64,000 nt of DNA, taken from a virus (lineage: Duplodnaviria > Caudoviricetes). The position numbers were made by a program, and so were the translations under genes. The stretch is from the IMG/VR virus record IMGVR_UViG_3300021426_000064, positions 120,342-184,341 of that record. One strand, 5' to 3'. Shown here piece after piece: positions 1-64,000 of the stretch (positions within the stretch are counted from its first letter, which is position 1; the number at the start of each line of letters is the position of its first letter). Below the pieces are notes generated by a model. The model saw only the letters and a program-made list of their open reading frames with translations. It did no database searches and had not been told where the DNA came from.

Positions 1-16
1 CATTGAATCGATCAAA

Positions 17-511
17 GTGTTCTCCAGGGATAATCTGGAAGTCGAAACGCAGGCTCTGAATAACGGTATTATCCGGGTTGGTGCACAGCGGATTGTCTTC
101 TCCGGAAAAACAGAGCTGGGTAAGATAGAGATTAAAATTCGTCTGCTGTATAAAAATTCATCCGGCAAGTATCCGTTTGGCTTAAAGCACTTGTATGTGC
201 AAGAGGCCGAATTTGAAGACGATTGCTACGTCATTGTCCGCGCCGACAAAACCAAAGCGATTTCCTATATATATGATAGCATTGTGGTTAAAAATCAGTA
301 TGGCGTAGACACTTCGGCATCAAGCAAGGAATATGATATCCATTACTACGCTTTTTTTGACGGGGAAAATCCTGACCGCGAACTTGAGGTGTCAAAACCT
401 GCTGCACTGAATTACATTGCCACGAACACAAAAACAGTGTTTATCAAAATTCCTGTAGAAACAGCTATTATAGCTATTACGCCAAACATTTCAACGGAAA
501 CGATTAGTTGA
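17..511 (+). CDS. hypothetical protein, 5'-truncated (possibly virion structural)
   Basis: Frame is open back to the window start; beta-rich sequence; followed by a terminator. Confidence 0.55.
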   Translation: MFSRDNLEVETQALNNGIIRVGAQRIVFSGKTELGKIEIKIRLLYKNSSGKYPFGLKHLYVQEAEFEDDCYVIVRADKTKAISYIYDSIVVKNQYGVDTSASSKEYDIHYYAFFDGENPDRELEVSKPAALNYIATNTKTVFIKIPVETAIIAITPNISTETIS

Positions 512-516
512 CCCCG

Positions 517-549
517 ATACCGCCCGCGATAAGCAGGCGGTATTTTTAT
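517..549 (+). terminator. intrinsic terminator
   Basis: ATACCGCC...GGCGGTAT stem followed by a T-tract. Confidence 0.7.
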
Positions 550-593
550 CTTGTATATAGTCAGAAAAATTTTAACATTTTGAAAAAATAGTA

Positions 594-653
594 TTGCCAA
601 AATGAGACCGTTGTGATAATATGTAAGTAGAGCGTAAGAAGTATGTAAGAAGT
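594..653 (+). promoter_or_regulatory. sigma70-like promoter with tandem GTAAG(A/T)AG operator-like repeats
   Basis: TTGCCA 594-599, TAATAT 617-622; GTAAGTAG 623-630, GTAAGAAGT 634-642 and 645-653. Confidence 0.55.
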
Positions 654-670
654 GAAAGGGGATAAAGAAG

Positions 671-1336
671 ATGCAGGTCACGGATGCGAATTTTTTCTAC
701 AAGAACTACGTCGGGTATTATCCTAATGAAGATTGGATGTTTGAATCTACACAAGGCATGATTGAACATTACGTTGAGTCTGGCCTGAAAGAAAAGCTAT
801 TGGATATATACGAAGCATGTGCCGGGGATGGTGTCCTTGCTGCAGATAATATCCCGTATGAATTGTGGCAGGATGGGAATATCCTTATTCCCGGCAGGTT
901 CTATTTACACCCCGAGCTGACATTAATGCAGCGAGCACCGGAAATAAATATTTTTACCGGCGAAGCGGTAGTAAGGCCTCATTATCGGGAAATAAGGGAA
1001 CTGTACACGCTAAACGACGTCTTACTGTATGCAGGGAAGATGCTGCGCAGAGATACATTGCTTAAAGATGAAAAACAAGATATCGGCGCCATAAAACATT
1101 TACTTAAGCGATATGCAAGACAACAGGAAGAACTTGGCATTATGGCGCTGGATATGATTCTTTACCTCATACGCCATCATAAAGGCGAAAGGATAGAGCT
1201 TCTTAACATATCTCAGGACGAAGATATTGTAGCACAGCAGGTAAGAGCGTACGCAGAAAAGCTAAAGACAATGGGCAGACACAAAATAATTTGGAGGGAA
1301 AATATAAGATGCTGTCGGAAGGATTCATTGAAGTAG
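671..1336 (+). CDS. hypothetical protein, first gene of the replication operon
   Basis: 221-aa ORF, RBS AAGGGG, overlaps the primase start. Confidence 0.75.
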   Translation: MQVTDANFFYKNYVGYYPNEDWMFESTQGMIEHYVESGLKEKLLDIYEACAGDGVLAADNIPYELWQDGNILIPGRFYLHPELTLMQRAPEINIFTGEAVVRPHYREIRELYTLNDVLLYAGKMLRRDTLLKDEKQDIGAIKHLLKRYARQQEELGIMALDMILYLIRHHKGERIELLNISQDEDIVAQQVRAYAEKLKTMGRHKIIWRENIRCCRKDSLK

Positions 1337-2370
1337 GTGGAAAGTGTGGCAACTACTTCACAAGAAATATGGTTTACCCGCTGAATAATCGGCAAAAAGC
1401 TTTTGCCGACCTTAAAAAGAAAACAGGCGGCAGGGATATGTATTACTGTACGTATGTATTCGACAATAAGACCCGTGAAAAAGGGACAAGGTTCTTTTCG
1501 CCGCTCTATTTCGACATTGATGGGGATATTCAGACTGACGAGGGCTTTGAACGGGTAAGGCTGGCAGCACTATCCCTTGCGACAATTCTTAATATAGAAC
1601 TGAGGCTGAACGTAAATGAAATGAAGTTCTATTTTTCTGGCGGAAAAGGCTTTCATGTTTTTATTGACCCTCGTATTCTGGGGGTAAAACCAAGCACAAA
1701 ACTTCCGGCATTATACAAGCTGTATGTATCTTACTTAAGCCGTAAGATAGAAAACGGCGCGCTACTGGACACAAGAATATATGACAGTCGCCGCCTGATT
1801 CGTTTCCCGAATACGATAAATGACAAAACCGGCTTATATAAAATTCCGATAACATACAACCAACTTCGGACGCTTACAAGGGAGCAACTTTTCAGCTTAG
1901 CGAAAAACCCTCAGCAGGAATATGTTACTTCGGTAAAATTCAATCAGGAGGCGGCAAGCCGCTTTGTAGATAAGCTCCGCGAAATGGCGCAGGAACAGGC
2001 ACAGCCAACAAGTAGTAATATACATATACCAAGCAGCGCTCAAAAATTGCCGTTATGTGTAAAGCATCTGCTCTCGACGACAGTAGACAAAGGCGGCAGG
2101 AACAATACACTCGCATTGATAGCGTCCCTTCTTGTTCAGAATGGTTATGTAGGGGATGTCGCAATCAGTATACTGCAGGATTGGAATATGGGCAACGCTG
2201 AGCCGCTTACTGACCATGAACTTATCACGACATATAACAGCGCTGAACGAATGGCAAGAGCGGGCAGGGGATATGGATGTTCTTCTATAAGACAACAAGG
2301 GGCTTTTGCTCCAAGGGAAGTTTGTCCAAAATGTAAGATTTTTAAATGTAAACACGGGGCGGGGAGATAA
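1309..2370 (+). CDS. AEP-type primase-polymerase with PriCT-like and C-terminal Cys domains
   Basis: YFDID and FSGGKGFH AEP motifs, R-x-P-N-T-x-N, GGRNN PriCT motif, C-terminal Cys cluster; start moved to ATG 1309 after GGAGGG. Confidence 0.85.
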   Translation: MLSEGFIEVGGKCGNYFTRNMVYPLNNRQKAFADLKKKTGGRDMYYCTYVFDNKTREKGTRFFSPLYFDIDGDIQTDEGFERVRLAALSLATILNIELRLNVNEMKFYFSGGKGFHVFIDPRILGVKPSTKLPALYKLYVSYLSRKIENGALLDTRIYDSRRLIRFPNTINDKTGLYKIPITYNQLRTLTREQLFSLAKNPQQEYVTSVKFNQEAASRFVDKLREMAQEQAQPTSSNIHIPSSAQKLPLCVKHLLSTTVDKGGRNNTLALIASLLVQNGYVGDVAISILQDWNMGNAEPLTDHELITTYNSAERMARAGRGYGCSSIRQQGAFAPREVCPKCKIFKCKHGAGR

Positions 2371-3534
2371 ATGGACGAGAAAGAGATTTTAGAGGAAAAC
2401 ATGCCGGAAGAAAATAGCAATAAAAATACAGAGAAACGGCCTGTGGCAGACCTTAGTTTCCTTGACGATGCGTTTGACGAAGAGCTGAATGTACATGAAG
2501 CACAGGAGGTCGGTGTATCGGATAAATATGCCGTAGCGCCGATAGATGTATTCGAAGCATCCAGACAGTATATTGATGACTTTGAAAATGCCTGCCAGAA
2601 CGAAGGCACCGGATATGAAGCGCCGAATTTTCCTATCTGGTCAGAAAAGATGGAGGGGCTTATGAATGGCTTCTATATCTTTGCCGGATATTCGAACTCA
2701 GGGAAAAGCGCTACGTGCATGAACTTAGCTATGGATTATGCGCTCAATGAAGATAACCACCTGTATCTTATCTATTATTCGTTGGACGATACCAAGGAGG
2801 ATATCTATTCCCGCATTATCGCTATGAAGTATCGTTTACCGATTTCTGTAATCCGTAAACCGAAACGTTACGAGAAGATGATCGAAGAAGGCAAGGAAAA
2901 TACGGCACTTTATCAGAAGCAGCTTGACTTGCGCAAAAAGGCCGTTGAGGACATTAAGAGGTTCTCTCATAAGTTCATGGTTAAAGATGGCGAAGAGATT
3001 GATTGTATCGAAAAGATGCTCAACCATGCCAAGATGGTAAAGAGCTACTTACAGACCCGCGACCCGCAGGCAAATATTCTGGTTGTGATAGACTCTTTGA
3101 TGGATATCAATATTGACTCGCAGAACTATCGAGAAGAAAAAGACCGCAATACGGCAATATCTAAGCTGGTTAAGAAGTATGCCACGACAGAGCTTAAATG
3201 CCCTATATTTGGTACAGCCCATGTACGTAAAAACTCTGGCCGTCGTATTACGATCAGTGACCTTAAAGAATCTGGGCGCTACGAATATGATGCTCGCGCG
3301 GTCTTCCTGATTACGAATGATGTTTCCCGTAACGGGCAAAATGCAGAGATTTACTTTACGCAAGGCAATGATGATATTACAAAGCATCCGGTGCTTGAAA
3401 TCTATTGGTCCAAAAATAAAACATCTTCATTCAAGGAAAGAACGTATTGTTATTTCAGCCCTGAAACTTCTCTGGCTATTGAGGTAAAAAAAGAACAGGC
3501 AGAAGAATACGACTCTATTATTTATGCCGAGTAA
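2371..3534 (+). CDS. DnaB-like replicative helicase
   Basis: Walker A GYSNSGKS, Walker B VVIDSL, LKESGRYEYDA (DnaB H4-like), KNK; adjacent to the primase. Confidence 0.85.
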   Translation: MDEKEILEENMPEENSNKNTEKRPVADLSFLDDAFDEELNVHEAQEVGVSDKYAVAPIDVFEASRQYIDDFENACQNEGTGYEAPNFPIWSEKMEGLMNGFYIFAGYSNSGKSATCMNLAMDYALNEDNHLYLIYYSLDDTKEDIYSRIIAMKYRLPISVIRKPKRYEKMIEEGKENTALYQKQLDLRKKAVEDIKRFSHKFMVKDGEEIDCIEKMLNHAKMVKSYLQTRDPQANILVVIDSLMDINIDSQNYREEKDRNTAISKLVKKYATTELKCPIFGTAHVRKNSGRRITISDLKESGRYEYDARAVFLITNDVSRNGQNAEIYFTQGNDDITKHPVLEIYWSKNKTSSFKERTYCYFSPETSLAIEVKKEQAEEYDSIIYAE

Positions 3535-3538
3535 CGAC

Positions 3539-3572
3539 AATCCGCCGAACACATTCGTGCCGGCGGATTTTT
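3539..3572 (+). terminator. intrinsic terminator
   Basis: AATCCGCCG...CGGCGGATT stem followed by TTT. Confidence 0.7.
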
Positions 3573-3586
3573 GCGTGTTTTACTTT

Positions 3587-3656
3587 GCTTCTTACCTACT
3601 TCTTAAATACTTCTTACATATTTTATATTGACAAATGTGTAAGAAGTGGATATAAT
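3587..3656 (+). promoter_or_regulatory. consensus sigma70 promoter with four operator-like repeats
   Basis: TTGACA 3628-3633, 17 bp, TATAAT 3651-3656; GTAAGAAGT in the spacer (3639-3647); three reverse copies (GCTTCTTAC, ACTTCTTAA, ACTTCTTAC) at 3587-3617. Confidence 0.85.
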
Positions 3657-3711
3657 AAGAACATAGAAAAGAAACTAAATACAGAGAAAAAACGTAGAAA
3701 GGAAGACGTTT

Positions 3712-4458
3712 TTGGCTATGAATACGCTCGTAGTTAAAGAGATCCCAATGATAGTCATGGGAGAAACACCGCTGATTAACAGCAGTGAGCTGGCCAGAAT
3801 CTTCGGTAAAAAACACGGCAACTTTGTTAACGCCACTAAGATTTACCTCGACTCTCTTCCGATTGCCAGGAAACATATTAAGCCTTCTGAAGACAACGAT
3901 AGCTATATGTTCGACTTGCAGGGGTTCACATCAATTACCCCATATATCGTAGGCAGTGAAAAGAGCAAAGCGATGAAGGTTGCAGAGGCTTTCGAAGAAG
4001 CATACCGACAGATTTCCCGTAACCGCGAAAACGAAGCAACGGATCGGCTAAGAAAAGCCGCAATGCAGTTTAAGGAAGAGCGCGATGATGCCGCAGAAAA
4101 GGTAAAAACGCTGGATGCGCTCTGCAACACCAGAGATTATTATTCGTTTTCCGATGCAGCTAAGTTAATCGGTATCCCACGCAAACGACTTATCCGCGCT
4201 TTGGAAGAACATGAATACATCATTCGCAAAGCAAGAGCCGGCCGCTACAAACAGACGACACTGATGCCAAAAGCCAAATACATGGCAGACGGACAGGGCG
4301 AAGGGCTGTTTGTGCTGAAGCAACTGAAGTTTGGTCCGGCATGGAAAAATGAAAAAGGCGAAACCTGCCAAAGCATGGTGCTTCACCCATATCTTACTGA
4401 AAAAGGTGTGGCAAGAATGCATGTGCTTCTAAAGAAGTGGGGTGAGCTCGCTGCGTGA
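3712..4458 (+). CDS. phage antirepressor (Rha-like N-terminus, KilAC/ANT C-terminus)
   Basis: SSELARIFGKKHGN Rha-like start; YSFSDAAKLIGI...YLTEKG ANT-type end. Confidence 0.8.
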   Translation: MAMNTLVVKEIPMIVMGETPLINSSELARIFGKKHGNFVNATKIYLDSLPIARKHIKPSEDNDSYMFDLQGFTSITPYIVGSEKSKAMKVAEAFEEAYRQISRNRENEATDRLRKAAMQFKEERDDAAEKVKTLDALCNTRDYYSFSDAAKLIGIPRKRLIRALEEHEYIIRKARAGRYKQTTLMPKAKYMADGQGEGLFVLKQLKFGPAWKNEKGETCQSMVLHPYLTEKGVARMHVLLKKWGELAA

Positions 4459-4681
4459 GATAAAAACGTGGAATTCTCCACTGGGGGCTAGAATACATTG
4501 CCCGAACTTTGATCCGTGTCCACTTTGTTATGGCTGCCGCAATTATACAGAGAAAGCTGTCCGCTGTGACCGCTGTGCTGAAGATGATAAAAAGCGCAAT
4601 GTATGTAATACAATAAGCCATACTGAAAAAGCGCTGGGTATGATGATTAGGCAAACCACTGTAAAAATATACGAGGAATAA
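4442..4681 (+). CDS. small Cys-rich (Zn-binding?) protein
   Basis: CPNFDPCPLCYGC and CDRC motifs; overlaps the previous gene. Confidence 0.6.
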   Translation: MSSLREIKTWNSPLGARIHCPNFDPCPLCYGCRNYTEKAVRCDRCAEDDKKRNVCNTISHTEKALGMMIRQTTVKIYEE

Positions 4682-4685
4682 TAAA

Positions 4686-5348
4686 TTGGAAGATTATAGA
4701 ATTAATAAAATATATACGAATCCAGAGGATATGTATGCGTGGCAGGGAAAAATCAAAGACCACGTAAATACAGACGAAAGTGACGGAGTTACTATTCTGG
4801 CTCCGGAAGGATACGGCAAGACCTATTTCTGCCGTGATATGATTAATGAATGGCTGGAAATGCTTGCTCCGGGTGCAAATATCCTGTACTATTCGCCCAA
4901 ACATGATGCCTGTGATAGGATGGCCGTAACATGTGCTTTTATTCAACAAGGGCATATGACCAGAGATTACACGATAACCAATGATGCTCAGCAGACGATT
5001 GTTATCCCTGTAACTGCACAGCAGCTAAAAGATGTGCTTTCGTCGGCAATGAGGTTCGACCTTATCATTATCGATGATGCAGATATAATGGGGAATGCCG
5101 CTCTCCACTCTATTATCCTGAAGGGTATGCTTGACGACGCAAAACTGGTCATCGTCGGCACATCCCATGAGAATGAAGAAATTCAGCTCAGTAAGAGTAT
5201 CTGGAAATGGCTTCTCAATCATCCGTGCTATACAGCATTTGAGGTTGTTAAACCGAGTTTACTACCGCAGGAAGAAGAAGCAGGAAAAACCATGATTGAC
5301 CACCTGATAAGTATTCTTCATCCTATGAAGTATCATTATGTAGCGTAA
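4686..5348 (+). CDS. P-loop NTPase (helicase/terminase-ATPase-like)
   Basis: APEGYGKT Walker A, IIIDDAD Walker B. Confidence 0.6.
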   Translation: MEDYRINKIYTNPEDMYAWQGKIKDHVNTDESDGVTILAPEGYGKTYFCRDMINEWLEMLAPGANILYYSPKHDACDRMAVTCAFIQQGHMTRDYTITNDAQQTIVIPVTAQQLKDVLSSAMRFDLIIIDDADIMGNAALHSIILKGMLDDAKLVIVGTSHENEEIQLSKSIWKWLLNHPCYTAFEVVKPSLLPQEEEAGKTMIDHLISILHPMKYHYVA

Positions 5349-5370
5349 AGGAAAGCAGGTAAACCAAAGT

Positions 5371-5673
5371 ATGACAAAAATCATTCCTATCGGAGAAAAG
5401 CTTCTGATTAAACCGGAAGTAAAAAACGATAAGCAGACAGCTTCCGGTATTGTAATTCCCGAAACATCTGTGGATAAGCCGCAGATTGGCGAAGTAGTGG
5501 CTGCTGGCGAAGGCCGCATCCTGGAAAATGGTACAATGATGCCGCTTACGGTTAAAGTCGGCGACCGAGTTCTTTTCCGCAAATTCGCAGGAACAGAAAT
5601 TAAAATCGACAAGGAAGACGATGTTCTTCTGCTGGTAACAGAACGCGATATTCTGGGTATCATCCAGAAATAA
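5371..5673 (+). CDS. groES: co-chaperonin GroES
   Basis: PIGEKLLI, TASGIVIP, GEVVAAGEG, VKVGDRVLF, ERDILGII. Confidence 0.95.
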   Translation: MTKIIPIGEKLLIKPEVKNDKQTASGIVIPETSVDKPQIGEVVAAGEGRILENGTMMPLTVKVGDRVLFRKFAGTEIKIDKEDDVLLLVTERDILGIIQK

Positions 5674-5730
5674 TGCAGATTTAGGCCGCCCATAGCGGGC
5701 GGCTGACAATCTAACCGGAGGAAAATAATT

Positions 5731-6306
5731 TTGCAATCTAATAATCAAAACATCAATCATCTCGAATTTTGGGCCAACCAGAAAGATATTTTGACGGGCA
5801 CCTTGAACGCGATGCAGGCTGAAAGACTGGAGAACGCTGTAAAGAAGCTCTATTATCCTGAATTGCAGCAGTTTGTTGTTCTGGTTCTGACCCGTAAGGT
5901 TGAAGAAGATGGCGAAATCGAAGATGCCTTGGGCGCATTTGAGTTAGGCGTAAGATACTTTACCGAGCGCGGGTATTACTACGAAATGGCCCCCAATAAG
6001 CAGACGTGCACATTCTTAGCGTCGCTCCTTCTGCATAACGTATACTTCAATCACCATATCCATAACGCTTTTGATTGGCTCAGAGTTTTCAAACTCCGTG
6101 ACGAAACCGAAGGCCTGGCTTATGCGCTTTATGAAATAATGGAATATAATGACCGCGGCATGTTTGAATTTGTATATCAGAATGTTGAAGCTCAGCTGGG
6201 CGAAGCAATGCCAACACCGGGCAATCGTCCGGTTCGTGGTCAGAATACGGAGCATTTCTGGAACGTGCTCTGGTTCTATTATCATGGCACACATTCGAAA
6301 TGGTAA
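5731..6306 (+). CDS. hypothetical protein (degenerate HD-like fold?)
   Basis: 191-aa ORF with RBS GGAGG; ASLLLHNV resembles the HD-domain AALLHD motif. Confidence 0.6.
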   Translation: MQSNNQNINHLEFWANQKDILTGTLNAMQAERLENAVKKLYYPELQQFVVLVLTRKVEEDGEIEDALGAFELGVRYFTERGYYYEMAPNKQTCTFLASLLLHNVYFNHHIHNAFDWLRVFKLRDETEGLAYALYEIMEYNDRGMFEFVYQNVEAQLGEAMPTPGNRPVRGQNTEHFWNVLWFYYHGTHSKW

Positions 6307-7028
6307 TTGAAATAACAGAAGAACAGCTTTTTGATTACATGAACTGTCCGGTGCGGTATGCCATAAAATATGGCAAGAATCATATCAAAGTACCGCCGCA
6401 GATAACTTTTCCAAAGCTGTTAAATCAGGTTGTGTATGGATTTTGTCAGTCGCTAAAGGACGGCATTGTGCTGCCGCCCGATAAAATAAAGCGAAAATGG
6501 GACACGGTTTGTAAAAATCATCCCGACAAAATCACCCAGGATAAAATCCGTGAAGGATTCGGGGCTCTGTATAGGTTTTATGAGTATGCAGAGGAAAACC
6601 AAATACTGGTTGCGGATATTGGTTCTCCCTATATCCTTCGCGTTAAAGATGGAGACGACACATACATTTATAACGGAACATTGGGGATAATCCTGTCTAA
6701 CAAAGATGGTGAGCCGGAAAATTTCAAAACAGATTTTTCCAGCAGGTTTCCAGAGCAAAGCAAACTGGATATGAATCTCAAGACCACGCTTGATCATGTA
6801 GGTTTTTATGAACTCTACAATTTGCCACTGAGTGGAACACGGGTTCACCATGTAAAAAAGAGCCGGGATTTTTATACCACCCGCGATATCCCAAGCTCAA
6901 CAAAAAGAGTAAGGACAATAATCGCTAATGTCTGTAAGTCAATAAGGCATAATATCTGGTATCCTCACGAGACTCCGTTGTGTTCTTCCTGTGAAGTAAG
7001 AGATTTTTGTATGATGTATGGCTCCTGA
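6300..7028 (+). CDS. PD-(D/E)XK/Cas4-like nuclease-fold protein
   Basis: N-terminal YMNCPVRY and C-terminal CSSC..C Fe-S-type pattern; ENFKT in place of DYKT. Confidence 0.7.
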   Translation: MVIEITEEQLFDYMNCPVRYAIKYGKNHIKVPPQITFPKLLNQVVYGFCQSLKDGIVLPPDKIKRKWDTVCKNHPDKITQDKIREGFGALYRFYEYAEENQILVADIGSPYILRVKDGDDTYIYNGTLGIILSNKDGEPENFKTDFSSRFPEQSKLDMNLKTTLDHVGFYELYNLPLSGTRVHHVKKSRDFYTTRDIPSSTKRVRTIIANVCKSIRHNIWYPHETPLCSSCEVRDFCMMYGS

Positions 7029-7231
7029 TATAGAGCTAAGTAGTTTTTTGTTAACGAGGTATAAGATGCTTAATTTAACCGAAAGAGTCGGCGCGGAGCC
7101 GAAAGTCACAAAAGGTGGTCTTCCCGGTGTATCGGTAAGCATCGGAGGGGCAATCCCCTTTGATGATGATGTACCGCCCACGCAGCCGAAAAAGAAAACC
7201 GCCAAAAGCGAAGATAAGAAGGCGTGACAAA

Positions 7232-7828
7232 ATGCCAATAATTCGCAGGCGAAAAACAGCGGTAAAACCTAAAACCGCAAGTAAGAGGACTTACGAGATT
7301 GATGGAAAGGTATATACAAGCAAATCCCTGAGAGACTATCATGTAGAGCTAAATGAATATGTAAAGTCAGGACTGATAAAATCCTTTGAATTGCCCGAAG
7401 GAAAACTCACAAAGTCTAAATTCCATTCCATCAAAGCGGTTATCAATGGTATCGAGTTTGATTCACTTAATGAATCTCGGTACTATATCCATGTTCTGGA
7501 GGAAGTAAAGGCCGGCAATATTAAGTCTTACGAACTTCAGAAAGCGTACGAAATTGTACCCGCCCATATCCGGCGCGGCAAAAAAGTACGCAAAATGGAA
7601 TACCTGGCAGACTTTGTTTGTCAGATGGCAGACGGCACAGAAAAGGTAATCGACGTGAAAGGGCTAGAAACGGATGTATTCAAGATGAAGAAAAAACTTG
7701 TTGAATATCTTTATCCGAATGTCGAAGTCGAATGTGTCCGTTATGTCGCAAAAGAAAAAGCGTGGCTTACAACAAAGGAATGTAAAGCACGCAAGAAGCT
7801 GGCATCCAAGGAGAGGAAGTCAGCCTAA
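7232..7828 (+). CDS. DUF1064-like PD-(D/E)XK endonuclease
   Basis: GIEFDSLNESRYY, YLADF, VIDVKG, FKMKKKL; start moved to ATG 7232. Confidence 0.8.
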   Translation: MPIIRRRKTAVKPKTASKRTYEIDGKVYTSKSLRDYHVELNEYVKSGLIKSFELPEGKLTKSKFHSIKAVINGIEFDSLNESRYYIHVLEEVKAGNIKSYELQKAYEIVPAHIRRGKKVRKMEYLADFVCQMADGTEKVIDVKGLETDVFKMKKKLVEYLYPNVEVECVRYVAKEKAWLTTKECKARKKLASKERKSA

Positions 7829-8882
7829 AACTAAAGAAACTGTGTGGATAATCTTCTGTGATTGGAAAATAACCAATAGAAAGAAGACTACCACCATAAA
7901 AAAGAGAAAGAAACTTTCTGAAGACGTCATTGTGCGAGACGCCGATAAGACCCAGATTTTTGAAAATGGTTTTGTAACCATAAGAACTGTTTTTAAGGAA
8001 GAAGCAGATTATCTCTGGGATTTGTATCAGCACGAAGATGAATGGCGCGAGATTGACGAACTTGTGCACCAGTATCAAGGACAGTTTGAGGAGGGTGCTA
8101 CGGAAGAAGCTCGCCGCATCGCAAATGAAGCGGGTACGGAACTCTTAAACAGATTCCAGCCGCTGTTTAAAAAATACGTGATACTTCTTAAAAATGGCCA
8201 GATCAATTTCCACAACAGCGAGCAGCGTCAGTTTGTTCGTCTGTTTATCCAGGAACTGCATTTGCAAAAGGCTCTAAGCCGAAAAAATCCTGGCCGGGAT
8301 TATCAGGAACAGATTACAGCCCGGTTTAATTTCTTAATCGAGGGCTATGGACACCAAGATGAAGACGAAATCTACGATGATATGCGGGTTATCTTCTTCA
8401 TGCTTGTTAAACGATACAAAGATGTTGGCCGCAGTTTTTGCTGCTACGTCTACAACGTGTTTAAGTACGAAGTTTGCCGTCATATTCAAAAGTATCAGCG
8501 CAACCCGGCAAACTTTCACTATAAAGTTGCAGAACTCGAGGATAACTGCAAAACAGTCATGGATGACTATTCTTCTATCGAAGATGTTATGTATGAAGAT
8601 GATCAGGGGCTTCCGGATATGACCTGGATTCGCGGAGATACATGCTCGGAAATCTTCCAGCAGTTTACGGACGAAGAACGCCTGATATTCTCGAAGTATT
8701 ATCTGCAGGATTGGAACGATAGTCAGATTGCTCAGCTTCTCGGCATGCACATTAACACGGCAAACCAGAGAAGGAAGAGTATCACCAGACGTTTGTGTAA
8801 AACACTTGGCCTGGATCCAAAGGACATTGTTCGGCATCGCAAATCCGGTAAAAGAGCTATCCTTAATACCGAGGTAGCATAA
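7698..8882 (+). CDS. phage RNA polymerase sigma-70-like factor
   Basis: Region 2-like segment (LLNRFQPL...RSFCCYVY) and region 4 HTH (FTDEERLIF...DSQIAQLLGMHINTANQRRK); true start probably downstream (e.g. GTG 7842). Confidence 0.7.
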   Translation: MLNIFIRMSKSNVSVMSQKKKRGLQQRNVKHARSWHPRRGSQPKTKETVWIIFCDWKITNRKKTTTIKKRKKLSEDVIVRDADKTQIFENGFVTIRTVFKEEADYLWDLYQHEDEWREIDELVHQYQGQFEEGATEEARRIANEAGTELLNRFQPLFKKYVILLKNGQINFHNSEQRQFVRLFIQELHLQKALSRKNPGRDYQEQITARFNFLIEGYGHQDEDEIYDDMRVIFFMLVKRYKDVGRSFCCYVYNVFKYEVCRHIQKYQRNPANFHYKVAELEDNCKTVMDDYSSIEDVMYEDDQGLPDMTWIRGDTCSEIFQQFTDEERLIFSKYYLQDWNDSQIAQLLGMHINTANQRRKSITRRLCKTLGLDPKDIVRHRKSGKRAILNTEVA

Positions 8883-8922
8883 AGCGGGGGCGTCACAGCC
8901 CCTAATTTTTTGGAGGAAAAAC

Positions 8923-9480
8923 ATGAATAAAACAAAAATCGGTGCAATTGTAATAACTGTATTGCTGGCATTATTTCTTGTGGGGAATTTTAACTCCCTC
9001 ACCAATAAGGATGTAGAGGTTCAGACGGCGGCAGCGCAGATTGATGTGCAGCTGCAGCGCCGTGCAGAACTTATCCCAAATCTCGTAAACACGGTTAAGG
9101 GATATGCTTCTCACGAAAAAGAAACGCTGACGGCTATTACAGAAGCTCGTGCAAAGTTGCAAGACCCGAATGCTACGCTTAAAGATAAAGCACATGCAGA
9201 TGGTGAACTCACCAGTGCTCTTAATCGGCTGATGATGGTACAGGAAAATTATCCGAACCTTAAAGCAGATGCACACTTCACCGAACTTATGCGTGAGCTT
9301 GCCGGTACGGAAAACCGCGTAACAGTAGCCCGCACCCGTTATAATAAAGCGGTGGCAGAATACAACACTTCTGTTCGCACTTTCCCCGGTAATATTTGCG
9401 CCGGCGTTTTTGGATTCTATCAGGCCGAGCCGATTGAAGCAACGGAAGCTGAAAAGAAGAATCCCGAAGTTAAATTCTAA
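8923..9480 (+). CDS. lemA: LemA family protein
   Basis: QLQRRAELIPNLVNTVKGYASHE, ENYPNLKA, TENRV..AR.RYN, FP.N. Confidence 0.95.
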   Translation: MNKTKIGAIVITVLLALFLVGNFNSLTNKDVEVQTAAAQIDVQLQRRAELIPNLVNTVKGYASHEKETLTAITEARAKLQDPNATLKDKAHADGELTSALNRLMMVQENYPNLKADAHFTELMRELAGTENRVTVARTRYNKAVAEYNTSVRTFPGNICAGVFGFYQAEPIEATEAEKKNPEVKF

Positions 9481-9504
9481 ACCCATTGAAGGTGGCGAGA
9501 TAAT

Positions 9505-10362
9505 ATGCGAAAAGAGATTATAAGCGCCATTCTTGTGGCTATCGCGTTAATTGTGATGGCTACAGGTGGCTCTTTTTGTCAGGCGGGCTCTATCCATGAT
9601 GAAGCACCCGCCCGCCTTGTCGATACGACAAAGACGCTGACGGTAGAAGAAAAAGCCAAGATTAACGACCAGCTCGAAGCACTCCATAATGCAGGGAAGG
9701 CCGAAATGGTTGTTGTCATGGTTCCCGACCTTGAAGGAAAAACCGTGGAGGAATTCTCCATGGATATTGCAGAACGCTGGAAGGTCGGGAAAAAGGGAGA
9801 AGATAACGGCCTCCTTCTTGTGATTGCAAAAGATGAACACAAAATGCGTCTTGAGGTTGGCCGTGGTCTGGAAGGAAGTATTACAGATGGTATGGCCGGC
9901 GAAATAATCGACCGGATGAAACCACAGCTCCGAAACAACGATTTCGCAGGGGCAATCCTTAGTGCAACAGCAGATGTGGAATTAAAGATTGACGGCAAGG
10001 AAATCGAGCATAAAGATGTAGATGGCTTTATCGATACGATATGCGATATTATCATTGTGCTCGCTTGCATTTATGCAATGCTGATTTTCTTCGTATGGTT
10101 GTACGAGGCACATAGAGCGAAATATCGGTACGGATTTATTAACAAAAGCTACGCTTATCGCTTCTTCTCGATTACCGTGTTCCTGTGGGCGGTTGAAAGC
10201 GTTTTTGAAGCAACGTTCGATATGCTTATCACCATACCGCTCGATTGTTTAGGCGGTGAAAGTAGTGGCGGATATTCCGGCGGCTCAAGCTCATTTGATT
10301 CAGACAGCTCATTTGATTCGGGCGGCTCGTTTGATGGCGGCGGCTCTTCCGGTGATTGGTAA
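9505..10362 (+). CDS. TPM-domain (YgcG-like) membrane protein
   Basis: WKVGKKGEDNGLLLVIA, RLEVGRGLEG.ITD, C-terminal GGSFDGGGSSGDW; usual LemA partner. Confidence 0.9.
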   Translation: MRKEIISAILVAIALIVMATGGSFCQAGSIHDEAPARLVDTTKTLTVEEKAKINDQLEALHNAGKAEMVVVMVPDLEGKTVEEFSMDIAERWKVGKKGEDNGLLLVIAKDEHKMRLEVGRGLEGSITDGMAGEIIDRMKPQLRNNDFAGAILSATADVELKIDGKEIEHKDVDGFIDTICDIIIVLACIYAMLIFFVWLYEAHRAKYRYGFINKSYAYRFFSITVFLWAVESVFEATFDMLITIPLDCLGGESSGGYSGGSSSFDSDSSFDSGGSFDGGGSSGDW

Positions 10363-10373
10363 AACGTATTTTG

Positions 10374-10400
10374 TAGAGGGCGAAAAGCCCTCTATTTTTT
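10374..10400 (+). terminator. intrinsic terminator
   Basis: TAGAGGGC-GAAAA-GCCCTCTA followed by TTTTTT. Confidence 0.85.
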
Positions 10401-10412
10401 CCCTCTAAACTC

Positions 10413-10450
10413 TTGACTTTTTATCTTGATAGGTGTATACTTTAATCAAG
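10413..10450 (+). promoter_or_regulatory. sigma70 promoter with CTTGAT/ATCAAG inverted operator
   Basis: TTGACT-17-TATACT; CTTGAT 10425-10430 and ATCAAG 10445-10450 flank the -10. Confidence 0.7.
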
Positions 10451-10467
10451 AAAGGAGATGAAGAGCA

Positions 10468-10866
10468 TTGAGAGATGGGCATTACACCAAGGCCGACATA
10501 ACCGAATTGAATGTATATAAAGAACCCGGTCGGGTGCAAGTCGCGATTGCAACATTAAAAAACGGCGCAAAAATATTGAGTAATGGTTTTGACATCGAAA
10601 TAACCGAAAATCCAAAAGCCTTTAGCGAAAAACAGGTCTATACGAACTATAAAAAATGCAAAGTTCCAGACCTGTACGCTACGGTAGCAGAAATTGTCTA
10701 TAAAAAGGCGTATGGGCACGGTGGTTATCGACCTGGCGCCGGCAGGAAAAAAGACGAGAGTAAAGCGGAACGATCTCCACGCACGTTTAGACTGACAGGT
10801 ATAGAATACCAGAGAGTAAAAACGTTCATTGAAGAGATGCGCAAGGAAGGCGAGGGAGAGTCATGA
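10468..10866 (+). CDS. putative DNA-binding protein
   Basis: HGGYRPGAGRK motif followed by an RHH-like tail. Confidence 0.6.
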   Translation: MRDGHYTKADITELNVYKEPGRVQVAIATLKNGAKILSNGFDIEITENPKAFSEKQVYTNYKKCKVPDLYATVAEIVYKKAYGHGGYRPGAGRKKDESKAERSPRTFRLTGIEYQRVKTFIEEMRKEGEGES

Positions 10867-11462
10867 GGATTTTAGCGAAGATATTGTTTTCTATAACAAT
10901 TGGTCTGGCTGTTATCTTATCATCTGTATCGGTAAGCGAAGCTAAGTATATGGGGATAGTATTCAAGCAGGATGCAAAAGGCTTCACATTTAATACCGCT
11001 AGTAATAGAGAGTGGCTAAAGAATCATATCCAAAGCAAACTTAAAGAGCACGGCGAGTATTGGACAATTGAATGGAAAGACGCAAATAGTTTGACCGGAT
11101 GGCAGTATACTGACGAACTGGCCAGAGCTGCAGCGAATTGGGATCCAAACGCTTACGGACTTGTTGTTATTATAGATGAATGCTTCATTAACCATACGGA
11201 CTTTAGTCATTGGCGCACGGGCCATGTTGACCTAAAGGACCCGTTCGTGGGTGTAAATCTTTGGCTTTATCGTGGTGACGGCGAGCCGGTGCATCTTGCA
11301 GGATGCAGCAAACACCTGACAAACAGGCAGGAGAGCGACGAAAAGCTATTCAATTATCTTTTCCGCAAATGCTCTGTACAGAACTGGGATGATTTCATTA
11401 TGAAAACACTTTTCCCTGTTCAGGAAAAACCAAAAGGGAATTACTTTGAAGACTATATGTAA
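10863..11462 (+). CDS. exported hypothetical protein
   Basis: Signal peptide ending VSEA. Confidence 0.65.
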   Translation: MRILAKILFSITIGLAVILSSVSVSEAKYMGIVFKQDAKGFTFNTASNREWLKNHIQSKLKEHGEYWTIEWKDANSLTGWQYTDELARAAANWDPNAYGLVVIIDECFINHTDFSHWRTGHVDLKDPFVGVNLWLYRGDGEPVHLAGCSKHLTNRQESDEKLFNYLFRKCSVQNWDDFIMKTLFPVQEKPKGNYFEDYM

Positions 11463-11476
11463 GGAAGTGGATAGAT

Positions 11477-13207
11477 TTGGTTAACAAATACATAAAGAGA
11501 ACCCCACCGGAAAGTGCAGGCTTTACATTGCAGGATGTGCAGGAAATTTCTGGAGAGAGCAATATCCCGCAGGTATTAGTGGCTGCTCTGGCCAACAGAG
11601 GGTTTTCTCCAAAGGAGGCTAGAGATATTCTTCTGCAGGATATTCCTGCGGAAGAACTAATCTCAAAGCCGTTAAATGGGGCTGAAAAAGCCGCAGATGA
11701 AATTCTTGCCCATATAAACAGAGGCGATGCTATAGGAATTTTTGCTGACTATGATTGCGACGGCGTAACTTCCGGCTTCGTAATGTATGAGGGTCTTAAT
11801 GAAATAATAAAACACCTTGACTCGGCAAGTAAGGTTGGCGTATACTATCCTCAAAGAAGTGAAGGGTATGGTCTTAATATTGAATATTGTAAGAAGGCTG
11901 TAGCTAATAAGGTAGGGCTTGTAGTAACTGTAGACAATGGCATTACAGTAAAAGAGCAATGTGCCTTCTTACAAGAAAATGGCGTCGATATTGTTGTAAC
12001 TGACCATCATGAGCCAATTAAAACAAAGCTTCCTGATTGCACAATCGTAGATCCGTGTTATTCTGATACTGACCGCAGCTATATGGCGGGTGTCGCAGTC
12101 GCCTTTAACGTAATCCAGACTATGGCAAACAAAGTAAATTGCAAGTTGGATACGGGCAGACTCTATCCGGCAGTAGCTATCGGAACTATCTCAGACTGCA
12201 TGCCGATGTGCTATGAAAATTCAGCTTATGTAAAAATCGGCCTCGGATTAATCAATAAGGGCGAAGCGGGAAAATTCCTCGCAATGATTAAGGGGGATAA
12301 TCCATTAACCTATACACCTACTGACATATCTTTTACAATTGCACCCATGATAAATGCCGCTTCCCGCATGGGGGATACAAGAATCGGCGCGGTTGGTTTT
12401 ATTTCCGATGATGACAAAGTAATTTCGTCAGCAATAAGCAGTTTGCAGGAACTTAACAAAAATCGTAAAGACGTAACCGATATGGCAAGAAAAGCGGTGT
12501 CACATCTGGATCCGGGAGAAAACAAAATCGTTTGCTTCGATGGCAAAGATTTTGGTAAGGGGGTTCACGGCATCATCGCTGGCGAAATCTCTAAACGTTT
12601 TGTCGACTACCCTGCATTTGTTTATATAGTAAAGGAAGCCAACGGGAAAAAGGTCATGGCCGGGTCTATCCGTTGTGGTAATCCCGGAGTCAATTGCATA
12701 GAGATATTTAATAAGCTTAAGAAGCAGGGCGTCGTTAAGATGGTGGCAGGACATTCCTCCGCATGTGTTCTGGAAGTCTATTCAGACCGAAAAGAGGAGT
12801 TCCTTGCAGGATTCAACTCTCTGTACAGTTCAATGGAAATTCCGCCCACAATAATGGGATTGGACGCATCCTTAACCATAAAACAGGCAACGGACAACGC
12901 GACGCTTATTGCGCTCAATAAAATTCCATTCACTGTACAAGAAGAACCACTCTTCGGCATCTCCAATGTAATGATTAATGAGGTGTACAGATCCAGAAAC
13001 AATCCGGACAATATCCGCTTCACGTTGGCAGATAATACCGGCTATAAACAGGCTTGGGCCTGGAAGTTCGCTTCCCGCTACAAAGAACTCGGCGAACCCA
13101 ACGAAGTACACCTTGTATGTACGATAACTCAGGACTTTATGAACAAACGCTCGCCTAAGGCTGCGATTAAGATAGTGGATATGATTCCGGTCAAAAGAAC
13201 GGCTTAA
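11477..13207 (+). CDS. recJ: RecJ-like ssDNA exonuclease (DHH family)
   Basis: DYDCDG, EGYGLN, TVDNG, TDHH, APMINAASR, GSIR, AGH. Confidence 0.92.
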   Translation: MVNKYIKRTPPESAGFTLQDVQEISGESNIPQVLVAALANRGFSPKEARDILLQDIPAEELISKPLNGAEKAADEILAHINRGDAIGIFADYDCDGVTSGFVMYEGLNEIIKHLDSASKVGVYYPQRSEGYGLNIEYCKKAVANKVGLVVTVDNGITVKEQCAFLQENGVDIVVTDHHEPIKTKLPDCTIVDPCYSDTDRSYMAGVAVAFNVIQTMANKVNCKLDTGRLYPAVAIGTISDCMPMCYENSAYVKIGLGLINKGEAGKFLAMIKGDNPLTYTPTDISFTIAPMINAASRMGDTRIGAVGFISDDDKVISSAISSLQELNKNRKDVTDMARKAVSHLDPGENKIVCFDGKDFGKGVHGIIAGEISKRFVDYPAFVYIVKEANGKKVMAGSIRCGNPGVNCIEIFNKLKKQGVVKMVAGHSSACVLEVYSDRKEEFLAGFNSLYSSMEIPPTIMGLDASLTIKQATDNATLIALNKIPFTVQEEPLFGISNVMINEVYRSRNNPDNIRFTLADNTGYKQAWAWKFASRYKELGEPNEVHLVCTITQDFMNKRSPKAAIKIVDMIPVKRTA

Positions 13208-13236
13208 TATCCGGAAAAACTAAGGGGGATATTATT

Positions 13237-16200
13237 TTGGCACTAAATGAATTAATTTGCGAAATAGCAGGAGAAGATCCGCGTAAGGAGATTGCCGCTC
13301 AGTTTGCGGGCGGCAATGCGGATTTTGTTCACTGCCACCTGCATACAATTTATTCAACACTCGATGGTTTGTGTAAGCCGGATATACTTGCAAAACGAGC
13401 AAAAGAACTGGGATTCAAAGCTGTTGCTGTGACAGACCACGGTCATAGTGGTGGGGCGCTGGCCTTCCAGCAGGCGATGAAAAAGCAGGGAATTAAATCT
13501 CTGCTTGGGGCAGAGCTATACTACACGCCGGATATGAAAATTGCGGCCATGGAAAAAGAAGACCGTGATGCCTGGGCTTTGCGTGAACTTCTTAAAGATA
13601 AAGAAGCAAGATGTATTTGCAACTGGGACATCACCAAGAAAAAAAGTGATAGAAAATCCAGGGACGAATATATGGCAATGCTTCTTGAAACTATCGAAGA
13701 CCAGACACAGCGCGACATCAAAAACGTTACGATTGAAAATATACGCAAGGTGTTTGGTAAAGATGAGATGTCCGCATTCAAGCGTCTTAACAAAGACATC
13801 TTTGATGAGTTTGCCTATGATATGCGCCAGTATCATTTAATCGTGATTGCCATGAACCAGACAGGCTGGAAAAATCTGGTAGCTATCCAGTCGATTGCTT
13901 CCAGAGAGTGCCAGTATAATAACCGCGCGCTGACTGACCTCAATCTCCTGAAGAAATATAACGAAGGTCTTATCATCTGCACAGCATGTGTCGGATCGAT
14001 CTTCAGTCGTTATGTGCAAAAGCGCAGACCTGACCTTGCAGAAGAGGCGCTGCTCGAATTTAAGGAAGTATTCGGCGACAGATTTTATCTCGAAATCCAG
14101 CCCATCACCATTCCGCAGCAGATGATGACAAATCCCTTCTATATGGAAATGGCCAAGAAGCACGGCATTAAGACCATCGCCACAACCGATACGCATTACG
14201 TTTTTAAGGAAGATCACGAAGTCCATGACGCTTATATGTGTATCAGCACAGGCCGTTATCTGGACGATACAATCGATAGAGAGCGCTGGGAAGCCGCGCA
14301 TAAAAGCGGAAAATCAGAATACAAGGAACGTATGAAGTATACCAACGACTATTGGTTCCGTGATGTAAACGAAATGATAGATGCCTTCTTAACTCAAGAA
14401 GACTATGGTAAGAACTTCTTCTCTGAAGAAAATAAGCTGTCTATCGAAGAATATCGCAGATACTGGATTGCCGCCATGAAAGAAACGGTAAGCTTAGCAA
14501 ATCGCGTTGAAGATAACATTCTTATCGGTTCGGCGACAACACTTTATCCAAAAGTTAAAAACATCCCCCAAGGTTTTACCTCTGATAGCTGGCTCACCGC
14601 ACAGGCTGTAAATGGTTTGGTAAAATATGCCGACAAGATGAAGAAGGCCGGTACGCCAATCGACTTCAAGGCTTATTCTGACCGTCTTTTTGATGAATTG
14701 GCCGTTATTAAGACAAAGCATTACGCAGACTACTTCCTTGGTGTTCAGGAATACACCAACTGGGCTAACTCTATTAATCCAGAGACGGGTTTGCCGTTCT
14801 GCTGTTCGGGGCCGGGAAGAGGATCGGCCGGGGCAAGCCTGGTACTGTTCTGTATCGGTATCACCCACAATATAGACCCTGTAAAATACGACTTAATGTT
14901 TTCTCGTTTTCTAACCATGGATAGAAACGAGCCGCCAGATATCGATTTGGATTTTAGCTGGAAACACAGGCCACTTGTTATCCACCATCTTGAAGAAGTA
15001 TACGGTGAAGATCATGTGTGTCATATCGGTGCATGGACAACAGAATCTATCTATACAGGCATTAAAGACTTTGCGCGCGTACTTGCAAAACCGGTAAGCG
15101 TCGCAGATAAAATCAATAAAGAGCTGCAGGCGATTTGCAACAAAGATCCTAAAGCATGTTTTAAGATGTTCGATGACATGAAGGAGTCCAATCCTGATGG
15201 GTATAAACGTTTTAAGGCTCTTGAGGAAAGCGAACCGCAAGTGTTTAAATATGCAAGACAATGTGAAGGTGTTATCCGCCAATGGACAACTCACGCATCT
15301 GGCGTTATTGCATGTCCGGAGACCCTTATCGGCTTAATTCCTACTAGATATGATAAGAGCGAAAACACCACAGTTGCTTTGTTTAGTGGAGTGGAATGCG
15401 AAAAAGCTGGGCTTATCAAATTTGATGTCCTTGGTCTAAAAACGCTTGATATTGTGGAAGGGACATTATTATCCATCGACAAGGATTTCGAATGGCTTTA
15501 TGATACTGTTACAATGGACGATAAAAAAGCTTTTAAGATGATTTGTGAAGGCAAGACGGAAGCCATGTTCCAAATTGAGTCCGATATGATGAAAGGGCTG
15601 GTAAAAAACATTCAGCCAACAAGCATAGAAGACCTTTCCGCTCTTGTGGCGATCGGTCGACCAGGGCCACTATCAGTAGGTGTAGATAAAGACTATGCCG
15701 ATTGGAAAAAGCACCCTGAAAATATAAAAGAATATTTGCCAAATATTCAAGATTTTCTTGTCCGTTCTCATGGAACAATTGTCTACCAGGAACAATTAAT
15801 GCAGATATCTATGCGCTGTTTTGGTTTTAATCAGGCCCAGTCTGATAGCATAATGAGGAAAATTTTGGGCAAAAAAAAGGTAGAACAGCTTCCTATGCTA
15901 CGTCGCATTATGATATACGGAATGAAATCCGGCAAGGGGCCGGACGGATGGAGAGAAAATGATGATTCTGTATGGTATGACGAAGATGGCCATTATGGTG
16001 ATCCGATTTGTGGCGGCATTGCATTGGGGTATAATAAAGAACAAATCGAAAAGTTCTTTAATGATATCCAAGGGTTTGCCTCATATTGTTTTAACCTTGG
16101 GCACTCGTTGGCGTATGGGTATATCGCACTACTTTCTGCATACCTTAAAGCACACTATCCGTCCCAGTTTATGGCCTCTGTAATCTCTATGGCCAACGAC

Positions 16201-16998
16201 GACGACAAGAAAGAGAAGTACATGAAGGCTTGTGAAGACCTCGGTATTAAAATCACGCCGCCGGATGTCAATCTCTCCAAAGAAGGATTCACCGCAACAA
16301 GCGACAAAACTATCTCCTATGGTCTTTCCTCTATAAAAGGAATTAAGCAGACAGCGGATATTATTGCCAATGCGCCTTATAAAGACCTCAAAGATGCGTA
16401 CGAGCGTATTCCAAAGAAGTCCTTTAATAAGAAAGTGGCGGAAGGGTTAATCAAGGCCGGCGCCTTTGATTTTGCGAATAAAAACCGAAAAGAGCTTCTG
16501 AACGAATATATCACGCTTTCCAATCAGGGAAAGACGAAGAGCCAGCAGCGCGAGCTTTTGGAAAACACTACGTACGACAAAATGGATTGTATGCAGATGG
16601 AAGTAGAAACGCTTGGCCGTTCTATCACATACGAACCTGCATGGAAAGGCGCTCTTGCAGGGGAACGTCTCTCTGGTAATTGCACACTCAAGAGCATTAA
16701 GCACCATATTACAAAATCTACCAAGAAACGTATGGCCATGCTCACTGTAATCAATGAGACTTATGCGATTGAAGCGTTGCTTTTCCCGAAAGAATATCCT
16801 AAATACGTTAATCTCTTGAATAACTACGAGGATGGACAACTGGTATATATTGAAGGTGCGATGGATAAGGAAGGCAAGAAGCTCATTATCAATAGCATCA
16901 GCGCACCACAGATTGAGAATCAGGAGCCGGAAAAAGCTGTTAACAATACCGGCATGCCAGTATTCAACTTTGACCCATTCGACTTCAATGCTGCGTAA
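13237..16998 (+). CDS. dnaE: DNA polymerase III alpha subunit
   Basis: PHP HCHLHT.YS.LDG and TDHG, GPGRGSAGASL, PDIDLDF, HASGV, KFDVLGLKTL, YQEQLM, FASYCFNLGH; no intein seen. Confidence 0.95.
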   Translation: MALNELICEIAGEDPRKEIAAQFAGGNADFVHCHLHTIYSTLDGLCKPDILAKRAKELGFKAVAVTDHGHSGGALAFQQAMKKQGIKSLLGAELYYTPDMKIAAMEKEDRDAWALRELLKDKEARCICNWDITKKKSDRKSRDEYMAMLLETIEDQTQRDIKNVTIENIRKVFGKDEMSAFKRLNKDIFDEFAYDMRQYHLIVIAMNQTGWKNLVAIQSIASRECQYNNRALTDLNLLKKYNEGLIICTACVGSIFSRYVQKRRPDLAEEALLEFKEVFGDRFYLEIQPITIPQQMMTNPFYMEMAKKHGIKTIATTDTHYVFKEDHEVHDAYMCISTGRYLDDTIDRERWEAAHKSGKSEYKERMKYTNDYWFRDVNEMIDAFLTQEDYGKNFFSEENKLSIEEYRRYWIAAMKETVSLANRVEDNILIGSATTLYPKVKNIPQGFTSDSWLTAQAVNGLVKYADKMKKAGTPIDFKAYSDRLFDELAVIKTKHYADYFLGVQEYTNWANSINPETGLPFCCSGPGRGSAGASLVLFCIGITHNIDPVKYDLMFSRFLTMDRNEPPDIDLDFSWKHRPLVIHHLEEVYGEDHVCHIGAWTTESIYTGIKDFARVLAKPVSVADKINKELQAICNKDPKACFKMFDDMKESNPDGYKRFKALEESEPQVFKYARQCEGVIRQWTTHASGVIACPETLIGLIPTRYDKSENTTVALFSGVECEKAGLIKFDVLGLKTLDIVEGTLLSIDKDFEWLYDTVTMDDKKAFKMICEGKTEAMFQIESDMMKGLVKNIQPTSIEDLSALVAIGRPGPLSVGVDKDYADWKKHPENIKEYLPNIQDFLVRSHGTIVYQEQLMQISMRCFGFNQAQSDSIMRKILGKKKVEQLPMLRRIMIYGMKSGKGPDGWRENDDSVWYDEDGHYGDPICGGIALGYNKEQIEKFFNDIQGFASYCFNLGHSLAYGYIALLSAYLKAHYPSQFMASVISMANDDDKKEKYMKACEDLGIKITPPDVNLSKEGFTATSDKTISYGLSSIKGIKQTADIIANAPYKDLKDAYERIPKKSFNKKVAEGLIKAGAFDFANKNRKELLNEYITLSNQGKTKSQQRELLENTTYDKMDCMQMEVETLGRSITYEPAWKGALAGERLSGNCTLKSIKHHITKSTKKRMAMLTVINETYAIEALLFPKEYPKYVNLLNNYEDGQLVYIEGAMDKEGKKLIINSISAPQIENQEPEKAVNNTGMPVFNFDPFDFNAA

Positions 16999-17067
16999 TC
17001 GCCTCAAAAACAGGTAATATAGGAATCGTACCCGTCAAGTTAACCTGTCTAGCAGAAAGGAAAATGC

Positions 17068-17349
17068 ATGATGGAAAAAACGAATCAGGTAACGATTCAG
17101 AAATCTATCGAAGCTTCTCTCAAGGTTCTTGAGACTGTAGGTGACCCCACGGTTGTGAGTGAAGCCAAGAAGATTGAGGCGAATGTCAACAAGATGGTTG
17201 ATATTAACCGCCCGATGGTAGAAGCTTACGCTGAAGAGCTGAAAGCTTTTGACCAGAGCCTTGTTGCTAAGTATGGCATGAAGGCGGCCCGTGTTATTGA
17301 AGCTGTAATTCTTGTAGCACTGGCAGTAAAAAATTTCTATCTGGGCTGA
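17068..17349 (+). CDS. hypothetical protein with C-terminal hydrophobic anchor
   Basis: 93-aa ORF, RBS GAAAGGA. Confidence 0.65.
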   Translation: MMEKTNQVTIQKSIEASLKVLETVGDPTVVSEAKKIEANVNKMVDINRPMVEAYAEELKAFDQSLVAKYGMKAARVIEAVILVALAVKNFYLG

Positions 17350-17365
17350 TCTGCCCAAAGAAACC

Positions 17366-17390
17366 AGACCGGAGCAATCCGGTCTTTTTT
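17366..17390 (+). terminator. intrinsic terminator
   Basis: AGACCGGA-GCAA-TCCGGTCT followed by TTTTT. Confidence 0.85.
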
Positions 17391-17438
17391 CTATGCTGCA
17401 AAACGGGCGGTAATATCTGATAGAAAGGCGGTGGGAAA

Positions 17439-17660
17439 ATGAGGCCAACAATTCTTAGTGATAACCCATATATCCGTGAGAACCGAGAACTGATTAACAA
17501 AATTCGTGAGATTTGCCATGCGGGCGGCGATACGGGGCGCGCTCTTTATGAGCAGATTCCGGAATTTGAACACAGTGAGGGACCGAACGGCGAATGGATA
17601 TACTTAAAACCCGTCAAGGACGGTTTTTATGGGTGGGCTATTCCGGACTGGGGAGAATAA
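17439..17660 (+). CDS. hypothetical protein
   Basis: 73-aa ORF with RBS. Confidence 0.55.
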   Translation: MRPTILSDNPYIRENRELINKIREICHAGGDTGRALYEQIPEFEHSEGPNGEWIYLKPVKDGFYGWAIPDWGE

Positions 17661-17790
17661 TTTGTAGCAATTTTCCAGAAAAACTTTTATCAGTCATGTT
17701 TATATGGAAAAGACCTTCCGTAATGTCGGTGTGAGATTGAGCAAAACAGTATACTTCTCTTTCTAACGCATCTTCACTTACAGGAAAGAG

Positions 17791-18066
17791 GTGGCAAAAG
17801 TTTTGTTTAAGCAACTTCTTAAAATGCTTTTTTGTGAAAACGAAGAAGCTAGTTTGTCCAAGGTGCTTACGGCCTTATATTTTTTGCTGTTTGCGGGCGT
17901 AAGCATCTATCTCGTAGTCTTCAATATTCATTGGCAGAGCTATGAGATTTTCGCAGCCTTTGCCGGCGGTGGTGGCGCTGTTGCACAGGTTTCGCACAAA
18001 TTCATAAACAGCAAGTACAATTCGGTTCCGGGCGGTTTTGAGTCGAATCAGGTCGACCGGAAGTAA
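17791..18066 (+). CDS. holin-like two-TM membrane protein
   Basis: Two hydrophobic segments, charged C-terminus (KFINSKYNS). Confidence 0.55.
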   Translation: MAKVLFKQLLKMLFCENEEASLSKVLTALYFLLFAGVSIYLVVFNIHWQSYEIFAAFAGGGGAVAQVSHKFINSKYNSVPGGFESNQVDRK

Positions 18067-18085
18067 ACCGAGAAGGATTTTTAAC

Positions 18086-18484
18086 ATGAGAACTGAATTT
18101 TGGAATGAGCTCGAAGAAATCGCGCTCGAAGCCAAGGAAGCTCTCTGGTGTCAGGCTGAGACGGAAGATGTGGATATTACAATCAGCGTCTTCCGTCAAA
18201 GTACTATTTTTGAAGACTATCATATTGTAATCGATGAAGAAGCGAAGCTTATCGTCGTGGACGAGAACTTTAAAAACAGTGGCGCCGATATTCGAGTGGC
18301 AGTCATATCTGACCATGGCGATATTAACGAAGACCAGATGCAGACATTGGCTGGGGCACTCGCCGTACTGGTAGATGTGCTCGATATTGAATTTGACGAT
18401 GAGCATATTTTCCTGCCGGACTGTCTATCTACGGAAGAAATTCTGGAGATAACAGAATGGTATTTGGAAAATGGTTTTGGATAA
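18086..18484 (+). CDS. acidic, apparently inactive paralog of the amidase at 40102
   Basis: Aligns by eye: EL..A...E..W.QA, DYH..ID, Q...A.A...L.D.L; lacks the LHW and THGE histidines. Confidence 0.55.
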   Translation: MRTEFWNELEEIALEAKEALWCQAETEDVDITISVFRQSTIFEDYHIVIDEEAKLIVVDENFKNSGADIRVAVISDHGDINEDQMQTLAGALAVLVDVLDIEFDDEHIFLPDCLSTEEILEITEWYLENGFG

Positions 18485-18507
18485 GCCGCTTTTTGGAGGG
18501 GCATATA

Positions 18508-18705
18508 ATGGCAGTAAAAACGATTGAAGTTGTAAGCGACCGCCCGCTTAGCTCCGTAGAAATGGCAAAGATCCAGGGTATCCTGGTAGAATCAAAATGC
18601 GAATACGAATCTCTCAGAAACTCTATTGATGGAGTAACCGGTTTTGATGGCGGAGTAATTACAATCGGCTCCGGCATTGGCTATAGATCATATATTGAAG
18701 TTTGA
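18508..18705 (+). CDS. hypothetical protein
   Basis: ATG after GGAGGGG. Confidence 0.55.
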   Translation: MAVKTIEVVSDRPLSSVEMAKIQGILVESKCEYESLRNSIDGVTGFDGGVITIGSGIGYRSYIEV

Positions 18706-18712
18706 GAGCATA

Positions 18713-18758
18713 CAAAAAGAGCGGCGGCCCATTAAGTAAATAGGCGCCACTCTTTTTG
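18713..18758. terminator. long bidirectional terminator-like hairpin
   Basis: CAAAAAGAG.GGCG...CGCC.CTCTTTTTG. Confidence 0.6.
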
Positions 18759-18901
18759 CGTAGTAGAGCTAAAGTAGTTTTCAAGGAGGAAATAAACGCT
18801 TGTCTTAAAGACACTCGCACCTCCAATATTACCGGGATTTTCTCTTTTGATACCGGATAGCAACAAAGCATGTAAGGAAATATTTTTTAGAGGTAACACG
18901 A

Positions 18902-19402
18902 ATGGCTGTAAAAAGCATATACAAAGAGCTTTTAGATATGGCTCAGGATTCTCAAGTTAATGACGATATGGATATTGATATGATGGAGCCTTTTTTGGGC
19001 GACATGGCAGATATTATGTCCAACTACGATGAAAGCGAAAGTAAAATTGCCTACTTGCCAATAAAAAGGCATTACATTGAACAAAATGGCTTAAGATATG
19101 ATATTAGCGGCATTCTCTCTTATGCAGTTAGAGATGGAATACCGAAAAACATTCTTGATGAATATATAGATGGGGAGTTCTTTAATGATTATCCCGTAGC
19201 GGTTTCTTTTCTTATGCGGCGGGATGACTATATAAAAATGCAGCGGGAAACATTCACCAATGGCCTTTACAATATTCTGCGATTCAGCCGGGGAATGCAT
19301 AATGTATTTTCAGCCGGCCATATCGTAACGGTATATGGTGACTCGGAAAATGTAACAGTTATTGCCGGCTTTAGTAAAGAAGGGGACGAGTTAGATGATT
19401 GA
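18902..19402 (+). CDS. hypothetical protein
   Basis: 166-aa ORF, RBS GAGGT. Confidence 0.65.
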   Translation: MAVKSIYKELLDMAQDSQVNDDMDIDMMEPFLGDMADIMSNYDESESKIAYLPIKRHYIEQNGLRYDISGILSYAVRDGIPKNILDEYIDGEFFNDYPVAVSFLMRRDDYIKMQRETFTNGLYNILRFSRGMHNVFSAGHIVTVYGDSENVTVIAGFSKEGDELDD

Positions 19403-19697
19403 TTATATTAAGAGCGCAAAAAGACTGGCCGCCGAAAACGACGATGTGTTGCATATGCATATTGAATGTGTAGACAACGGATATATACTGCATTCTCGGA
19501 ATAAGTTTTTTGACTCGGATGAACTGCGAAAAATCACCGACGGTAATATACAGGTAAAAATGTTAAACCCTTTTCATCCGTATGAATCAGACTGGTTTAT
19601 TCCTGCGCCTGGTAGTGAAGCGAGGAAACTAATTCTGGAGTCAAATTTATACCTCTTGTTTCTGAAAATCTTAGGGAAAACGGAAAACAGGGCGTAA
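19395..19697 (+). CDS. hypothetical protein
   Basis: 100-aa ORF coupled to the previous gene. Confidence 0.6.
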   Translation: MIDYIKSAKRLAAENDDVLHMHIECVDNGYILHSRNKFFDSDELRKITDGNIQVKMLNPFHPYESDWFIPAPGSEARKLILESNLYLLFLKILGKTENRA

Positions 19698-19753
19698 TAA
19701 CCCGAACAGTAGAGTAGTAGTAATAGGCCGGAGGGCCTTGGAGGAAAAGACTT

Positions 19754-20947
19754 TTGGAAATTAAAAAGGAATATAACCAGTCTCTTGAAGAGACGTACGA
19801 TGATTGGAAGTATCGCATTATCCTTGGAAAAAGAGACGGTAAAGTAGATATGAGCTGGGATGAAATCATCTCTATGCTTGGCCTCACCTGTTCCAATGAT
19901 TATTTACGCAAAATAGCCGCGGGTATTGAGGGGTATCGCAATTATTTGCGAAATAGAAATGAAGAGACCTTAGAGAATGCACCGCAGTCCGCCATTGATG
20001 CTATTGACGATAAAGAGTTCCAGCTCCGCCGCCAAAAGATGCGTATGCAGGATCAGAAGCGTGAGCTTAATAAGAAACTTCGTGAATGGGCGCGGGCGGA
20101 ACATATTCAGGAAGAGTTTATTAAGGCTGTTAAAGACCTGCCAAAACTTCCCGAAGTCAATCCCATTAATAAGATTAATGGCGATAAAGAAGGCATACTG
20201 ATGCTTTCTGACTGGCATGCCGGTATGGTGTCGGACAATGCGTGCAATATATTTAATACCCGCGTTCTGCAGGAGAGAGTACAGACGCTGGTGGATAAAA
20301 CCATAGAGGCATGTGTCTGTCATAATATCAGTAAGGTACACATTTTCTGTCTCGGCGATATGGTCAATGGACTTATCCATGTGACCACCCGCATTAACAA
20401 CGAGGAAGATGTTGTTAAACAGAGCATGTTGGTGGCCGAACTTATCTGTAAGGTAATCAATGAGCTGTTGGAAGTGGCAGATGTTGAATTATACTGGAGC
20501 CGTGGCAACCATGATCGCGTAGTAGCTAACAAAAAAGAGTCAATCTGTACCGAGAGCTTTGCGGATATGATTCTCTGGTATATCAAGGCAAGGCTTGAAA
20601 ATACAGACGGGCTTTCCTTCCATGAAAATGAGGTGGACGATGAGATTGTCGTGGCAGACGTACTGGGTAACACTATATTCGCTGCCCATGGCCATAAAGA
20701 TAAACCGACAAAAGCCGTGGAAAATCTTTCTCTTCTCTTAAAGAAGTTCCCAGACATGGTTTTATTGGGGCATTTTCATAGCGCAGCAGAACGAGAAGTG
20801 CAGGGCGCGGAAGTCATTGTAAATGGTTCGCTCTGCGGAACGGATGGGTACGCATTTAGTTTGCGGTGTACAAGCCACCCGGTTCAGAAGTTCTTAGTAA
20901 TGAGCAAGCAAGGGCGAGAATGTACATATAATATTCGCCTCGACTAA
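19754..20947 (+). CDS. calcineurin-like metallophosphoesterase
   Basis: SDWH, LGD, GNHD, HGH, GHFH motifs. Confidence 0.88.
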   Translation: MEIKKEYNQSLEETYDDWKYRIILGKRDGKVDMSWDEIISMLGLTCSNDYLRKIAAGIEGYRNYLRNRNEETLENAPQSAIDAIDDKEFQLRRQKMRMQDQKRELNKKLREWARAEHIQEEFIKAVKDLPKLPEVNPINKINGDKEGILMLSDWHAGMVSDNACNIFNTRVLQERVQTLVDKTIEACVCHNISKVHIFCLGDMVNGLIHVTTRINNEEDVVKQSMLVAELICKVINELLEVADVELYWSRGNHDRVVANKKESICTESFADMILWYIKARLENTDGLSFHENEVDDEIVVADVLGNTIFAAHGHKDKPTKAVENLSLLLKKFPDMVLLGHFHSAAEREVQGAEVIVNGSLCGTDGYAFSLRCTSHPVQKFLVMSKQGRECTYNIRLD

Positions 20948-21103
20948 ATACATAACACATCATAGCTCGTCGGCAGCGGTAATATTGCTCATGAAATAAC
21001 ATACTTCAAAATATGTTAGGGGCTAAGGCTAGAGCGAGGGGCATAAGCCTTGTGCAAGAAAACACTCCAGAGAATAACACGATATGTAAGGGTGTGTGAT
21101 TTT

Positions 21104-21508
21104 ATGGAGCTTGAAGCGGTTGGGCAGATAGTTGGCGTACTTGGATTTTTAGGAACCGTATTTGGCTTTCTGTTTAAGACATACGGGAAAATCCGGGACT
21201 ATCTGAACACACAGAACAATTTTCAGGAGCGACTGGAAAACAAGACTGTTGAAATGAAAGATACTATGGCTGGCCTAAAAGAGGACGTTGCCAAAATTCG
21301 AGAGTCGGATATGGTCCAGTCGGAAGGATTGCAGTGTGTGCTCAGAGAACAGTTGCTTAAAAACATGGAGCCGTGCATAATTAACGGTAAGGCGGACGAC
21401 CATACACGAGAGAATGTTGAGCATATGTATGTTGCTTATCGGGCTCTTGGCGGCAACGGTATGATCGAAGCAATGTATAAGCAGTTTGGCAAGCTTCCGC
21501 CCGCTTAA
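21104..21508 (+). CDS. holin-like membrane protein
   Basis: N-terminal TM, coiled coil, Y..Y..LGGNG motif seen in Firmicute phage lysis-module proteins. Confidence 0.55.
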   Translation: MELEAVGQIVGVLGFLGTVFGFLFKTYGKIRDYLNTQNNFQERLENKTVEMKDTMAGLKEDVAKIRESDMVQSEGLQCVLREQLLKNMEPCIINGKADDHTRENVEHMYVAYRALGGNGMIEAMYKQFGKLPPA

Positions 21509-21554
21509 AAATGGCGTTCGTAATTCGAGCGTCGCAAAATATTATACCAGATAA

Positions 21555-21586
21555 AAATAAGGCATATATCTTGCCTTATTTTTTTA
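21555..21586 (+). terminator. intrinsic terminator
   Basis: AAATAAGGCA...TGCCTTATTT followed by a T-tract. Confidence 0.75.
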
Positions 21587-21708
21587 TGCTATAGGCGCCA
21601 TAAAACAGCATAAGTAGGCTGTAATAAGCGGACTGTAAGACTATTAATAAGCATAACCATAATAATAATGCTATAAAACGTAGGAGCTGTAGGAGGAATC
21701 CGTAAACA

Positions 21709-22641
21709 ATGTCAATGACAAGTATTAAGCAAATAAATGGCGGCAAAGAACTTCAAGGCGATGTTCACGCCCTGTTAAATATAGTTGGAAAAGATAAGGA
21801 AGCGTTCTTTAACGAAATACTTAACTGGCTTTTGTCGGAAGCGCCGCAGGATTTTAATCCAGAAATTCTTAGAAGTAGTAAGTTAGTTAAGTTAGTAAGC
21901 TCGGCAGTAACAGTAAATAATGAATCTGACGTGCCGACAAAAACTCCTTACCTTAGCTTTATAGAGGAAAATGGTGAGCCATTCACTCTTAAGACTAATA
22001 ATCTAGCCAAAAACTGGGATGGCACTCTTGAGTATTCAACTGATACTCAGAATTGGTCTGAGTGGGATGGCGCCGAAATTAGTTCTTCTAGTGATGGTAA
22101 GTTATATCTAAGGGGTATAGGAAATTCCAAAATTACTGGTAGTATTAACATACAATTTGTGCTAACCGACAACAAACGTATTCAATGTTTGGGCAACATA
22201 GAAAACTTATTAGACTACGCAACAGTATCTGCAGGTAATCATCCTGTAATGGCTGATTTTTGCTATAGCTCCATATTCTGTGACTGCACTTCCTTAACTG
22301 CAGCACCAGCGCTTCCCGCCACTACTTTAACTAAAATTTGTTATTCTAAGATGTTCAGTGGCTGTACTTCTCTTACTCAAGCACCTGAACTTCCTGCAAC
22401 TATTTTAATTAAAAATTGCTATACTCAGATGTTCAAAGGATGTACTTCCCTTACTAAAGCCCCAGAAGAACTTCCAGCTACTACATTGGCAGGAAATTGC
22501 TATAGCAGCATGTTCGCTGACTGTACTTCCCTCACTGGTACTATTCATTGCCCTGCATCTACGGCAAATGATGAATATAGACTTGATGCCAATTCTAATA
22601 ATATTCCAGCTAATACTGCTACCGTAGTTTATGACCTATAA
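21709..22641 (+). CDS. virion fibre/adhesin with BspA-like LRR repeats (family A N-terminus)
   Basis: Repeats AP.LPATTL...CY..MF..CTSLT; N-terminus MSMTSIKQINGGKELQGDV is shared with 33013 and 35886. Confidence 0.7.
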   Translation: MSMTSIKQINGGKELQGDVHALLNIVGKDKEAFFNEILNWLLSEAPQDFNPEILRSSKLVKLVSSAVTVNNESDVPTKTPYLSFIEENGEPFTLKTNNLAKNWDGTLEYSTDTQNWSEWDGAEISSSSDGKLYLRGIGNSKITGSINIQFVLTDNKRIQCLGNIENLLDYATVSAGNHPVMADFCYSSIFCDCTSLTAAPALPATTLTKICYSKMFSGCTSLTQAPELPATILIKNCYTQMFKGCTSLTKAPEELPATTLAGNCYSSMFADCTSLTGTIHCPASTANDEYRLDANSNNIPANTATVVYDL

Positions 22642-22658
22642 ATAAAGGAGTATCTTAT

Positions 22659-23681
22659 ATGCTTTCATTAGCTCAGACGATAAAAGACTTAAAAAATAAT
22701 ATAGTAAATATCTTAAACACCATGGCGCCCAAAACATACGTTGACAAAAAGGTGGCTGATTTAGTTAATGGAGCGCCGGCGCAATTGGATACGCTTCAAG
22801 AATTATCCAAGGCGTTGAATAATGATAAGGACTTCGCTACAACAGTCAATAACTCCATCGCTAAGAAATTGAATATAGCCGGTGGTACGATTACTGGGGA
22901 CCTTACAGTAAATGGTGCGCTAACAGGCAAGGCAAGTACGGCGGGAGTAGCCGATCGTGCTTTAAAAGCCGATGCATGCACTGGCAATGCCGCGTCAGCT
23001 TCCAGTGTTGCTTGGTCTGGAATAACCGGTAAGCCATCCAGCTATACACCTTCTGCGCATAATCACGATAGTGCGTATCCTTCTACAACCGGAGTAAGGG
23101 CATCAGGGACTTGGGGTATCAATATTACCGGTTCTGCGGGTGGAGTAGCTTGGGCAAATGTATCAGGCAAACCCACTTCTTTTACTCCGGCAAGCCATGG
23201 TCATGGTTGGGGAGAAATTAGTGATAAACCGGCACAAGCAACGAGATGGCCAACTTGGGGTGAGGTATCAGGAAAGCCTACCTCCTTTACACCTGCTACA
23301 CACAATCATGCTTGGAATGACATTACGGGTAAACCATCAACATTTACGCCATCTGGCCATAGCCATGGATGGGGCGATATCACTGGCGCACCGGCCACGG
23401 CTACGCGTTGGCCGACCTGGGATGAAATAACAGGCAAACCCGCTACCTTCCCGTCTAGTGGTGGCGGTACAGCGTCCAGTGTGGCATGGAATAATATTAC
23501 AGGTAAACCATCGACTTTTGCACCGTCCAGCCATGGTCATGCATGGGGAGAGATTAGTGGAGCTCCGGCACAGGCGACCAGATGGCCGGCATGGAGCGAA
23601 GTTTCCAGTAAACCCGGAAGGATCGTTACCGTTGCATCTTGGGATGCTAGTACGGGTGTTCTGAAATTAAAAACGGTGTAA
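22659..23681 (+). CDS. tail fibre protein with W..I.GKP..F.P..HxH repeats (family B N-terminus)
   Basis: GAPAQLDTLQELSKALNND.DFATT tail-fibre motif; repeated HxH motifs. Confidence 0.85.
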   Translation: MLSLAQTIKDLKNNIVNILNTMAPKTYVDKKVADLVNGAPAQLDTLQELSKALNNDKDFATTVNNSIAKKLNIAGGTITGDLTVNGALTGKASTAGVADRALKADACTGNAASASSVAWSGITGKPSSYTPSAHNHDSAYPSTTGVRASGTWGINITGSAGGVAWANVSGKPTSFTPASHGHGWGEISDKPAQATRWPTWGEVSGKPTSFTPATHNHAWNDITGKPSTFTPSGHSHGWGDITGAPATATRWPTWDEITGKPATFPSSGGGTASSVAWNNITGKPSTFAPSSHGHAWGEISGAPAQATRWPAWSEVSSKPGRIVTVASWDASTGVLKLKTV

Positions 23682-23693
23682 AGGATGTAGTCT

Positions 23694-24290
23694 ATGTCTC
23701 TTATTATTTCTGACGGCGAGCCAAAAGATATACAACTAAATGGAGCCGCCGTAAAAGAAGTTTGGTTTGACGGCAAAAAAGTTTGGCCTATTTTTGCCGT
23801 TATTATTGATGAATATACGATAACGGGTACGCTTACAACAGGTCTGTACTGGGAAAAAGAAAACGCAGATGGCGACTGCGAAGCGGTTGACCAGTGCTAC
23901 GGCAATTGTCAGAACTCTGGTGTGCTTATTGACTGCGCAGGCGAAGGATATGAAAACTTCGTTGGCTATAAGTTGGAGTTAATTTTCAGTGCGCCCATTA
24001 AACATTTTCCGATAAAATACATTTCAAAATCTGGCGCCACAGTAATTATTGAAATTAACAAATTTAAGTACGACAAAGAAAAAGGTACGTACACCCATGA
24101 CTTTGGCGTATTAAAAGAGCTTGAACAAGTTCAATCCATATACCCTGCCGAAGGAGTAAAAGACTATAGCGTTTTCACATCTTGCAACATCACCGATGTA
24201 AACGAAGTGCCAGAGGATTGCTCCGAACCAGATTGTCAGTGCTCAGAGGAAATAAATTGTCCCGATGACGGCGCTGATGGCGGATTGTAA
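23694..24290 (+). CDS. Cys/acid-rich tail-associated protein, candidate radical SAM substrate
   Basis: N-terminal IQLNG..VKEVWFDGKKVWP fibre-associated motif; CEAVD, CNITD, CSEPD motifs. Confidence 0.65.
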   Translation: MSLIISDGEPKDIQLNGAAVKEVWFDGKKVWPIFAVIIDEYTITGTLTTGLYWEKENADGDCEAVDQCYGNCQNSGVLIDCAGEGYENFVGYKLELIFSAPIKHFPIKYISKSGATVIIEINKFKYDKEKGTYTHDFGVLKELEQVQSIYPAEGVKDYSVFTSCNITDVNEVPEDCSEPDCQCSEEINCPDDGADGGL

Positions 24291-24307
24291 TAATAAAAGG
24301 TAAAAAA

Positions 24308-25342
24308 ATGAAGAAAAAAGTAAAAAAGATATTTTTCATGCTTGGCCCCAAATGCAACCTTCAATGTAAATACTGCTTGCAGCATGATATGGTTGAGTAC
24401 GACACAGTAACCGTAAAGCCGGAAGTTAAGGAATGGCTGCGAGAACAAGTGCCGACAGATTCAGAACCCCCATTTTGGGTTATCTTTTATGGCGGAGAAC
24501 CGCTAGTTTATTGGGACACCATAAAAGACATCGTAAAAAGTGTAAGAGGAAATGTCCAATATTCTATGATATCAAACGGAAAATTAATGACGGCCGATAA
24601 AGTCGATTTCATTAATGACTACGGTATGTGTACCATGATTTCATGGGACGGGGCCAATGTAGAAAAGACCCGTGGATATGATGTTGTAAAAAGCAATCCA
24701 TGTATTTTAGACATAAAAAAGCTTGGCTTCTCGGCCGTACTAAGCTCTTATACATATCCTCTGGATTTTCTGAACGAAGCAGAGCCCATCCTTGCGGAGT
24801 ATAAAAAAATCCATGGTTATGCTCCGATGATTAATATAGACACAATTATGGATTTTGGAAATTGCGGAGAACTACGTAAAATGGATTGCCGCAAGATTTC
24901 TGAACAGATGAATTTTATAATCAAACACAAGAAGGATAAGGGCTCGTATTACGGCATAGTTAGTAGGCTACAGAAGAAATATGTATTCTATAAGGAATAT
25001 GTAGACAAGCGCGCCGTTTGCGGAAACGGCTACACTATCTGGAATGTGGATATTAATGGAGATCTTTACCGCTGTCATAACTGCGGCGAAAAAGTAGGAA
25101 CTATCCATGACGACCCCGAAGATATTCTGGCTAGAGTAAAAGCCATTGACCCCACTTATGAATATTACAAGAGCAAATGTAAGGATTGCCCGGCACAGCC
25201 GTTATGCCGCAGCGGATGTCCGATGATAGACGCTCAAGGGCGCGAAGATTATTTTTGCGGCATCCGAAAAGCATATTTGGGGCCAATCATTGAAGACTTT
25301 AATACTCCTAAGGAAACAGGAAGGATAATACACATTGGGTAA
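24308..25342 (+). CDS. radical SAM/SPASM-domain protein
   Basis: CNLQCKYC, FYGGEPL, ISWDG, SPASM C..G...GDLYRC...CKDC..QPLCRSGC...C. Confidence 0.92.
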   Translation: MKKKVKKIFFMLGPKCNLQCKYCLQHDMVEYDTVTVKPEVKEWLREQVPTDSEPPFWVIFYGGEPLVYWDTIKDIVKSVRGNVQYSMISNGKLMTADKVDFINDYGMCTMISWDGANVEKTRGYDVVKSNPCILDIKKLGFSAVLSSYTYPLDFLNEAEPILAEYKKIHGYAPMINIDTIMDFGNCGELRKMDCRKISEQMNFIIKHKKDKGSYYGIVSRLQKKYVFYKEYVDKRAVCGNGYTIWNVDINGDLYRCHNCGEKVGTIHDDPEDILARVKAIDPTYEYYKSKCKDCPAQPLCRSGCPMIDAQGREDYFCGIRKAYLGPIIEDFNTPKETGRIIHIG

Positions 25343-26090
25343 CGATATAGTAAAAGAACAATCCGTTTATGTGCCGCAAGAACAACTTATCTTGGGGAAT
25401 GTACTTGGAAGCACTCACTATGGGCTTGCGGATGAATGGTCTGATCGAGACGTATGCTATCTGTTAATGCCGTCTAAGCGGGATTTGATCCGCGGGCGAA
25501 AACCTCAGCGCCTACTATTTAAAGAGCAGTGTGATATCAGTATGTTTGATATTCGCAGCCTGATGTTCTTTATTGCTGAAGGCGACATTAATAAACTCGG
25601 ACTATTCTTTAACGATGACTATATGTATGTAGCTCCCCAGTTTAAGGATTTCGTCGACCAGCTTATCGCGCGGCGAGAAGATTTAATCAATACTATTTCG
25701 CCATCTATACATGCTTGGGCTTTGAATATGTTTGAGTATAAACTGGGGCAAATCCATTACTACAAGGATGCTGAAGAAAAATACAAGCAGTTCGGTTACA
25801 ACACGAAGAATGTGGCACAGGCTATTTATTATATCCGCATAGCCATGCAGTATTTTATCAACCGTAACTACAGCGTAGAAAATCCTATGCTAAAAGCCTA
25901 TGATTGCTCCGGTTTTCGTGATGAAATCCTAGATATCAAACACGGCAAGTACTCGGAAGAGGAAGCTGTAGCTATAGCTGAAGCAGAATACGCGAAATTA
26001 ATCGGTATTACCAACTTAGGAAGAAACCATAACGTAGGTTGGGTTAATCAACTGGTTTACGGCGAAATAGAAAAAATGTTAGGAACGTGA
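25335..26090 (+). CDS. Pol-beta superfamily nucleotidyltransferase (RlaP/YcgL-like)
   Basis: GSTHYGLADEWSDRD (GS...D.D), GYNTK, ILDIKHGKY. Confidence 0.8.
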   Translation: MGNDIVKEQSVYVPQEQLILGNVLGSTHYGLADEWSDRDVCYLLMPSKRDLIRGRKPQRLLFKEQCDISMFDIRSLMFFIAEGDINKLGLFFNDDYMYVAPQFKDFVDQLIARREDLINTISPSIHAWALNMFEYKLGQIHYYKDAEEKYKQFGYNTKNVAQAIYYIRIAMQYFINRNYSVENPMLKAYDCSGFRDEILDIKHGKYSEEEAVAIAEAEYAKLIGITNLGRNHNVGWVNQLVYGEIEKMLGT

Positions 26091-26096
26091 CGAATC

Positions 26097-26615
26097 ATGT
26101 TAACCCTACCTCAAATAATAAAAGACTTATTGTCTAAAGCTAAAACCATTAGTAATAATATCACAGAAACTTATGTTAAGAATTTAATCACTACGGAAAT
26201 AGAGCGCTCTATCTCTTCTTCTACTGATGGGCCATTATATTTAGCTATTAAAAACGCGGCTTTTACCAACCTTCCTCCCAAGATTGGTTATGGCAAAGAA
26301 AAGACGCTTACAATCACCCCCATCGGGGGACAATTAAAAGTAAATATCCCCTCGCAGGCAATATACTTAGGTGGATTCGGCAGCATTATCCCCGCACAAA
26401 CGATAAGCCTGCCAGCTAATCAGGATAATTACATTTATGTGGTCCGCGACGCCGCCGACTATACAAAAGTAAACTTTGAGATTTACGACCACTTACTTGG
26501 CGGAAAAGATAAAGATATCCACTTTACCCGTATTCTTTGCGCCCGTTTTAAGACGAATGGTTCTAAGGTTATTGAACAGGAGGCGTTCGAGACAGCGAAC
26601 TATTCCTGTTTTTAA
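26097..26615 (+). CDS. tail-associated protein, minimal family B member
   Basis: Shares MLTLP..IKDL, NLPPKIGY and IYLGG...NYIY blocks with the next two genes. Confidence 0.7.
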   Translation: MLTLPQIIKDLLSKAKTISNNITETYVKNLITTEIERSISSSTDGPLYLAIKNAAFTNLPPKIGYGKEKTLTITPIGGQLKVNIPSQAIYLGGFGSIIPAQTISLPANQDNYIYVVRDAADYTKVNFEIYDHLLGGKDKDIHFTRILCARFKTNGSKVIEQEAFETANYSCF

Positions 26616-26636
26616 CAATATGCATGGAGAGATTTT

Positions 26637-29189
26637 ATGTTAACGCTACCATTAATCTTAAAAGATTTAAAGAATTCTATAGGAATAGCGTACACTACGG
26701 TTACAAACGCCACCTTCCTAAATCGCATTAAAAATCGCATTAAGGAATCCGTCAACACGAATTCCTCATCTGGTGAAATATACAACGCTGTTAAGGATGC
26801 AGCGTTTACCAATTTGCCGCCCAAAATCGGCTATCTCGACGAAAAGACTGTCCCGATGTACGCTGCTTACAATATGAGCAACATGGCCGTGACCGACTTA
26901 CCTTGCTGGATTACTTCGGACTTGGAAGGGCGAGAGATTACCTATTTTAGAGCGTCTCAGGACGGAGCGCATGGCCTTCAGATATATCGCGCCTTTAGAA
27001 GTAACTTATCTGACACGAACGGCTATACTGTAGAAAATCAGCCACTAGCAATAACGATTGATGGCGTAGATACAAAGTTTAATCGTGTATATGGTATCTC
27101 TAACGATTATATTGTCTTACAGGCAGAAAATGGAAAACGTTACCACTTTGCTACCTACTATTCTTCCAATACGGACAACTGGAAGTTAATGCGAGAAGTT
27201 ACTCGTTTTAATAGCTACGGCGATGTAATGGATATCCTTTGGTTCGATTCAGTAAAAAGATACCTTGTTGTATGCCAAACCGGACAGGGAATGGTATATC
27301 TCGTTGCAGATGAAAATCTGAACGAAATGTATCGCGATATGGTTTTTGACTTTACGCAGTTTCACCATAGTGGCAAACCAACCTGGACGTATCATTATAG
27401 CACGTATGGCAATACAGCTTCCGCAGCATACATACCAGACCAGAACCGGCTGGCAACCGTATTCCGAATGGATGCGAATGTCAGAGAAAACGGCTTTGTC
27501 ATTTACAACTCGGATATGGCGCATCATCCATTGTATTGTAATACCATCAGTAATTTTACCCCAGACAAACTACTGACAAATCATTACTTCGCTACGGCGC
27601 AATGGGATACCCCATTAGCCACTTATTACGATGCGGCAAAGTGGGATTGGTGGGGCGATAATACGGTTAAGATGGCTACGGGATTAACCAGCCGTGGCAC
27701 AGAATACTGCCAATATGACTCGCTGAATAAAATGTTTTATTACACGCATGGTGTTCGCGACTGGGCCGGCGTATATATCAAGCGTATCGCCGTTGAAAAC
27801 CTAAGTTCAAGGGCTGGCACTCGTTTTTTGGATGACAACGCCGGACAAGGATGGAACTGGCAAACACCAGACACTTCTCCGTGGGCCAAGCAAACATATG
27901 CCCCTTCCGTGATGTATGACTCTATCGTTTTACGCGCGCAGTCTAACAAGTACGGCGGTGCGTGGAATAATATTATTATTGCGCCGGAGACGACATCCAA
28001 TGCAAATATACTGGCTGTTACGGCAGGCTCGTGGGCTGTAGGCGGTGGCGATATAACAAATATTGACTGGGCTGCAGGGTATGGGCGTTATTCCTGCACG
28101 AAGGAAAACTTCAATGCTAAAGATGGCGTGTCATGGTATCAAATTCTGGAAGAGAATGGGTACTACAATGTTTACCGTCTAGATTATAAAGCTCGTAAGG
28201 ATCAGGTTGGCAATACTTACAACGACAATGTGTATCGCCCCGCAAACCCTATAGCTAAATTTAAAAAGACTCTTAACTTTGTTGGAGGCATAACGTCATT
28301 TGGCTCTTGGGCTTTTAGAAGCGCATCTTTTGGCGGCGGTAATAAGCTCATCATCTTCGGGCGCATTTCAAGCAATTATAAATGTGTGAAGAATAGTGAA
28401 GGCAAGTACGTTCCGCAAGACGAGAACGCTATGCCGGCCTATTATTTTATCTCGGAAGATGGAAGCTATTACAAGGTAGATTTACCGCAAAACATGCGCG
28501 ACTGGTATTTATCTGAAGCAAGTGACCGATGGCCATATATCCGAAATCCAGATTGGGTTAACCGTACGCCCTTCCTGGATAGTGACGGTCTGACGCTCTA
28601 TTATAATAGTCATGAATTCTATCATGGCAATGGCGATTACTGCTTCGCTGGTTGGAGAGTAATTTTTTCTTCCGACCTTAAGACTGCTACAAAAGTTGAT
28701 TCTGTAGCTGCAGGTGATGGCACATGGTGTGGCATCGAAGTTCTTGGTTGGAATAAGCGCTTCGGTTATTATCGTACTCGCACCAGAAACCGTACAGGCT
28801 CTTTAATCGATACCAGCGCTACAAGCCCGATTAATGTCATTAACCTTGGCGGTGACGTAAAAACATATACCATCAATAATAGTGGCTCGGTAGGTCTAAT
28901 CGCTTATATTCAGGCAACGCCTATTTATCTCGGCGGTTATTACAGCGTACTGCCTGCTACGGAAGTATATCTAAAAGCCAATAGTGACAATTACATTTAC
29001 CTATCCAGAGATAAATTGGACTACCAGAAAATAAACGTAGAGAATTACGACCATTTGCTGGGGGCACAGAATAACGATATGGGCATTAACTTCTCCCGTA
29101 TCCTTATCTCGAAAATAACTACGGATAATAAAGGCGCTACGAGCCAGGAGTATTTTAATATCGATTATTACGGAGCAAGCAAGTCATGA
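26637..29189 (+). CDS. large beta-rich receptor-binding/tail protein (family B)
   Basis: 850 aa; family B termini around an aromatic, beta-rich insert. Confidence 0.7.
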   Translation: MLTLPLILKDLKNSIGIAYTTVTNATFLNRIKNRIKESVNTNSSSGEIYNAVKDAAFTNLPPKIGYLDEKTVPMYAAYNMSNMAVTDLPCWITSDLEGREITYFRASQDGAHGLQIYRAFRSNLSDTNGYTVENQPLAITIDGVDTKFNRVYGISNDYIVLQAENGKRYHFATYYSSNTDNWKLMREVTRFNSYGDVMDILWFDSVKRYLVVCQTGQGMVYLVADENLNEMYRDMVFDFTQFHHSGKPTWTYHYSTYGNTASAAYIPDQNRLATVFRMDANVRENGFVIYNSDMAHHPLYCNTISNFTPDKLLTNHYFATAQWDTPLATYYDAAKWDWWGDNTVKMATGLTSRGTEYCQYDSLNKMFYYTHGVRDWAGVYIKRIAVENLSSRAGTRFLDDNAGQGWNWQTPDTSPWAKQTYAPSVMYDSIVLRAQSNKYGGAWNNIIIAPETTSNANILAVTAGSWAVGGGDITNIDWAAGYGRYSCTKENFNAKDGVSWYQILEENGYYNVYRLDYKARKDQVGNTYNDNVYRPANPIAKFKKTLNFVGGITSFGSWAFRSASFGGGNKLIIFGRISSNYKCVKNSEGKYVPQDENAMPAYYFISEDGSYYKVDLPQNMRDWYLSEASDRWPYIRNPDWVNRTPFLDSDGLTLYYNSHEFYHGNGDYCFAGWRVIFSSDLKTATKVDSVAAGDGTWCGIEVLGWNKRFGYYRTRTRNRTGSLIDTSATSPINVINLGGDVKTYTINNSGSVGLIAYIQATPIYLGGYYSVLPATEVYLKANSDNYIYLSRDKLDYQKINVENYDHLLGAQNNDMGINFSRILISKITTDNKGATSQEYFNIDYYGASKS

Positions 29190-31585
29190 TGTCATTAGCG
29201 CAAACAATAAAGCATTTAAAAAATACGATAACGAATTACACTAACTTTATCAATAGCAAGTCTATCGAGAACTTCGCTACCACTAAGATAGTCAATTATA
29301 TTAACGGAACTGAAGGCGGCGCAAAATCTATCCGCAATATGATTAAAAATAGAACGTTTAAAAATTTGCCGCCTAAAATTGGTTACTTCAATGAAACCAC
29401 TGTACCGTTAATTGCTAACTTCAATATGTCGATTAATGCGGATGCTCCGTGGGTAATTTCGGACGACCAGGGACGAGAGCTAATGTATTTCCCTGCGAAG
29501 GGGAGTCCTACGGACTCGGTTAAGGTATTCAGAGCATATCGTATGAGCACAGGTTCAGGCTTCATCTATGAAAACGAACCGATAATTCCAGGATATCTTG
29601 AGAACGACGGCAAATATCTAACCAACATACGTGGACTAGGCAATCAATACATGGTTGCTATCACAACGGGCGGAAGGGTTCATATTATTAATACTTTTGG
29701 TGAACCGGATACATGGACGTTAGAAGCAGATATTACCGATTTATACAACTCTGTTCCAGATATTCGCCTGAGTGTTATCTACTTTAAGGAATATGGTACG
29801 ATTTACATTCCCGGCACCGTAGGAGACGGCCATAACATTGGAGGCCGATTATACAGAGTGTCTACTGGCGAGCTAATAAAGACAGATAAAATCTTTGATT
29901 TTGTACAAGTAATTGAAGAGCAAAACTCAAACATAAAAACGATGTATGCTGAAATAGGAGACGCTGCCGCGGTTTATAACGAAGCAACGAGCGAAATAGC
30001 TTGGCTTGGACGTAGCTATATTCAATGGTACAACTCGGATAACTCGGTAAGTGCAAATTATCATTCCATGTTAGTGCTGTGCGACTGCCCCAAAGAGCAT
30101 TTTATGGATGGACGTGGAACGTTAGTCAACAAGATACCAAACAGCGAATATAAAATACAAGCGCACAAAAGAGGGTTATGCCCGCGAGGAGATAGCGGAA
30201 TGAGGCACGCTACATACGACTCAATGGAAAAGGTAATTCGAACCGTTTATCGATATCAGAGTTCAGATTCAATTGATTTGTTTACCAGAAGCGCTACATC
30301 TTCAGTAAGTCATGCCTGTGATTACTTCTTAGGTGGACTTGTCACATCTGGTATTCAAAGCTCTGATGCTGCGCCATGGGCTAAACGAATGATGCAGCCA
30401 GTGGTCTATAATGATGACACATATTTGTATGGCATAAGTAAGAAATATGGCGGACAGCGTATCCATGTGGATTTTGTGACAGACGGCAACGGATTGTGCA
30501 ATATAACAGCGGGAACGTGGTGGCTGTCCGGGTCGTACGGGGATTGCGGAGATTTGTCCCTACCTCTGATCTCCTGTATTAAGACAGGAAACTCGTCTAA
30601 GTTTTATTACACCGACGGCAGTAATATTGCGAGAGAGATTCGCACAGAAAGCTTTACATCGGATGATTATGCGCGAAATGGTAGAAGATACTTGGTTGAC
30701 ACAGATATTAAAGCGCCGGGGATACCGTCTGGTTATTTCATTAAATCGAGGATGTATAATCCTAAGTGGAATAAATGGTTCTTTATATCCGAAAAGAGCG
30801 GGACGGCTTTGGCTGGTGATACTTTTCTATTAGAATATGATATCACAACTGGAGCATGGACGGAGCATTGGGATGAACGACCACAGTCGTGGCTGGATGC
30901 TGCACAAGCCTCTTTGAGTAGTCTGGGAAATTATTCGGGATGTGGCGTATCATCAAACGCGTTTATCGATGACGACGGTACTATGTATTTTAGGGTATGC
31001 TTCAATTTTATCGGCGGCTCTGGCAATGAGCATCTGATTAAGTTAACTCGCAACGGGAATAACTATACGATGACTCCCGTGGGTGGCGCGGTAATGTCCG
31101 GCACTTACGCTTCCAACCATCATATGTTTGGCTGGAATAACAAGTATCATTACTTCTTTGCGTGGGGGTCAGTAGTAGGAACTACGGAATCTCGAATTTA
31201 TTCTACTAGGCATTGGGGAGATTCGCCAGACAAGCCTAACGGCGCAAAGTCATTATTTGAAGACGGTGATTACTATACTTGGCGTTTTGTATGTGCCAGC
31301 GCTACTGGTATGGTTTGTTACCTACAGGATACACCGGTATTTTTAGGCGGTTACTTCTCAACGGTTCCCGCTAAGGAAATCCCCCTTAAACCGAATTCTG
31401 CTAACTATATTTATTTCCATAGAAATAGTGATGATTACAAGGTAGTAGACGTAGAGGTAACACAGTCGCCGCGAAATGATGTGGACGGTTTTAACCGTAT
31501 CTACCTTACCAAGGTGGTAACAAACGCCGATGGTCCTGTATCGCAGGAATATAATCAGATAGATAATTATCATAAGAAAAGATAA
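29186..31585 (+). CDS. large beta-rich receptor-binding/tail protein (family B)
   Basis: 799 aa; paralog of 26637 (PW...D..GRE..YF.A, PWAK, KYGG, GWN.K). Confidence 0.7.
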   Translation: MMSLAQTIKHLKNTITNYTNFINSKSIENFATTKIVNYINGTEGGAKSIRNMIKNRTFKNLPPKIGYFNETTVPLIANFNMSINADAPWVISDDQGRELMYFPAKGSPTDSVKVFRAYRMSTGSGFIYENEPIIPGYLENDGKYLTNIRGLGNQYMVAITTGGRVHIINTFGEPDTWTLEADITDLYNSVPDIRLSVIYFKEYGTIYIPGTVGDGHNIGGRLYRVSTGELIKTDKIFDFVQVIEEQNSNIKTMYAEIGDAAAVYNEATSEIAWLGRSYIQWYNSDNSVSANYHSMLVLCDCPKEHFMDGRGTLVNKIPNSEYKIQAHKRGLCPRGDSGMRHATYDSMEKVIRTVYRYQSSDSIDLFTRSATSSVSHACDYFLGGLVTSGIQSSDAAPWAKRMMQPVVYNDDTYLYGISKKYGGQRIHVDFVTDGNGLCNITAGTWWLSGSYGDCGDLSLPLISCIKTGNSSKFYYTDGSNIAREIRTESFTSDDYARNGRRYLVDTDIKAPGIPSGYFIKSRMYNPKWNKWFFISEKSGTALAGDTFLLEYDITTGAWTEHWDERPQSWLDAAQASLSSLGNYSGCGVSSNAFIDDDGTMYFRVCFNFIGGSGNEHLIKLTRNGNNYTMTPVGGAVMSGTYASNHHMFGWNNKYHYFFAWGSVVGTTESRIYSTRHWGDSPDKPNGAKSLFEDGDYYTWRFVCASATGMVCYLQDTPVFLGGYFSTVPAKEIPLKPNSANYIYFHRNSDDYKVVDVEVTQSPRNDVDGFNRIYLTKVVTNADGPVSQEYNQIDNYHKKR

Positions 31586-31603
31586 AGGATAAAGTGAGTA
31601 TGT

Positions 31604-32197
31604 ATGGATACCAAAAACTATAAGATTGATGTCAAAACATCGAGAACTGTAGAAGCTTTGTTTTTGGAATTAAATGTCTACAAAGAAAGACGAAAATTGA
31701 CTTCTATCACTAAGAAAATAGAGTCTGACTTTGAGGCTGTCTTATTAACGAATGAAAAACATCAGTTAAATCGTGGAGTATTATGGGCTACGCCGAAAGA
31801 AGCAATGCAGGTGGCCCCGAAAATAATTGAACAGCGGTTGGTTCTTGCGGAGGATTTAACAGACCTTTCCATGACATTTTCAAACCTTAGCTCTTTAGAA
31901 TATGTAGATCTATCAGACTGGGATACTTCAAGAGTTACAAATTTTGATTCGATGTTTAACCACTGTGATAACCTGAAGAGAATTGACGGTGTAATTGATT
32001 TATCTAGTATTGACAAAGTGTTTATTCCATACAAAAGCAACCCTTTAGGCAATATGTTTTATAGTTGTAAGGCATTAGAGAGCAAGGTTGTTATAAAAAA
32101 TCCGCCATCAGATTACCTTGATATAGAAGACGGAAGAATCAAATGGGAAAAATATACCCAATTATCGTTAGACAAATTTGAATTCATTTTTGAATAA
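31604..32197 (+). CDS. DUF285/BspA-like LRR protein (family C N-terminus)
   Basis: LDLSDWDTSRVTNFDSMF..C-type repeats. Confidence 0.75.
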   Translation: MDTKNYKIDVKTSRTVEALFLELNVYKERRKLTSITKKIESDFEAVLLTNEKHQLNRGVLWATPKEAMQVAPKIIEQRLVLAEDLTDLSMTFSNLSSLEYVDLSDWDTSRVTNFDSMFNHCDNLKRIDGVIDLSSIDKVFIPYKSNPLGNMFYSCKALESKVVIKNPPSDYLDIEDGRIKWEKYTQLSLDKFEFIFE

Positions 32198-32206
32198 GGA
32201 GAAAGT

Positions 32207-32875
32207 ATGAATACTAAAACTTATAACGTCAATTTAAAAGCTAAGAAAACTGAACTCGGTGGAGAACTATCCATTAACGTCGTAAAGTCAAGCGACGTTA
32301 TCAGCAGGCGCAAGTCGTATGATGCCAATATGGCATTAATCATACTTCAGCAACATCACTGGATGGACATGATTTACCCCGATGATTACGACACTATGAC
32401 TAAATTGCGCGACGAATTTATGCTTGATCCATCCATGGATGATCTAGGCACCATGTTCAGTGGCTGTGTCAGCCTAGAAGAAATTGACACCCATTTGTTT
32501 AACACTTCCAATATTAAACGCATGGATGGCATGTTTCAAAACTGCGCCTCTGTAAAAAGATTAGATCTGCGTCATTTTGACGTAAGCAAGGTAGAAGATA
32601 TGACCAGTATGTTTGAAGGATGTTCTGAATTAGAGAGTCTAGATTTTTCAGGCTGGGACACTTCCAAAGTTCAAAACTTTAACCGGCTATTTTTTGATTG
32701 CCCCAATCTAAAGGAAATAAAGGGGGTGTTGGATTTATCATCTGCCATATCCAACGCTTATTGCTTTGCCGACAATAAGAATAACGTCTTGAAGTTAAAG
32801 ATAAAGAATGTGCCCAGTGGTTTTAATATCAAAAGGACTGGGCTTAATGAGAACCAACTGGAAATAGTTTCCTGA
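32207..32875 (+). CDS. DUF285/BspA-like LRR protein (family C N-terminus)
   Basis: FNTSNIKRM..MF, FDVSKVEDM..MF, WDTSKVQNF repeats. Confidence 0.8.
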   Translation: MNTKTYNVNLKAKKTELGGELSINVVKSSDVISRRKSYDANMALIILQQHHWMDMIYPDDYDTMTKLRDEFMLDPSMDDLGTMFSGCVSLEEIDTHLFNTSNIKRMDGMFQNCASVKRLDLRHFDVSKVEDMTSMFEGCSELESLDFSGWDTSKVQNFNRLFFDCPNLKEIKGVLDLSSAISNAYCFADNKNNVLKLKIKNVPSGFNIKRTGLNENQLEIVS

Positions 32876-32912
32876 GTTCTACATTCCGATGTAGCTGAAC
32901 TTTGTATCCACA

Positions 32913-32932
32913 GGTAATATGTCCCATGTAAG
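32913..32932 (+). promoter_or_regulatory. candidate phage late promoter GGTAAT-N9-GTAAG
   Basis: Same spacing at 21621-21639 and 35782-35800; variants at 17014, 20979 and 40043. Confidence 0.55.
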
Positions 32933-33012
32933 GTGGTGCGAGGCGGCAATGTTCTTGCCGCCAGCGTTAATCCTTACGCGTAAACATCTATACTATATAA
33001 GGAGAAATGTAC

Positions 33013-33996
33013 ATGTCTCTTACAAACCTCTCTCAGATTAAAGGTCTGAAAAATCTTCGCAGCGATGTAGACTTGCTCTTAAAGTCCTATGATGCTGCAA
33101 AAGTAGTTACCCAAATCGCTAAAGCTGAAGGCGAAGGCAACTACAATGTCGAGGAACTGCTCGAAGCATTGAAGTCCAAACTGGATGCCATCGCTGGCAC
33201 CGAAGGCGAAGGCCAGTCTCTCGACGCCTTAAAAAAGGCCATTGATGGCCTGAAGAATAAGGCTATTAAGGCTTACACGGGCAATGCTGAAGAACCCGTA
33301 AAAGAATACAAGCTGGCTGAACTGCCTGAAGACGCACTCTTAAAAGGTGAAGAGCTGGATATTACGGCTTACCAGAATGCCTTGGACGCGCTGGTAGCTA
33401 AACTGGCCGCCAATAAGGAACTTATTAACGCTGTTAAAGAGCTTATCGGCGATAAGAGCGTACAGACAAGCATCGAAGAAGCAGTAGCTGAAGTTAATGC
33501 AGCGCTGGCTCTTAAAGGTGACAAGGCCGTAGTTGAAAAGGCCGATGCTGACCTGAAGATTCTGGATACCAAGATTGAAGAGCTGGAAAACAGCACAGTA
33601 GTTGAAGTACAGGACGTTATCGAGCTGGGCGAAGTTCAGGTTGATCTGCCACTTTCCGATTCTCCCAAAGCTCAGGAAGTGCGCCTCTACGTTAATGGTG
33701 CCGTTTATTACGAGAACGATGACTTCACCGTTGACCGCAAGGCTAAGAAGTTGACCTGGACCTCCGCTGATTTTGCTTTGACGAGTGCTATCGCCGCCAA
33801 AGTTACGGCTAAGTATTACGTCGATGCGGGCCTGGGCTTTGATCCGTCCCTCATCCAGATTGACGATTCAAAGATTACTCTAACTCGTGAAGAGCCTGAG
33901 AAGTCCTTTAACGTAACCATCCCGGCTGACTGTACGCTGGAAGTAGTTCCGAGCGATCCTGAAGCTGTTGAAGTAACGGTAACGGAAGTTCAGTAA
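33013..33996 (+). CDS. virion coiled-coil fibre/stalk protein (family A)
   Basis: Paralog of 35886 (MSLTNL.QIKG...KSYDAAKV; DDFTVDR.A.K.TWT). Confidence 0.7.
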   Translation: MSLTNLSQIKGLKNLRSDVDLLLKSYDAAKVVTQIAKAEGEGNYNVEELLEALKSKLDAIAGTEGEGQSLDALKKAIDGLKNKAIKAYTGNAEEPVKEYKLAELPEDALLKGEELDITAYQNALDALVAKLAANKELINAVKELIGDKSVQTSIEEAVAEVNAALALKGDKAVVEKADADLKILDTKIEELENSTVVEVQDVIELGEVQVDLPLSDSPKAQEVRLYVNGAVYYENDDFTVDRKAKKLTWTSADFALTSAIAAKVTAKYYVDAGLGFDPSLIQIDDSKITLTREEPEKSFNVTIPADCTLEVVPSDPEAVEVTVTEVQ

Positions 33997-34085
33997 TTTC
34001 ACCTCAAATGAATTAAATAATAATATCATATAGCGGAGTTAAAATAATAATCGCTTATGACTTATAAATAAAAGGATGATTTTAA

Positions 34086-35129
34086 ATGAGTAGAAAACTT
34101 AAGGATTATAATGTGTTAGTAAAAGCGCTGGGCAATTTCCCATTGGTTAGCTTAGATGTTAATGTTCTTAGAAAAGGTGAGAACGTCTTTAAGTTAACTA
34201 AATGGATTGAGAGTAAAGGTTTTTTTCCGAAAAAAGGAAAAGCTCTTAACGATTACACCTGGGACGAAATATCTCAGATTGCTCAGGCTGGCGTAGGGGA
34301 AGATTATTTTGATGTCGGAGACTGCAAGGAAATCACTCTCAATGGCAAAATCGGCGATTACCTGACACTTTCCAATCAGAAGCTTTGTGTGTTTATCTTG
34401 GATTTCAACCATCCTGAAAATGGGGTGGCGGAGAATAATATTATCTTTGGCGGATTTAAGACGGCGTTATCTGGCGGTAAAGATGTTGCGCTATGTGACT
34501 CTAAATATAATACTGCATCCATGGACGGCAGTATATGTTTCAATATGAGCCACAAGACAACTGCCACATCAGGCAACGATCAGTATGGATATAATCATGG
34601 CGGCTGGAAAGGCTCTGACCTTCGTTATGATATCCTCGGCGCCACCAGCACGGCTCCAAGCCAGTACAACAAAGACAAAACCACTTCCAATGTTGGCTAC
34701 GATGCTACGGCTGCTACGTTGACTTCTCCAAAGGCGAATACTTTCTTGGCAGCCCTGCCCTCAGACCTGAGAAGTGTTTTACGCCTTCGTACACATTATG
34801 TAGATAACAAAGGTAATGAATCTAATGTGGATGCTAACGTAACTGCCGTGACAGACGCTGTATCGCTCTTAGCTGAGCCCGAGATTTTCAGTTCGAGTTC
34901 CTATGCAAATCAGTACGAGAAAAATCACCAAACGCGGATGAAGTATTATGCCAACGGCAATTCAACAGTGAAATACAATCACAGTAACACTGGCTCCGCT
35001 GTCCGTTGGTGGGAGTGTTCTCCTTACTACAACTACTCGACCTGCTTCTGTTTTGTGGACTCCAGCGGCTACGCCGACTACAGCTACGCTCGTCGCTCTT
35101 GTGCGTTGGCCCCCGCTCTCAAAGTTTAG
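34086..35129 (+). CDS. DUF6273-like/CLec-fold receptor-binding protein, DGR target (family C N-terminus)
   Basis: LNDYTWDEIS.I...G.GEDYFDVGD, GGWKGS.LR, LLAEPEIF, WWECSPY...FCFV...G.A....A..S.ALAP C-terminus. Confidence 0.8.
   Translation: MSRKLKDYNVLVKALGNFPLVSLDVNVLRKGENVFKLTKWIESKGFFPKKGKALNDYTWDEISQIAQAGVGEDYFDVGDCKEITLNGKIGDYLTLSNQKLCVFILDFNHPENGVAENNIIFGGFKTALSGGKDVALCDSKYNTASMDGSICFNMSHKTTATSGNDQYGYNHGGWKGSDLRYDILGATSTAPSQYNKDKTTSNVGYDATAATLTSPKANTFLAALPSDLRSVLRLRTHYVDNKGNESNVDANVTAVTDAVSLLAEPEIFSSSSYANQYEKNHQTRMKYYANGNSTVKYNHSNTGSAVRWWECSPYYNYSTCFCFVDSSGYADYSYARRSCALAPALKV
34995..35129 (+). repeat. DGR variable region (VR) candidate
   Basis: Codons at variable positions end in C/T (TAC TAC AAC TAC; GAC TCC AGC; GAC TAC AGC TAC), as expected for AAY-derived codons. 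Confidence 0.7.
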
Positions 35130-35144
35130 TCTTTAGTCCATAAA

Positions 35145-35174
35145 AGTCCCGCGCCCCGGCAGGGCGCGAGGACT
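35145..35174 (+). other. GC-rich hairpin downstream of the VR (DGR target-recognition hairpin candidate)
   Basis: AGTCC-CGCGCCC-CGGCA-GGGCGCG-A-GGACT, no U-tract, ~15 nt after the stop. Confidence 0.6.
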
Positions 35175-35203
35175 GCTCATAATCTACAAGGAGGAAGTTA
35201 TTA

Positions 35204-35629
35204 ATGCGGTACATCACCATAAAACGCTACAGACGTGACGGTGTAGGCGGGCACTTCAACCTTCCATACGGCACACCCGTAGCAGAACGTGAAGGCGTCC
35301 TTTACCACGACAATCGTCCTATATGTGCGGCATGTTCATACTCGTCCCACAAGCACTTTGCCCACGACGATGATGGACATGGACAAGAACGTGGCAAGTT
35401 ATCCCACGGCATAATCAAAAAGCTAGGCGGTACTCATTGCCCCGGGGAACCTACTCCAGAATGGGATGCTATCGAAAATGACGAAATCGCCAATAGCTAC
35501 CGCAGAAAAGACCATGTAACATCATGGCTGTGGGACGATTCATTTTTCAAAGCACCGATAAAAGATCTGCAACATATCGCGGTCAAAATAGGACTTATAA
35601 AAGAGGGAGAAAAGGTACAAAATAATTGA
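35204..35629 (+). CDS. hypothetical protein
   Basis: 141 aa, RBS GGAGG; NLPYGT, HFAHDDDG.G.ERG.L and WLW..SFF.A.I.DL resemble proteins I recall near Firmicute phage DGRs (unverified). Confidence 0.65.
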   Translation: MRYITIKRYRRDGVGGHFNLPYGTPVAEREGVLYHDNRPICAACSYSSHKHFAHDDDGHGQERGKLSHGIIKKLGGTHCPGEPTPEWDAIENDEIANSYRRKDHVTSWLWDDSFFKAPIKDLQHIAVKIGLIKEGEKVQNN

Positions 35630-35885
35630 TACCGAAACTAACAGTATTCAAGAAGAAACGCAAAAATAAAGCGATTATTCTTTTGGGTTTGCCCTGGCTT
35701 CTGCGTCGGCTAATAACCCAGCTCATACAAAATACTTTCCTGTGTTCTGCGGTTAGATATAGCTAATCTCATTATCCACAGGTAATGTATACGATGTAAG
35801 AGAAAAGCTCGGGCGGTCTATTTTAAGAGGCCGCCGACGCTATCTCTTAATAAAAATTCTATATTATATAAAGGAGAAATGTGAC

Positions 35886-37370
35886 ATGTCACTCACAAAT
35901 CTTGCTCAAATTAAAGGTGGTCTTCAGCTTCAGGCTGACGTGCAGGCACTTCTGAAGTCCTACGATGCTGCCAAGGTTCTGACTAAGGTTGCCAAGGCTG
36001 TAGGCGAAGGTGAAGAAGCCGCCAACTATAACGTCGAAGAGCTCCTGACAGAACTCAAAGCTAAGATTGATGCTATCGCTGGCAACGGCGAGGAAGGCGA
36101 CGCGGCCTCCCTGACATCTCTAGCAGCTGCTATCGATGCTCTTAAGGACAAGAAACTCAAGGATATGGTTCGCGTTGAGTTCAGCATCGCTTCTGGCGTA
36201 GCTACTCTGCCCGAAAACTTTGATACTCTTGTACCGGCCTGCGACAAAACGAAGGCTCTGCCGGTTTACACAGCTGACAACGAAGTCGTATTCAACGAGA
36301 ACGGTGAACAGCTGACCATCGTTCCGGAAACTGGCGTACTGAACGGCGTACCTTCCGAAATCGACGCTGAAGCATCCGCTGCCGCTGAAGATGGCAAAGC
36401 TGTTTACAAGGCTAAAGCTGATTTCCAGGCCAAGATTTTCCCTGTTGGTGAATGGAAGCTGGCTGACCTGCCGACCGAAGCTCTGCTCGACAACAACGAA
36501 ATGCAGCTGGTTGCCTACAAGACGGCTCTTGACAAGCTCGTTATCGACCTGACAAAGGACGAAAACCTGATTGCTCAGGTTAAGGAACTGGTAGGCGAGC
36601 AGGCTGTACAGACTCAGCTCGAAGAGGCCCTGAAGGCTGTTAACGAAGCAGTAGCTGCTAAAGCTGAAAAGACGGCAGTAGATGAACTGGCCGGCACGGT
36701 AAGCGACATCGATGAGCGCGTAAAGGCCATCGAGGGAACACAGGATGAGGCGGTTTCCGATAAGGTTGCCGTTACCGCTCCTGTTACTGAGTTTACTCTG
36801 TCCAAAAAGCCTAACGCTAAGCTGGTTGAGGCCGTTATCAACCACCTCGTATACCGCGAAGGTGATGACTTTACGGTTGACCGCGACGCTCAGAAAGTAA
36901 CTTGGACGCTGACGGCCGCTAATGATGGCTTCGATATCGATGCTGATCTGACGGACGCTGTACGGTTCAACTATTTTTTTAAGGTCGCCGGTGGGGTAAA
37001 TCCTGCACCGGCTCCTGCGAATAAAGGCTGGGAAGTAACCGTAAACGTTCCCAAGAGTGCAACAACGCTCGACCTTCAGAAGGTTTTGACGGCTGAACAG
37101 CTCGCGGATATCACTGACGAAAACGCTGCCGGCCCGGAATCTGATGGCGTAGGCCGTAAGATTCGTTGCTATGTGAACGGCGTAGAACTCAAATGGGACT
37201 ACGAAAACACTGGCGATGAAGAAGTAGAGGCTGCTCTCGTAGCTTCCGGCCTAACCAAGGGTAAGGAATTCGTATTCGGTACTTACGAACTGGATAGCTC
37301 GAAGATCCTGAACTTCAGCTGCGGCTGGAGCGAAACCGGCTGCGACGTAAAAATCGTTTACCAGCCGTAA
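35886..37370 (+). CDS. virion fibre/stalk protein (family A)
   Basis: 494 aa, strongly biased codon usage, paralog of 33013. Confidence 0.75.
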   Translation: MSLTNLAQIKGGLQLQADVQALLKSYDAAKVLTKVAKAVGEGEEAANYNVEELLTELKAKIDAIAGNGEEGDAASLTSLAAAIDALKDKKLKDMVRVEFSIASGVATLPENFDTLVPACDKTKALPVYTADNEVVFNENGEQLTIVPETGVLNGVPSEIDAEASAAAEDGKAVYKAKADFQAKIFPVGEWKLADLPTEALLDNNEMQLVAYKTALDKLVIDLTKDENLIAQVKELVGEQAVQTQLEEALKAVNEAVAAKAEKTAVDELAGTVSDIDERVKAIEGTQDEAVSDKVAVTAPVTEFTLSKKPNAKLVEAVINHLVYREGDDFTVDRDAQKVTWTLTAANDGFDIDADLTDAVRFNYFFKVAGGVNPAPAPANKGWEVTVNVPKSATTLDLQKVLTAEQLADITDENAAGPESDGVGRKIRCYVNGVELKWDYENTGDEEVEAALVASGLTKGKEFVFGTYELDSSKILNFSCGWSETGCDVKIVYQP

Positions 37371-37386
37371 AACTAAATGCAGGTTA

Positions 37387-37418
37387 ATAGAGTGCCCTGC
37401 CATGGGGCGCTCTATTTT
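37387..37418 (+). terminator. intrinsic terminator
   Basis: ATAGAGTGCCC...GGGCGCTCTAT followed by TTT. Confidence 0.75.
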
Positions 37419-37444
37419 ATCTTCTTTTTAGTAAAGGAGTAAAA

Positions 37445-37981
37445 ATGGCATACGATAAAACAAATGATTTGTTTCCGATTCAGAATGATGTTTTAACGAC
37501 ACTTCTGACAAATAATACGAAAATATCCAAGTTAAATGGCCTAAAAACTGATGGTAAGTCGGTAGTGAAGGCGATCAACGAATTGTTGGGTAAGTTAAAT
37601 ACCGCCCTCAGCCAGGTAACTACGGCCAGTCAGGAAGCTAATGCGGCAAAAGACGGCGTGGCTGGAGTTAAAACGGAAGTTCAGACAATGGTTACTGAGA
37701 TTGTAACCCAGAAGATGACGGAGATTGTATCCGGTGGCATCCAGAACGACGAATTTACTTGCGAGGACAATCAGACGGTATTCACGTTATCCAAGACACC
37801 TATCGATAAAGATAATATCTTGTTCTATATTAATGGGGTAAAGTACAGGAAAGTTGATTGCCGTTATGACGAATCGACAAATACTGTTGAATGGGTTAAT
37901 ACGGACATTGATGAAAATCATCCGCATCCGTTCTGCTTAAAAAGCACAGATGCCGTGTCAGCCGTATATATGAGTAAGTAA
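37445..37981 (+). CDS. tail fibre-associated protein
   Basis: LKTDGKSVVKAINEL fibre repeat; QTVFTLSKTP...FYINGV. Confidence 0.7.
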   Translation: MAYDKTNDLFPIQNDVLTTLLTNNTKISKLNGLKTDGKSVVKAINELLGKLNTALSQVTTASQEANAAKDGVAGVKTEVQTMVTEIVTQKMTEIVSGGIQNDEFTCEDNQTVFTLSKTPIDKDNILFYINGVKYRKVDCRYDESTNTVEWVNTDIDENHPHPFCLKSTDAVSAVYMSK

Positions 37982-37998
37982 TTGGAGGTTTTTACAAT

Positions 37999-39573
37999 AT
38001 GCTTTTAGATGCTAAGCAAATGGATCCTAAATTTGAGCTTTGGTATAAGGAGTTCATGGGAACTCGTTTTCCTGAAATCGTTGATTATGAATTGGTCTTT
38101 AACGATAATGGATATGTGGCGGAACAGGACGAAAAGGGCCGCTACATTGTAAATATGGATAAGGGCGTTAATCTATTGATGAGTAAACTCCCGCAAAAAG
38201 TTAACGCATTCTATAAGAACAAGGCTGCTGGAGAACTGAATATCCATTGGGATGCAGCTGTTCGCAATTATAACCCAAACAAGAGTGGCGAGCAGATTTT
38301 GCGCGCAGGCCTTGAAGTTGGGGTATATAATCCCAAGAACTTGACGCCGGAACTGGTTATGCTTATTGCTCGCAGCGAAAAGCTCTCCCTGCAGAACTGG
38401 TGGGAAAATGGCGCCAAAGTTAAGGAAGTAAGCTATCTTAATGGCACGAAGGCAGAAGACTTCGCTGATTTGGAAGATTACTATATCACCAATATGAACT
38501 ATGCTTTTGCTGGCGCAAGTGAAGTAGAAAGCCTTCCTGAACTGGCTACCGAGAAAGACAATTCTCTTACCAGCTTGGCTTACGCCTTCGATGGCTGCGC
38601 AAAGCTGAAGGCTGTTCCGTCTATCGCAACCGTTGGTGTAACCGATATTGAAGGCGCATTTCGTGGATGCGAATCCCTGACAGATCTGAGCGGTATGGAT
38701 TTGAGCAATAGTTATATGATTGCTTACGCATTCAGTGGCTGTAAAAATCTGAAGAAGCTCCCGAATCTGTCTCGTTTAGCTACGGCAACTCCGAGCAGCT
38801 TTGTCGACGCTTTCCGTGGTTGCTCCAGCCTTCCGGCAGTGTTCCCTTATACGATTAACGTATCCAGCGTAACAAACCGCAACAACTTTGGCGGCATGTT
38901 CGAGGGCAGTTCCGTCAAGGAAATCACTGTTCGTTACGACGGTGAAGCTATCCCTGAATACATTTGCCCGCTCTTTATGGGTAGTGCATTGGAAAAAATC
39001 ACCATCGTGAATGCTCAGGGTGAGGTTCGTGAAGTTCGTACCCAGGCAAATAATCCGTCTATGATTTCTTACTTAGCTGCAGGAGATAGCAAACTGATTG
39101 TTCCGGCAGGTGTTTCTTCCATGAAGGTTGCTCTGGTATCTGGCGTAAGCTATAGCTATAGCACGGTAGATATCAAACACATCGCTGTTAAAAATAATCC
39201 GTCCTCGATTAAGCGCGGCGAAGAAGAAGTAATCACTTCTAACAAGGCAGCTGGAGAACGCGGTCATTACTTTGACTACATGGGCAGCCAGGAACAGCAT
39301 GGTGGTTTCCCGGCCATGTTTGATGCTCAATACGAAGACTATAGCAACGGTCAGGTTTATTGCTGCGGCGTAGGCGGCGGAAAGCAGCTCACAAAGTATT
39401 GCCATGCTTGGGGCGCATTGGAAAACAGCTTCGTACAGGATACGGTAGCAGTTACTCCGGGTGAAGAACTGACGATTAGCGTCGGCAATGGTAGCGCTTC
39501 TGGCGACTGCACGTTCAATAAGAAACCGGGCAATGGCTTGTATAATGGCTACGTTTTAGTAGAGTTCCAGTAA
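37999..39573 (+). CDS. LRR (BspA-like) virion adhesin with Gly-rich C-terminal domain
   Basis: YAF.GC..L..LP repeats; VPAGVSSMKV...VTPGE.LTISVG. Confidence 0.7.
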   Translation: MLLDAKQMDPKFELWYKEFMGTRFPEIVDYELVFNDNGYVAEQDEKGRYIVNMDKGVNLLMSKLPQKVNAFYKNKAAGELNIHWDAAVRNYNPNKSGEQILRAGLEVGVYNPKNLTPELVMLIARSEKLSLQNWWENGAKVKEVSYLNGTKAEDFADLEDYYITNMNYAFAGASEVESLPELATEKDNSLTSLAYAFDGCAKLKAVPSIATVGVTDIEGAFRGCESLTDLSGMDLSNSYMIAYAFSGCKNLKKLPNLSRLATATPSSFVDAFRGCSSLPAVFPYTINVSSVTNRNNFGGMFEGSSVKEITVRYDGEAIPEYICPLFMGSALEKITIVNAQGEVREVRTQANNPSMISYLAAGDSKLIVPAGVSSMKVALVSGVSYSYSTVDIKHIAVKNNPSSIKRGEEEVITSNKAAGERGHYFDYMGSQEQHGGFPAMFDAQYEDYSNGQVYCCGVGGGKQLTKYCHAWGALENSFVQDTVAVTPGEELTISVGNGSASGDCTFNKKPGNGLYNGYVLVEFQ

Positions 39574-39658
39574 GCACTCGCAAAAATAGCACATTTTGCA
39601 TAAACATCCTCTTTATGGTATACTATTTCGGTATATTTACAGAGAGGATGTTTTTGTT

Positions 39659-39880
39659 TTGGCAAAGAAGATCAACTATGACGAAAAAATTGCGGTATTG
39701 GAGCAGAAAATCGAAAAGAAGGCTGCTCAAATTTCTGCCCTAAAAAACGAGCTCAAAAAGTTGGAAGCAGAAAGCCGCAAGGAAAAATATGAAAGCATTA
39801 TCGAATTTATCGATAACAAGAGGTTGCCGCTGGATCAAGTCATGACAGCTCTTGAAATGGTAGCAGAAGATAATAAATAA
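39659..39880 (+). CDS. small coiled-coil protein
   Basis: TTG start after GAGGA; own promoter TTGCAT-17-TATACT at 39596-39624. Confidence 0.65.
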   Translation: MAKKINYDEKIAVLEQKIEKKAAQISALKNELKKLEAESRKEKYESIIEFIDNKRLPLDQVMTALEMVAEDNK

Positions 39881-39951
39881 CTATATAGAAGAAGTCTGTG
39901 ATTGGTTTTATCCTTTCGCGGGCTTCTTTTTTATTCATATTGCCGCTTTTC

Positions 39952-39987
39952 TAACTGTGGGTAAACAGTAAGACAATAGCACAGTTA
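39952..39987 (+). repeat. 36-bp site, copy 1 (TAACTGTG-N20-CACAGTTA)
   Basis: 32/36 identical to the reverse complement of 50329-50364. Confidence 0.85.
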
Positions 39988-40101
39988 CGATTCGAAACCG
40001 TAAAGTCAAATGCTCAACACAAAATAGCGTATCCACTTCAAGGTAATGTAACCAACGAAGAGCGGAATAGGCCGCTCTGGTATTAAGAAAGGCGGTTTTT
40101 A

Positions 40102-40716
40102 ATGTCTCACGTAGTAAGTAAATATGAACTGCAGCATGTAACCGTGGATGAGCTCCGTCAGATGGCATCTGACTGTAGAGAAAGCATCTGGGCTCAAGCG
40201 CAGTCTGTGGGTAGAGAACCTAAGCTCTATCTCCACTGGACGGCGGGCAGGTTTGGTCAGTTTTGGGACGATTATCATGTGCAGATAGATGGAGATGGAG
40301 AAATCTATGTCTATGGCTCATTGGATGATGTTCTTAGCCATACCTGGCGTCGCAATACCGGCAGTATCGGCATCACTCTTCTGGGTGCTTATGGTGCTAA
40401 CACAGAAGATTTGGGCGATTATGCTCCGACTGAAGCACAGATTGAATCTATGGCTCGTGCCGTAGAAGCTTTAGCCGATGGCCTGTGGCTTACCATCTCG
40501 AAAGAGTATGTCGCTACTCATGGCGAGGCAGCAGACAATGAATGCAACGACTGGTGCCATGAAAAGTATGGTCCTAAATCTACTTGTGAACGTTGGGATT
40601 TGGAATACCTGCAGACAGATGAAAGCCCGGAATTTAATCCCTGGGCAGAAGATGGCAGCCGTGGTGGCGATGTAATCCGTGGTAAGGCTAACTGGTATCG
40701 CAATCAGCGTGGTTAA
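40102..40716 (+). CDS. N-acetylmuramoyl-L-alanine amidase (Amidase_2)
   Basis: LYLHWTAG, YH..IDGDG.I, SHTWRRNTGSIGI, PTEAQIES, THGE. Confidence 0.88.
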   Translation: MSHVVSKYELQHVTVDELRQMASDCRESIWAQAQSVGREPKLYLHWTAGRFGQFWDDYHVQIDGDGEIYVYGSLDDVLSHTWRRNTGSIGITLLGAYGANTEDLGDYAPTEAQIESMARAVEALADGLWLTISKEYVATHGEAADNECNDWCHEKYGPKSTCERWDLEYLQTDESPEFNPWAEDGSRGGDVIRGKANWYRNQRG

Positions 40717-40730
40717 GAGGGGTAAACAAT

Positions 40731-41333
40731 ATGTCAGTATTTGACCTTTCCCATTGGCAACCGGCAGACCGCATTGCGGAGCTGGTCGAAGGCGGAAATT
40801 GCGACGGCGTTATCCTGAAGCTTGGGGAACGCAATGTAAAAACCGGTGAAATTGAACTTGATCCGATGTTTATCACTCATGTAAACGAGGCTGTTCGATT
40901 CGGTTTGCCGTACGGTATTTATATCATGGGACGCGCCAATAATGAAAATGAAGCTTTGGAAGAAGCTCAATGGGTAAACGATCGTGTTGCGGAGCTGTTA
41001 AACGGACAAGAACCGTCGCTGGGCACATGGTTTGACCTGGAACGGCCAGAAGTAAAACGGGATGGCGTTTATGAAGATTATCGTTTTGCAATTCTCCACT
41101 TAAGTGATTGGTGGGGTGGCAGCCATAAAATCGGTATCTACGCATCCTACTTATACTTTGAGGGCTATCTGGATATCGGTAATATGGCGGCAAACAGCAT
41201 CCCCGTCTGGAATGCCCAGTATGGTTTTGTAGATTCCATGCGCCAAAACTATCCATATATCAAAACAGTCTTGTGGCAGTTTACGAAAAACGACGATTAT
41301 CAGGATGAGAATGTGTGGTACGGCTGGTATTAA
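40731..41333 (+). CDS. GH25 lysozyme
   Basis: DLSHWQ, VILKLGE, WFDLE, W.AQY, WQFT, D.N. Confidence 0.88.
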   Translation: MSVFDLSHWQPADRIAELVEGGNCDGVILKLGERNVKTGEIELDPMFITHVNEAVRFGLPYGIYIMGRANNENEALEEAQWVNDRVAELLNGQEPSLGTWFDLERPEVKRDGVYEDYRFAILHLSDWWGGSHKIGIYASYLYFEGYLDIGNMAANSIPVWNAQYGFVDSMRQNYPYIKTVLWQFTKNDDYQDENVWYGWY

Positions 41334-41403
41334 GCCGCCCGCAAAATAATAAAAGCGCCCCGAATATGTGGGCGCCTATTTTGTAAAGAAGGGAAAAACA
41401 AGT

Positions 41404-41961
41404 ATGGATTTTCTAAAGAAACACAGTAAGACCATTATGGCCATAATCATTGTAGTATTAATAGCTGCGCTCATAAGGTTAACTTTTTTTAAAAAAATAC
41501 CCGAGCCGGAAATAGTAACCGTACCCGAGGTATCCCAAAAAAATCTCCAACAGTATTTCCCTATGGAGACAAAAGCTACTGTGAAAGATATGACGCACCA
41601 AATCCAGCGTGCAAAAGAAACTCAGACTCCGCAATACCACTATTATACCGCGACACAGCAAGAGGCGGATAATAAGGCCAAAGAGTATGGTAATGTGCAG
41701 AAGGCAGACAAAATCGTAAAAGAGACACATAAAGTTGAAGTCAAGGATGATAACGGCAATAAGACCCATGTTATCGAAAATGACTACTATGCGATTAATC
41801 TCGAACGAAAACACCGCATTAAAACCGGCGCGGCAATGATTGACCATGACGCTTATGTTACGGTCGGATATCAAAACCGGGATGTGGAATACAAGGCCTA
41901 CTACGCACCTACAGCCAATAAGGCGGGAGTTGGTGTAGAGGTTACAATTGCAAAATGGTGA
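41404..41961 (+). CDS. membrane-anchored lysis-cassette protein (spanin-like?)
   Basis: N-terminal TM; C-terminal beta strands ending VGVEVTIAKW. Confidence 0.6.
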   Translation: MDFLKKHSKTIMAIIIVVLIAALIRLTFFKKIPEPEIVTVPEVSQKNLQQYFPMETKATVKDMTHQIQRAKETQTPQYHYYTATQQEADNKAKEYGNVQKADKIVKETHKVEVKDDNGNKTHVIENDYYAINLERKHRIKTGAAMIDHDAYVTVGYQNRDVEYKAYYAPTANKAGVGVEVTIAKW

Positions 41962-41973
41962 GGAAAGAATACT

Positions 41974-42537
41974 ATGCTTAGAAGAATACCAGGATTAAGT
42001 AAAATGTTTAACGGCGGGACGCGTACAGTGGGTGATATGCCAAACCTTTTCCAGTTCCCGGAGTATGCGCCAGGAGACGCATTAAAACAGTATAAAGGTG
42101 GCGGCTCGTATCTGTTTAACGCTAAACTGCGGGAAGGGATTCCTCTCGACGCACAGGACAAGGCACTACAAAGAGGCTTAGATCGTGACCTGAACGCTCT
42201 ACCAGACTATCAGGAGCCGACATTCAGGTCGTATGATTTCCTTGACCAGGAAAGTTTAAGCGAATTTTTAGAGCAGCATAAACCCGGCCATATGGTGCAG
42301 TATCCTGCTTACACATCATCCGCCAAAAGTCCTAATGCATACTACGCTCCGAACGGAACGGGCATGCAGGCACTGATGAAAATTAATGGCAAACATGGAA
42401 AAGACTTAGCACACGTAGAATCCGCCTCAAACAATGAGCAGGAAGTGCTGTTTGGACGAAAATCTATGTTCAGGGTTAATAATATTGGGTATTCCCCTGA
42501 GATGAAGACTTATTTTGGCGAAATGGACGAAATATAA
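41974..42537 (+). CDS. R-S-E clade ADP-ribosyltransferase (VIP2/C3-like)
   Basis: N..LR, TFRS (R), YTSSAK (STS-like), NEQEVLF (ExE). Confidence 0.85.
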   Translation: MLRRIPGLSKMFNGGTRTVGDMPNLFQFPEYAPGDALKQYKGGGSYLFNAKLREGIPLDAQDKALQRGLDRDLNALPDYQEPTFRSYDFLDQESLSEFLEQHKPGHMVQYPAYTSSAKSPNAYYAPNGTGMQALMKINGKHGKDLAHVESASNNEQEVLFGRKSMFRVNNIGYSPEMKTYFGEMDEI

Positions 42538-43523
42538 TCCGCCACCAAACTTTTATACTTGTCAAGAACAGAGCATGATATATGGCTAGGTATCTCGTAT
42601 TGTGCTCCAAATATATTACCCGCAATGGAGGCAACGGTATCGCTGTCTCCATTTATATTTGCGGCGCGATTTATACAAGTATATATCCTATCGCCTGAGA
42701 GTATATGATAGAGAGCGAGGCCCAAAGCATTTGGTCCAATCCAGGCATCTCCAAAAGCGCCATAAAAAGTACGAAACGCAGATGTGCTTTTAGTATCGGC
42801 ACACGTTATGGCGTTGTATACGTAGTTATACGTTTCATTGAGGGGAAGCGTCATAAGTTCTCCAATACGTTCAAGATAGGACTTGTAAAATTCCAGGGCT
42901 GATAACAGAGCCGTTTTTACATCCATGTTATCACGAAGCAAGAAAAAGATAATTAGCGAAAATACGCCCGCGCTGCGCCATGCTTCTTTATGACCATGCG
43001 TAATTGCCGCGCACCGCATGGATAACTCAAAAACATATTCCGGCGGCTCGTTAATCAGAAAGCCGAACGGGGCAGAACGCATAACAGTGCCGTTACCCAG
43101 GCTATCGTTGTATTGTTTATCCAGTGTTCCCATGCAACCGGAGCGCAGGGAGTCAATACAGGCATGGCCGGGAGCCCGCATAGTATATAAATCATCTATC
43201 ATCCATAGCTCACCTACGTGGGCTATTTTTTCGTCTATGGCTCCGGGGCCATACTGCGTATTAAACCAACGGAGATATGATTCGTACATAATTTGCACAC
43301 GCTCATCCATCGATTTACCCTGACTGAGTGCTAACCCCTCAAGCGTAAACAATGTCATCTGGGTATCATCTGTGATGGCATCTCCTGGATTTAGCTCCTG
43401 CTTACCCTGCTCGCCATATTGCGATCTGATTTCATCCATAGTCATCATTTCTAGGTCAGAACCAAAAGCATCTCCATAGGCCCCGTATAAAATACATCGA
43501 TACATTCTATCCTGTTTAGTCAT
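42510..43523 (-). CDS. ADP-ribosylglycohydrolase (DraG/ARH family)
   Basis: GAYGDAFG, TDDTQM, GNGTVMR, ITHGH, GDSDT..SIAG. Confidence 0.92.
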   Translation of the reverse strand: MTKQDRMYRCILYGAYGDAFGSDLEMMTMDEIRSQYGEQGKQELNPGDAITDDTQMTLFTLEGLALSQGKSMDERVQIMYESYLRWFNTQYGPGAIDEKIAHVGELWMIDDLYTMRAPGHACIDSLRSGCMGTLDKQYNDSLGNGTVMRSAPFGFLINEPPEYVFELSMRCAAITHGHKEAWRSAGVFSLIIFFLLRDNMDVKTALLSALEFYKSYLERIGELMTLPLNETYNYVYNAITCADTKSTSAFRTFYGAFGDAWIGPNALGLALYHILSGDRIYTCINRAANINGDSDTVASIAGNIFGAQYEIPSHISCSVLDKYKSLVADYISSISPK

Positions 43524-43618
43524 AGCGACACCTCTTAAAAAATGATAAATTATGATATAATATTATGGCTACCGAACGGTGGCGGTTAATCAATGGCCCT
43601 GAGAAGGGGCGCCGGACG

Positions 43619-43687
43619 ATGAGTAAATATGTTTTTCATCTGATACTGATTTTAGTTCTCGCGCTTGTAAGCACCATAAAGGCATAA
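43619..43687 (+). CDS. type I toxin-like 22-aa hydrophobic peptide MSKYVFHLILILVLALVSTIKA
   Basis: RBS GAGAAGGGG; extended -10 TG.TATAAT at 43553-43561; predicted mRNA 5' end (GGCTACC..GGTGGCGGTTAATC) pairs with its 3' end (GACTGACCGTCACCGGTAGCC). Confidence 0.7.
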   Translation: MSKYVFHLILILVLALVSTIKA

Positions 43688-43780
43688 GAAAAGCCGCCTC
43701 TGGACTCGCAATCTTGTAGGCGGCGATTCTAATCGTTGTTCACATCTGTGGGACTGACCGTCACCGGTAGCCTTTTGGTA
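43686..43780 (-). ncRNA. antisense antitoxin RNA candidate
   Basis: Minus-strand promoter TTGATT-17-TATAAT (43814-43786); terminator GCCGCCT...AGGCGGC followed by TTTTCTT. Confidence 0.65.
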
Positions 43781-43885
43781 TGCATATTATACAACTTCAA
43801 GCTGATAAAATCAATACTACCGGTTGTCTCATCTGCTGGCTTTTGCAAGTCGCTCTTTCTTGGTGCCGGGATATATAAGCTACCC

Positions 43886-44128
43886 CTAAAAAAGTACTTC
43901 GTGTCTGTCGCACTGGCGGGCGAATGGATCTTCTATGTCGTATTGCTGCAACACCTCCAGTCGACACTCGCTCTTGTACCGCAAATCCTGATTTTCTAGC
44001 GACAAACGCTCTTTGTCTTGCCGTTCCCTGATAGTCAGGTAATAAACAGTGTTGACGGCAAGCGTACGAATGTCCTCCGTTGGTAGTTGTGTAATTTTCT
44101 CCATAATTCTTTCCTTAGAATCTTGCAC
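43886..44128 (-). CDS. hypothetical protein
   Basis: GTG start after AGGAGGT. Confidence 0.65.
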   Translation of the reverse strand: MQDSKERIMEKITQLPTEDIRTLAVNTVYYLTIRERQDKERLSLENQDLRYKSECRLEVLQQYDIEDPFARQCDRHEVLF

Positions 44129-44401
44129 AAAAATACCTCCTTTTTGTGCGCATAGCGTGGGTTTTCGCTATCGCGTAATCGAATTTAGCAACTTTGGCGA
44201 AGGCTAAATTTTCACATTGGTGTGAAATGAGATTACACATATATAGTAGCACAATGGCGTCAGAAAAACAATGTGTAATTTGAACCTTGCGATTAAGAAG
44301 CTAATGTGATAAAATGAAAGCAGATGCAAACAATGATGTGATATGCAACAACTTACATAAGACATTGTAATGTCTTTCATAGGAGGTGTCAAGAGAAAAT
44401 T

Positions 44402-44815
44402 ATGGATTTCGGAGAAAAGTTGAAAAAGCTGCGAAAAAAGAAGGGGTGGACACAGAGAGAAGTCGCAGATATGCTAAGTGTTTCCCCCAGGACTTATGCT
44501 TCGTACGAATTGGAAGGGCGCGAGCCGAAAGATATAGATAAATACTATGTCTTGGCAGAAATATTTGGAGTTTCAAAGGACTACTTTATAGAATCATCAA
44601 AAGGGATGGCAAAAATAAATTTAGGTGACTTATTTCCGGGGGTCGGCGCAACTGAAGTAACGGACGAGGTTAGGGCGAAAATGCTTACCGATGAACTTGT
44701 AACGCTGTTTATGAAGGGTGAGATGTCATCAAGGTTCAGAGATGACATCGCTGAACGGATCATGACTGCATATTGGGACGCAAAGAGAGGAGACGATATA
44801 CGTGTTAAAGGATGA
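44402..44815 (+). CDS. XRE-family HTH transcriptional regulator
   Basis: FGEKLKKLRKKKGWTQREVAD.L.VS..TY..YE..GREP. Confidence 0.9.
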   Translation: MDFGEKLKKLRKKKGWTQREVADMLSVSPRTYASYELEGREPKDIDKYYVLAEIFGVSKDYFIESSKGMAKINLGDLFPGVGATEVTDEVRAKMLTDELVTLFMKGEMSSRFRDDIAERIMTAYWDAKRGDDIRVKG

Positions 44816-45275
44816 CTTTGATAAACTCTTGCAAGATTTTTGTATTACATATTGGAAGAAACTATACGAATCCGTAAGAGAAAGTGCCAACGAACTAAAA
44901 ATAAATCGGGATATTACATTAGAAAAGCTTGATACGAACGGAATGGGATTGTTACGTAAGATGTCTGTCGGTCAACTTACTGAACATGAAAGGGTTATAT
45001 TAAAGGAGTTCCAAGAAGAAGCGTCAGAATATTTTGATGGAAAAAATACAGTAAATATATGGATTTTAATCAAAAGGACGAAAGGGAAGAATCGGTTGCA
45101 ATTCAAGACATTCGTTGGTATGGGGACGGAAGCAATTGAAAAGGCCCACGATTGGCTAGACGGAAAGACAGAAGAAAGGACAAGCGGTGACGGTGCCACC
45201 TATGTTAAGTCCTTAGATACAAAAGACGTTGTATATATAAAGCCGCTGCATGGGATTATTGCGCCATTTAAATAA
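44802..45275 (+). CDS. hypothetical protein
   Basis: 157 aa, overlaps the HTH gene end. Confidence 0.6.
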   Translation: MLKDDFDKLLQDFCITYWKKLYESVRESANELKINRDITLEKLDTNGMGLLRKMSVGQLTEHERVILKEFQEEASEYFDGKNTVNIWILIKRTKGKNRLQFKTFVGMGTEAIEKAHDWLDGKTEERTSGDGATYVKSLDTKDVVYIKPLHGIIAPFK

Positions 45276-45289
45276 AACAATAAGGAAAG

Positions 45290-46426
45290 ATGATGGAGAT
45301 GCTAAAACTAAAACAACAATGGCGTAGCTGCCTTGCGTCAGTGCTAATAGGAATATCGTGCATTATGCTTCCGGCGGTATCAGAAGCAGAAGTTGTTACC
45401 GTAGAAGCAGATGGCCAGTATATGCTTGGCGATGACGACAATATTTCTACCGCTAAAGAGCGTGCAAGGCAAGACGCGCTAAGAAGCGCCGCGGAAAAAG
45501 CCGGCGTTTTTGTCAAGTCGTATACAGAAACGCACAACATGGTTTTAACCAAAGACGATGTAATCGTTGTTTCCTCGAACTTGCTCAATGTGCAGCACGA
45601 ATCCATAACCAATGAAGTCGTCGGTGGTTTGGGATTCAAAGTCATTTGTCATGTGGTGGCAACTTTTGATACGAATAATATCGATATGACGCAAACGCTG
45701 AACACGCAGACAATGGCCATCAAGGAGAGGGATGACGCCATTGAGCGGCTAAACCGAGAAAACGCCCAACTGAAGGCGCAAATGTCTGCTCAGAACGCAG
45801 CCAAAATAAAAGAAAATGAAACTCTCTTCAAGATAAACCTGTATGAACGCGAGTTAATAAAAGAAGCGAATAAGAATAATATACACGAAGCCGGAAAATG
45901 GGCGGATAAACTCCGTGTTTTAGACCCGGACAATGATGTATATAGGTGTTTTACATACACTTTGATGGGCAAACAGGAGTGTGTAACAGAGTGTGACAAG
46001 TACCTGGCAACACACCCAGATGATTTCGTGGCAGAGATTTGTCGAATAAACGCGCTATGTAATATAAAAAATAACTTTCCAATGAACGATGCAGACAGAA
46101 AAGCCGTAAACCGTCTTGTTGAGCGAGCGAAGAAGATACTGCCGTTGGACGTTTACTACTCTTCGGTATCGCCAACTGTACTTAATAGAAGTAGTAGCGG
46201 CGAGCTGGGCCTCGTAGAAGGACCGAACGGCATTGTTATAAACGAACAGATATCTTTCCTGTTTGAAAACGTCTATGGCGTATACGTAAGAGACTTAACC
46301 GGTGTAGGAAGAAACAAAAAGAAGAGCGAAGTAATAATTACATACGCTAAGCATCCTGATGATGTTGACGGAAAAAAGTGTGACAAGGTGCTTGATAAAT
46401 ACGAGAAAATATATTCTTATCATTAA
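45290..46426 (+). CDS. exported protein with coiled-coil/TPR-like region
   Basis: Signal peptide (VSEA), EADGQY..GD...AKERA..DA.R.A.EKAGV.V.S. Confidence 0.65.
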   Translation: MMEMLKLKQQWRSCLASVLIGISCIMLPAVSEAEVVTVEADGQYMLGDDDNISTAKERARQDALRSAAEKAGVFVKSYTETHNMVLTKDDVIVVSSNLLNVQHESITNEVVGGLGFKVICHVVATFDTNNIDMTQTLNTQTMAIKERDDAIERLNRENAQLKAQMSAQNAAKIKENETLFKINLYERELIKEANKNNIHEAGKWADKLRVLDPDNDVYRCFTYTLMGKQECVTECDKYLATHPDDFVAEICRINALCNIKNNFPMNDADRKAVNRLVERAKKILPLDVYYSSVSPTVLNRSSSGELGLVEGPNGIVINEQISFLFENVYGVYVRDLTGVGRNKKKSEVIITYAKHPDDVDGKKCDKVLDKYEKIYSYH

Positions 46427-46623
46427 CCTGGCATGTAGTTAAGAACAAAACCTTACGGCTAATATGCGGCAGTCATTAAAAGCGATTGACATTATCAACC
46501 ATAATTAATCATTTCTGTAAAGATGGGAAGAGAAAAATGCCGAAAGGAAGAGAGGCGGCATTTTTCTCTCTAATCTAAAGAGGCTGATAATTAAGAAAAA
46601 GGAGAATAGTATAAAAAGAGATA

Positions 46624-46687
46624 ATATTGTAAATATATCCAACTGTGGTTAACCACAATTACACACAGTTAGATATATTTACAATAT
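46624..46687. repeat. 24-bp inverted repeat upstream of the recombinase (candidate recombination/binding site)
   Basis: ATATTGTAAATATATCCAACTGTG-N16-CACAGTTAGATATATTTACAATAT (1 mismatch); nested palindrome TGTGGTTAACCACA. Confidence 0.85.
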
Positions 46688-46740
46688 GAAAACCATATAC
46701 GGTTTTCAAGATGCGTACACCCTTCAAAATACAGAATATT

Positions 46741-46769
46741 TTGCTATTGCCTACTACTTGTAGTATAAT
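46741..46769 (+). promoter_or_regulatory. sigma70 promoter of the recombinase
   Basis: TTGCTA-17-TATAAT. Confidence 0.65.
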
Positions 46770-46791
46770 ATTTTAAAGGTGGTGATTTTGT

Positions 46792-47778
46792 ATGGCCAGC
46801 ATAGCTCCAGTACAAACTGAATTGGGATTTAAAACTCCCATGGATGAGAACCTGGTAACTCCAGATTACTTTGTAGCTTATTACCTGCAGTTCTTGCCGC
46901 GTTATATTGCTAACGGGCGCCCTACTGATGATACGCTGCGGGATTACAAAATTCATATAGACAGCTTTTTAAGATGGTGCGATGAACATAACCGGCATCC
47001 GCTATCCATTCATGATTACCAAATGCGTATGTATATGGAATGGATGGTAAACCATGAATACACCGATAACACCATCGCTATTAAACTGTCGGCAATTCGA
47101 GGGTTTTATCAGGCGGCGCTAAAAATCGGCCTCATAGAATTAAACCCGTGCGAAGATTTAAAAGCTGATAGAAAACTTGTCTGGGATGAAAAATTCCGCT
47201 TTTATTCTACGGAGCAAATAGAGATAATGAATGACTATATCAAAAATACCGCAATAAATGATTTTATTCGCTATAGAGATATGGCCATATTGTATCTGAT
47301 GGGTGTTGAAGGTTTGCGCAACGTAGAAGTTCACCGCCTTTGCGATGAAGATATTAACTGGGAATACGGTTCTATACTTATCAGAGGTAAGGAGCATAGC
47401 GGAATTATTTACCCATCTGAAGAAACTCTGGAGGTTCTCAGACGCTATATAGAAGCGCGGCCAGAAAATAAAAAAGAGGGGGCTTTCACCCCCACTATCA
47501 CATCTGACCATCGTCATAAATACAGAAGAATCTCTAGAAATGGTATACGCAATATCATGAATCGGATACTCGAAGGCTGCCAATTAAAACACCCAGGATA
47601 CTCCTGTCATATTCTGCGACATAGCTGTGGTACAAACCTTTATAATGAGACGAAAGACTTGCGGCTTGTGCAAGAACAACTTCGTCATAATGATCCGCAG
47701 ATGACGGCCAGGTATAGCCACGTTCATGAGCGTATGACTAGAAGAGCGACTTCTCGGTTGGCGCCGAAAATTGACTAA
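46792..47778 (+). CDS. XerC/D-like tyrosine recombinase
   Basis: SAM-like N-terminus, GLRNVE (R), RGK (K), HILRHS, LRH...MTARY (H, Y). Confidence 0.92.
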   Translation: MASIAPVQTELGFKTPMDENLVTPDYFVAYYLQFLPRYIANGRPTDDTLRDYKIHIDSFLRWCDEHNRHPLSIHDYQMRMYMEWMVNHEYTDNTIAIKLSAIRGFYQAALKIGLIELNPCEDLKADRKLVWDEKFRFYSTEQIEIMNDYIKNTAINDFIRYRDMAILYLMGVEGLRNVEVHRLCDEDINWEYGSILIRGKEHSGIIYPSEETLEVLRRYIEARPENKKEGAFTPTITSDHRHKYRRISRNGIRNIMNRILEGCQLKHPGYSCHILRHSCGTNLYNETKDLRLVQEQLRHNDPQMTARYSHVHERMTRRATSRLAPKID

Positions 47779-47782
47779 ACGT

Positions 47783-49504
47783 TTATTCTATACGGCCCTT
47801 AATTTGTGCATCCAATAGGTCAAGATTATAATACGATGTATATAAAACCTTGCCGCTTTTCGGCGTATTCGCCGAAGCCTTCATCGTGCAGGCGTGAGAA
47901 ACGTTATTAGTGTTGATAACGAGAAGGTCAACATCGTTAAGCTTTTGTGTATCGAAGCTCTTACCGTTTCCTATGTCCTTAAACTTTGGATGACGGGCGA
48001 TTACTTTTGCACGCCAGCTATCTGTCCCGCCGGCCACAGCAATCTTGAGATTAATGCTGGCAAAAGTGTCTTCTTCTTCTGCTGCTACAGGCTTCTTCTC
48101 AGTAACAACAACAGACTCCTCTTCAATATCCTGCACAGACAGTGCCTCAAGCTCTTTTGTCTTTTTGCGCAGTTCCTCGCGGAGCTCGGAGATTTTATCC
48201 GACAGGGCAATCTTTTCACTGATCGCGTCCTGATATTTACGAACATAATCTTCTTTCTGCTTGGAAAGCTCGTCAAACTTACTCCTCAGATTACTGTAAT
48301 CTGTAGAGAGCTTAACCAGTTCTTTATTCTGTTTCCGGTTTGCACCGTTTACTGAGCGTTTCTGATTAGCTACGCTTTTAGATAAAACATCTTGTGACTT
48401 TAAAAGCTCTTCAATCTTATTAGAAAGAGTATTATTTTTACGAGCCAGGTCTGTTTTTTCCGCTTTTAATACGGAAAATTCATTATTTCGAATGGCAATC
48501 TCTCGTTCAAGATTTGTTACTTTGTCCGAGAGGCTCGTTATCTTACTATTGTTCTTTGTAATAACATCCTTAAGCTTCTGGATCTTGTTCAGATTCCGTT
48601 CAGCCTCGTACCGGTAATACCATATTGGCTTGAGCTGCGGATGAATATGCGCAGCAACGTATTCCGCGGCTATACTATATGTAAAATCATCTTTTTCCCA
48701 TTCGCTAACAAAAGGATCTGAAGGAACAGACATTACGAGCTCTTTTTTTATGAGCTCAAGGGTTTTGTTGATGTCATCAGTGTTGATAATACCATCCATA
48801 ATATCGGTGGCACATTTGCAGACTTCTTCGTAAAAATCATTTTCGTTTTCTAACGAATAAATACATTCCGTAGCGACTCTCATTTCAATTGCGCGAGTTA
48901 AAGAATCTATATGTACATGCCTTCGATTGTAAAAACCGATTATATCGTAAACCAAAGCAAGACAAAATAAATCCTTTTCTGCAGAAATGAAATACTGATC
49001 ATGATCTTGTAACAATGTGGAATATTTTTCCTCAATTTCTTCCAAGCCGTTATAAGGAGGAAGCTCGCTAATATGCTTATTAACGATGTGTTCAAATTGA
49101 CGCTCTTCTTTTGTCCCGTCAATATCAAACATTAATTGCCATATCTGATAAACAAATGCTAATCGTATACACTTTAAAACATCGGGAAGTTGACAACTGT
49201 CATTTTGATCGAGGAGCCCAATAGCAAGAAGTGTATAATATGCACCTTGAATGCGGCAATGTAAAAAGAAGTTTGGCGTACGCTCAAAATACTCTTTCTT
49301 AATGGTATCCTCGTTTGCGTTTAAAAGCTCGAGAAGTTCGTCTGTTTTTCCGCTTTTTTCTAGCTCTATGGCCTGTTGTAAAATTTTAAAAGAACGCCCC
49401 TTGCTAATGTCTGGTATGAGCTTATCTTTTAGTCTGTTTGAATTGTTCTGATAAATATCTGTTAATATTGGTGCAGATCTAATGCTATATTCCATGTTAA
49501 CCAC
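47783..49504 (-). CDS. coiled-coil protein with C-terminal DUF2325-like domain
   Basis: Long coiled coil; KIAVAGG...DLLVINTNNVSH. Confidence 0.7.
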   Translation of the reverse strand: MVNMEYSIRSAPILTDIYQNNSNRLKDKLIPDISKGRSFKILQQAIELEKSGKTDELLELLNANEDTIKKEYFERTPNFFLHCRIQGAYYTLLAIGLLDQNDSCQLPDVLKCIRLAFVYQIWQLMFDIDGTKEERQFEHIVNKHISELPPYNGLEEIEEKYSTLLQDHDQYFISAEKDLFCLALVYDIIGFYNRRHVHIDSLTRAIEMRVATECIYSLENENDFYEEVCKCATDIMDGIINTDDINKTLELIKKELVMSVPSDPFVSEWEKDDFTYSIAAEYVAAHIHPQLKPIWYYRYEAERNLNKIQKLKDVITKNNSKITSLSDKVTNLEREIAIRNNEFSVLKAEKTDLARKNNTLSNKIEELLKSQDVLSKSVANQKRSVNGANRKQNKELVKLSTDYSNLRSKFDELSKQKEDYVRKYQDAISEKIALSDKISELREELRKKTKELEALSVQDIEEESVVVTEKKPVAAEEEDTFASINLKIAVAGGTDSWRAKVIARHPKFKDIGNGKSFDTQKLNDVDLLVINTNNVSHACTMKASANTPKSGKVLYTSYYNLDLLDAQIKGRIE

Positions 49505-49727
49505 CTCTAACCTATACTCAACTTAAATTATACATAAAATAAGAATAAAAAATCAAGCAAAATATTCAAAATCAAAAATAACCGCTCTGGGAAACCCGTA
49601 GAGCGGTTATAGACATTTAGGCATATAATTATATACAAAAAGTTTTTCGTGGGTGTTGTGGGCGAATCTGAGGGGCAGATTTTTTCGCCCCTCATCCAAA
49701 ATATCGAAAAACGGAAAGTGACCGGGG

Positions 49728-50192
49728 TTATGCAGCACTCTTCCCTGTTTGCAATGACACTTTGTCCTGGCCATAATCAATATAGCCAATCTTTGGTCCA
49801 AGCTGATCCTGCCATGCCCTTATGAATGAACGTGTCGCAACGAAGCTGGAGCCGATTCTTGCCGATGCCTGTCCAACAGTCAGCTTCTCACCCATAATAA
49901 GATCGTAGAGAATTTTCCACTTCTGCTCGCGAGATTTCTGTTCTGCTGCCAGTTTAGATTCGTTGAAATCCGCTTTCGTGTCTACGAGACGATATACCTT
50001 CTTAACATTATCTACGACCCATCCTTTTGATTTGAATGTGCGCTGGATTTCTCCGCTTTTTAGCGGTTCGCCATCATACGTAGCAATTTCGCCGGCACGA
50101 CGTTTAAATTTCTTCGGGTTCTTTACTTCAGGATGGCGCTCACACCAGTCCATTTCAGCCTTCTTAGTCCAAAAGTATGTTGTTGCTGCCAA
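49728..50192 (-). CDS. hypothetical protein (possible C-terminal HTH)
   Basis: TTG start after GGAGG; promoter TTGATT-17-TAAAAT at 50308-50280. Confidence 0.65.
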   Translation of the reverse strand: MAATTYFWTKKAEMDWCERHPEVKNPKKFKRRAGEIATYDGEPLKSGEIQRTFKSKGWVVDNVKKVYRLVDTKADFNESKLAAEQKSREQKWKILYDLIMGEKLTVGQASARIGSSFVATRSFIRAWQDQLGPKIGYIDYGQDKVSLQTGKSAA

Positions 50193-50328
50193 TATTAAAT
50201 TCCTCCAATCATAAACAATTGTATGTGTATAATAAACTACTTACGAATAACAATGGGGTCTGCCCCACTTCTTAAATATATTTTACTACTTACTTATCTA
50301 AAAATCAAGTATGTAGCGGAGTTTTCTT

Positions 50329-50364
50329 TAACTGTGTCATTGTATCACTGTTTACCCACAGTTA
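50329..50364 (-). repeat. 36-bp site, copy 2 (inverted relative to copy 1)
   Basis: TAACTGTGGGTAAACAGTGATACAATGACACAGTTA on the - strand. Confidence 0.85.
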
Positions 50365-50414
50365 ACCTATGAAAAATAAAGCCGCCCACGAGGGGGCGAC
50401 CACTGAAGATATTT

Positions 50415-53400
50415 TTATTGCATGCAAAGCTGCATGACCTTATTGCTTGCTTCATTTGCCTTTTGCTGATATTCTTTGTACTGGGCATACTCTTGCGGCC
50501 TATTCTGCGCCGCCCACTGAATAACCCATGTTTTGCCAGATGCGTTAGGATCGTTCTGAATTGCAGACTCCCAACCGGCGAATAGCACATCTGCTTTTTT
50601 TGTGTAATCATCCATGATTTTTTCGTACTGTTTTATCTGAGCGCGCTTTTCTTTTTCAGCTGCTTCGTTGAAAACAGGTTCAGGGTTAACACCCTTATTG
50701 TTTGTCTTTTCTATCTGCTTACCTACAGATGTCTCTTTTGATACATTTATCGAGTTTAACAGCTTCCATACAGTCTTGGGGTCTACAAACGAGCCGTTTT
50801 TATCTTGTACGCGCAAAATAAAATTATCACTGCACGCCGCGCAGATTTCCCCCTTGCTTATGTTTTGCTTGTTAGCATCTTTGCTGAGTTTATCTTCACT
50901 AAGCCCTGCGAAGATGTATGTGTAGCCAGAATGTCTGCTTGTCATCTTAATGTACTTGCCAATAGCCTCATCAGATAATACTCCGGCTCCATCACAATCT
51001 TCTGGCGCATGAACACTAATTTCCGCACTACACTTGAATACCAACGCATTAGATACGACTCCTACGCCAGAACCCGCATTCGCAACGCCAAAATCTTGAA
51101 TCCAGTATACGTTATTCAAATCTTTTGTTGGTATTGGGAAATCCATACCTTCTTCTTGATTTGCAAGCTGCGACAATCCAGTATTTGCAGCATCGATAAT
51201 CTGGTAGGCCTGAACGACAGCTGGGAAAAATTCCGGATCGCTACTTGCCTCTTCGAGGGCTTTTCTCCATTCCCAGTTATACATGCGGGTACTGTTATTG
51301 TTATTGTTCCCATTGCTACTGTTACTACTGTCGTCATTGTTCATGGGTGCGCTCATAAGTTCAGCCAGCCCATCGCTCCATTTTTTATATGCCGTAACAG
51401 GCGCAATGGAATTCCCATTAAAGGTATATTGCTCTGAAAGCTTTTTTAGCTCTTTAACGCCGGCCTCTATCTGTCCTTCTATTGCGCCGCTATTCGTACC
51501 GAATAATCCTTGGGCAGGGTCACCATTACTGATAACCGCAATAACTGCCATCGCGAGAAGTGGGTCGATTTTATTTTCGCCAGCAATACGTTGAAGCGTT
51601 TGCTCATATCCATTGAGCTTCAGGTTTTTAACAGCTTCTTCCGCCCTTGCCTTACCATTGGATAAACCTGCAGATATGGATTCTTTTGCTTTTGGCCACC
51701 AAATCTTCATCTCTTGCTTCTTTTTATCACCAGTAGTATTTGAAGAACTGTTATCACCAGTTCCGCTATTGTCTTTTGGATCGTATTTCCCAGCAAGAAC
51801 ATCATCCATGAACTGCTTGTGCCCATCAATAGATGATTTGTAATCACCTGGATTAATAGAAACTGTAGGCGTAAGACCGGATGAACCTGGTCCATTTGCC
51901 AGCTGATAAGAAGCAAGTTTCTCTGGGGACTTATCGTCAGAATTAATATCCTGCCGCCAGTTAATCTGCGGCTTCTGTTGCTCTACCGGAGTGAGCTTCC
52001 AGCCCATCTTAACACCATCATCCCACTGATCTTTGAATGGGCGTTCGTTCTGGTCTCTCGTGCCGGTGGTCTTATAATTGAGCTGGTAGTCTATCTTCTT
52101 GTCGTGCATCTGCTCGATGCGCAGGAAGTTTATGTAGTCTTCCATGTTCATCATGCCAGCCTGAATATCGTCTTGGATATTTGCCAGGTTAGCACCAACT
52201 TCATTAAGAATATCGAAAGTTTGTCCTATGATAGGTTCGTAGCGCGAACAAGATAGGCACTGATCAATCTGCATGACCTGACCATCTTCCAAAAGATTAT
52301 CCTTCAGGCATCTAATCGCACAGTACTTTTGTCGATGGTCCTGTCCTCCGTAATACTGACAATTGATGTGCATTCGTTTACCCATGCCGAATACATATCT
52401 CATCATGGTAGCCAATACATTTTCCAATTTTACAATACGCTTTTCGGTAAAGTCAGAAAGTGTCAATATGGCTGAAGCAAGCTCCTTGGTTTCCATATGG
52501 TCTCTTGTATATGGCAGCCGATACTGTTTAACACGAGGAGCGTGGTTCTCCAGTTCCTCTATTTTAAGATCGACAGGGTACGGATCGTTATTGTTTAATG
52601 GCTTTCCAGCACTTGGTACTTTTACCTCGCTGATAGAATTTTGCGGATCAAATGGACGCTGCGCAAGTTTTTGAGCCTGATCGGTTGTGAAAGCATTGCC
52701 ATCTATTCCCATTAGATCTTGCATGGTTTTGCTCGTCATTATGCCGTAGTCGCCAACTTGGTCCATATTCTCCATACCGTTAACAGCTGTAGTTTCTACG
52801 GCCGTATTTGGGATATTCCCTTGAACATACACCAGGTCGGGATATACCGGTTCGCTGTATGTTTTTCCCTTGGGGTTAATTTCAACCCAGGTGTGATGGT
52901 CAGTTATGTTGTTATTCGCCGGCCCAAGTGCTTTGTTCATTGCTCCGCCCGCAGGATTTTTGCCGCCTTCAGCCTGAGACTGTGCATTGAAGTTTGGCTT
53001 GATGCCATCGTGGGAGGTTGTTGGTATCCACCAATCGCATACGCCGCCATCTGCAAGTACGGTTTCCAAATCCCAATGGTAATCATCACCATTTTTATTG
53101 CGTGAGCCCCCCTGATTTGGGTCATTAATTATAAGCCCCTGGTTATCCAGCTTTGCATAAACAATATAATGGCCGCCGCCAGTAAAGAGTCCATCACCAT
53201 GGGCTGCAATAACGGGAAATCCTGCTTTTAATGCTTCTCTTACCGGCCCAGGATCATTTACATATTTAAATTCTACGCCGTATGACGGGCCTCTGTCCTG
53301 AAATGCGGTATGGTCTGTGCCCTGTCCTAACACTCTATGGCCAGACTGAACAAAATCATCTGCAACCATGTCCGGCGTTACATTTTTCCCATACCATGCA

Positions 53401-53600
53401 CATACCATAGCAAAGGAGGTTGGGCCGCAGCCGGAAGTACAAACTGTAGACCCATCACTGCCATAAGGATGGTCCGCCCAGCGTTCATCCCACTGATGGT
53501 ACAGGGGAACTCCCGACGAATTTCCCTGTGAACTAGGGGCATTGGTGTTTTGCTTATTGTCTTCTGGCTTGGTAGATGTATTATTATTCGTATCCGGCAA
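50415..53600 (-). CDS. multidomain virion-associated hydrolase: C39-like peptidase with degenerate SLT-like and M23-like domains
   Basis: YHQWDERW, SGCGPTSFAMV, GHYIV, INDP; IDPLLAMAVIAVIS (SLT-like); M23-like fold ending VDP. Confidence 0.7.
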   Translation of the reverse strand: MPDTNNNTSTKPEDNKQNTNAPSSQGNSSGVPLYHQWDERWADHPYGSDGSTVCTSGCGPTSFAMVCAWYGKNVTPDMVADDFVQSGHRVLGQGTDHTAFQDRGPSYGVEFKYVNDPGPVREALKAGFPVIAAHGDGLFTGGGHYIVYAKLDNQGLIINDPNQGGSRNKNGDDYHWDLETVLADGGVCDWWIPTTSHDGIKPNFNAQSQAEGGKNPAGGAMNKALGPANNNITDHHTWVEINPKGKTYSEPVYPDLVYVQGNIPNTAVETTAVNGMENMDQVGDYGIMTSKTMQDLMGIDGNAFTTDQAQKLAQRPFDPQNSISEVKVPSAGKPLNNNDPYPVDLKIEELENHAPRVKQYRLPYTRDHMETKELASAILTLSDFTEKRIVKLENVLATMMRYVFGMGKRMHINCQYYGGQDHRQKYCAIRCLKDNLLEDGQVMQIDQCLSCSRYEPIIGQTFDILNEVGANLANIQDDIQAGMMNMEDYINFLRIEQMHDKKIDYQLNYKTTGTRDQNERPFKDQWDDGVKMGWKLTPVEQQKPQINWRQDINSDDKSPEKLASYQLANGPGSSGLTPTVSINPGDYKSSIDGHKQFMDDVLAGKYDPKDNSGTGDNSSSNTTGDKKKQEMKIWWPKAKESISAGLSNGKARAEEAVKNLKLNGYEQTLQRIAGENKIDPLLAMAVIAVISNGDPAQGLFGTNSGAIEGQIEAGVKELKKLSEQYTFNGNSIAPVTAYKKWSDGLAELMSAPMNNDDSSNSSNGNNNNNSTRMYNWEWRKALEEASSDPEFFPAVVQAYQIIDAANTGLSQLANQEEGMDFPIPTKDLNNVYWIQDFGVANAGSGVGVVSNALVFKCSAEISVHAPEDCDGAGVLSDEAIGKYIKMTSRHSGYTYIFAGLSEDKLSKDANKQNISKGEICAACSDNFILRVQDKNGSFVDPKTVWKLLNSINVSKETSVGKQIEKTNNKGVNPEPVFNEAAEKEKRAQIKQYEKIMDDYTKKADVLFAGWESAIQNDPNASGKTWVIQWAAQNRPQEYAQYKEYQQKANEASNKVMQLCMQ

Positions 53601-53888
53601 TTAAAACGCCTCCTCTATTTCCCGGTCAAGGAGTGTTTCTGCCTGATAAGAACGGGTTGCCTCTCTCATAGCTTCTTCATATTCGCGCTGGCTTTCCATT
53701 TTCTCCAAGTGGGAGTAATCCCATTCCGCCCGCCGCTTAGCTTCTTTCATTTCTTTATATGTCTTTCTTGATACAACCAGACCATCCGTATCATCACGAT
53801 AATAGAACTGGCCATACGTGATATACTCACCTGTGATATGGTCACGCTCCCAAGTAAATGGCTGATCAACTTGATAAAGTCTTAGCAT
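53601..53888 (-). CDS. hypothetical protein
   Basis: 95 aa, RBS GAAAGGA. Confidence 0.65.
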   Translation of the reverse strand: MLRLYQVDQPFTWERDHITGEYITYGQFYYRDDTDGLVVSRKTYKEMKEAKRRAEWDYSHLEKMESQREYEEAMREATRSYQAETLLDREIEEAF

Positions 53889-54021
53889 GCGTTATTTTCC
53901 TTTCTCTAGCTACGAATTCAGAGGCTGCTAAAAGTCTCCAGAATTTGCTTGTGTCTTACGTACGTTCCGGTATTACGCCGCCCGCACAAGTAGGACACAA
54001 GCAAACAAGCAGATTTTTAGG

Positions 54022-55227
54022 TTAGGATGCCTTAAAATTGTAGACGGGTTTAATAATCTCTAAAATATCCACGGTATCCCTTACATCTTCCAGGATGTTA
54101 TCGATACTTTTATAAGCCATAGGAGCTTCATCCAATGTGTCCTCATTTACAGATGTCGTATAGATGCCGTTATTCTCCATGGTCTTTTTATACTCGTCCA
54201 TACTGAGTTTTTCGCGGGCGGCCTTACGCGACATTATACGGCCAGCGCCATGCGGTGCAGAATAGTTCCACTCCTCAACACCTTTGCCTATGCCGATAAT
54301 GCAGCCATCCCGCATATTCATCGGGATAAGGATCTTTTCTCCCTTGCGGGCCGAAATTGCGCCTTTACGGAGTATCATCTCATCCACGTTGATATAGTTG
54401 TGGATTGTGGAGAACTGCTCCTCTACAGTATACCTGCAATGCTTCACAATGATTTCTGCCATCAGCTTGCGGCTCTCGTCAGCAAACTCCTGACAGATTA
54501 CAATATCGTGCAAATAGTCATTCATATACTCGCCGTAAAGATAGGCTAAGTCGTCAGGAATATCGGACTTATGTTTCTGCCAGGTGAGCTCCTTTAGTGC
54601 ACCCTGAATCTCCTGACGCCGCCCTTGCTCTTTATACGTGCGAATGAGTTCGTCGCGGGCCTTGATGTATTCTTCCTTCCCTTGATGCAGTTCAATGGCA
54701 AGATTCTGATAGTATTCTGCCACCTGTTTGCCTAAATTACGGCTGCCGGAATGGATAATAAGATAGTATTCCCCAGAGGAACTTTTGTCCAGCTCTACGA
54801 AATGATTGCCTCCTCCCAGTGTACCTAGACTTCTTTCCAGACGTTTAGTGTCCCGCAGATTACGGAAGCACTTGAGTCGGGTCAGGTCAAATCGCTTCTG
54901 CCTGCCGTCCCAGACATTAAATCCGGACGGAATGTAATGACAGGCTTCGTCCAGTGTTGGGAAGTCAATGATTTTATCCTTGAGCTTGCTGGTAAGCATT
55001 CCACAGCCGATGTCTACTCCAACTAAATTAGCACAAACCTTGTCCGTAATGGTCATGGTCGTTCCAATTGTGCAGCCAGCCCCGGCATGAACATCCGGCA
55101 TGATGCGTATTTTGCTGCCGCGAGTAAGCTCGTAATCACACATGCGTTTTATCTGTTCTCTTGCCTCATCCTCAATAATGGATGCGTAAGAGACAGCTTC
55201 GCCAATTTTACCCTTAATAAGTTCCAA
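54022..55227 (-). CDS. rtcB: RtcB family RNA ligase
   Basis: MPDVH.G, VGVDIGCG, GTLGGGNHF, HSGSR, HNY, HGAGR, DEAP.AYK. Confidence 0.95.
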   Translation of the reverse strand: MELIKGKIGEAVSYASIIEDEAREQIKRMCDYELTRGSKIRIMPDVHAGAGCTIGTTMTITDKVCANLVGVDIGCGMLTSKLKDKIIDFPTLDEACHYIPSGFNVWDGRQKRFDLTRLKCFRNLRDTKRLERSLGTLGGGNHFVELDKSSSGEYYLIIHSGSRNLGKQVAEYYQNLAIELHQGKEEYIKARDELIRTYKEQGRRQEIQGALKELTWQKHKSDIPDDLAYLYGEYMNDYLHDIVICQEFADESRKLMAEIIVKHCRYTVEEQFSTIHNYINVDEMILRKGAISARKGEKILIPMNMRDGCIIGIGKGVEEWNYSAPHGAGRIMSRKAAREKLSMDEYKKTMENNGIYTTSVNEDTLDEAPMAYKSIDNILEDVRDTVDILEIIKPVYNFKAS

Positions 55228-55320
55228 GATAAATCCCTCCTGCTGAAAATATGGTTAAAGCCCTCTAGCATCCGCCCGCATTGCTGCAGGCGGATATACA
55301 AAGCTTTAACAGCCTTATGG

Positions 55321-58300
55321 TCAAGCGATGAGAGATACGCAGTTGTCGACAGGAATCTGCACAAACTGGAGCTTGGGGCGTTCGCTAAACTGCAAACGCT
55401 TTTCTGCCAGCTTAAGAATCTTGTCCTTTGCTGCTTCCGTCCCATCTTTAGGAGAATTCCCTGCTTCAGAATCCTTGGTAAGGCTGAAGTTATTGGTATC
55501 TACCTTGATATGCTCGTTATTCACGATACTCTTGGCGATCTTCATTGTGATATCTGTATCCTCGGTCATGGACTGCAGTGCAGATTCGGAGAAGTCGCCT
55601 TCGATAGACTTGGATGCCGTAAGCTTCTGACTGATGGCGCCCAGGATGTCCTCCTGAACCGAATTCTCATAGTACATGAAGTATACGGATACGGGATGTT
55701 CCTGATTGATACGATTTGAACGCTGGGAAGCCTGACGGATTTTAGTGAGTTCCGTGCCGGTTTCATAGAAGATAATCGTCGTGTAATCCAAAAGATTTAC
55801 ACCGACATCCACTTCAGCCGGGTTCATAATAACCGCATCTACCTCACCTTCTTTGGCGAGATTGGTTAACCACTTCTGACGTTTTGCCGGAGCCATCTTC
55901 GGCATGACAATGGCGTTAACATCATTATCACGAAGAAGTTCGGATAAACGAGAGGCAATATTAAGCGACTGGGAGAACTCAACATAGATGAGCATCTTCT
56001 CGCCTTCATCCTTATGCTTCTTGGCAATGCGGATAAGTTCAGTCTCTTTATTGCGGATTGTCTTATCCGAGAGTTCTATGGACTCACCGTTATCAACACG
56101 GCGAGTATCAAGGCCGAACGGCTGATCAAGGAACATATTCGCGGTAAGAACAGCGTGTTTTACTGCCCGGCGCGTCTGATTGCGCACACCGCCGTTGGCG
56201 GTAGTCACCAATTCGCTTACTCTTTCCAGGATAGAATTATAAGCCGTGGCCAGCTCGTCATCCATCTTGACGCCAACCGGCGTTTCCGTATACTCGCAAA
56301 GGTCTTCGCGGATATCTTCCTTCTTAACAGCTACAAGATTATTGATGAGGAAGTCCGCAACAAGTACCTGGGAAATCCCCGGCAATTCTTTGCGCTCCTT
56401 TTTCTTTCTTATGCCGTTAAGAGACTGCCGCCCGCGACTATCCGTAAACAGTGTCCCTGTATGAATTTCCTTGCGTTCGACAACGCCATAATCGTTATTG
56501 AACTTCGTGATATCGTCATGAGTGTATCCACGTTCGAGCATCTTCTTTGTCTGAGTACGGAAAAGTAAGTGGAACAAACCTTTGGCATAACCATTGGAAA
56601 GTGTACCGGTCAGACAAATCGTCTTCCAGCAAGCGCCGATAACCGTACCAAATGCTTCGCCGCGCTTTGAGTCAGAAGCAAGCTGATGTACTTCATCGCA
56701 GATAAGATAGTCAAAGCAATGGTTCATGTGCTTGCGGATATAATGTGCAATAGAGTAGCGGCGCGGATAAATACTGGAGGAGCCGTGCGCTTCATAATCC
56801 AGAATAGCCTTAAGCTGCTTATTAAGTGTACTGCTCCAGGTGCGTGGCGCGTGTTCATCGATGTTTGCCTGTGCCATCTCGAGCTCCTCTTTGTAAGAAG
56901 CGATATTCTTACGCTGAATCCAGCCGAGCCCCTGAACATTCACCCAGTTCATTTCACTTACCCAGCCGTTTTTGGCAATAATGCTTTCCGGCTCTTCTTT
57001 AACGCGACGCGCCACAGTCCATAGGTGAGCTCCGCAGCCACTTGCCACCAATCCTCTTTCATTGATAACTCTGACGCATTTAGCGTTGTTATTGTTTTTG
57101 GAGAAGAAGTCGCGATGACTGGAAAGATCGCTTGCTTCGGCATTACCGCCATTAAGCGTACGCTTTTCGGTTGTTATGATTGGGCGACCACAATGTGGAC
57201 ATACATAACATTTACGATAGTTATCCCAAACAACACCGGGACGCTCTTCGTAGCTGCTTTTAATCGTGTTTTCCGACATCACAATCCAGAGCGGGCGGAG
57301 GCGCAACGGGCTCTTGATAAACTTTGTTGCCTCTAAAAATTCTTTGAGATCGGATACGACGCGGACGTCGGCCAGCGGGTTTAAGCCATGAATAGTTTCG
57401 ACCCATTCCGGAATAGTTTTTGACGGAACCATCACGAGAGCAGAATAATTAGCCTTACGTGCATGGGAAGATACTACGCCAATGGCCATAGTGGTTTTTC
57501 CCGATCCGGTCTGTCCGGAAATGATAACATTATCCTGAGTATCCAGACTGGTTACTGCAGACTGGATAACTTCCTTCTGCACGCGATACGGCACAAAGTC
57601 TTTGGAATAATACGTTGCTACTTCAAAGAAGTCATCGACCTTCTTGCTGAACTTCATTGTGTTGGGGTCAAACAACGGCTTAAATTCCTCCTGTGCACGG
57701 TTAGCCAGTGTCTGGCCAAAGGCTTCTTGATAAGAATCAATACCCGTTACCTTGAGAAGTTCCGGACTGGAAGAATTGCAGCCGTCTATGGAAATCAAAC
57801 CGCTCTTCAAACCATCCGTAATCCATGAGCGAATATCATGTTCGCGAATCTGATATGCAATGATGGTGCGGAAACCATAATGATTGAATACGTCTTCCTG
57901 CATATTAAAGCTGGAAGAATAAAACATGCTATGGTTGCGAAGGGATTCCCTTGCGATATACTCAGACCATTCCTTAAGTACGGGGATGGTTGTATTATCT
58001 ACGATAGCTTCATATATGGCATCAGATACGCTCTGGGGGATAATATCCGGCGTATAAACGCTTTCGATATTGAAATCGGATCTGGAGAATGTATTGTAGA
58101 TTGCTGCTACACCGCTCATGCCCTCCAGAGCTTTCTTACGGGAAAATACGAGATGAACGAAACCATCACGGCCCTTGTAGGATTGAACGTCCATAACGTG
58201 TTTATCAAAACCAATGCGGGGACCGTTACTTCTGATAACCAAATACCGGTAAGCATTAAAAGCATGAGATACGGTTTTCGCATCGGCACCTCGGAGCAAA

Positions 58301-58422
58301 ACCGAGAAAAACATCAGGCTTTCAAACTGACGGCAAACACTAATAGCGTCCGAATAGCCGTTAATGATAATAGGGTCTCCTCCTCTATCACTAGCTAAAG
58401 AAATACTGCAAGATGTTAACAT
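55321..58422 (-). CDS. SF2/SNF2-like helicase
   Basis: GQTGSGKT, ICDEVH, LTGT..NGY, VGVNL, RQAS.RS.RI.Q; start likely ATG 58422. Confidence 0.85.
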   Translation of the reverse strand: MLTSCSISLASDRGGDPIIINGYSDAISVCRQFESLMFFSVLLRGADAKTVSHAFNAYRYLVIRSNGPRIGFDKHVMDVQSYKGRDGFVHLVFSRKKALEGMSGVAAIYNTFSRSDFNIESVYTPDIIPQSVSDAIYEAIVDNTTIPVLKEWSEYIARESLRNHSMFYSSSFNMQEDVFNHYGFRTIIAYQIREHDIRSWITDGLKSGLISIDGCNSSSPELLKVTGIDSYQEAFGQTLANRAQEEFKPLFDPNTMKFSKKVDDFFEVATYYSKDFVPYRVQKEVIQSAVTSLDTQDNVIISGQTGSGKTTMAIGVVSSHARKANYSALVMVPSKTIPEWVETIHGLNPLADVRVVSDLKEFLEATKFIKSPLRLRPLWIVMSENTIKSSYEERPGVVWDNYRKCYVCPHCGRPIITTEKRTLNGGNAEASDLSSHRDFFSKNNNNAKCVRVINERGLVASGCGAHLWTVARRVKEEPESIIAKNGWVSEMNWVNVQGLGWIQRKNIASYKEELEMAQANIDEHAPRTWSSTLNKQLKAILDYEAHGSSSIYPRRYSIAHYIRKHMNHCFDYLICDEVHQLASDSKRGEAFGTVIGACWKTICLTGTLSNGYAKGLFHLLFRTQTKKMLERGYTHDDITKFNNDYGVVERKEIHTGTLFTDSRGRQSLNGIRKKKERKELPGISQVLVADFLINNLVAVKKEDIREDLCEYTETPVGVKMDDELATAYNSILERVSELVTTANGGVRNQTRRAVKHAVLTANMFLDQPFGLDTRRVDNGESIELSDKTIRNKETELIRIAKKHKDEGEKMLIYVEFSQSLNIASRLSELLRDNDVNAIVMPKMAPAKRQKWLTNLAKEGEVDAVIMNPAEVDVGVNLLDYTTIIFYETGTELTKIRQASQRSNRINQEHPVSVYFMYYENSVQEDILGAISQKLTASKSIEGDFSESALQSMTEDTDITMKIAKSIVNNEHIKVDTNNFSLTKDSEAGNSPKDGTEAAKDKILKLAEKRLQFSERPKLQFVQIPVDNCVSLIA

Positions 58423-58471
58423 ATTCGATATCCATCCTTTCTTTTTTGCCGCCAATTTGACTGAGCGGCTT

Positions 58472-59971
58472 TTAACTGGCAACGGCTATACTTTTATACA
58501 CGCCGTCTCCAGAGAAAACATTTATTTCGATAAGATTATTCTCAATAGTTGTGGTCGTTTCCGTAGCGTTATCCGGGTCGGAATAATCGTTCTGCACGGT
58601 GCTCACATGCCCCTTATACACCCGCCCGCGGATAACATGCTTATGACCATTTCCTTCGTCGATAATTCCGTCCAGTTTTCCGGAAGCAATCATCTGACCA
58701 ATCTGCCCCTTCTTCAATGGGAGCAATGGTTTAATCTTTGTCTTTGGCGGAGTTTTATAGACTCCGTGAATATTGGATTCACTGAGCACGATTTCCAAAA
58801 TGGCCTTATCCATCATACTGCCCGTAACGAGATGAAGATCCCCTTTGTCATTCGACGGGATGGTTTTTATCGCTTCGGCGATCATATCGTCCGTAATCTC
58901 TTCTACGGGTTTGATGTTCATAAGGGCTTTGAAGTTTTCTTCCCGCTCTTCCTCTGTCATGTTCTGCGTATATCGCAGGGCCACCAAGGTATACTGTGCT
59001 TTAAAAACAGGGTCGGGCAACTTCAGGCTCCATAAGAATTTGTGCGTAGAACGCAAGGCCAGAATCTCTTTGGACCGCCACATAAAATCAGGGACCAACG
59101 CGAGAATAAGCCCGCCTTCTCGCATATATTTGCCAATGCGGGACATATCCTTGTTAAAGTCACTAGGTTTTACTACTTCTGTCGTGCGGGATTCATCGTG
59201 ATAGCATAACTTCTCAGTAAAACGGTGCACAGCAATATCCAGAGAATGGTTGGAAAAACGGAATGATTCTGTCGGGCCAATAGCAACCTTAGTAAAGCAC
59301 TTGCGTACATCCAGGTCAATTCGGTCACCTTCATTGCTGTGATACGTAGCATACAGCCGCTGCGGCACTGCGCCTTCTTCTGAGGTTTCCATTCCCTTAA
59401 TCTCTTTGGATAAGCCGACCATATACTCAATGTTCGACAATAGAATGTTATGTGTGCGCTGGCCAATAACCTTCTTTATAACAGACTCGATAATATCCTT
59501 ACCGGCATCATGTCCAAAACGAGGCTCGTCTTCATGCTTGTAGTTCGGGCAGAGATAAACCCGGCACTGCATAAAATCACGAGATTCTTCTTTGTCATTG
59601 CGAGAATTGCGGCGTATCTGGTAGGTGATATCATCTTCTTTTTCCGCAACAGTATCCATGAACGATTTGAACATGTCCAGAACGAAATCGTCCATTTCCT
59701 TGAGTTTCTTTAAATCGCAAATACTCTTCGCGCCTTTAATTAGGCGATTCGCAAGTCCCTCAAGCGTTGTTACATCTTCGCTGACAGAATATAAACACTT
59801 GATTTCATCCATGGCTTTGGATATGTCGTGTTCCTGCAGCAATATGTCTTTATATTTGCGGGCGGCAAGTTCTTCATTGTTCGGTGCTTTAAGTACTGCT
59901 TTTACGTCACTGATAACAATCTGCATTTTATCTGCCAAAATATGCCCCGCCGTAGATTCATGGTAAGCCAA
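58472..59971 (-). CDS. degenerate DNA methyltransferase-like protein (DUF6094-like)
   Basis: EGGLILALVP; C-terminal PLLPLKKGQIGQMIASGKLDG...HVIRGRV.K; no NPPY motif. Confidence 0.5.
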   Translation of the reverse strand: MAYHESTAGHILADKMQIVISDVKAVLKAPNNEELAARKYKDILLQEHDISKAMDEIKCLYSVSEDVTTLEGLANRLIKGAKSICDLKKLKEMDDFVLDMFKSFMDTVAEKEDDITYQIRRNSRNDKEESRDFMQCRVYLCPNYKHEDEPRFGHDAGKDIIESVIKKVIGQRTHNILLSNIEYMVGLSKEIKGMETSEEGAVPQRLYATYHSNEGDRIDLDVRKCFTKVAIGPTESFRFSNHSLDIAVHRFTEKLCYHDESRTTEVVKPSDFNKDMSRIGKYMREGGLILALVPDFMWRSKEILALRSTHKFLWSLKLPDPVFKAQYTLVALRYTQNMTEEEREENFKALMNIKPVEEITDDMIAEAIKTIPSNDKGDLHLVTGSMMDKAILEIVLSESNIHGVYKTPPKTKIKPLLPLKKGQIGQMIASGKLDGIIDEGNGHKHVIRGRVYKGHVSTVQNDYSDPDNATETTTTIENNLIEINVFSGDGVYKSIAVAS

Positions 59972-60031
59972 CTATATCACTCCTTTTACTTTCGATAATA
60001 ATGGGCAGAAGACACCCTCTGCCCAGTTTTC

Positions 60032-60871
60032 TTAGCTCGCTTTCTTGCGACGCTGTTCGTAGTTCTGTTTTATTTCCTGCTGTTTCTCAGGGGACAATGC
60101 GCGGTATCTGTCTCCCACAGGAAGGTCTAGTTCGCTTCTGGGGATATACACTTTATTTTCACGAGACAAGCGGATAGTATCCAAATGCTTTGCTGTATGC
60201 GAGATACGTTCCATCTGCTCGCGAATAACCCCGGCCAATGTTGCCAACGGCTTTAAGTCTTCCTGTGCGTTCTTAAATGCCTGCCGTTTTACTTCTAAAT
60301 GATGGCCAAGTTGGTAAAGCTTAAAACCTTCATAAGCATTGCGCTTGGGCATCCGAAGTTCATGCAGGAAATCCTGCAACTCTCTGTCTGCTTCAGACAC
60401 CTTGGAAGAACAGTATGAATACTGCGCTTCTACATTTTCCATCATTTCAATGAAGTCTTTTAGAACTTTTCGATAGCCCAGTATAGGGGCCATTTTGGGG
60501 TTATTGACGATGTAATATTCCGGATTTTCCTGCTCAGCGGTAAAACGATACTGGGCAAGCCCGGATTTTTTAGCCTGAGCCTTTACCGAAAGCTTCGGCG
60601 TCGGATTTTCCTGCTGCGGCCCTGTTTTTTCTGCAGGCATCACAGTATTTGTCTGGATAACCTTAAATGTGGTTTCCGGTTTTGTTTCAGCCGCTTTCTG
60701 TATGCGTTCATCCAGAGATATGTTGCTGTCCGCTGCAACCTGCTCTCTATTTTTCGCTTCCATCTCTTTGATCTGGTCAAAGAGCTTGTCCGTGCTGGAA
60801 CGGCACGCTTTTGGTCCATTGTTTGCTAACAGCTTTTTTACATCTAACCTACGTTTCTTTCCGTATTTCAT
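60032..60871 (-). CDS. hypothetical coiled-coil protein
   Basis: 279 aa, RBS GGAGGG; D.ELQD.LHE and Y.PR motifs. Confidence 0.7.
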   Translation of the reverse strand: MKYGKKRRLDVKKLLANNGPKACRSSTDKLFDQIKEMEAKNREQVAADSNISLDERIQKAAETKPETTFKVIQTNTVMPAEKTGPQQENPTPKLSVKAQAKKSGLAQYRFTAEQENPEYYIVNNPKMAPILGYRKVLKDFIEMMENVEAQYSYCSSKVSEADRELQDFLHELRMPKRNAYEGFKLYQLGHHLEVKRQAFKNAQEDLKPLATLAGVIREQMERISHTAKHLDTIRLSRENKVYIPRSELDLPVGDRYRALSPEKQQEIKQNYEQRRKKAS

Positions 60872-60968
60872 GGGGGCATTTACCCCTCCCTTCTTTGGAT
60901 AGGTTGAATTTATTTGTGCTCTACCTGTCCTTTATTTTATCACAAAACATGTAAGAAGTAAACACTAC

Positions 60969-61166
60969 TTACATGATTTTAACTACGCCGGGAATATTAA
61001 GTAGTTCGGCGATGCGCTCTTTTTCATGCTCGTGGCGGCATTTTCCACATACATATCCATAGGTTACAAAATCTGTGCCCTGGATTTGGTTTTCTTCCGT
61101 TGCTTCAATTTCTTTCCCGCAGATCTTACATTTGCAAATCATAGCTTTGTCTGTCATAAAAATCAT
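60969..61166 (-). CDS. small Zn-ribbon protein
   Basis: CKIC...CGKC. Confidence 0.6.
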   Translation of the reverse strand: MIFMTDKAMICKCKICGKEIEATEENQIQGTDFVTYGYVCGKCRHEHEKERIAELLNIPGVVKIM

Positions 61167-61174
61167 CCCTTCTT

Positions 61175-61546
61175 TTATAAACTTTCTCTTTTTAAGGCCA
61201 CGCCGCGCCGGCCCAACTTGATACCGTATTGAATGCAGTCTTCCGCAAACAACTTGAATGCGTCCTCGAATGCATCTACAATTATGTCTTTCTCTTCTTC
61301 GCTAAAATCCGGAAGCATACGAATTATGTTGATGAGGCCGTCCTTGGACTGTACTGATAATGGCGACAACGCCTTATTGATATCAATATTTTCCACAGCT
61401 TCCTCCTGTGGCCGAAAGGCCACTATACGTTTTCTAAATTCCTCAATGGGTAAAAGTTCCACCAATCCTTCCACCTGCCCTAAATAAAAAATAAGCCGCC
61501 CAGAAACGGGCGGCCGGTTATTATGCTGCGGCAATCTCCGCGGCAT
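61175..61546 (-). CDS. hypothetical protein (start uncertain)
   Basis: ORF between the NUDIX and Zn-ribbon genes. Confidence 0.45.
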   Translation of the reverse strand: MPRRLPQHNNRPPVSGRLIFYLGQVEGLVELLPIEEFRKRIVAFRPQEEAVENIDINKALSPLSVQSKDGLINIIRMLPDFSEEEKDIIVDAFEDAFKLFAEDCIQYGIKLGRRGVALKRESL

Positions 61547-62210
61547 GGTCTTTCAGATCATGGGCCAGGATTAGCTGAGCCCAGGACTCAAACTTATTAA
61601 AATTGCGTAACAGATCTTTTGGGGTCATCCATATACCAGCAAGGGTATCTGTCTCCCGAATTGACACCTTACCGCACTCATCTGCATCGATAACCATGTT
61701 ATATACCAGACCGAAGTGATCCGGCGTGGTGCTCTTAAGATCGCGCACTGTGCCGTGCTCAATTATCTTAATTGCGGTCTTCGGAATATTGTCCAGAACG
61801 AGTTCTTCATTCAGCTCACGATTAAGACTGTTAAGCATCATGCTCTGAACACCGCTGCGGTTGTCATCGCAGGGATTGACATGACCGCCAAAGCCTAAAG
61901 ACATTTTGCCTTCCAGTCTTTTATCGCCCTTAAGACGCTGGGAGACAAAATACTCGCCCTTCGTGTTGGATACGAGAACATACGGGATGGCCTGCACAAC
62001 GCCAATGTTGCCTTCAGCATCAGCTCGCTCGATAAACTTACCGTAAGGCAAAACCGCGCAGAACACGGACTTGGGAGTCTGTTTTTTGTTCCACGCGGTG
62101 AAACCATCATCTATAATCCCCGTCTGGGGGAACGGCACGACGTATACACGCTCATTGCCGTATTTTTCCTTTAGCTCTTCGTACCTTTGCTGTGTAATGT
62201 CCTTACGCAT
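61521..62210 (-). CDS. NUDIX-family phosphoesterase (COG4112-like)
   Basis: QAIPYV, SLGFGGHVN, RELNEEL, HFGLVY, ESWAQ. Confidence 0.85.
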   Translation of the reverse strand: MRKDITQQRYEELKEKYGNERVYVVPFPQTGIIDDGFTAWNKKQTPKSVFCAVLPYGKFIERADAEGNIGVVQAIPYVLVSNTKGEYFVSQRLKGDKRLEGKMSLGFGGHVNPCDDNRSGVQSMMLNSLNRELNEELVLDNIPKTAIKIIEHGTVRDLKSTTPDHFGLVYNMVIDADECGKVSIRETDTLAGIWMTPKDLLRNFNKFESWAQLILAHDLKDHAAEIAAA

Positions 62211-62473
62211 CAGTCGAACTTCAGCTGAGACTTGAAACCGAGCTTGTTCGTCTCAGCAATTTCGATGGCTTCGCCGGTCTGCGGGTTGCGGCCGGTACGT
62301 GCATTGGTGTGCTTCTTGAAGAACTTACCATAGCCGATAAAACGCACTTCTTCGCCTGCTTCTACTTTTTCTGCAATAGTCTTCCAGAATGCATTCAGAA
62401 CGGCCTTGGTATCCTTCGTGCATACACCCGTGTTTTCAGCAATCTGGTTAGTGAGTTCATTAATTCCGATCAT
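62210..62473 (-). CDS. hup: HU-family DNA-binding protein
   Basis: GEEVRFIGYGKF, ARTGRNPQTGE.I.I; start ATG 62473. Confidence 0.9.
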   Translation of the reverse strand: MIGINELTNQIAENTGVCTKDTKAVLNAFWKTIAEKVEAGEEVRFIGYGKFFKKHTNARTGRNPQTGEAIEIAETNKLGFKSQLKFD

Positions 62474-62538
62474 AGTATTGCGGACAGGAAACCCCGACCT
62501 TTTAGGTTGGGGAGGAATGTCCGCATTCACCTCTTTTC

Positions 62539-63804
62539 TTAAATATACGAAACCAAAACCGCTTTGCGATGTTCGATTCGTTTGATTTTTTTGCAGGAAA
62601 TGCCTGCACTTATTTTTGTGCCATCCAGTTTACGGATATCCATATAACCACTGGAACGGCGACCAAAGATAAATCCTTCTTGTCCAAGACATTCCACCCG
62701 GTCAAAAAGTTGATAGCCAAATACATGTTTTGGTGTTTGGTTCAGCTTGCGAGTACCGCCTTTGTTGATTTTGCATTTGTAAATCTGGCGGTTATGTTGC
62801 CGTTTTGGAACTACCAACAACGATTTCTCTAACCGTTTAGCATCCAAATTCTTCGTCACTACAAAAGCATCGCTCGCGTGGGTTTTGGTAATGTTTTTCT
62901 TTTCTCGCCAGTACTTTGTGATGTAGCCATAGGTACTGCAGACCTCGATGTCCGGGAACATGGCCTTCAGCCGGTTCATCAGTGTTTTACGCATGATACC
63001 CATAAAGGCTGCATCTCGTGTGCTGTTGCGTCTGCGTCTGCTGGTTGGCAGTTTTACAGCCCCGGCATGGTAGCCCGTGTGACAATCTACACAAAGTGTT
63101 ATCAGGTTGTCAGGAGCATCACCGCCGGTTTTACGGCTTTCCAGATGATGTACATGGAGCTTCACTGATTTGGTTTTAGTGTCATGTGCTCCACAACACT
63201 GGCAGGTGTAGCCGTCCCGGTGCAAAACATACTGTCTAACATTGTACTGATTGTACTGCTCGCCGAGCTGGTAATCCGTCCCGACCGGCAGTGGCTCTCC
63301 AGCCATCATGGCCTTCAACCGTTGCATATCAAACTCTGCTGTTTCAACGCGGATTGTCGTGAGTGGCAGGAGTTTTGTAACCAGCCGGATTCCTTGGATG
63401 TGATTCCAGATTTTTACCTCCACGGAGGGAGCCAGCCAGCCTTTATGTTTGGCATGAACCCTATTGTCGAATCGTGGCTGGCGATATCTGGTAGTTCTAT
63501 TGCGGCGAGAACGACGCATTTCCAACCGTGATGACATAAGCTCAGTTACATCATTGCGTGGCTGAAGTTCAGCAGAAAACAGTTCTTTCTCTTTCGTCGT
63601 GGCCGATAGCCCGACGTGCTTACTCCCGGCATCAACACCGAGGGTAATATCTTGGACAAAAGTTTTGCTTGTTCCCGTCAATCTAATGGTAAACGGGCAT
63701 CTTTTGACAACCGTAGCCTTACCAAACTTAAGGAGCAGCCGCACCTTAGCGTGGCTTTCAGTAGGCATAATCGGTTGTCCAGACTTACTTAGTACGTAGA
63801 CCAC
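62539..63804 (-). CDS. iscB: IscB RNA-guided endonuclease
   Basis: PLMP-like QPIMPT, RuvC-I LGVDAG, bridge helix RRSRR.R..RYR, RuvC-II VE, HNH HVHH...NLITLC..CH, RuvC-III HASDA; GTG start after GGGAGG. Confidence 0.93.
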   Translation of the reverse strand: MVYVLSKSGQPIMPTESHAKVRLLLKFGKATVVKRCPFTIRLTGTSKTFVQDITLGVDAGSKHVGLSATTKEKELFSAELQPRNDVTELMSSRLEMRRSRRNRTTRYRQPRFDNRVHAKHKGWLAPSVEVKIWNHIQGIRLVTKLLPLTTIRVETAEFDMQRLKAMMAGEPLPVGTDYQLGEQYNQYNVRQYVLHRDGYTCQCCGAHDTKTKSVKLHVHHLESRKTGGDAPDNLITLCVDCHTGYHAGAVKLPTSRRRRNSTRDAAFMGIMRKTLMNRLKAMFPDIEVCSTYGYITKYWREKKNITKTHASDAFVVTKNLDAKRLEKSLLVVPKRQHNRQIYKCKINKGGTRKLNQTPKHVFGYQLFDRVECLGQEGFIFGRRSSGYMDIRKLDGTKISAGISCKKIKRIEHRKAVLVSYI

Positions 63805-63814
63805 AGCACGGCCT

Positions 63815-63981
63815 CCCTTCTCGAAAATTTTGTCCCCTATCGAAGCAGGGGGGTAACACCCACCAAAGTGGGGTAAGTTGTCCGTAGCCAATGTTATCCT
63901 GAGGCTTTGTATATTTGCAGCACTGTCCCTACCCATCAGGATTGTTTAACTACAAACCGCAGTGCGGCAGATTCGGACTCA
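63815..63981 (-). ncRNA. omega RNA (HEARO-like), partial
   Basis: CTGCGG...TTAAACA.TCCTGA.GGGTAGGGACAGTG.TGCA...CCTCAGGATAACATTGGC pattern typical of IscB leaders. Confidence 0.75.
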
Positions 63982-64000
63982 AGATCGGAAGAGCGTCGTG
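63982..64000 (+). other. Illumina TruSeq adapter contamination
   Basis: AGATCGGAAGAGCGTCGTG exact adapter prefix at the window end. Confidence 0.97.

Follow-up and report, generated by a model that had tools for sequence, protein, structure and literature searches.

The virus record under study, 184 kb in length, was recovered from a gut metagenome, and the stretch analyzed here (the window) comprises 64,000 nucleotides of it. In the window, a gene for a Cys- and acid-rich protein of 198 residues and a gene for a radical SAM/SPASM enzyme form a pair (23694-24290 and 24308-25342) that is flanked by fibre-type genes on both sides (Table 1). The stop of the first gene and the start of the second are separated by a 17-nt gap (24291-24307), an AAAGGT ribosome-binding site precedes the enzyme gene, and a nucleotidyltransferase gene overlaps the stop of the latter by 8 nt. 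The layout described in an earlier sequence-only reading of this DNA, including the open reading frames, the segments DGDCEAVDQCYGNCQ, SCNITD and EDCSEPDCQCSEEINCPDD, the preceding tail fibre and a complete radical SAM gene 17 nt further on, was found again in every part. A promoter and terminator scan of positions 20900 to 32300 returned counts at chance level.

Table 1. Genes and protein segments at the locus, with positions in the window.
Feature	Position	Strand	Basis
Tail fibre, 340 aa, His/Trp-rich repeats, end ...SWDASTGVLKLKTV	22659..23681	+	phrog_23676 tail fiber, E 7.5e-44
Cys/acid-rich protein, 198 aa, 9 Cys, candidate substrate; N-terminal motif, beta-sandwich core and Cys/acid tail	23694..24290	+	ORF, translation
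N-terminal motif, residues 1-33 (..PKDIQLNGAAVKEVWFDGKKVWP), portable module	23694..23792	+	Profile search of homologues
Predicted beta-sandwich core, residues 39-172	23808..24209	+	AF2 model, strands 40-56 and 86-170 with pLDDT 70-85
Cys-rich loop breaking the core, residues 58-83	23865-23942	+	AF2 model, pLDDT <50
C-terminal Cys/acid tail, residues 174-198 (PEDCSEPDCQCSEEINCPDDGADGGL), with C181 and N-C-P-D-D-G	24213..24287	+	Family alignments; pLDDT <50
Radical SAM/SPASM enzyme, 344 aa, without N-terminal RRE	24308..25342	+	PF04055, TIGR04085
Radical-SAM cluster motif C16-X3-C20-X2-C23	24353-24376	+	Invariant in 44/44 homologues
SPASM cysteines C238, C256, C291, C294, C300, C304, C317	25019-25258	+	All invariant
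Nucleotidyltransferase, 251 aa, pol-beta fold and helical C-domain, KNTase-like	25335..26090	+	phrog_388, E 2.3e-15

The 198-residue protein and its Cys/acid-rich segments

The nine cysteines of the 198-residue protein (positions 62, 68, 72, 81, 164, 176, 181, 183 and 189) are all confined to residues 55-85 and 160-198, and the 39 residues of the latter segment contain 11 Asp or Glu and not a single Lys or Arg. When the 166 ORFs of at least 50 residues called in the whole 184 kb record were scanned, a 30-residue segment with at least five Cys and at least six Asp/Glu was detected only once, in the 198-residue protein, and this sole segment adjoins the only radical SAM gene of the record. Pfam, NCBIfam and PHROGs contained no match to the protein, nor did a tblastn search of GenBank phages return one, and the Cys-rich proteins of related loci were likewise without a match in Pfam, NCBIfam and PHROGs. 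The family is small, with seven close homologues and 21 representatives in the profile search. For the modeled fold, Foldseek found nothing in the PDB at E ≤ 0.001, VIA-align (wide) retrieved generic Ig/FN3-like sandwiches only (Z ≤ 4.6), and a search of the ESM Atlas yielded no usable match.

The N-terminal motif was recovered on several other bodies, namely a Cys-free protein with tandem cores (P0133), a Gly-rich protein of 298 residues (P0144) and the interior of a protein of 1797 residues (P0139), while in one locus (L086) the motif and a Cys/Asp tail make up the whole of a 61-residue protein. This modularity emerged solely from the profile search, as a phmmer query made of residues 1-38 retrieved nothing but orthologues among the ORFs of this genome and the collected loci. 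The gene of the core protein lies directly 3' of a fibre gene in seven of eight distinct loci, and fibres resembling the 340-residue protein were found immediately upstream of it in L002, L003, L005, L081, L083 and L086. The sequence-only reading had called the N-terminus fibre-associated, and both the portability of the motif and the conserved gene order agree with this description. The motif probably docks the 198-residue protein to the preceding fibre, and, judged by gene position and the shared motif, the protein may be part of the virion.

The same reading had described the putative substrate as rich in C-X3-D, and three C-X3-D and one C-X3-E are indeed present. This number lies within chance expectation (P = 0.057 after shuffling of the complete sequence, P = 0.14 when the shuffle preserved the Cys/acid-rich segments), and the motifs at C62 and C164 are missing in homologues. 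C-X3-D was therefore rejected as the defining motif. C181 is the only invariant Cys of the family and always occurs as [DN]-C. Since the acid after this Cys is absent from two tails of the family (NCGNAQPT in L081 and NCGKH in P0134), a Cys-to-Asp/Glu link cannot hold for all members. Among close homologues the number of Cys after the core ranges from one to more than ten, and tail length is highly variable too; this variability, together with low AF2 confidence, gives the tails the appearance of substrates.

Over 52 distinct tails, the residue before Cys was Asn in 102 cases and Asp in 66, and 31 of these tails carry [GS]DD after their last Cys, four to five residues from the C-terminus. The motif of the class is typically [ND]C[ND]C[GS]DD, to which NCPDDG of the window conforms. 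The window thus holds a gene for a PapB-like radical SAM/SPASM enzyme a few genes from one for a fibre-cluster protein that ends in [N/D]-C repeats and C-x-D-D (..DCQCSEEINCPDDGADGGL).

The radical SAM/SPASM enzyme and its nucleotidyltransferase partner

The 344-residue enzyme was matched above threshold by PF04055 (E 1.3e-9; 38.9 bits, cut-off 29.5) and by the SPASM model TIGR04085 (40.2 bits, cut-off 27). Over 44 homologues exactly ten Cys are invariant, three in the radical-SAM motif and seven in the SPASM domain, where the spacing C238-x12-G251-x4-C256, C291-x2-C294-x5-C300-x3-C304 and C317 follows the seven-Cys motif CX9-15GX4C - CX2CX5CX3C - C. An eighth conserved Cys is lacking, C186 being present in 27 of the 44 homologues. 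The best solved relative is CteB (5wgg; profile E 3e-31), to which the enzyme was aligned over CteB residues 96-417. With the list of CteB cluster ligands taken from PMC10177961, the ten invariant Cys map one-to-one on the ligands of the radical-SAM cluster, of AC1 (three Cys) and of AC2 (four Cys). In the pairwise alignment C238, C256 and C304 correspond to C344, C362 and C413 of AC1, and C291, C294, C300 and C317 to C400, C403, C409 and C432 of AC2. By this correspondence the enzyme is predicted to carry a three-Cys AC1 with an open iron for a substrate thiolate, as in the maturases CteB, PapB and Tte1186; in PapB and Tte1186 the substrate (seleno)cysteine is bound to the AC1 iron (PMC10177961). 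The radical-SAM motif begins at C104 in CteB and at C119 in PapB (PMC10177961). Because the first radical-SAM Cys of the phage enzyme is residue 16 and the alignment starts at CteB residue 94-96, the enzyme does not possess the N-terminal RRE of thioether maturases.

Among NCBIfam models the enzyme matched PapB (NF047865; E 1.6e-26), QhpD (TIGR03906; E 3.7e-16) and SCIFF (TIGR03974; E 2.8e-15). Together with CteB these, Cys-thioether maturases without exception, are its best matches, and the assignment to a radical SAM/SPASM enzyme of the thioether-maturase type, as proposed in the sequence-only reading, appears sound at the level of sequence. The relationship is remote, with about 25% identity to characterised maturases and scores of 93.4 bits against an equivalog cut-off of 340 for PapB, 58.8 against 453 for QhpD and 56 against 425 for SCIFF, and at such a distance (~25% identity, 93 bits vs 340) the chemistry of a radical SAM/SPASM enzyme cannot be read from similarity. 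A complex prediction of the enzyme, three 4Fe-4S clusters and SAM with tail residues 150-198 gave a score of 0.02 against a mark of 0.32.

The phage system was compared with four characterised ones. CX3CX2C, seven SPASM Cys and a three-Cys AC1 are shared with the SCIFF ranthipeptide maturases CteB (substrate CteA) and Tte1186, but the phage enzyme is devoid of the RRE of CteB, and its candidate substrate is a folded protein of 198 residues without a SCIFF-type leader. QhpD is a radical SAM/SPASM enzyme that introduces Cys-to-Asp/Glu thioethers into the gamma-subunit (QhpC) of quinohemoprotein amine dehydrogenase, which remains in a larger assembly. By analogy QhpD/QhpC would be the closest functional counterpart for a virion protein; its context differs, as the phage locus is without QHNDH genes and instead consists of a fibre cluster and a nucleotidyltransferase partner. 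The sulfatase-maturing enzyme anSME (PDB 4k36-4k39; profile E 1.6e-19) is, like the phage protein, a radical SAM/SPASM enzyme of similar size without RRE, and it acts on a Cys of a folded full-length protein. AC1 is fully ligated in anSME, whereas the Cys-ligand pattern of the phage enzyme follows CteB, and the anSME model TIGR03942 was missed (46 vs a cut-off of 349). PapB with its substrate PapA (freyrasin) gave the best NCBIfam match, yet PapA-type precursors are short, possess a leader and repeat a conserved CX3D motif, whereas the phage candidate has a predicted folded core and no leader. The carboxylate that PapB links to a Cys belongs to a residue on the C-terminal side of it, with no fixed spacing, and may even be that of the last residue (PMC12373016); the C-[GSP]-D-D ending shared across the class would suit this rule.

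The nucleotidyltransferase gene completes the module as its third conserved member and is present in all eight distinct loci with the beta-sandwich core protein. Neither this partner nor the lack of an RRE and a leader had been noted in the sequence-only reading. G25, S26, D37, D39 and D72 are invariant in eight homologues, which reproduces the pol-beta signature hG[GS]-x(9-13)-D-x-[DE] with a third carboxylate, and the AF2 model (pLDDT 91.7) shows a KNTase-like two-domain fold for which Foldseek returned ANT(4') and Hailong HalB (E about 2e-5). The threshold of RlaP (PF10127) was narrowly missed (22.3 bits vs 23), and seven of the eight homologues match this model weakly (best E 3.8e-5). When solved structures were searched by sequence, no match had an E-value under 0.1.

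Cys/acid tails beside related enzymes in other viruses

The linkage of enzyme and tail was surveyed in 80 viral loci, in which the radical SAM proteins were clustered at 60% identity, those at E ≤ 1e-25 were taken as related and ORFs within 2.5 kb as neighbours. A Cys/acid-tailed ORF was found beside 17 of 24 related clusters and beside 3 of 17 distant ones (Fisher P 0.0013). Counted by ORF, 66 of 671 near a radical SAM gene carry such a tail versus 1 of 221 farther off, an approximately 20-fold enrichment (P 8e-8). This neighbourhood survey had been set as a check by the sequence-only reading, and its outcome favours the pairing that was noticed there. No tailed neighbour within 2.5 kb was present in 7 of the 24 close clusters (e.g. 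L008, L034 and L038), and a locus collected separately (L085) is likewise without one.

It is the tail and not the protein body that tracks the enzyme. Radical SAM proteins of 44-50% identity lie 3' of unrelated proteins of 447-454 residues with long C/D tails in L004 and L084, and in a bacterial genome (L090) an unrelated protein of 161 residues ending in NCDCNCDC..CGDDG(DG)n is followed by a radical SAM gene. Elsewhere, proteins of 207-906 residues carry the tails, some of them with fibre repeats. Among the tailed proteins there are also matches to phrog_9648, a PHROG tail protein family, and proteins of 98-148 residues composed of CQxCQx repeats are encoded in the related loci L006 to L043. 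L086 hints that tail cysteines may be lost as the radical SAM gene decays. Compared with the wider class of Cys-tailed radical SAM loci, the family of the window is a small diverged sub-family, the 21 representatives mentioned above, and is set apart by the beta-sandwich core, an extra loop rich in Cys, the obligate nucleotidyltransferase and a tail that is more acidic and of less regular build. According to the sequence-only reading, the cross-links would replace disulfides in an anaerobic host. The record is of gut origin; more distant relatives of the enzyme, however, sit in tail-fibre clusters of Achromobacter and Ralstonia phages, whose hosts are aerobes. In Ralstonia phage RSP15, a side tail fibre with the C-terminus NCQCGN is encoded two genes upstream of a distant radical SAM homologue. 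Because the gene pairing recurs in many other phages, the fibre-associated protein is probably modified enzymatically.

Proposed cross-linking of the tail and its alternatives

The reading that we prefer, and to which we give even credence, is that a protein of the tail-fibre cluster is thioether-cross-linked in its Cys/acid tail by the adjacent leaderless radical SAM/SPASM enzyme. The 198-residue protein would be the member of the fibre cluster that combines a docking motif, a beta-sandwich core and a flexible Cys/acid loop and tail, and the enzyme would be a leaderless, RRE-less relative of the thioether-forming CteB, PapB and QhpD. Cys residues of the tail, above all [D/N]-C181, would most likely be bound on the open iron of the three-Cys auxiliary cluster, and abstraction of hydrogen from a nearby Asp, Asn, Glu or the C-terminal residue would then lead to intramolecular S-C (thioether) cross-links, by which the tail might be stiffened or locked regardless of redox state. 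An enzyme without RRE and a candidate substrate without leader were both counted against the thioether proposal. A broader version, in which the leaderless enzyme forms S-C cross-links in the tail of a fibre-tip protein for host recognition, as a RiPP-type modification of a structural part of the virion, and the nucleotidyltransferase adds a second modification to the same protein, is tentative and in our view rather doubtful.

The Cys/acid segments could instead be metal sites for Zn, Fe or an Fe-S cluster, perhaps located on the axis of the fibre trimer. The radical SAM enzyme, perhaps together with the nucleotidyltransferase, would then act on a different substrate, be it another protein of the fibre, a nucleotide or some small molecule. 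The alternating C-x-C with Asp/Asn, which was also held against the thioether proposal, resembles metallothionein-type ligand arrays, low AF2 confidence is expected where folding requires metal, and the missing tailed neighbour of some radical SAM homologues and a conserved nucleotidyltransferase, which hints at non-peptide chemistry, fit as well. We nevertheless consider metal binding unlikely, since Cys number and spacing after the core vary among close homologues in a manner not expected of a fixed metal site, the tail follows the enzyme across unrelated bodies with the enrichment given above, and the closest relatives of the enzyme all modify Cys-containing peptides or proteins.

Alternatively, the enzyme might act on the tail by other chemistry, be it an NxxcB-type Cys-to-Asn beta-thioether at the [N/D]-C dyads, a sactionine (S-C-alpha), an anSME-type formylglycine or inter-chain links in the trimer. 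The prevalence of Asn or Asp before Cys and the two family members without any acid after the invariant Cys are in line with this, as is the significant relationship to anSME; with a seven-Cys pattern and three-Cys AC1 that match CteB and PapB, these options seem quite improbable when taken together. The present data suit beta, gamma and alpha regiochemistry equally well. An anSME-type formylglycine target was rejected, as the tail contains neither Arg nor Lys and consequently no sulfatase motif C/S-x-P/A-x-R. Lastly, the 198-residue protein could lie outside the virion, either as a RiPP-like product that diffuses freely (bacteriocin or signal set free at lysis) or as an assembly chaperone encoded among fibre genes, as might be suspected from the RiPP pathways in which the enzyme family is known, the leader-plus-core look of the 61-residue protein of L086 and the CQxCQx-repeat proteins. 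This is very improbable given that the window ORFs include no peptidase or exporter gene beside the 198-residue ORF, that the protein has a predicted folded core of 130 residues, that tails elsewhere are fused to large proteins, some with fibre repeats, and that the place directly 3' of a fibre gene is conserved.

The preferred reading, thioether cross-linking of a fibre-cluster protein, would extend a chemistry that, to our knowledge, has hitherto been described for peptide natural products and a single dehydrogenase subunit. A literature search on radical SAM modification of phage fibres found no paper, in keeping with the sequence-only reading, to which no characterised example in phage structural proteins was known. 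If the proposal is true, radical-SAM cross-linking would also mature virus particles and provide phage fibres with covalent locks that do not depend on redox state and may resist proteases. A gene pair that recurs in phage tail modules without annotation would be accounted for, and the enzyme would be a maturase that needs no RRE and reads a short tag at the C-terminus of folded proteins, with a possible use in protein engineering. Heterologous production of such phages or of their receptor-binding proteins would then require the maturase and anaerobic Fe-S conditions.

Gene order and source phage

The candidate substrate, a 198-aa Cys- and acid-rich protein, and the radical SAM/SPASM enzyme (rSAM) are located in a cluster of tail-fibre genes. 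All ORFs and peptides quoted in the sequence-only reading were found in place. Spacers of 12 nt and 17 nt separate the 198-aa gene from the fibre gene and the rSAM gene, respectively, the 198-aa and rSAM genes are each preceded by a visible ribosome-binding site, and the rSAM gene overlaps the nucleotidyltransferase (NTase) gene by 8 nt. The three consecutive fibre-type genes that follow encode 172, 850 and 799 aa and share two blocks, one N-terminal (MLTLP..IKDL...NLPPKIGY) and the other C-terminal; the 172-aa protein resembles both blocks fused without the large insert. The fibre at 22659 has the first ~15 residues in common with them.

Features of the window (window coordinates)
Feature	Coordinates	Strand	Remark
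LRR protein	21709-22641	+	
Tail fibre	22659-23681	+	phrog_23676, E 7.5e-44
198-aa Cys/acid protein	23694-24290	+	
rSAM/SPASM	24308-25342	+	
Nucleotidyltransferase	25335-26090	+	
Three further fibre-type proteins	26097-31585	+	common N- and C-terminal blocks
ADP-ribosylglycohydrolase	42510-43523	-	E 2e-49; unusual phage cargo
1061-aa protein, Peptidase_C39-like domain	50415-53600	-	unusual phage cargo
RtcB RNA ligase	54022-55227	-	PF01139, E 6e-57
RRXRR/HNH protein	62539-63936	-	unusual phage cargo

The window covers bases 120342-184341 of a 184 kb IMG/VR record (estimated 78% complete), which itself encodes a DnaE-type polymerase, primase, helicase and RecJ and is therefore from a large phage. 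A protein identical to the window's rSAM was also detected on a 334 kb contig. The DNA is present in an animal gut metagenome, possibly the sample it came from.

The rSAM enzyme

The rSAM scored above the cut-offs of PF04055 and the SPASM model TIGR04085, and all equivalog models stayed far below theirs, with PapB (93 bits vs 340) ranking before QhpD and the SCIFF maturase. A profile of 44 homologues matched the solved structures of CteB (5wgg, E 3e-31), 8vpo (E 3e-26) and anSME (E 1.6e-19). Exactly ten cysteines are invariant (44/44 sequences), and in pairwise alignment they match the CteB ligands (PMC10177961), three of the radical-SAM cluster, three of auxiliary cluster AC1 and four of AC2. 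The complete rSAM/SPASM gene described 17 nt downstream of the Cys-rich protein was confirmed. In the homologues PapB and Tte1186 the substrate (seleno)cysteine is bound to an AC1 iron (PMC10177961); together with the alignment to CteB, this argues from sequence that the phage enzyme has the cofactor layout of Cys-thioether synthases. Unlike CteB and PapB, it lacks a RiPP recognition element, and its first cluster cysteine is residue 16 instead of C104 (CteB) or C119 (PapB).

Cysteine tails and their linkage to the rSAM

No family match for the 198-aa protein was found in Pfam, NCBIfam, PHROG or by tblastn against GenBank phages. Its family is small (seven close homologues; 21 representatives among 1.84 billion). 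AF2 modelled residues ~40-57 and 86-170 as a beta-sandwich core (pLDDT 70-85); the N-terminal part, the loop with cysteines (58-83) and the tail (174-198) were modelled with low confidence. Fold searches returned nothing beyond generic sandwiches.

The three CX3D motifs and one CX3E motif were correctly counted in the sequence-only reading, but their number does not exceed chance (P 0.057, whole-protein shuffle; P 0.14, segment-preserving shuffle). The non-random feature is the restriction of all nine cysteines to two acid-rich segments; no other of the 166 ORFs called in the record has such a Cys/acid segment, and the gene adjoins the record's only rSAM gene. When nine diverse family members were aligned, CX3D at C62 and at C164 proved not to be retained in homologues, and locus L081 (NCGNAQPT) and profile-search representative P0134 (NCGKH) are without acidic residue after the conserved cysteine. 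CX3D as the cross-linking motif is therefore unsupported. The one invariant cysteine, C181, comes ~ten residues past the final strand of the core, in every case directly after a D or N, and is followed by two residues (DCDN, NCDVS) up to a C/D-rich stretch of ~45. Judged from this alignment, the conserved element is a [D/N]-C unit close to the C-terminus.

For the neighbourhood survey proposed earlier, ORFs were called in 80 viral loci with rSAM homologues and the enzymes were clustered at 60% identity (41 clusters); tailed neighbours were ORFs no more than 2.5 kb away with at least three Cys and at least three D/E in their last 25 residues. Of the 24 clusters whose relation to the window's rSAM reached E<=1e-25, 17 had such a neighbour, compared with 3 of 17 more distant ones (Fisher P 0.0013). 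Tailed ORFs made up 66/671 near an rSAM and 1/221 farther off (P 8e-8). Over 52 distinct tails, Cys had N before it in 102 cases and D in 66; the final Cys typically has [GS]DD after it, and in 31 tails it stands 4-5 residues from the C-terminus. The window tail (..INCPDDGADGGL) is a slightly extended form of this class-wide ending. No tailed neighbour was detected in the available sequence of survey loci L008, L034 and L038/39 or of the separately fetched L085.

It is the tail, rather than the protein body, that tracks the rSAM. Directly upstream of rSAMs of 44-50% identity, L004 and L084 encode unrelated proteins (447-454 aa) that end in long C/D tails. In a cellular genome with an rSAM homologue of 39% identity (Sporomusaceae bacterium, GCA_018835585.1; L090:5865-8074), the rSAM is preceded by an unrelated 161-aa protein ending in NCDCNCDCDCSSDC...CGDDG (NCDCNCDC...CGDDG) and an extended (DG)n run. 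Adjoining it is a 79-aa paralogue free of Cys; HTH and DUF722-type regulators lie close by, and the locus may be a prophage remnant. The 61-aa protein of L086 has no core and combines just the N-terminal motif with a DDCDDNDDCDDSCDGE tail.

L086 (L086:4476-7621, JGI 3300028048 contig) starts with a fibre, this protein and a 107-aa rSAM N-terminal fragment with intact CX3CX2C, followed by a 299-aa tandem-duplicated core with Cys-free loop and tail, a 307-aa rSAM-like protein in which the SPASM cysteines remain but the Cys triad is lost, and finally the NTase; this represents either a split enzyme or decay alongside loss of the tail cysteines. A larger module in the related loci L006-L043 (e.g. 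L006:6055-6798, 7188-8961) begins with fibre and rSAM and includes one or two proteins of 98-148 aa that carry CQ[ST]CQ[GS] repeats and terminate in NCDCGDDGG, one of 131-146 aa, one of 273 aa ending in KLGRKWYEVWNEYNL and a second, more distant rSAM; NCDCDCGDDM also terminates a 207-aa upstream protein.

Distant rSAM relatives were found within the fibre clusters of Achromobacter phage JWF, which showed no obvious Cys tail, and Ralstonia phage RSP15 (NC_030948). In the latter, an annotated 'putative side tail fiber protein' (L092:1257-2129) ending in ...SNTNCQCGN is encoded two genes upstream of the homologue (446 aa, 23% identity), and this cultivated phage might serve as a test case for the class.

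Proposed modification and the NTase partner

In the most likely reading, the rSAM would modify loop and tail cysteines of the fibre-cluster protein, tying them through thioethers to an Asp, Asn or Glu close by or to the C-terminal residue. For PapB, an acceptor carboxylate need only lie on the C-terminal side of the Cys, whatever the spacing, and the terminal residue itself can serve (PMC12373016); this rule would fit the C-x-D-D ending seen across the class as well as the short tails without acid. Such links might, as the sequence-only reading supposed, stand in for disulfides in an anaerobic host. A Cys-Asp/Glu-type thioether as the specific product is tentative, and other chemistry on the same tail is a rival. 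That the adjacent 198-aa protein is the substrate is somewhat favored; alternatively, the Cys segments may bind metal and the enzyme act elsewhere. Several tailed proteins contain recognisable repeats of the fibre type or match phrog_9648, a tail protein family in PHROG. Chances are about even that the 198-aa protein belongs to the virion, the competing explanation being a diffusible product.

An NTase of 248-261 aa is encoded downstream of the rSAM in L002, L003, L005, L081, L082, L083 and L086 and upstream of the core protein in L088 and L089, and is therefore present in every beta-sandwich-core locus despite rearrangement; L004 and L084 lack it. The catalytic residues of the NTase are invariant, and its confident AF2 model (pLDDT 91.7) resembles kanamycin nucleotidyltransferase and Hailong HalB. 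It is also a borderline match to RlaP, an 'RNA repair pathway' NTase family, and the same phage encodes RtcB; an RNA-repair role unrelated to the rSAM is possible.

Full-text searches of a limited literature collection turned up no account of phage fibre proteins being matured by an rSAM. Besides the negative result for CX3D and the explicit mapping of the cluster ligands, the window newly provides a diverged sub-family with a beta-sandwich core and its conserved NTase partner.

Follow-up and report, generated by a model that had tools for sequence, protein, structure and literature searches.

Head proteins with a common N-terminal tag in a gut phage and a split beta domain by which they may dock on one fibre stalk

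The host range of a phage is set by the way in which its receptor-binding modules are mounted on the tail, and the locus described here raises the question of how heads with different folds could be carried by a common fibre. The window analysed is a stretch of 64,000 nucleotides from a 184-kb record, 78% complete, of a gut phage whose genome is about 200 kb. Three head genes and the gene of a fibre protein, stalk A, lie close together in it (Table 1). A preliminary description of this DNA, made from its letters alone, proposed that the heads share a two-strand N-terminal tag, that the stalk ends in a Big_2-type Ig domain lacking its last strands, and that donor-strand complementation allows the heads, one of them DGR-diversified, to dock on the stalk.

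Table 1. Features of the locus, in positions of the window; residues of stalk A are counted here and in the text from the open-frame start at 33007, which gives numbers higher by 2 than those from the true start.
Feature	Position	Strand	Description
Head 1	31604..32197	+	197 aa; N-terminal tag and DUF285 leucine-rich-repeat body
Head 1 tag	31604-31738	+	tag-coding segment
Head 2	32207..32875	+	222 aa; N-terminal tag and DUF285/LRR_5 body
Head 2 tag	32207-32341	+	tag-coding segment
71-nt intergenic element	32862..32932	+	upstream of stalk A
Stalk A	33013..33996	+	327-aa fibre protein
Stalk A beta-jellyroll-like domain	33595..33828	+	residues 197-274; possibly T4 gp10-type XD2/XD3-like
Stalk A putative socket	33829..33993	+	residues 275-329, the final 55; four to five short strands
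Head 3	34086..35129	+	347 aa; N-terminal tag and DUF6273 lectin-fold body of DGR-target type
Head 3 tag	34086-34220	+	tag-coding segment
Head 3 VR-like 3' end	about 34990-35129	+	within the DUF6273 body gene
141-aa gene	35204-35629
Stalk B	35886..37370	+	494-aa paralogue of stalk A
178-aa protein gene	37445

As to the arrangement of the locus, the genes of heads 1 and 2 precede that of stalk A and follow a further fibre gene, and a separate start codon and ribosome-binding site are present for every head, 8-90 nt past the preceding stop. The 71-nt element has a second copy, 76% identical, at 35730-35800 upstream of stalk B; a scan of 31400-36000 for promoters and terminators was indistinguishable from shuffled sequence. 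Stalk B shares the N-terminus and the beta domain with stalk A (direct repeats D2, D3 and D7), while its C-terminus, as read from the ORF translation, is a covalently attached domain of its own and has no socket; its homologues are P0020-P0024.

The N-termini of the open frames at 31604, 32207 and 34086 are confirmed in the ORF translations, and the motif ascribed to them is indeed their own: among all six-frame ORFs of at least 60 aa in the 184-kb record, a loose regular expression matches these three places alone, each time at residue 7-8 of the open frame. Moreover, an HMM built from the tags of other phages only recovers exactly the three N-termini among 2982 six-frame segments, with E values of 1.3e-12, 9.7e-9 and 6.9e-8 (the last for head 1) and a next best value of 2.7. 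The tag is longer than first described, about 45 residues, and comprises, besides the two strands, a short third one and a conserved K-x-x-E-x-D stretch. When its profile was searched against 5.8 billion proteins, 35 protein clusters were found (E 2e-14 to 5e-6), in every one of which the tag starts at residue 1-4, and the bodies behind it are of at least three unrelated kinds. For example, the head-3-type tag is identical at 20-38 of 38 residues across proteins whose bodies are unrelated, namely DUF6273, BspA-like LRR and several without a Pfam family. [quoted passage not shown] The three tags of the one genome are about 25% identical as protein and unlike as DNA, and therefore DNA homology is not what is conserved in them.

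The bodies differ in the way that had been claimed: Pfam assigns DUF285/LRR_5 to heads 1 and 2 (DUF285, E 6.7e-7 and 3.6e-20) and DUF6273 to head 3 (E 9.3e-8). In the AF2 monomer of head 2, the LRR body is predicted with pLDDT 80-96 and its closest solved folds are LRR proteins; the tag region, residues 1-50, has pLDDT 55-70, with no secondary structure in the first 18 residues and a hairpin of their own in residues 19-38. Head 3 belongs to the lectin-fold variable-domain type of DGR targets and is homologous to the annotated DGR target of the Faecalibacterium phage Taranis, gp68, which it resembles in its VR-like 3' end with a GC hairpin behind it. DUF6273 proteins of Faecalibacterium phages match its residues 52-347 with 35-39% identity, and the tag lies outside this homologous region; in these proteins the domain stands behind longer N-terminal parts of the same chain, and a DUF6273 body in other phages follows an Ig-domain stalk in one polypeptide instead of a tag. 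Unlike the Taranis-type targets, the domain would be mounted here via a tag and not fused to a stalk. Both DUF6273 and DUF285 bodies are also found elsewhere without the tag. The further claim that head 3 is DGR-diversified did not hold: though the DUF6273 body and the VR-like end are present, no reverse transcriptase (PF00078) is present in the 184-kb record or in two related ones (90% and 87% complete), and no template repeat was detected, either when 34960-35180 was compared with the record by blastn at word size 7, where it matched itself only, or among the repeats of the record. The 141-aa gene behind head 3 was considered as a DGR accessory protein and rejected, being unlike the genes that follow DGR targets in Taranis and Dulem virus 34.

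Stalk A starts at the ATG at 33013, as had been written, because its homologues begin there, and its end likewise reads as quoted. The N-terminal two thirds are helical and probably coiled-coil. The protein has twenty-four homologues, matches no Pfam or PHROG family, and gave no tblastn match in the annotated phage collection. In all 17 aligned stalks (stalk A and 16 homologues) the stop point is identical, and the socket and the N-terminus are the best conserved parts, with mean pairwise identities of 0.75 and 0.76 against 0.57-0.59 in the middle of the stalk. The AF2 monomer folds residues 198-273 with pLDDT about 80, while residues 275-329 have no DSSP secondary structure and pLDDT 33-72, which a shallow alignment might also cause; a C-terminus complete on its own, which would have spoken against the proposed dock, was not seen in this model. 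A socket profile has a single match in the 184-kb record, the tail of stalk A, and among 1.84 billion representative proteins its high-scoring matches are at extreme C-termini only (P0015, P0019 and P0025).

To examine the stalk tail together with a tag, as the preliminary description had suggested, residues 196-329 of the stalk were co-folded 1:1 with residues 1-45 of head 2. A confident complex was obtained, with an ipSAE of 0.75 (0.75, 0.77 and 0.54 in three runs) against 0.08 for the best control; of 80 solved complexes 58 attain the mark set for this score, and of 110 mismatched pairs 2 do. The score is to be read as the model's own confidence from shallow custom alignments, and a short beta peptide may also be placed by such a model along the open edge of a sheet. 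At least 80% of the contacts agree between runs, and the pLDDT of the partner is at least 59. The modelled interface involves only stalk residues 275-328, though the adjoining beta domain was included as another possible site, and the contacts of lowest error, F301, V303, L311, V313 and T324 in the stalk and Y6 and V8 in the tag, are at positions invariant or nearly so. In the model the C-terminus of the stalk and the N-terminus of the tag meet at a hairpin turn, which would be expected if a domain had been cut at a loop.

The confidence of the tag, 55-70 alone, becomes 78-80 with the socket, and this bears on the view that the shared N-terminus does not serve docking. It might instead serve the fold or maturation of the head itself, as a cap, a chaperone-recognition or an export signal, or be conserved at the nucleic-acid level, for translation initiation or as a recombination site for cassette exchange. 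The hairpin that head 2 forms by itself is in line with the former, and the clustering of homopolymer frameshifts in the tag-coding DNA of relatives hints at regulation there; however, the gain of confidence with the socket, the low identity of the tags as protein and their dissimilarity as DNA, the occurrence of the same tag on unrelated folds and that of tagless DUF6273 and DUF285 bodies all argue against this view, which we regard as improbable.

A stronger competitor comes from the beta domain of the stalk. By VIA-align, residues 199-272 superpose on the XD2/XD3 domains of CBA120 TSP4 (7rfv_A, Z 7.9, rmsd 1.9 A over 64 residues; 7rej_A, Z 7.7), at Z values below 8, which the tool calls not decisive and which may reflect a common arrangement. 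By analogy with T4 gp10, CBA120 TSP4 and KP32 RBP1, the tag could be a docking peptide whose site is elsewhere: head trimers would sit on a trimeric XD2/XD3-like face while the last 55 residues of the stalk form a trimeric tip of their own, or the carrier could be stalk B, the 178-aa protein at 37445 or a baseplate protein. For the branched complexes, experiments have shown that XD domains are the partners of N-terminal peptides (PMC8825819, PMC13352976), and a trimer-on-trimer contact cannot show in a 1:1 co-fold, whose single chains have no trimer faces. In our model, however, the peptide does not lie on the XD-like domain, present as it was, and the confident contacts are all at 275-328; moreover the tail is better conserved than this domain and shows no structure in the monomer model, monomers are usual for LRR heads, and the Z value is within the range called common. 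We hold this alternative to be rather unlikely.

Among relatives, one to three tagged head genes are found beside every stalk homologue with sequence context (L001, L002, L003, L006 and L007), and the 184-kb record has a single socket and exactly three tags. Both thus exist as chain-terminal, conserved and co-occurring segments. A search for homologues with the two halves fused, also suggested at the outset, returned none, either among proteins of more than 576 aa in a word-indexed search with stalk residues 262-329, weak evidence by the tool's own account, or in the exhaustive profile search of 1.84 billion representatives, which gave C-terminal sockets and weak repeat matches. The latter, each of at most 17 bits, are multi-repeat matches in giant beta-sandwich repeat proteins (DUF11, SdrD_B, DUF5801, MBG and Big_2 families), none of which is matched by the tag profile. 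The absence of a fused form from both searches speaks against the notion that tag and socket are relics of the fission of stalk-head fusion genes, with no present complementation, or are parts rejoined by recoding. In its favour, DUF6273 is covalently joined to Ig-domain stalks in other phages, and a -1 shift is needed to connect tag and body in one related phage; yet start codons and ribosome-binding sites are present for each head separately, two of the head genes come before the stalk gene, and relics would not be the best conserved segments, so that we give this notion very little credence.

A separate observation concerns the frameshifts themselves. In related phages they occur at homopolymer runs and are clustered in the tag-coding DNA, and in one of these phages tag and body are joined only by a -1 shift. 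Among the sites are runs of G7, A5 and A6 in L001 and L003, and A_AAA_AAT in L003 is a candidate for -1 slippage. As to heterogeneity of the population at such sites, looked for in assembled contigs, the source sequencing runs give the assembled form, and other sequencing runs contain diverged relatives.

The fold class of the joint domain deserves a separate look, as the stalk end had been read as Big_2. This reading was not borne out: the stalk has no Pfam match at E <= 0.1, and Big_2 (PF02368) has no match at E <= 1 in the six frames of the 184-kb record. The socket aligns with the first half of the Big_2 repeats of a distant protein, P0034, in a register-consistent and low-scoring manner (36 bits in total for 7 repeats, with a probability of 13-18% by hhalign). 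The tag as a recognisable end of Big_2 was tried and rejected, for hhalign with the paired socket and tag aligned the socket half alone, and the outcome was unchanged with the tag reversed. The socket profile found nothing among PDB sequences, and an ESM Atlas feature search for the socket fold gave nothing usable. Moreover the modelled strand order is interleaved and is not a plain addition of last strands. As a whole, what stands of the donor-strand proposal is a tail seemingly unfolded alone that co-folds with the tag in the model, both of them terminal and co-occurring, while the Big_2 class, the simple strand order and the DGR do not.

From these sequences and the model it seems fairly probable that one incomplete beta domain, at the end of a common stalk, is completed by whichever of the alternative heads docks on it. 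Stalk A would be a fibre protein, by analogy most likely a coiled-coil trimer, whose final 55 residues form an incomplete beta-sandwich, and the head tag of about 45 residues would bring the missing strands. The first tag strand is predicted to run antiparallel between the third and the last stalk strands, and the second to pair with the fourth; stalk and head would thereby make up one two-chain domain, and the head would be fastened non-covalently at the fibre tip. Heads 1 and 3 would dock on the same socket by their homology to head 2. Since tag and body are separable, it should be possible to mount on the same stalk whatever receptor-binding module follows a tag, and one phage might thus employ one to three (or four) alternative heads. 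We infer the trimeric state, the stoichiometry, the presence in the virion and the role of stalk and heads in host recognition. Against the dock it counts that in a trimeric stalk the C-terminal strands of the three chains could close upon one another, that the stalk has what may be an XD2/XD3-like domain, the docking site in the known branched complexes, and that the genes of heads 1 and 2 come before that of the stalk and after another fibre gene.

An extension of the dock may be put forward as a speculation that we find rather unlikely, in which a homotrimeric stalk offers three half-domains to mixed monomeric heads, the heads are switched by homopolymer run length or -1 slippage in or just behind the tag DNA, and P0025-type proteins are a second carrier. 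If this were true, the one to four tagged heads of a genome could occur in any combination on one fibre, combinatorial and heritable-but-reversible variation of host range would arise without DGR or invertase, and the 147-aa P0025-type carrier would extend the connector to another part of the virion.

Of the known systems, the branched receptor-binding complexes (KP32, CBA120) come closest; their docking is by an N-terminal peptide. Like their carriers, stalk A may have an XD2/XD3-like fold, and several heads occur per phage. However, no sequence relation is detected; stalk A has no receptor-binding part and ends in a seemingly unfolded half-domain; the site predicted by the model is the stalk tail and not the XD-like domain, in a 1:1 two-chain beta-sandwich where the branched complexes have a trimer on a trimer face; and the heads are small LRR or lectin modules instead of depolymerase tailspikes.

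In chaperone-usher pili (type 1 and P pili), an incomplete beta-sandwich is completed by the N-terminal extension of the next subunit, and the likeness to the proposed dock would be in the plug at the extreme N-terminus and the incomplete beta-sandwich as acceptor. Here, in contrast, two to three strands would be donated instead of one, the socket would be about half a domain at the C-terminus, and the setting is a phage, presumably without chaperone, usher or polymerisation; Pfam scans of most neighbouring genes named no chaperone or usher, and none is expected in a phage. In T2/T6/S16-type phages, gp38 is a separate small adhesin whose N-terminal part sits non-covalently on the distal gp37 of the long tail fibre. 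The likeness would again be a separate head attached in this manner at the fibre end; there, however, each phage has one adhesin, of another fold, and no tag is known to be common to unrelated heads. A search of the literature found nothing that pairs strand complementation with phage receptor-binding proteins, and to our knowledge no earlier case is known of phage adhesins attached through a split beta-sandwich that is completed by strand complementation.

The docking peptide on the T4 gp10-like branching domain has already been used for re-targeting Klebsiella phages. If the dock proposed here is true, it would be a second, unrelated connector, and would explain how LRR and lectin heads are freely swapped in large gut phages. 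It would moreover provide a compact and genetically separable pair of tag and socket for phage and protein engineering, as a natural counterpart of split-domain tools.

The window forms the 64-kb end of an IMG/VR virus record 184 kb long, for which CheckV estimates 78% completeness; related records span 207-211 kb and are 87-90% complete. The phage encodes DNA polymerase III alpha, RecJ, RtcB and helicases, and related sequence in public runs comes from animal gut and faecal metagenomes. Its fibre genes form a long run at about 21.7-39.6 kb of the window, and four of them, encoding heads 1-3 and the carrier protein stalk A (see table), concern the tag and socket treated here, each with its own start codon and purine-rich ribosome-binding site. 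The paralogue stalk B has the N-terminus and beta domain of stalk A followed by a linker and a C-terminal domain of its own, and is the covalent counterpart of the stalk A plus head arrangement.

Features of the fibre region and of related loci (stalk A residues are numbered from the listed ORF at 33007, two codons upstream of the 33013 start)
Feature	Location	Length	Assignment
Three tandem paralogues	window 26097-31585	172, 850, 799 aa	no Pfam or PHROG family found
Head 1	window 31604-32197	197 aa	DUF285/LRR_5 (Pfam)
Head 2	window 32207-32875	222 aa	DUF285/LRR_5 (Pfam)
Intergenic element, two copies	window 32862-32932; 35730-35800	71 nt	
Stalk A	window 33013-33996	327 aa	no Pfam family
Head 3	window 34086-35129	347 aa	DUF6273 (Pfam)
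Stalk B	window 35886-37370		
Fibre-like protein	window 37445-37981	178 aa	weak DUF4183 match
LRR protein without tag	window 37999-39573	524 aa	LRR
ADP-ribosyltransferase-like and ADP-ribosylglycohydrolase genes	window 41974-43523		PF03496; PF03747
Second socket carrier (P0025) and fourth tagged protein	L015 (G002:194571-194762); L010 6001-6444; L022 1483-2247	147 aa; 254 aa	
Split head gene	L003 5921-5945 (also L004, L005)		
Two out-of-frame heads	L001 5490-5560; 8094-8125		

Several neighbouring features are recorded here in their own right. The intergenic element stands upstream of both stalk genes in copies 76% identical and contains a short inverted repeat, and a GC-rich hairpin lies after the stalk A copy. 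The element may serve both genes as a regulatory or terminator/promoter module. The fibre-like protein carries a C-terminal domain motif resembling the XD-like domain of the stalk, and the LRR protein encoded after it has a glycine-rich C-terminus; the pair may be another branch of the same appendage attached by a different connector. The tandem paralogues have N- and C-terminal modules in common (direct repeats D2 and D6). Just past the lysis genes, the two ADP-ribosylation genes are convergent and overlapping.

The preliminary description had proposed that three heads share an N-terminal tag in front of LRR, LRR and lectin-type bodies, and both statements are confirmed, the first far beyond chance and the second by the Pfam assignments. 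In fact, a loose form of its motif matches only these three N-termini among all six-frame ORFs of the record, and a profile built from the tags of other phages alone recovers exactly heads 1-3 from 2982 translated segments (E 1.3e-12, 9.7e-9 and 6.9e-8), the next match having an E of 2.7. The common part covers about 45 residues rather than 25: the two strands already described are followed by another, short one and by a conserved K-x-x-E-x-D segment. Moreover, the three tags of this genome have about 25% mutual identity and use different codons, which means that it is the protein that is conserved, not a DNA site.

The tag is also found apart from this genome. Searched against 5.8 billion proteins, the tag alignment returned 35 clusters (E 2e-14 to 5e-6). 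The tag starts at residue 1-4 in every one of them, and their contigs are at most 340 kb long; the bodies behind it are DUF285 LRR, DUF6273, BspA-like LRR and several that match no Pfam family. The head-3-type tag is found with 20-38 of 38 residues identical on bodies without detectable mutual similarity. Conversely, the similarity of the DUF6273 body of head 3 to Faecalibacterium phage proteins begins at residue 52; in those phages long N-terminal parts precede the fused DUF6273, and one of these consists of four Big_3 domains. The 184-kb record contains exactly one socket and three tags, and tagged head genes adjoin every stalk homologue whose context was fetched: three heads lie downstream of the stalk in L002, two upstream and one downstream in L001, one in each of L003 and L007, and in L006 the tagged protein has 549 aa.

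Stalk A has 24 homologues, and the 17 aligned end at the identical point. Mean pairwise identity is 0.76 at the N-terminus and 0.75-0.77 over the last 55 residues, whereas it is 0.57-0.59 in the middle, which marks the two ends as constrained. In an AlphaFold2 monomer model built on the alignment of 17 rows, a beta domain is predicted with confidence for residues 198-273 (pLDDT about 80), and residues 275-329, the socket, have no secondary structure assigned (pLDDT 33-72). In the head 2 monomer the LRR body reaches pLDDT 80-96 and the tag 55-70, with residues 1-18 unstructured.

When stalk residues 196-329 were co-folded with residues 1-45 of head 2, each with its own alignment, the predicted complex scored a median ipSAE of 0.75 over three runs (0.75, 0.77 and 0.54) against 0.08 for the best of three controls. 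When the tool was calibrated, 58 of 80 solved complexes but just 2 of 110 mismatched pairs attained this mark; as the alignments supplied here were our own, these counts apply roughly. At least 80% of contacts are common to the runs, partner pLDDT is at least 59, and the modelled interface joins tag 2-44 to stalk 275-328 by about 170 contacts, leaving the neighbouring beta domain present and unused. The pairs of lowest error set stalk 299-304 antiparallel to tag 5-10, stalk 322-325 antiparallel to tag 7-11, and stalk 311-314 with tag 22-24. The register of the second pairing places the last stalk residue beside the first tag residue, so that the chains would meet at a hairpin turn, like a domain cut in a loop. 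The residues in modelled contact are invariant or almost so (stalk F301, V303, L311, V313 and T324; tag Y6 and V8).

As for the fold class, the stalk end had been read as a truncated Big_2 domain. In favour of this, P0034, a protein with seven Big_2 domains, has repeats of 82 residues, and the socket matches residues 1-45 to 1-50 of each in a consistent register; against it, the hhalign probability is only 13-18%, the alignment is not lengthened by adding the tags, and neither the stalk nor the rest of the 184-kb record gives a match to Pfam Big_2, for which reason we call the joint domain a split beta-sandwich of no named class. Homologues with the two halves fused, which had been suggested as a check, were found neither by a length-restricted word search nor by an exhaustive profile search of 1.84 billion representatives, where high-scoring sockets occur at extreme C-termini only, including that of P0025; the remaining matches are giant repeat proteins of mixed beta-sandwich families at no more than 17 bits per repeat. 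P0025 itself has an N-terminal part unrelated to the stalk and is found on 21 contigs among non-structural genes (PhoH, RNase H-like). In the related phage G002, a BspA-like protein of 254 aa encoded some 20 kb away from the fibre cluster bears a fourth, divergent tag as well, and this tag and the P0025 socket may be a second cognate pair.

Head 3 had further been taken as diversified by a retroelement (DGR). It does have a DGR-target-type domain, and its 3' end is variable-region-like and poor in adenine, with a GC hairpin after it; no reverse transcriptase and no template repeat were found in the 78% complete record, and two related records lack both reverse transcriptase and the DUF6273 domain. 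The claim of diversification is thus not upheld, and the simplest reading is a DGR-target module captured behind the tag without its retroelement, with a small doubt from the missing 22% of the genome. In related heads, frame breaks are observed. The sole head gene of L003 is split into a 40-aa tag ORF with a stop and an LRR body in the -1 frame; the break coincides with a run of six A which, in the frame of the tag, forms the classical -1 slippery heptamer A_AAA_AAT, so that a -1 slip or one extra A joins tag and body, and the form is identical in contigs of three runs. In L001 contigs two of three heads are out of frame within the DNA that codes for the tag: one has a G7 run where G8 would be in frame (compare the intact P0065), the other an A5 run where A6 would be (compare P0050). 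Either the individual heads are phase-variable or the assembly is in error.

To sum up, conservation, position, co-occurrence, modularity and the controlled co-fold support the main point of the original proposal, alternative heads on a common stalk by strand completion, without its Big_2 label and DGR claim. The heads probably dock by completing the C-terminal half-domain of stalk A, as the models predict, and, more broadly, the tag is very likely a module for docking on the virion. The system is a variation on a known branched receptor-binding architecture. In Klebsiella phage KP32, RBP2 needs a 29-residue conserved N-terminal peptide in order to be mounted on RBP1, and this peptide can be transferred to a foreign enzyme domain (PMC13352976); in CBA120, the T4 gp10-like XD2 and XD3 domains of TSP4 are the docking place of partner tailspikes (PMC8825819). 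The modelled stalk beta domain superposes on these XD2 and XD3 domains with Z 7.9 (rmsd 1.9 A, 64 residues) and 7.7, a likeness we take as a lead, as such values may be common according to the tool. In outline our system resembles KP32, since interchangeable bodies are mounted on a carrier through an N-terminal docking peptide. It differs in that stalk A itself lacks a receptor-binding part and that LRR or lectin modules of small size serve as heads. Docking is moreover predicted at a C-terminal half-domain that is unfolded, not at the XD-like domain, and binding would proceed through a shared fold completed by both chains. The interest of the tag and socket lies chiefly in this mechanism and in their use as a compact natural connector.

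What the first reader, a model, noticed from the sequence alone, without database searches (positions are those of the whole stretch)
39952..50364. Two inverted 36-bp sites bracket a 10.3-kb segment containing the recombinase and the strand switch
Seen: TAACTGTGGGTAAACAGTAAGACAATAGCACAGTTA (+, 39952) and TAACTGTGGGTAAACAGTGATACAATGACACAGTTA (-, 50364) are 32/36 identical. Each has 8-bp terminal IRs and lies just past the end of an inward-pointing gene. A related core, CAACTGTGGTTAACCA...CACAGTTA, lies upstream of the XerD-like gene. The segment holds lysis genes, ART/ARH, a type I TA, the XRE regulator and the recombinase. Inference: (a) an invertible segment, (b) accessory sites for dimer resolution, or (c) polar terminus sites met in the same orientation by both replication forks. 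Central mismatches argue somewhat against simple inversion.
Basis: partly seen in the sequence, partly recalled or inferred. Interest (0 to 1): 0.8.

Follow-up and report, generated by a model that had tools for sequence, protein, structure and literature searches.

The report
Paired recombinase sites flanking phage terminus
Two inverted 36-bp sites in a roughly 334-kb rumen phage are real and conserved. They are altered copies of the target site of the phage's own Xer-type recombinase and bracket the point where the genome's two halves converge, but no assembly shows the segment between them flipped.

Summary
S1 (39952-39987, +) and S2 (50329-50364, -) are 32/36 identical and are the only such pair in the 184-kb record.

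They are not isolated repeats. Their outer arm matches, at 10 of 11 bases, the left arm of an 11-8-11 palindromic core (S4, 46641-46670). S4 lies upstream of the Xer-type recombinase gene (46792-47778).

Gene plus core is a module found across Selenomonadaceae replicons, usually exactly at a GC-skew switch. Here it sits at the midpoint of a 334-kb contig. Host loci have one core only. The flanking S1/S2 pair occurs in three phage lineages, always in the same order and orientation.

The second arm of S1 and S2 is displaced 4-5 bp outward, so they are not standard crossover sites. No inverted form appears in any assembly or in contigs from four runs. However, two positions next to the conserved arm covary between S1 and S2 within each lineage.

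Most likely (about 0.45) they are recombinase-bound boundary or regulatory sites at the edges of the terminus module. Rare inversion (0.25), a fork barrier (0.10) and another protein's operator (0.12) remain open.

This is a new variant of a known kind. The scan has found Xer/dif modules before on other DNA, but not this flanking pair.

The parts
39952..39987 (+). S1. A variant recombinase site: a conserved 15-bp outer block TAACTGTGGGTAAAC, a variable 8 bp, then AAT-NN-CACAGTTA.
   Evidence: It is conserved at the same place, ahead of the endolysin genes, in lineage B (L025 3139-3175) and lineage C (L140 1415-1450).
50329..50364 (-). S2. The inverted partner of S1, 32/36 identical, with its first 18 bp identical to S1.
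   Evidence: It is conserved between the terminator of the incoming gene and the promoter of the 15x-aa gene in lineages A, B and C.
46641..46670 (+). S4. The 11-8-11 core AACTGTGGTTA-accacaat-TACACACAGTT, the likely dif/lox-like target of the recombinase. It is embedded in a roughly 64-bp palindrome (46624-46687).
   Evidence: The same arms with a different spacer lie 97-154 bp upstream of homologous recombinase genes in S. ruminantium chromosomes. Equivalent palindromes occur in other clades.
46792..47778 (+). Xer-type tyrosine recombinase gene (328 aa).
   Evidence: Pfam Phage_integrase plus SAM-like N-terminal domains. Best NCBIfam hits are XerD and XerC, both below cut-off. All six catalytic residues align with E. 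coli XerD.
50280..50308 (-). Promoter-like site TTGATT-17-TAAAAT, 20 nt downstream of S2.
   Evidence: The hexamers and the 19-20 nt distance from S2 are kept in lineages B and C.
50380..50401 (-). Intrinsic terminator ending the incoming - strand gene 50415-53600, 15 bp before S2.
49728..50192 (-). First gene downstream of S2. It encodes a basic 154-aa lineage-specific protein with a possible C-terminal helix-turn-helix.
   Evidence: Only 4 homologue clusters were found. The language-model search gave weak HTH leads. The structure model is low-confidence and shows a three-helix C-terminus.
40102..41333 (+). First genes downstream of S1: an Amidase_2 endolysin and a GH25 lysozyme.
   Evidence: Lineage B has an Amidase_3 in the same slot behind S1.
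44402..44815 (+). XRE-family regulator gene inside the bracketed segment.

Best explanation
S1 and S2 are selected DNA sites derived from the target site of the phage's own Xer-type recombinase. That recombinase and its 11-8-11 core (S4) form a gene-plus-site module of the xerS/difSL kind. The module sits where gene direction and GC skew flip, at the middle of a roughly 334-kb replicon, that is, at the likely replication terminus. There it would resolve dimers of a circular, plasmid-like form.

S1 and S2 keep one arm of the core (10/11) plus four more bases. Their other arm is shifted 4-5 bp outward, so the recombinase probably binds them without making a normal crossover. Each site sits between the end of an incoming operon and the first inward-reading transcription unit. 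S2 lies at a fixed 19-20 nt from a conserved promoter.

I infer that they act as recombinase-occupied boundary or regulatory sites that mark and insulate the two edges of the terminus module (lysis, lysogeny control, recombinase). This would be comparable to XerD at XDS sites or YopR at SPBRE elements. I do not think they form a frequently flipping switch.

Shown here: the sites, their conservation, their kinship to S4, and the terminus position. Inferred: binding by the recombinase and the boundary or regulatory role.
For: The pair is non-random and unique in the record. The related 206-kb record has exactly two copies of the 11-mer TGTGGGTAAAC, in inverted orientation 12.6 kb apart.

The S1/S2 outer arm AACTGTGGGTA differs from the S4 arm AACTGTGGTTA at one base.

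S4-type 11-8-11 palindromes with the same or clade-specific arms and variable spacers lie 100-300 bp upstream of homologous recombinase genes in many Selenomonadaceae loci. This ties the motif to the recombinase.

The recombinase has all six catalytic residues.

GC skew switches from + to - at the gene in 19 of 33 host loci and never the other way. It also switches in the phage lineages. The gene lies at 166.9 kb of a 334,475-bp contig.

Host loci have a single core and no flanking copies within 10 kb. Phage lineages A and B have S1 and S2, and lineage C has both too.

Flanking DNA has diverged while the site blocks are kept.

S2 is followed at 19-20 nt by a conserved -35/-10 in three lineages.

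No inverted arrangement was seen in any assembly.

Precedents for recombinase-type proteins bound at non-recombining sites are XerD at XDS (PMC11840125, citing Karaboja 2021) and YopR at SPBRE followed by a promoter (bioRxiv 10.1101/2022.10.21.513154).
Against: No binding data exist, so the binder could be another protein.

The distance from S1 to its putative -10 differs by 5 bp between lineages, so a rigid promoter coupling holds only for S2.

Positions 17-18 of the site covary between S1 and S2 within each of three lineages. That is what a shared crossover region would predict, and a pure binding site does not explain it.

The recombinase is catalytically intact, unlike YopR.

Host chromosomes manage with one core and no flanking sites, so the pair is not needed for basic dimer resolution.
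Confidence: 0.45

Rival explanations
1. Invertible segment. The recombinase exchanges strands between S1 and S2 in the bases next to the conserved arm and flips the 10.3-kb terminus module, rarely or only under certain conditions. This could uncouple the lysis genes from the upstream late operon. If it happened during replication, it could redirect one fork, as in the Flp/FRT double-rolling-circle model.
For: The sites are inverted, with an intact tyrosine recombinase between them. The first 18 bp are identical in S1 and S2. Positions 17-18 differ between lineages but agree within each: A GT/GT, B CA/CC, C AC/AC. Each S2 is closer to the S1 of its own genome (29-32 matches) than to S2 of other lineages (27-28). 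One-armed sites do support inversion in the Rci/sfx shufflon (own knowledge).
Against: All assemblies of lineages A, B and C have the same order and orientation. Contigs from four runs, including the likely source sample, run straight through S1 and S2 with no strand-changing joint. Recombinant-junction 26-mers are absent from IMG/VR. The two 7-8-bp arms are 20-21 bp apart instead of flanking a 6-8-bp spacer. The covariation rests on three lineages and two positions.
Confidence: 0.25
2. Polar replication-fork barriers (a fork trap). A protein bound asymmetrically at S1 and S2 lets forks enter the 10.3-kb zone but not leave it, so termination happens next to the dif-like core.
For: The pair brackets the cumulative GC-skew maximum and the strand switch, at the midpoint of the 334-kb contig. 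The inverted orientation gives both forks the same view of the first site they meet. The sites are strongly asymmetric, with a 15-bp conserved outer block. There is one pair per genome in two records.
Against: The evidence is positional only. The same symmetry follows from gene orientation. No Tus or RTP family protein is in the record. Host replicons with the same recombinase module lack flanking sites. GC skew in phages also tracks transcription direction.
Confidence: 0.1
3. Operators of a different phage regulator. Candidates are the basic 154-aa protein encoded directly downstream of S2 and the XRE protein. The regulator would control its own operon and the lysis operon, and the likeness to the recombinase core would be incidental or due to shared ancestry of the sites.
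For: S2 sits at a fixed distance from the promoter of the 154-aa gene in three lineages. The 154-aa protein is basic, restricted to these phages and may end in a helix-turn-helix. Both sites precede transcription units in the same relative orientation.
Against: A site of the S1/S2 class also lies next to the 70%-identical recombinase gene in the S. ruminantium HD4 chromosome; that locus shows no homologue of the 154-aa gene. The arm identity with S4 is 10/11 and is kept in all lineages. The structure model of the 154-aa protein is of low confidence (pLDDT 55).
Confidence: 0.12

Closest known systems
xerS/difSL and xerH/difH single-recombinase dimer-resolution modules (review PMC5357621; PMC2731167)
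   Same: One Xer-type recombinase gene is genetically linked to its palindromic target. The target has two roughly 11-bp inverted arms around a central region and sits at the GC-skew switch. This applies to S4 plus the recombinase.
   Different: The protein falls below the NCBIfam cut-offs for XerC, XerD and XerS. The arm sequence is unrelated. The module lies on a roughly 334-kb phage. It is flanked by two extra inverted variant sites several kb away, which those systems are not reported to have.
XerD-binding XDS sites in the B. subtilis terminus (Karaboja et al. 2021, as summarised in PMC11840125 and PMC12322038)
   Same: These are dif-like sequences in the terminus region, distinct from dif itself. 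A Xer recombinase is thought to bind them without recombining, and they act on another machine (SMC unloading).
   Different: I could not read the primary paper, so XDS architecture and orientation were not compared. The recombinase here is not an XerD orthologue. There are only two sites, in a phage. No SMC link was tested.
YopR and SPBRE repeated elements of phage SPbeta (bioRxiv 10.1101/2022.10.21.513154)
   Same: A tyrosine-recombinase-fold protein binds a repeated element that is followed by a promoter in a large phage.
   Different: YopR lacks the catalytic residues and is the master repressor. The recombinase here keeps all six and belongs to a host terminus-associated family.
Inverted Ter sites with Tus (E. 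coli, plasmid R6K) or RTP (B. subtilis) (own knowledge)
   Same: A pair of asymmetric sites in inverted orientation brackets the replication terminus.
   Different: There is no Tus or RTP homologue and no sequence likeness to Ter. There is one site per side, and fork arrest is untested.
Tyrosine-recombinase inversion systems: Rci/sfx shufflon, Flp/FRT of the 2-micron plasmid (own knowledge)
   Same: Inverted sites occur with a recombinase nearby. Sites with one conserved arm plus adjacent bases (sfx) can support inversion only.
   Different: Both orientations are readily seen in those systems; none is seen here. The segment carries no alternative gene ends.

Membership tests
Single-recombinase Xer/dif module (xerS/difSL type): S4 plus the recombinase | Tyrosine recombinase with the R-K-H-R-H-Y catalytic set | tested here: met
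   Alignment to E. coli XerD (1a0p) shows GLR, GK, H-x-x-R, LRH and Y in register.
Single-recombinase Xer/dif module (xerS/difSL type): S4 plus the recombinase | Target site genetically linked to the recombinase gene | tested here: met
   S4 lies 122 bp upstream of the start codon. Equivalent palindromes lie 97-300 bp upstream in many homologous loci.
Single-recombinase Xer/dif module (xerS/difSL type): S4 plus the recombinase | Two inverted roughly 11-bp arms around a 6-11-bp central region, with arms conserved and the centre free to vary | tested here: met
   The layout is 11-8-11 with 9/11 dyad symmetry. The arms are identical in the phage and in host S. ruminantium, with spacers accacaat, acgacaat, acgttaat and atggaaat.
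Single-recombinase Xer/dif module (xerS/difSL type): S4 plus the recombinase | Location at the GC-skew switch (replication terminus) | tested here: met
   for the phages. In host loci 19 of 33 switch + to - at the gene and 0 switch - to +. The gene is at the midpoint of the 334-kb contig.
Single-recombinase Xer/dif module (xerS/difSL type): S4 plus the recombinase | Resolves replicon dimers, usually dependent on FtsK | not testable with these tools
   Needs genetics or biochemistry.
Canonical recombination core site: S1 and S2 themselves | Two recombinase-binding arms separated by a 6-8-bp (at most 11-bp) overlap region | tested here: not met
   The 7-8-bp terminal repeats are 20-21 bp apart. 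With 11-bp arms, 12-13 bp remain between them. Relative to S4 the second arm is displaced by 4-5 bp.
Invertible DNA segment | Inverted partner sites with a recombinase gene inside or adjacent | tested here: met
Invertible DNA segment | Both orientations present among molecules or strains | tested here: not met
   The orientation is the same in lineages A, B and C and in contigs from four runs. Caveat: contigs hide minority forms and no raw reads were available.
Invertible DNA segment | Identical crossover region in the two partners | tested here: inconclusive
   The first 18 bp are identical in lineage A. Positions 17-18 covary within lineages. The cleavage points are unknown.
Ter/Tus or Ter/RTP fork trap | Cognate terminator protein of the Tus or RTP family | tested here: not met
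   PF05472 and PF02334 give no match in the 184-kb record. The record covers only about half of the replicon.
Ter/Tus or Ter/RTP fork trap | Asymmetric sites in inverted orientation on either side of the terminus | tested here: met
Ter/Tus or Ter/RTP fork trap | Orientation-dependent fork arrest | not testable with these tools
   Needs 2D gels or marker-frequency analysis.
YopR/SPBRE-type repressor system | Recombinase-fold protein that has lost catalysis | tested here: not met
   The catalytic residues are intact.
YopR/SPBRE-type repressor system | Repeated element placed just upstream of promoters | tested here: inconclusive
   This holds for S2, with 19-20 nt to the -35 in three lineages. 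For S1 only a conserved GGTAAT at variable distance is seen.

The most novel reading that the evidence does not exclude
A huge phage or phage-plasmid has a chromosome-like replication terminus of its own. It combines a host-derived Xer/dif-type module with a phage-specific pair of polar recombinase sites that act on DNA machines rather than on expression. The pair would work either as a fork trap or SMC/transcription barrier built from a recombinase, or as partner sites whose inversion during replication turns converging forks into a double rolling circle and so feeds packaging.
Probability: 0.12. Interest if true: 0.85.

Novelty: new variant of a known kind. Interest (0 to 1): 0.6.

Why it matters
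Replication termination and replicon-dimer handling are almost unstudied in huge phages and phage-plasmids. Outside E. coli and B. subtilis relatives, no terminus-delimiting sites are known.

Here a roughly 334-kb phage of rumen Selenomonas carries a terminus module copied from its host's replicons. It adds two conserved, inverted, one-armed versions of the recombinase site at the module's edges. That gives a concrete, testable case of a recombinase target being reused. The possible reuses are as a boundary, a regulatory site, a fork barrier or an inversion partner.

The work also shows that Selenomonadaceae replicons carry an apparently undescribed recombinase-plus-site module at their skew switches.

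Tried and rejected
- **Megablast against phage records:** window 39000-51500 gave no match.
- **Exact 16-mer scan of IMG/VR:** it returned about the number of hits expected by chance. The only two-copy contig holds an unrelated coding repeat.
- **Search for relatives in IMG/VR with the recombinase alone:** nothing found. An alignment was needed.
it concerns Bacteroides phages and was of no use here.
- **The third site in the record (88058):** it lies inside an ORF and is absent from the related record, so I rejected it as chance.
- **RNA hairpin reading:** two S2 variants change both arms symmetrically (C to G and G to C). However, the HD4 site mixes the two states, and S4-type arms in other clades use either base. 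I read the position as tolerant rather than paired. The DNA hairpin energy of S1/S2 is unremarkable. Rfam gave only a spurious miRNA hit on the S4 palindrome.
- **Transposon ends:** the flanks show no target-site duplication, and the segment holds essential lysis genes.
- **Integration into the host core:** the phage and host S4 spacers differ (accacaat against atggaaat), so this is unlikely.
- **dif-like palindrome ACTTCCGATAA-N7-TTATCGGAAGT:** it is present in lineage B, in a 51% lineage and in HD4, but absent from this record. Its half-sites show no flanking pair in the related records.
- **Read mapping for inversion:** only Logan contigs were served, no raw reads, and no strand-changing joints appeared.
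- **Recombinant-junction 26-mers in IMG/VR:** none found, which is uninformative because few relatives are held there.
- **Structure of the 154-aa protein:** pLDDT 55, too poor for a fold search.
- **ParB_N search:** one sub-threshold hit.
- **Karaboja 2021 (PMC7897262):** not held in the library.


Full report
**Observation**

S1 (39952-39987, +) and S2 (50329-50364, read on -) are present as described. They are 32/36 identical, each with perfect 8-bp terminal inverted repeats. An 8-N20-8 pattern with up to two mismatches finds only these two sites in the window. The expectation from shuffles is 0.01.

The window is the last 64 kb of a 184,341-bp IMG/VR virus record, and the full site occurs only twice in that record. 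A 16/18 match to the left half at record position 88058 lies inside a long ORF. It is missing from a related record, so I treat it as chance.

**Setting**

The bracketed segment holds the following genes:
- an Amidase_2 endolysin, a GH25 lysozyme and a membrane protein;
- an ADP-ribosyltransferase and an ADP-ribosylglycohydrolase;
- an XRE regulator and a lipoprotein-like gene;
- a 328-aa tyrosine recombinase;
- on the other strand, a 573-aa coiled-coil protein and a basic 154-aa protein.

Genes to the left of the segment, and most of those inside it up to the recombinase, read rightwards. Genes from about 47.8 kb onward read leftwards. The cumulative GC skew peaks at 46-48 kb.

Over the whole record the skew is positive from 10 to 167 kb and negative on both sides of that stretch. 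The identical recombinase is found on a 334,475-bp ENA contig at 166.9-167.9 kb, its midpoint. The pattern is that of a circular replicon of about 334 kb, replicated in both directions. Its terminus would lie at the recombinase, although transcription direction could produce the same skew.

**The recombinase and its core site**

The protein has Xer-like N- and C-terminal domains. It scores best against XerD and XerC models but below their cut-offs. It aligns with E. coli XerD with all six catalytic residues in place.

Its homologues are genes of Selenomonadaceae chromosomes and plasmids, often several per genome. In 19 of 33 host loci with full flanks, GC skew is positive upstream and negative downstream of the gene. 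It is never the reverse. Gene orientation flips at the same point.

Directly upstream of the phage gene lies S4 (46641-46670), AACTGTGGTTA-accacaat-TACACACAGTT. This is an 11-8-11 palindrome inside a longer one. The same arms with other spacers lie 97-154 bp upstream of the 52-66%-identical genes of S. ruminantium. More distant clades have equivalent 11-8-11 palindromes with clade-specific arms, such as TACTGTGTTGT and TAGTGTGGCTA, 120-300 bp upstream.

Conserved arms, a variable centre, linkage to the gene and a position at the skew switch are the features of xerS/difSL-type modules (PMC5357621). I conclude that S4 is the recombinase's core site. A contig from the likely source sample carries the host version of S4 at high depth. 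This fits S. ruminantium as the host (loose ends at 46657).

**What S1 and S2 are**

Their outer arm AACTGTGGGTA differs at one base from the left arm of S4. Comparison of seven sites from three phage lineages gives the consensus TAASTGTGGGTAAAC, then N7-9, then AAT-NN-CACASTWA. The lineages are:
- A: the window, L022/L023 and L124;
- B: L025 and L035, with a 79%-identical recombinase;
- C: L140 and L139, plus L131-134.

The flanking DNA has diverged while these blocks are kept. In the 206-kb record of lineage B the 11-mer TGTGGGTAAAC occurs exactly twice, inverted and 12.6 kb apart.

In all three lineages S1 precedes the endolysin genes and S2 precedes the 15x-aa gene, in the same orientation. 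Host loci have one core and no further arm copies within 10 kb. The exception is one site of the S1/S2 class 72 bp downstream of the 70%-identical gene of S. ruminantium HD4. The flanking pair is thus essentially an addition made by the phage.

Relative to S4, the second arm of S1/S2 is displaced by 4-5 bp. This leaves 12-13 bp between 11-bp arms, longer than the 6-11 bp known for Xer sites (PMC5357621).

**Tests of the three proposed functions**

*Inversion.* Every assembly of the three lineages is collinear. Contigs from four runs, including the likely source, pass through S1 and S2 without a strand-changing joint. Recombinant-junction 26-mers are absent from IMG/VR. Contigs cannot exclude a minority form, and no raw reads were offered.

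In favour of pairing, the first 18 bp are identical in S1 and S2. Positions 17-18 differ between lineages but agree within each: GT/GT, CA/CC and AC/AC. Each S2 is also nearer to its own S1 than to other S2s. This is what a shared overlap region would give, but it rests on three lineages.

*Accessory sites.* Known Xer accessory sequences adjoin the core (PMC5357621). These sites lie 6.7 and 3.7 kb from it.

*Fork trap.* Position and orientation fit. But no Tus or RTP homologue is present, host replicons lack such sites, and the symmetry also follows from gene orientation.

**A fourth reading**

Both sites have the same orientation relative to the transcription unit they precede. S2 follows a called terminator by 15 bp. 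It is followed after 20 nt by TTGATT-17-TAAAAT. This spacing and promoter are kept in lineages B and C.

S1 follows the last gene of the long rightward operon. It precedes a conserved GGTAAT and a 5'-UTR hairpin with compensatory changes ahead of the endolysin gene. The spacing there varies by 5 bp.

Recombinase-type proteins bound at non-recombining sites are known. XerD binds XDS sites in the terminus (PMC11840125, PMC12322038). YopR binds SPBRE elements that are followed by promoters in SPbeta (bioRxiv 10.1101/2022.10.21.513154).

I therefore favour recombinase-occupied boundary or regulatory sites at the edges of the terminus module (0.45). The other readings are rare or conditional inversion (0.25), an operator of another protein such as the 154-aa product (0.12) and a fork barrier (0.10). 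The 154-aa protein is confined to these phages. Its model is too poor to classify.

**Verdict**

The finding is real, conserved and tied to a Xer-type module at a phage replication terminus. Its function is unresolved. It is a new variant of a known kind. Earlier entries of this scan describe Xer/dif modules on other DNA, one of them with extra half-sites on the recombinase promoter. None describes a flanking inverted pair.

Noticed in passing
L043-L121 (host loci); window 46641-47778: Selenomonadaceae replicons carry a Xer-type recombinase gene with an 11-8-11 palindrome 100-300 bp upstream, often exactly at a GC-skew switch and with several paralogues per genome. This looks like an undescribed single-recombinase dimer-resolution module. 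A literature search for Selenomonas together with dif and Xer found nothing relevant.
   Followed up: partly
L025 6858-6886; L037 11433-11461; L040 9471-9499; L127 about 1087: A second palindrome resembling Firmicute dif (ACTTCCGATAA-N7-TTATCGGAAGT) lies near the recombinase gene in phage lineage B, in a 51%-identity phage lineage and in S. ruminantium HD4. It is absent from this record. Which recombinase uses it is unclear.
   Followed up: partly
window 40672-43705: The stretch holding the membrane protein and the ADP-ribosyltransferase/glycohydrolase genes is strain-variable. Contig graphs branch at both ends in the source sample. Other runs skip or replace parts of it. Lineage B lacks both genes.
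   Followed up: no
window 63982-64000 (record end): The record ends in an Illumina adapter sequence (AGATCGGAAGAGC...), so its right end is an artefact. A 334,475-bp ENA contig starts at almost the same left end and carries the identical recombinase.
   Followed up: partly
L022 17266-19575, compared with window 54022-55227: In a 99%-related strain the RtcB gene is split into 262-aa and 154-aa parts by a LAGLIDADG-type ORF. That strain also carries an IS605/TnpB element next to it. The window has an intact 401-aa RtcB.
   Followed up: no
L025 12830-15040; L131 3080-5201: Lineages B and C carry an anaerobic ribonucleotide reductase (NrdD) gene between the coiled-coil gene and the 15x-aa gene. 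In lineage C it is interrupted by an HNH/NUMOD4 ORF. The window lacks it.
   Followed up: no
window 40058-40078; L025 about 3263-3283: A hairpin just ahead of the endolysin ribosome-binding site keeps its pairing through different sequences in two lineages (GAGCGG...CCGCTC against GAGGGA...TCCCTC). It may be a conserved 5'-UTR element.
   Followed up: no
window 47766-47783: Related strains carry an extra 472 bp here, a 133-aa ORF in L022, between the recombinase gene and the convergent 573-aa gene.
   Followed up: no
L040 about 9840 and L042 9608-9648: Both recombinase paralogues of S. ruminantium HD4 have a TTAAATCGAATTGTA-type palindrome about 390 bp upstream of the gene. This may be a further conserved binding site.
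   Followed up: no
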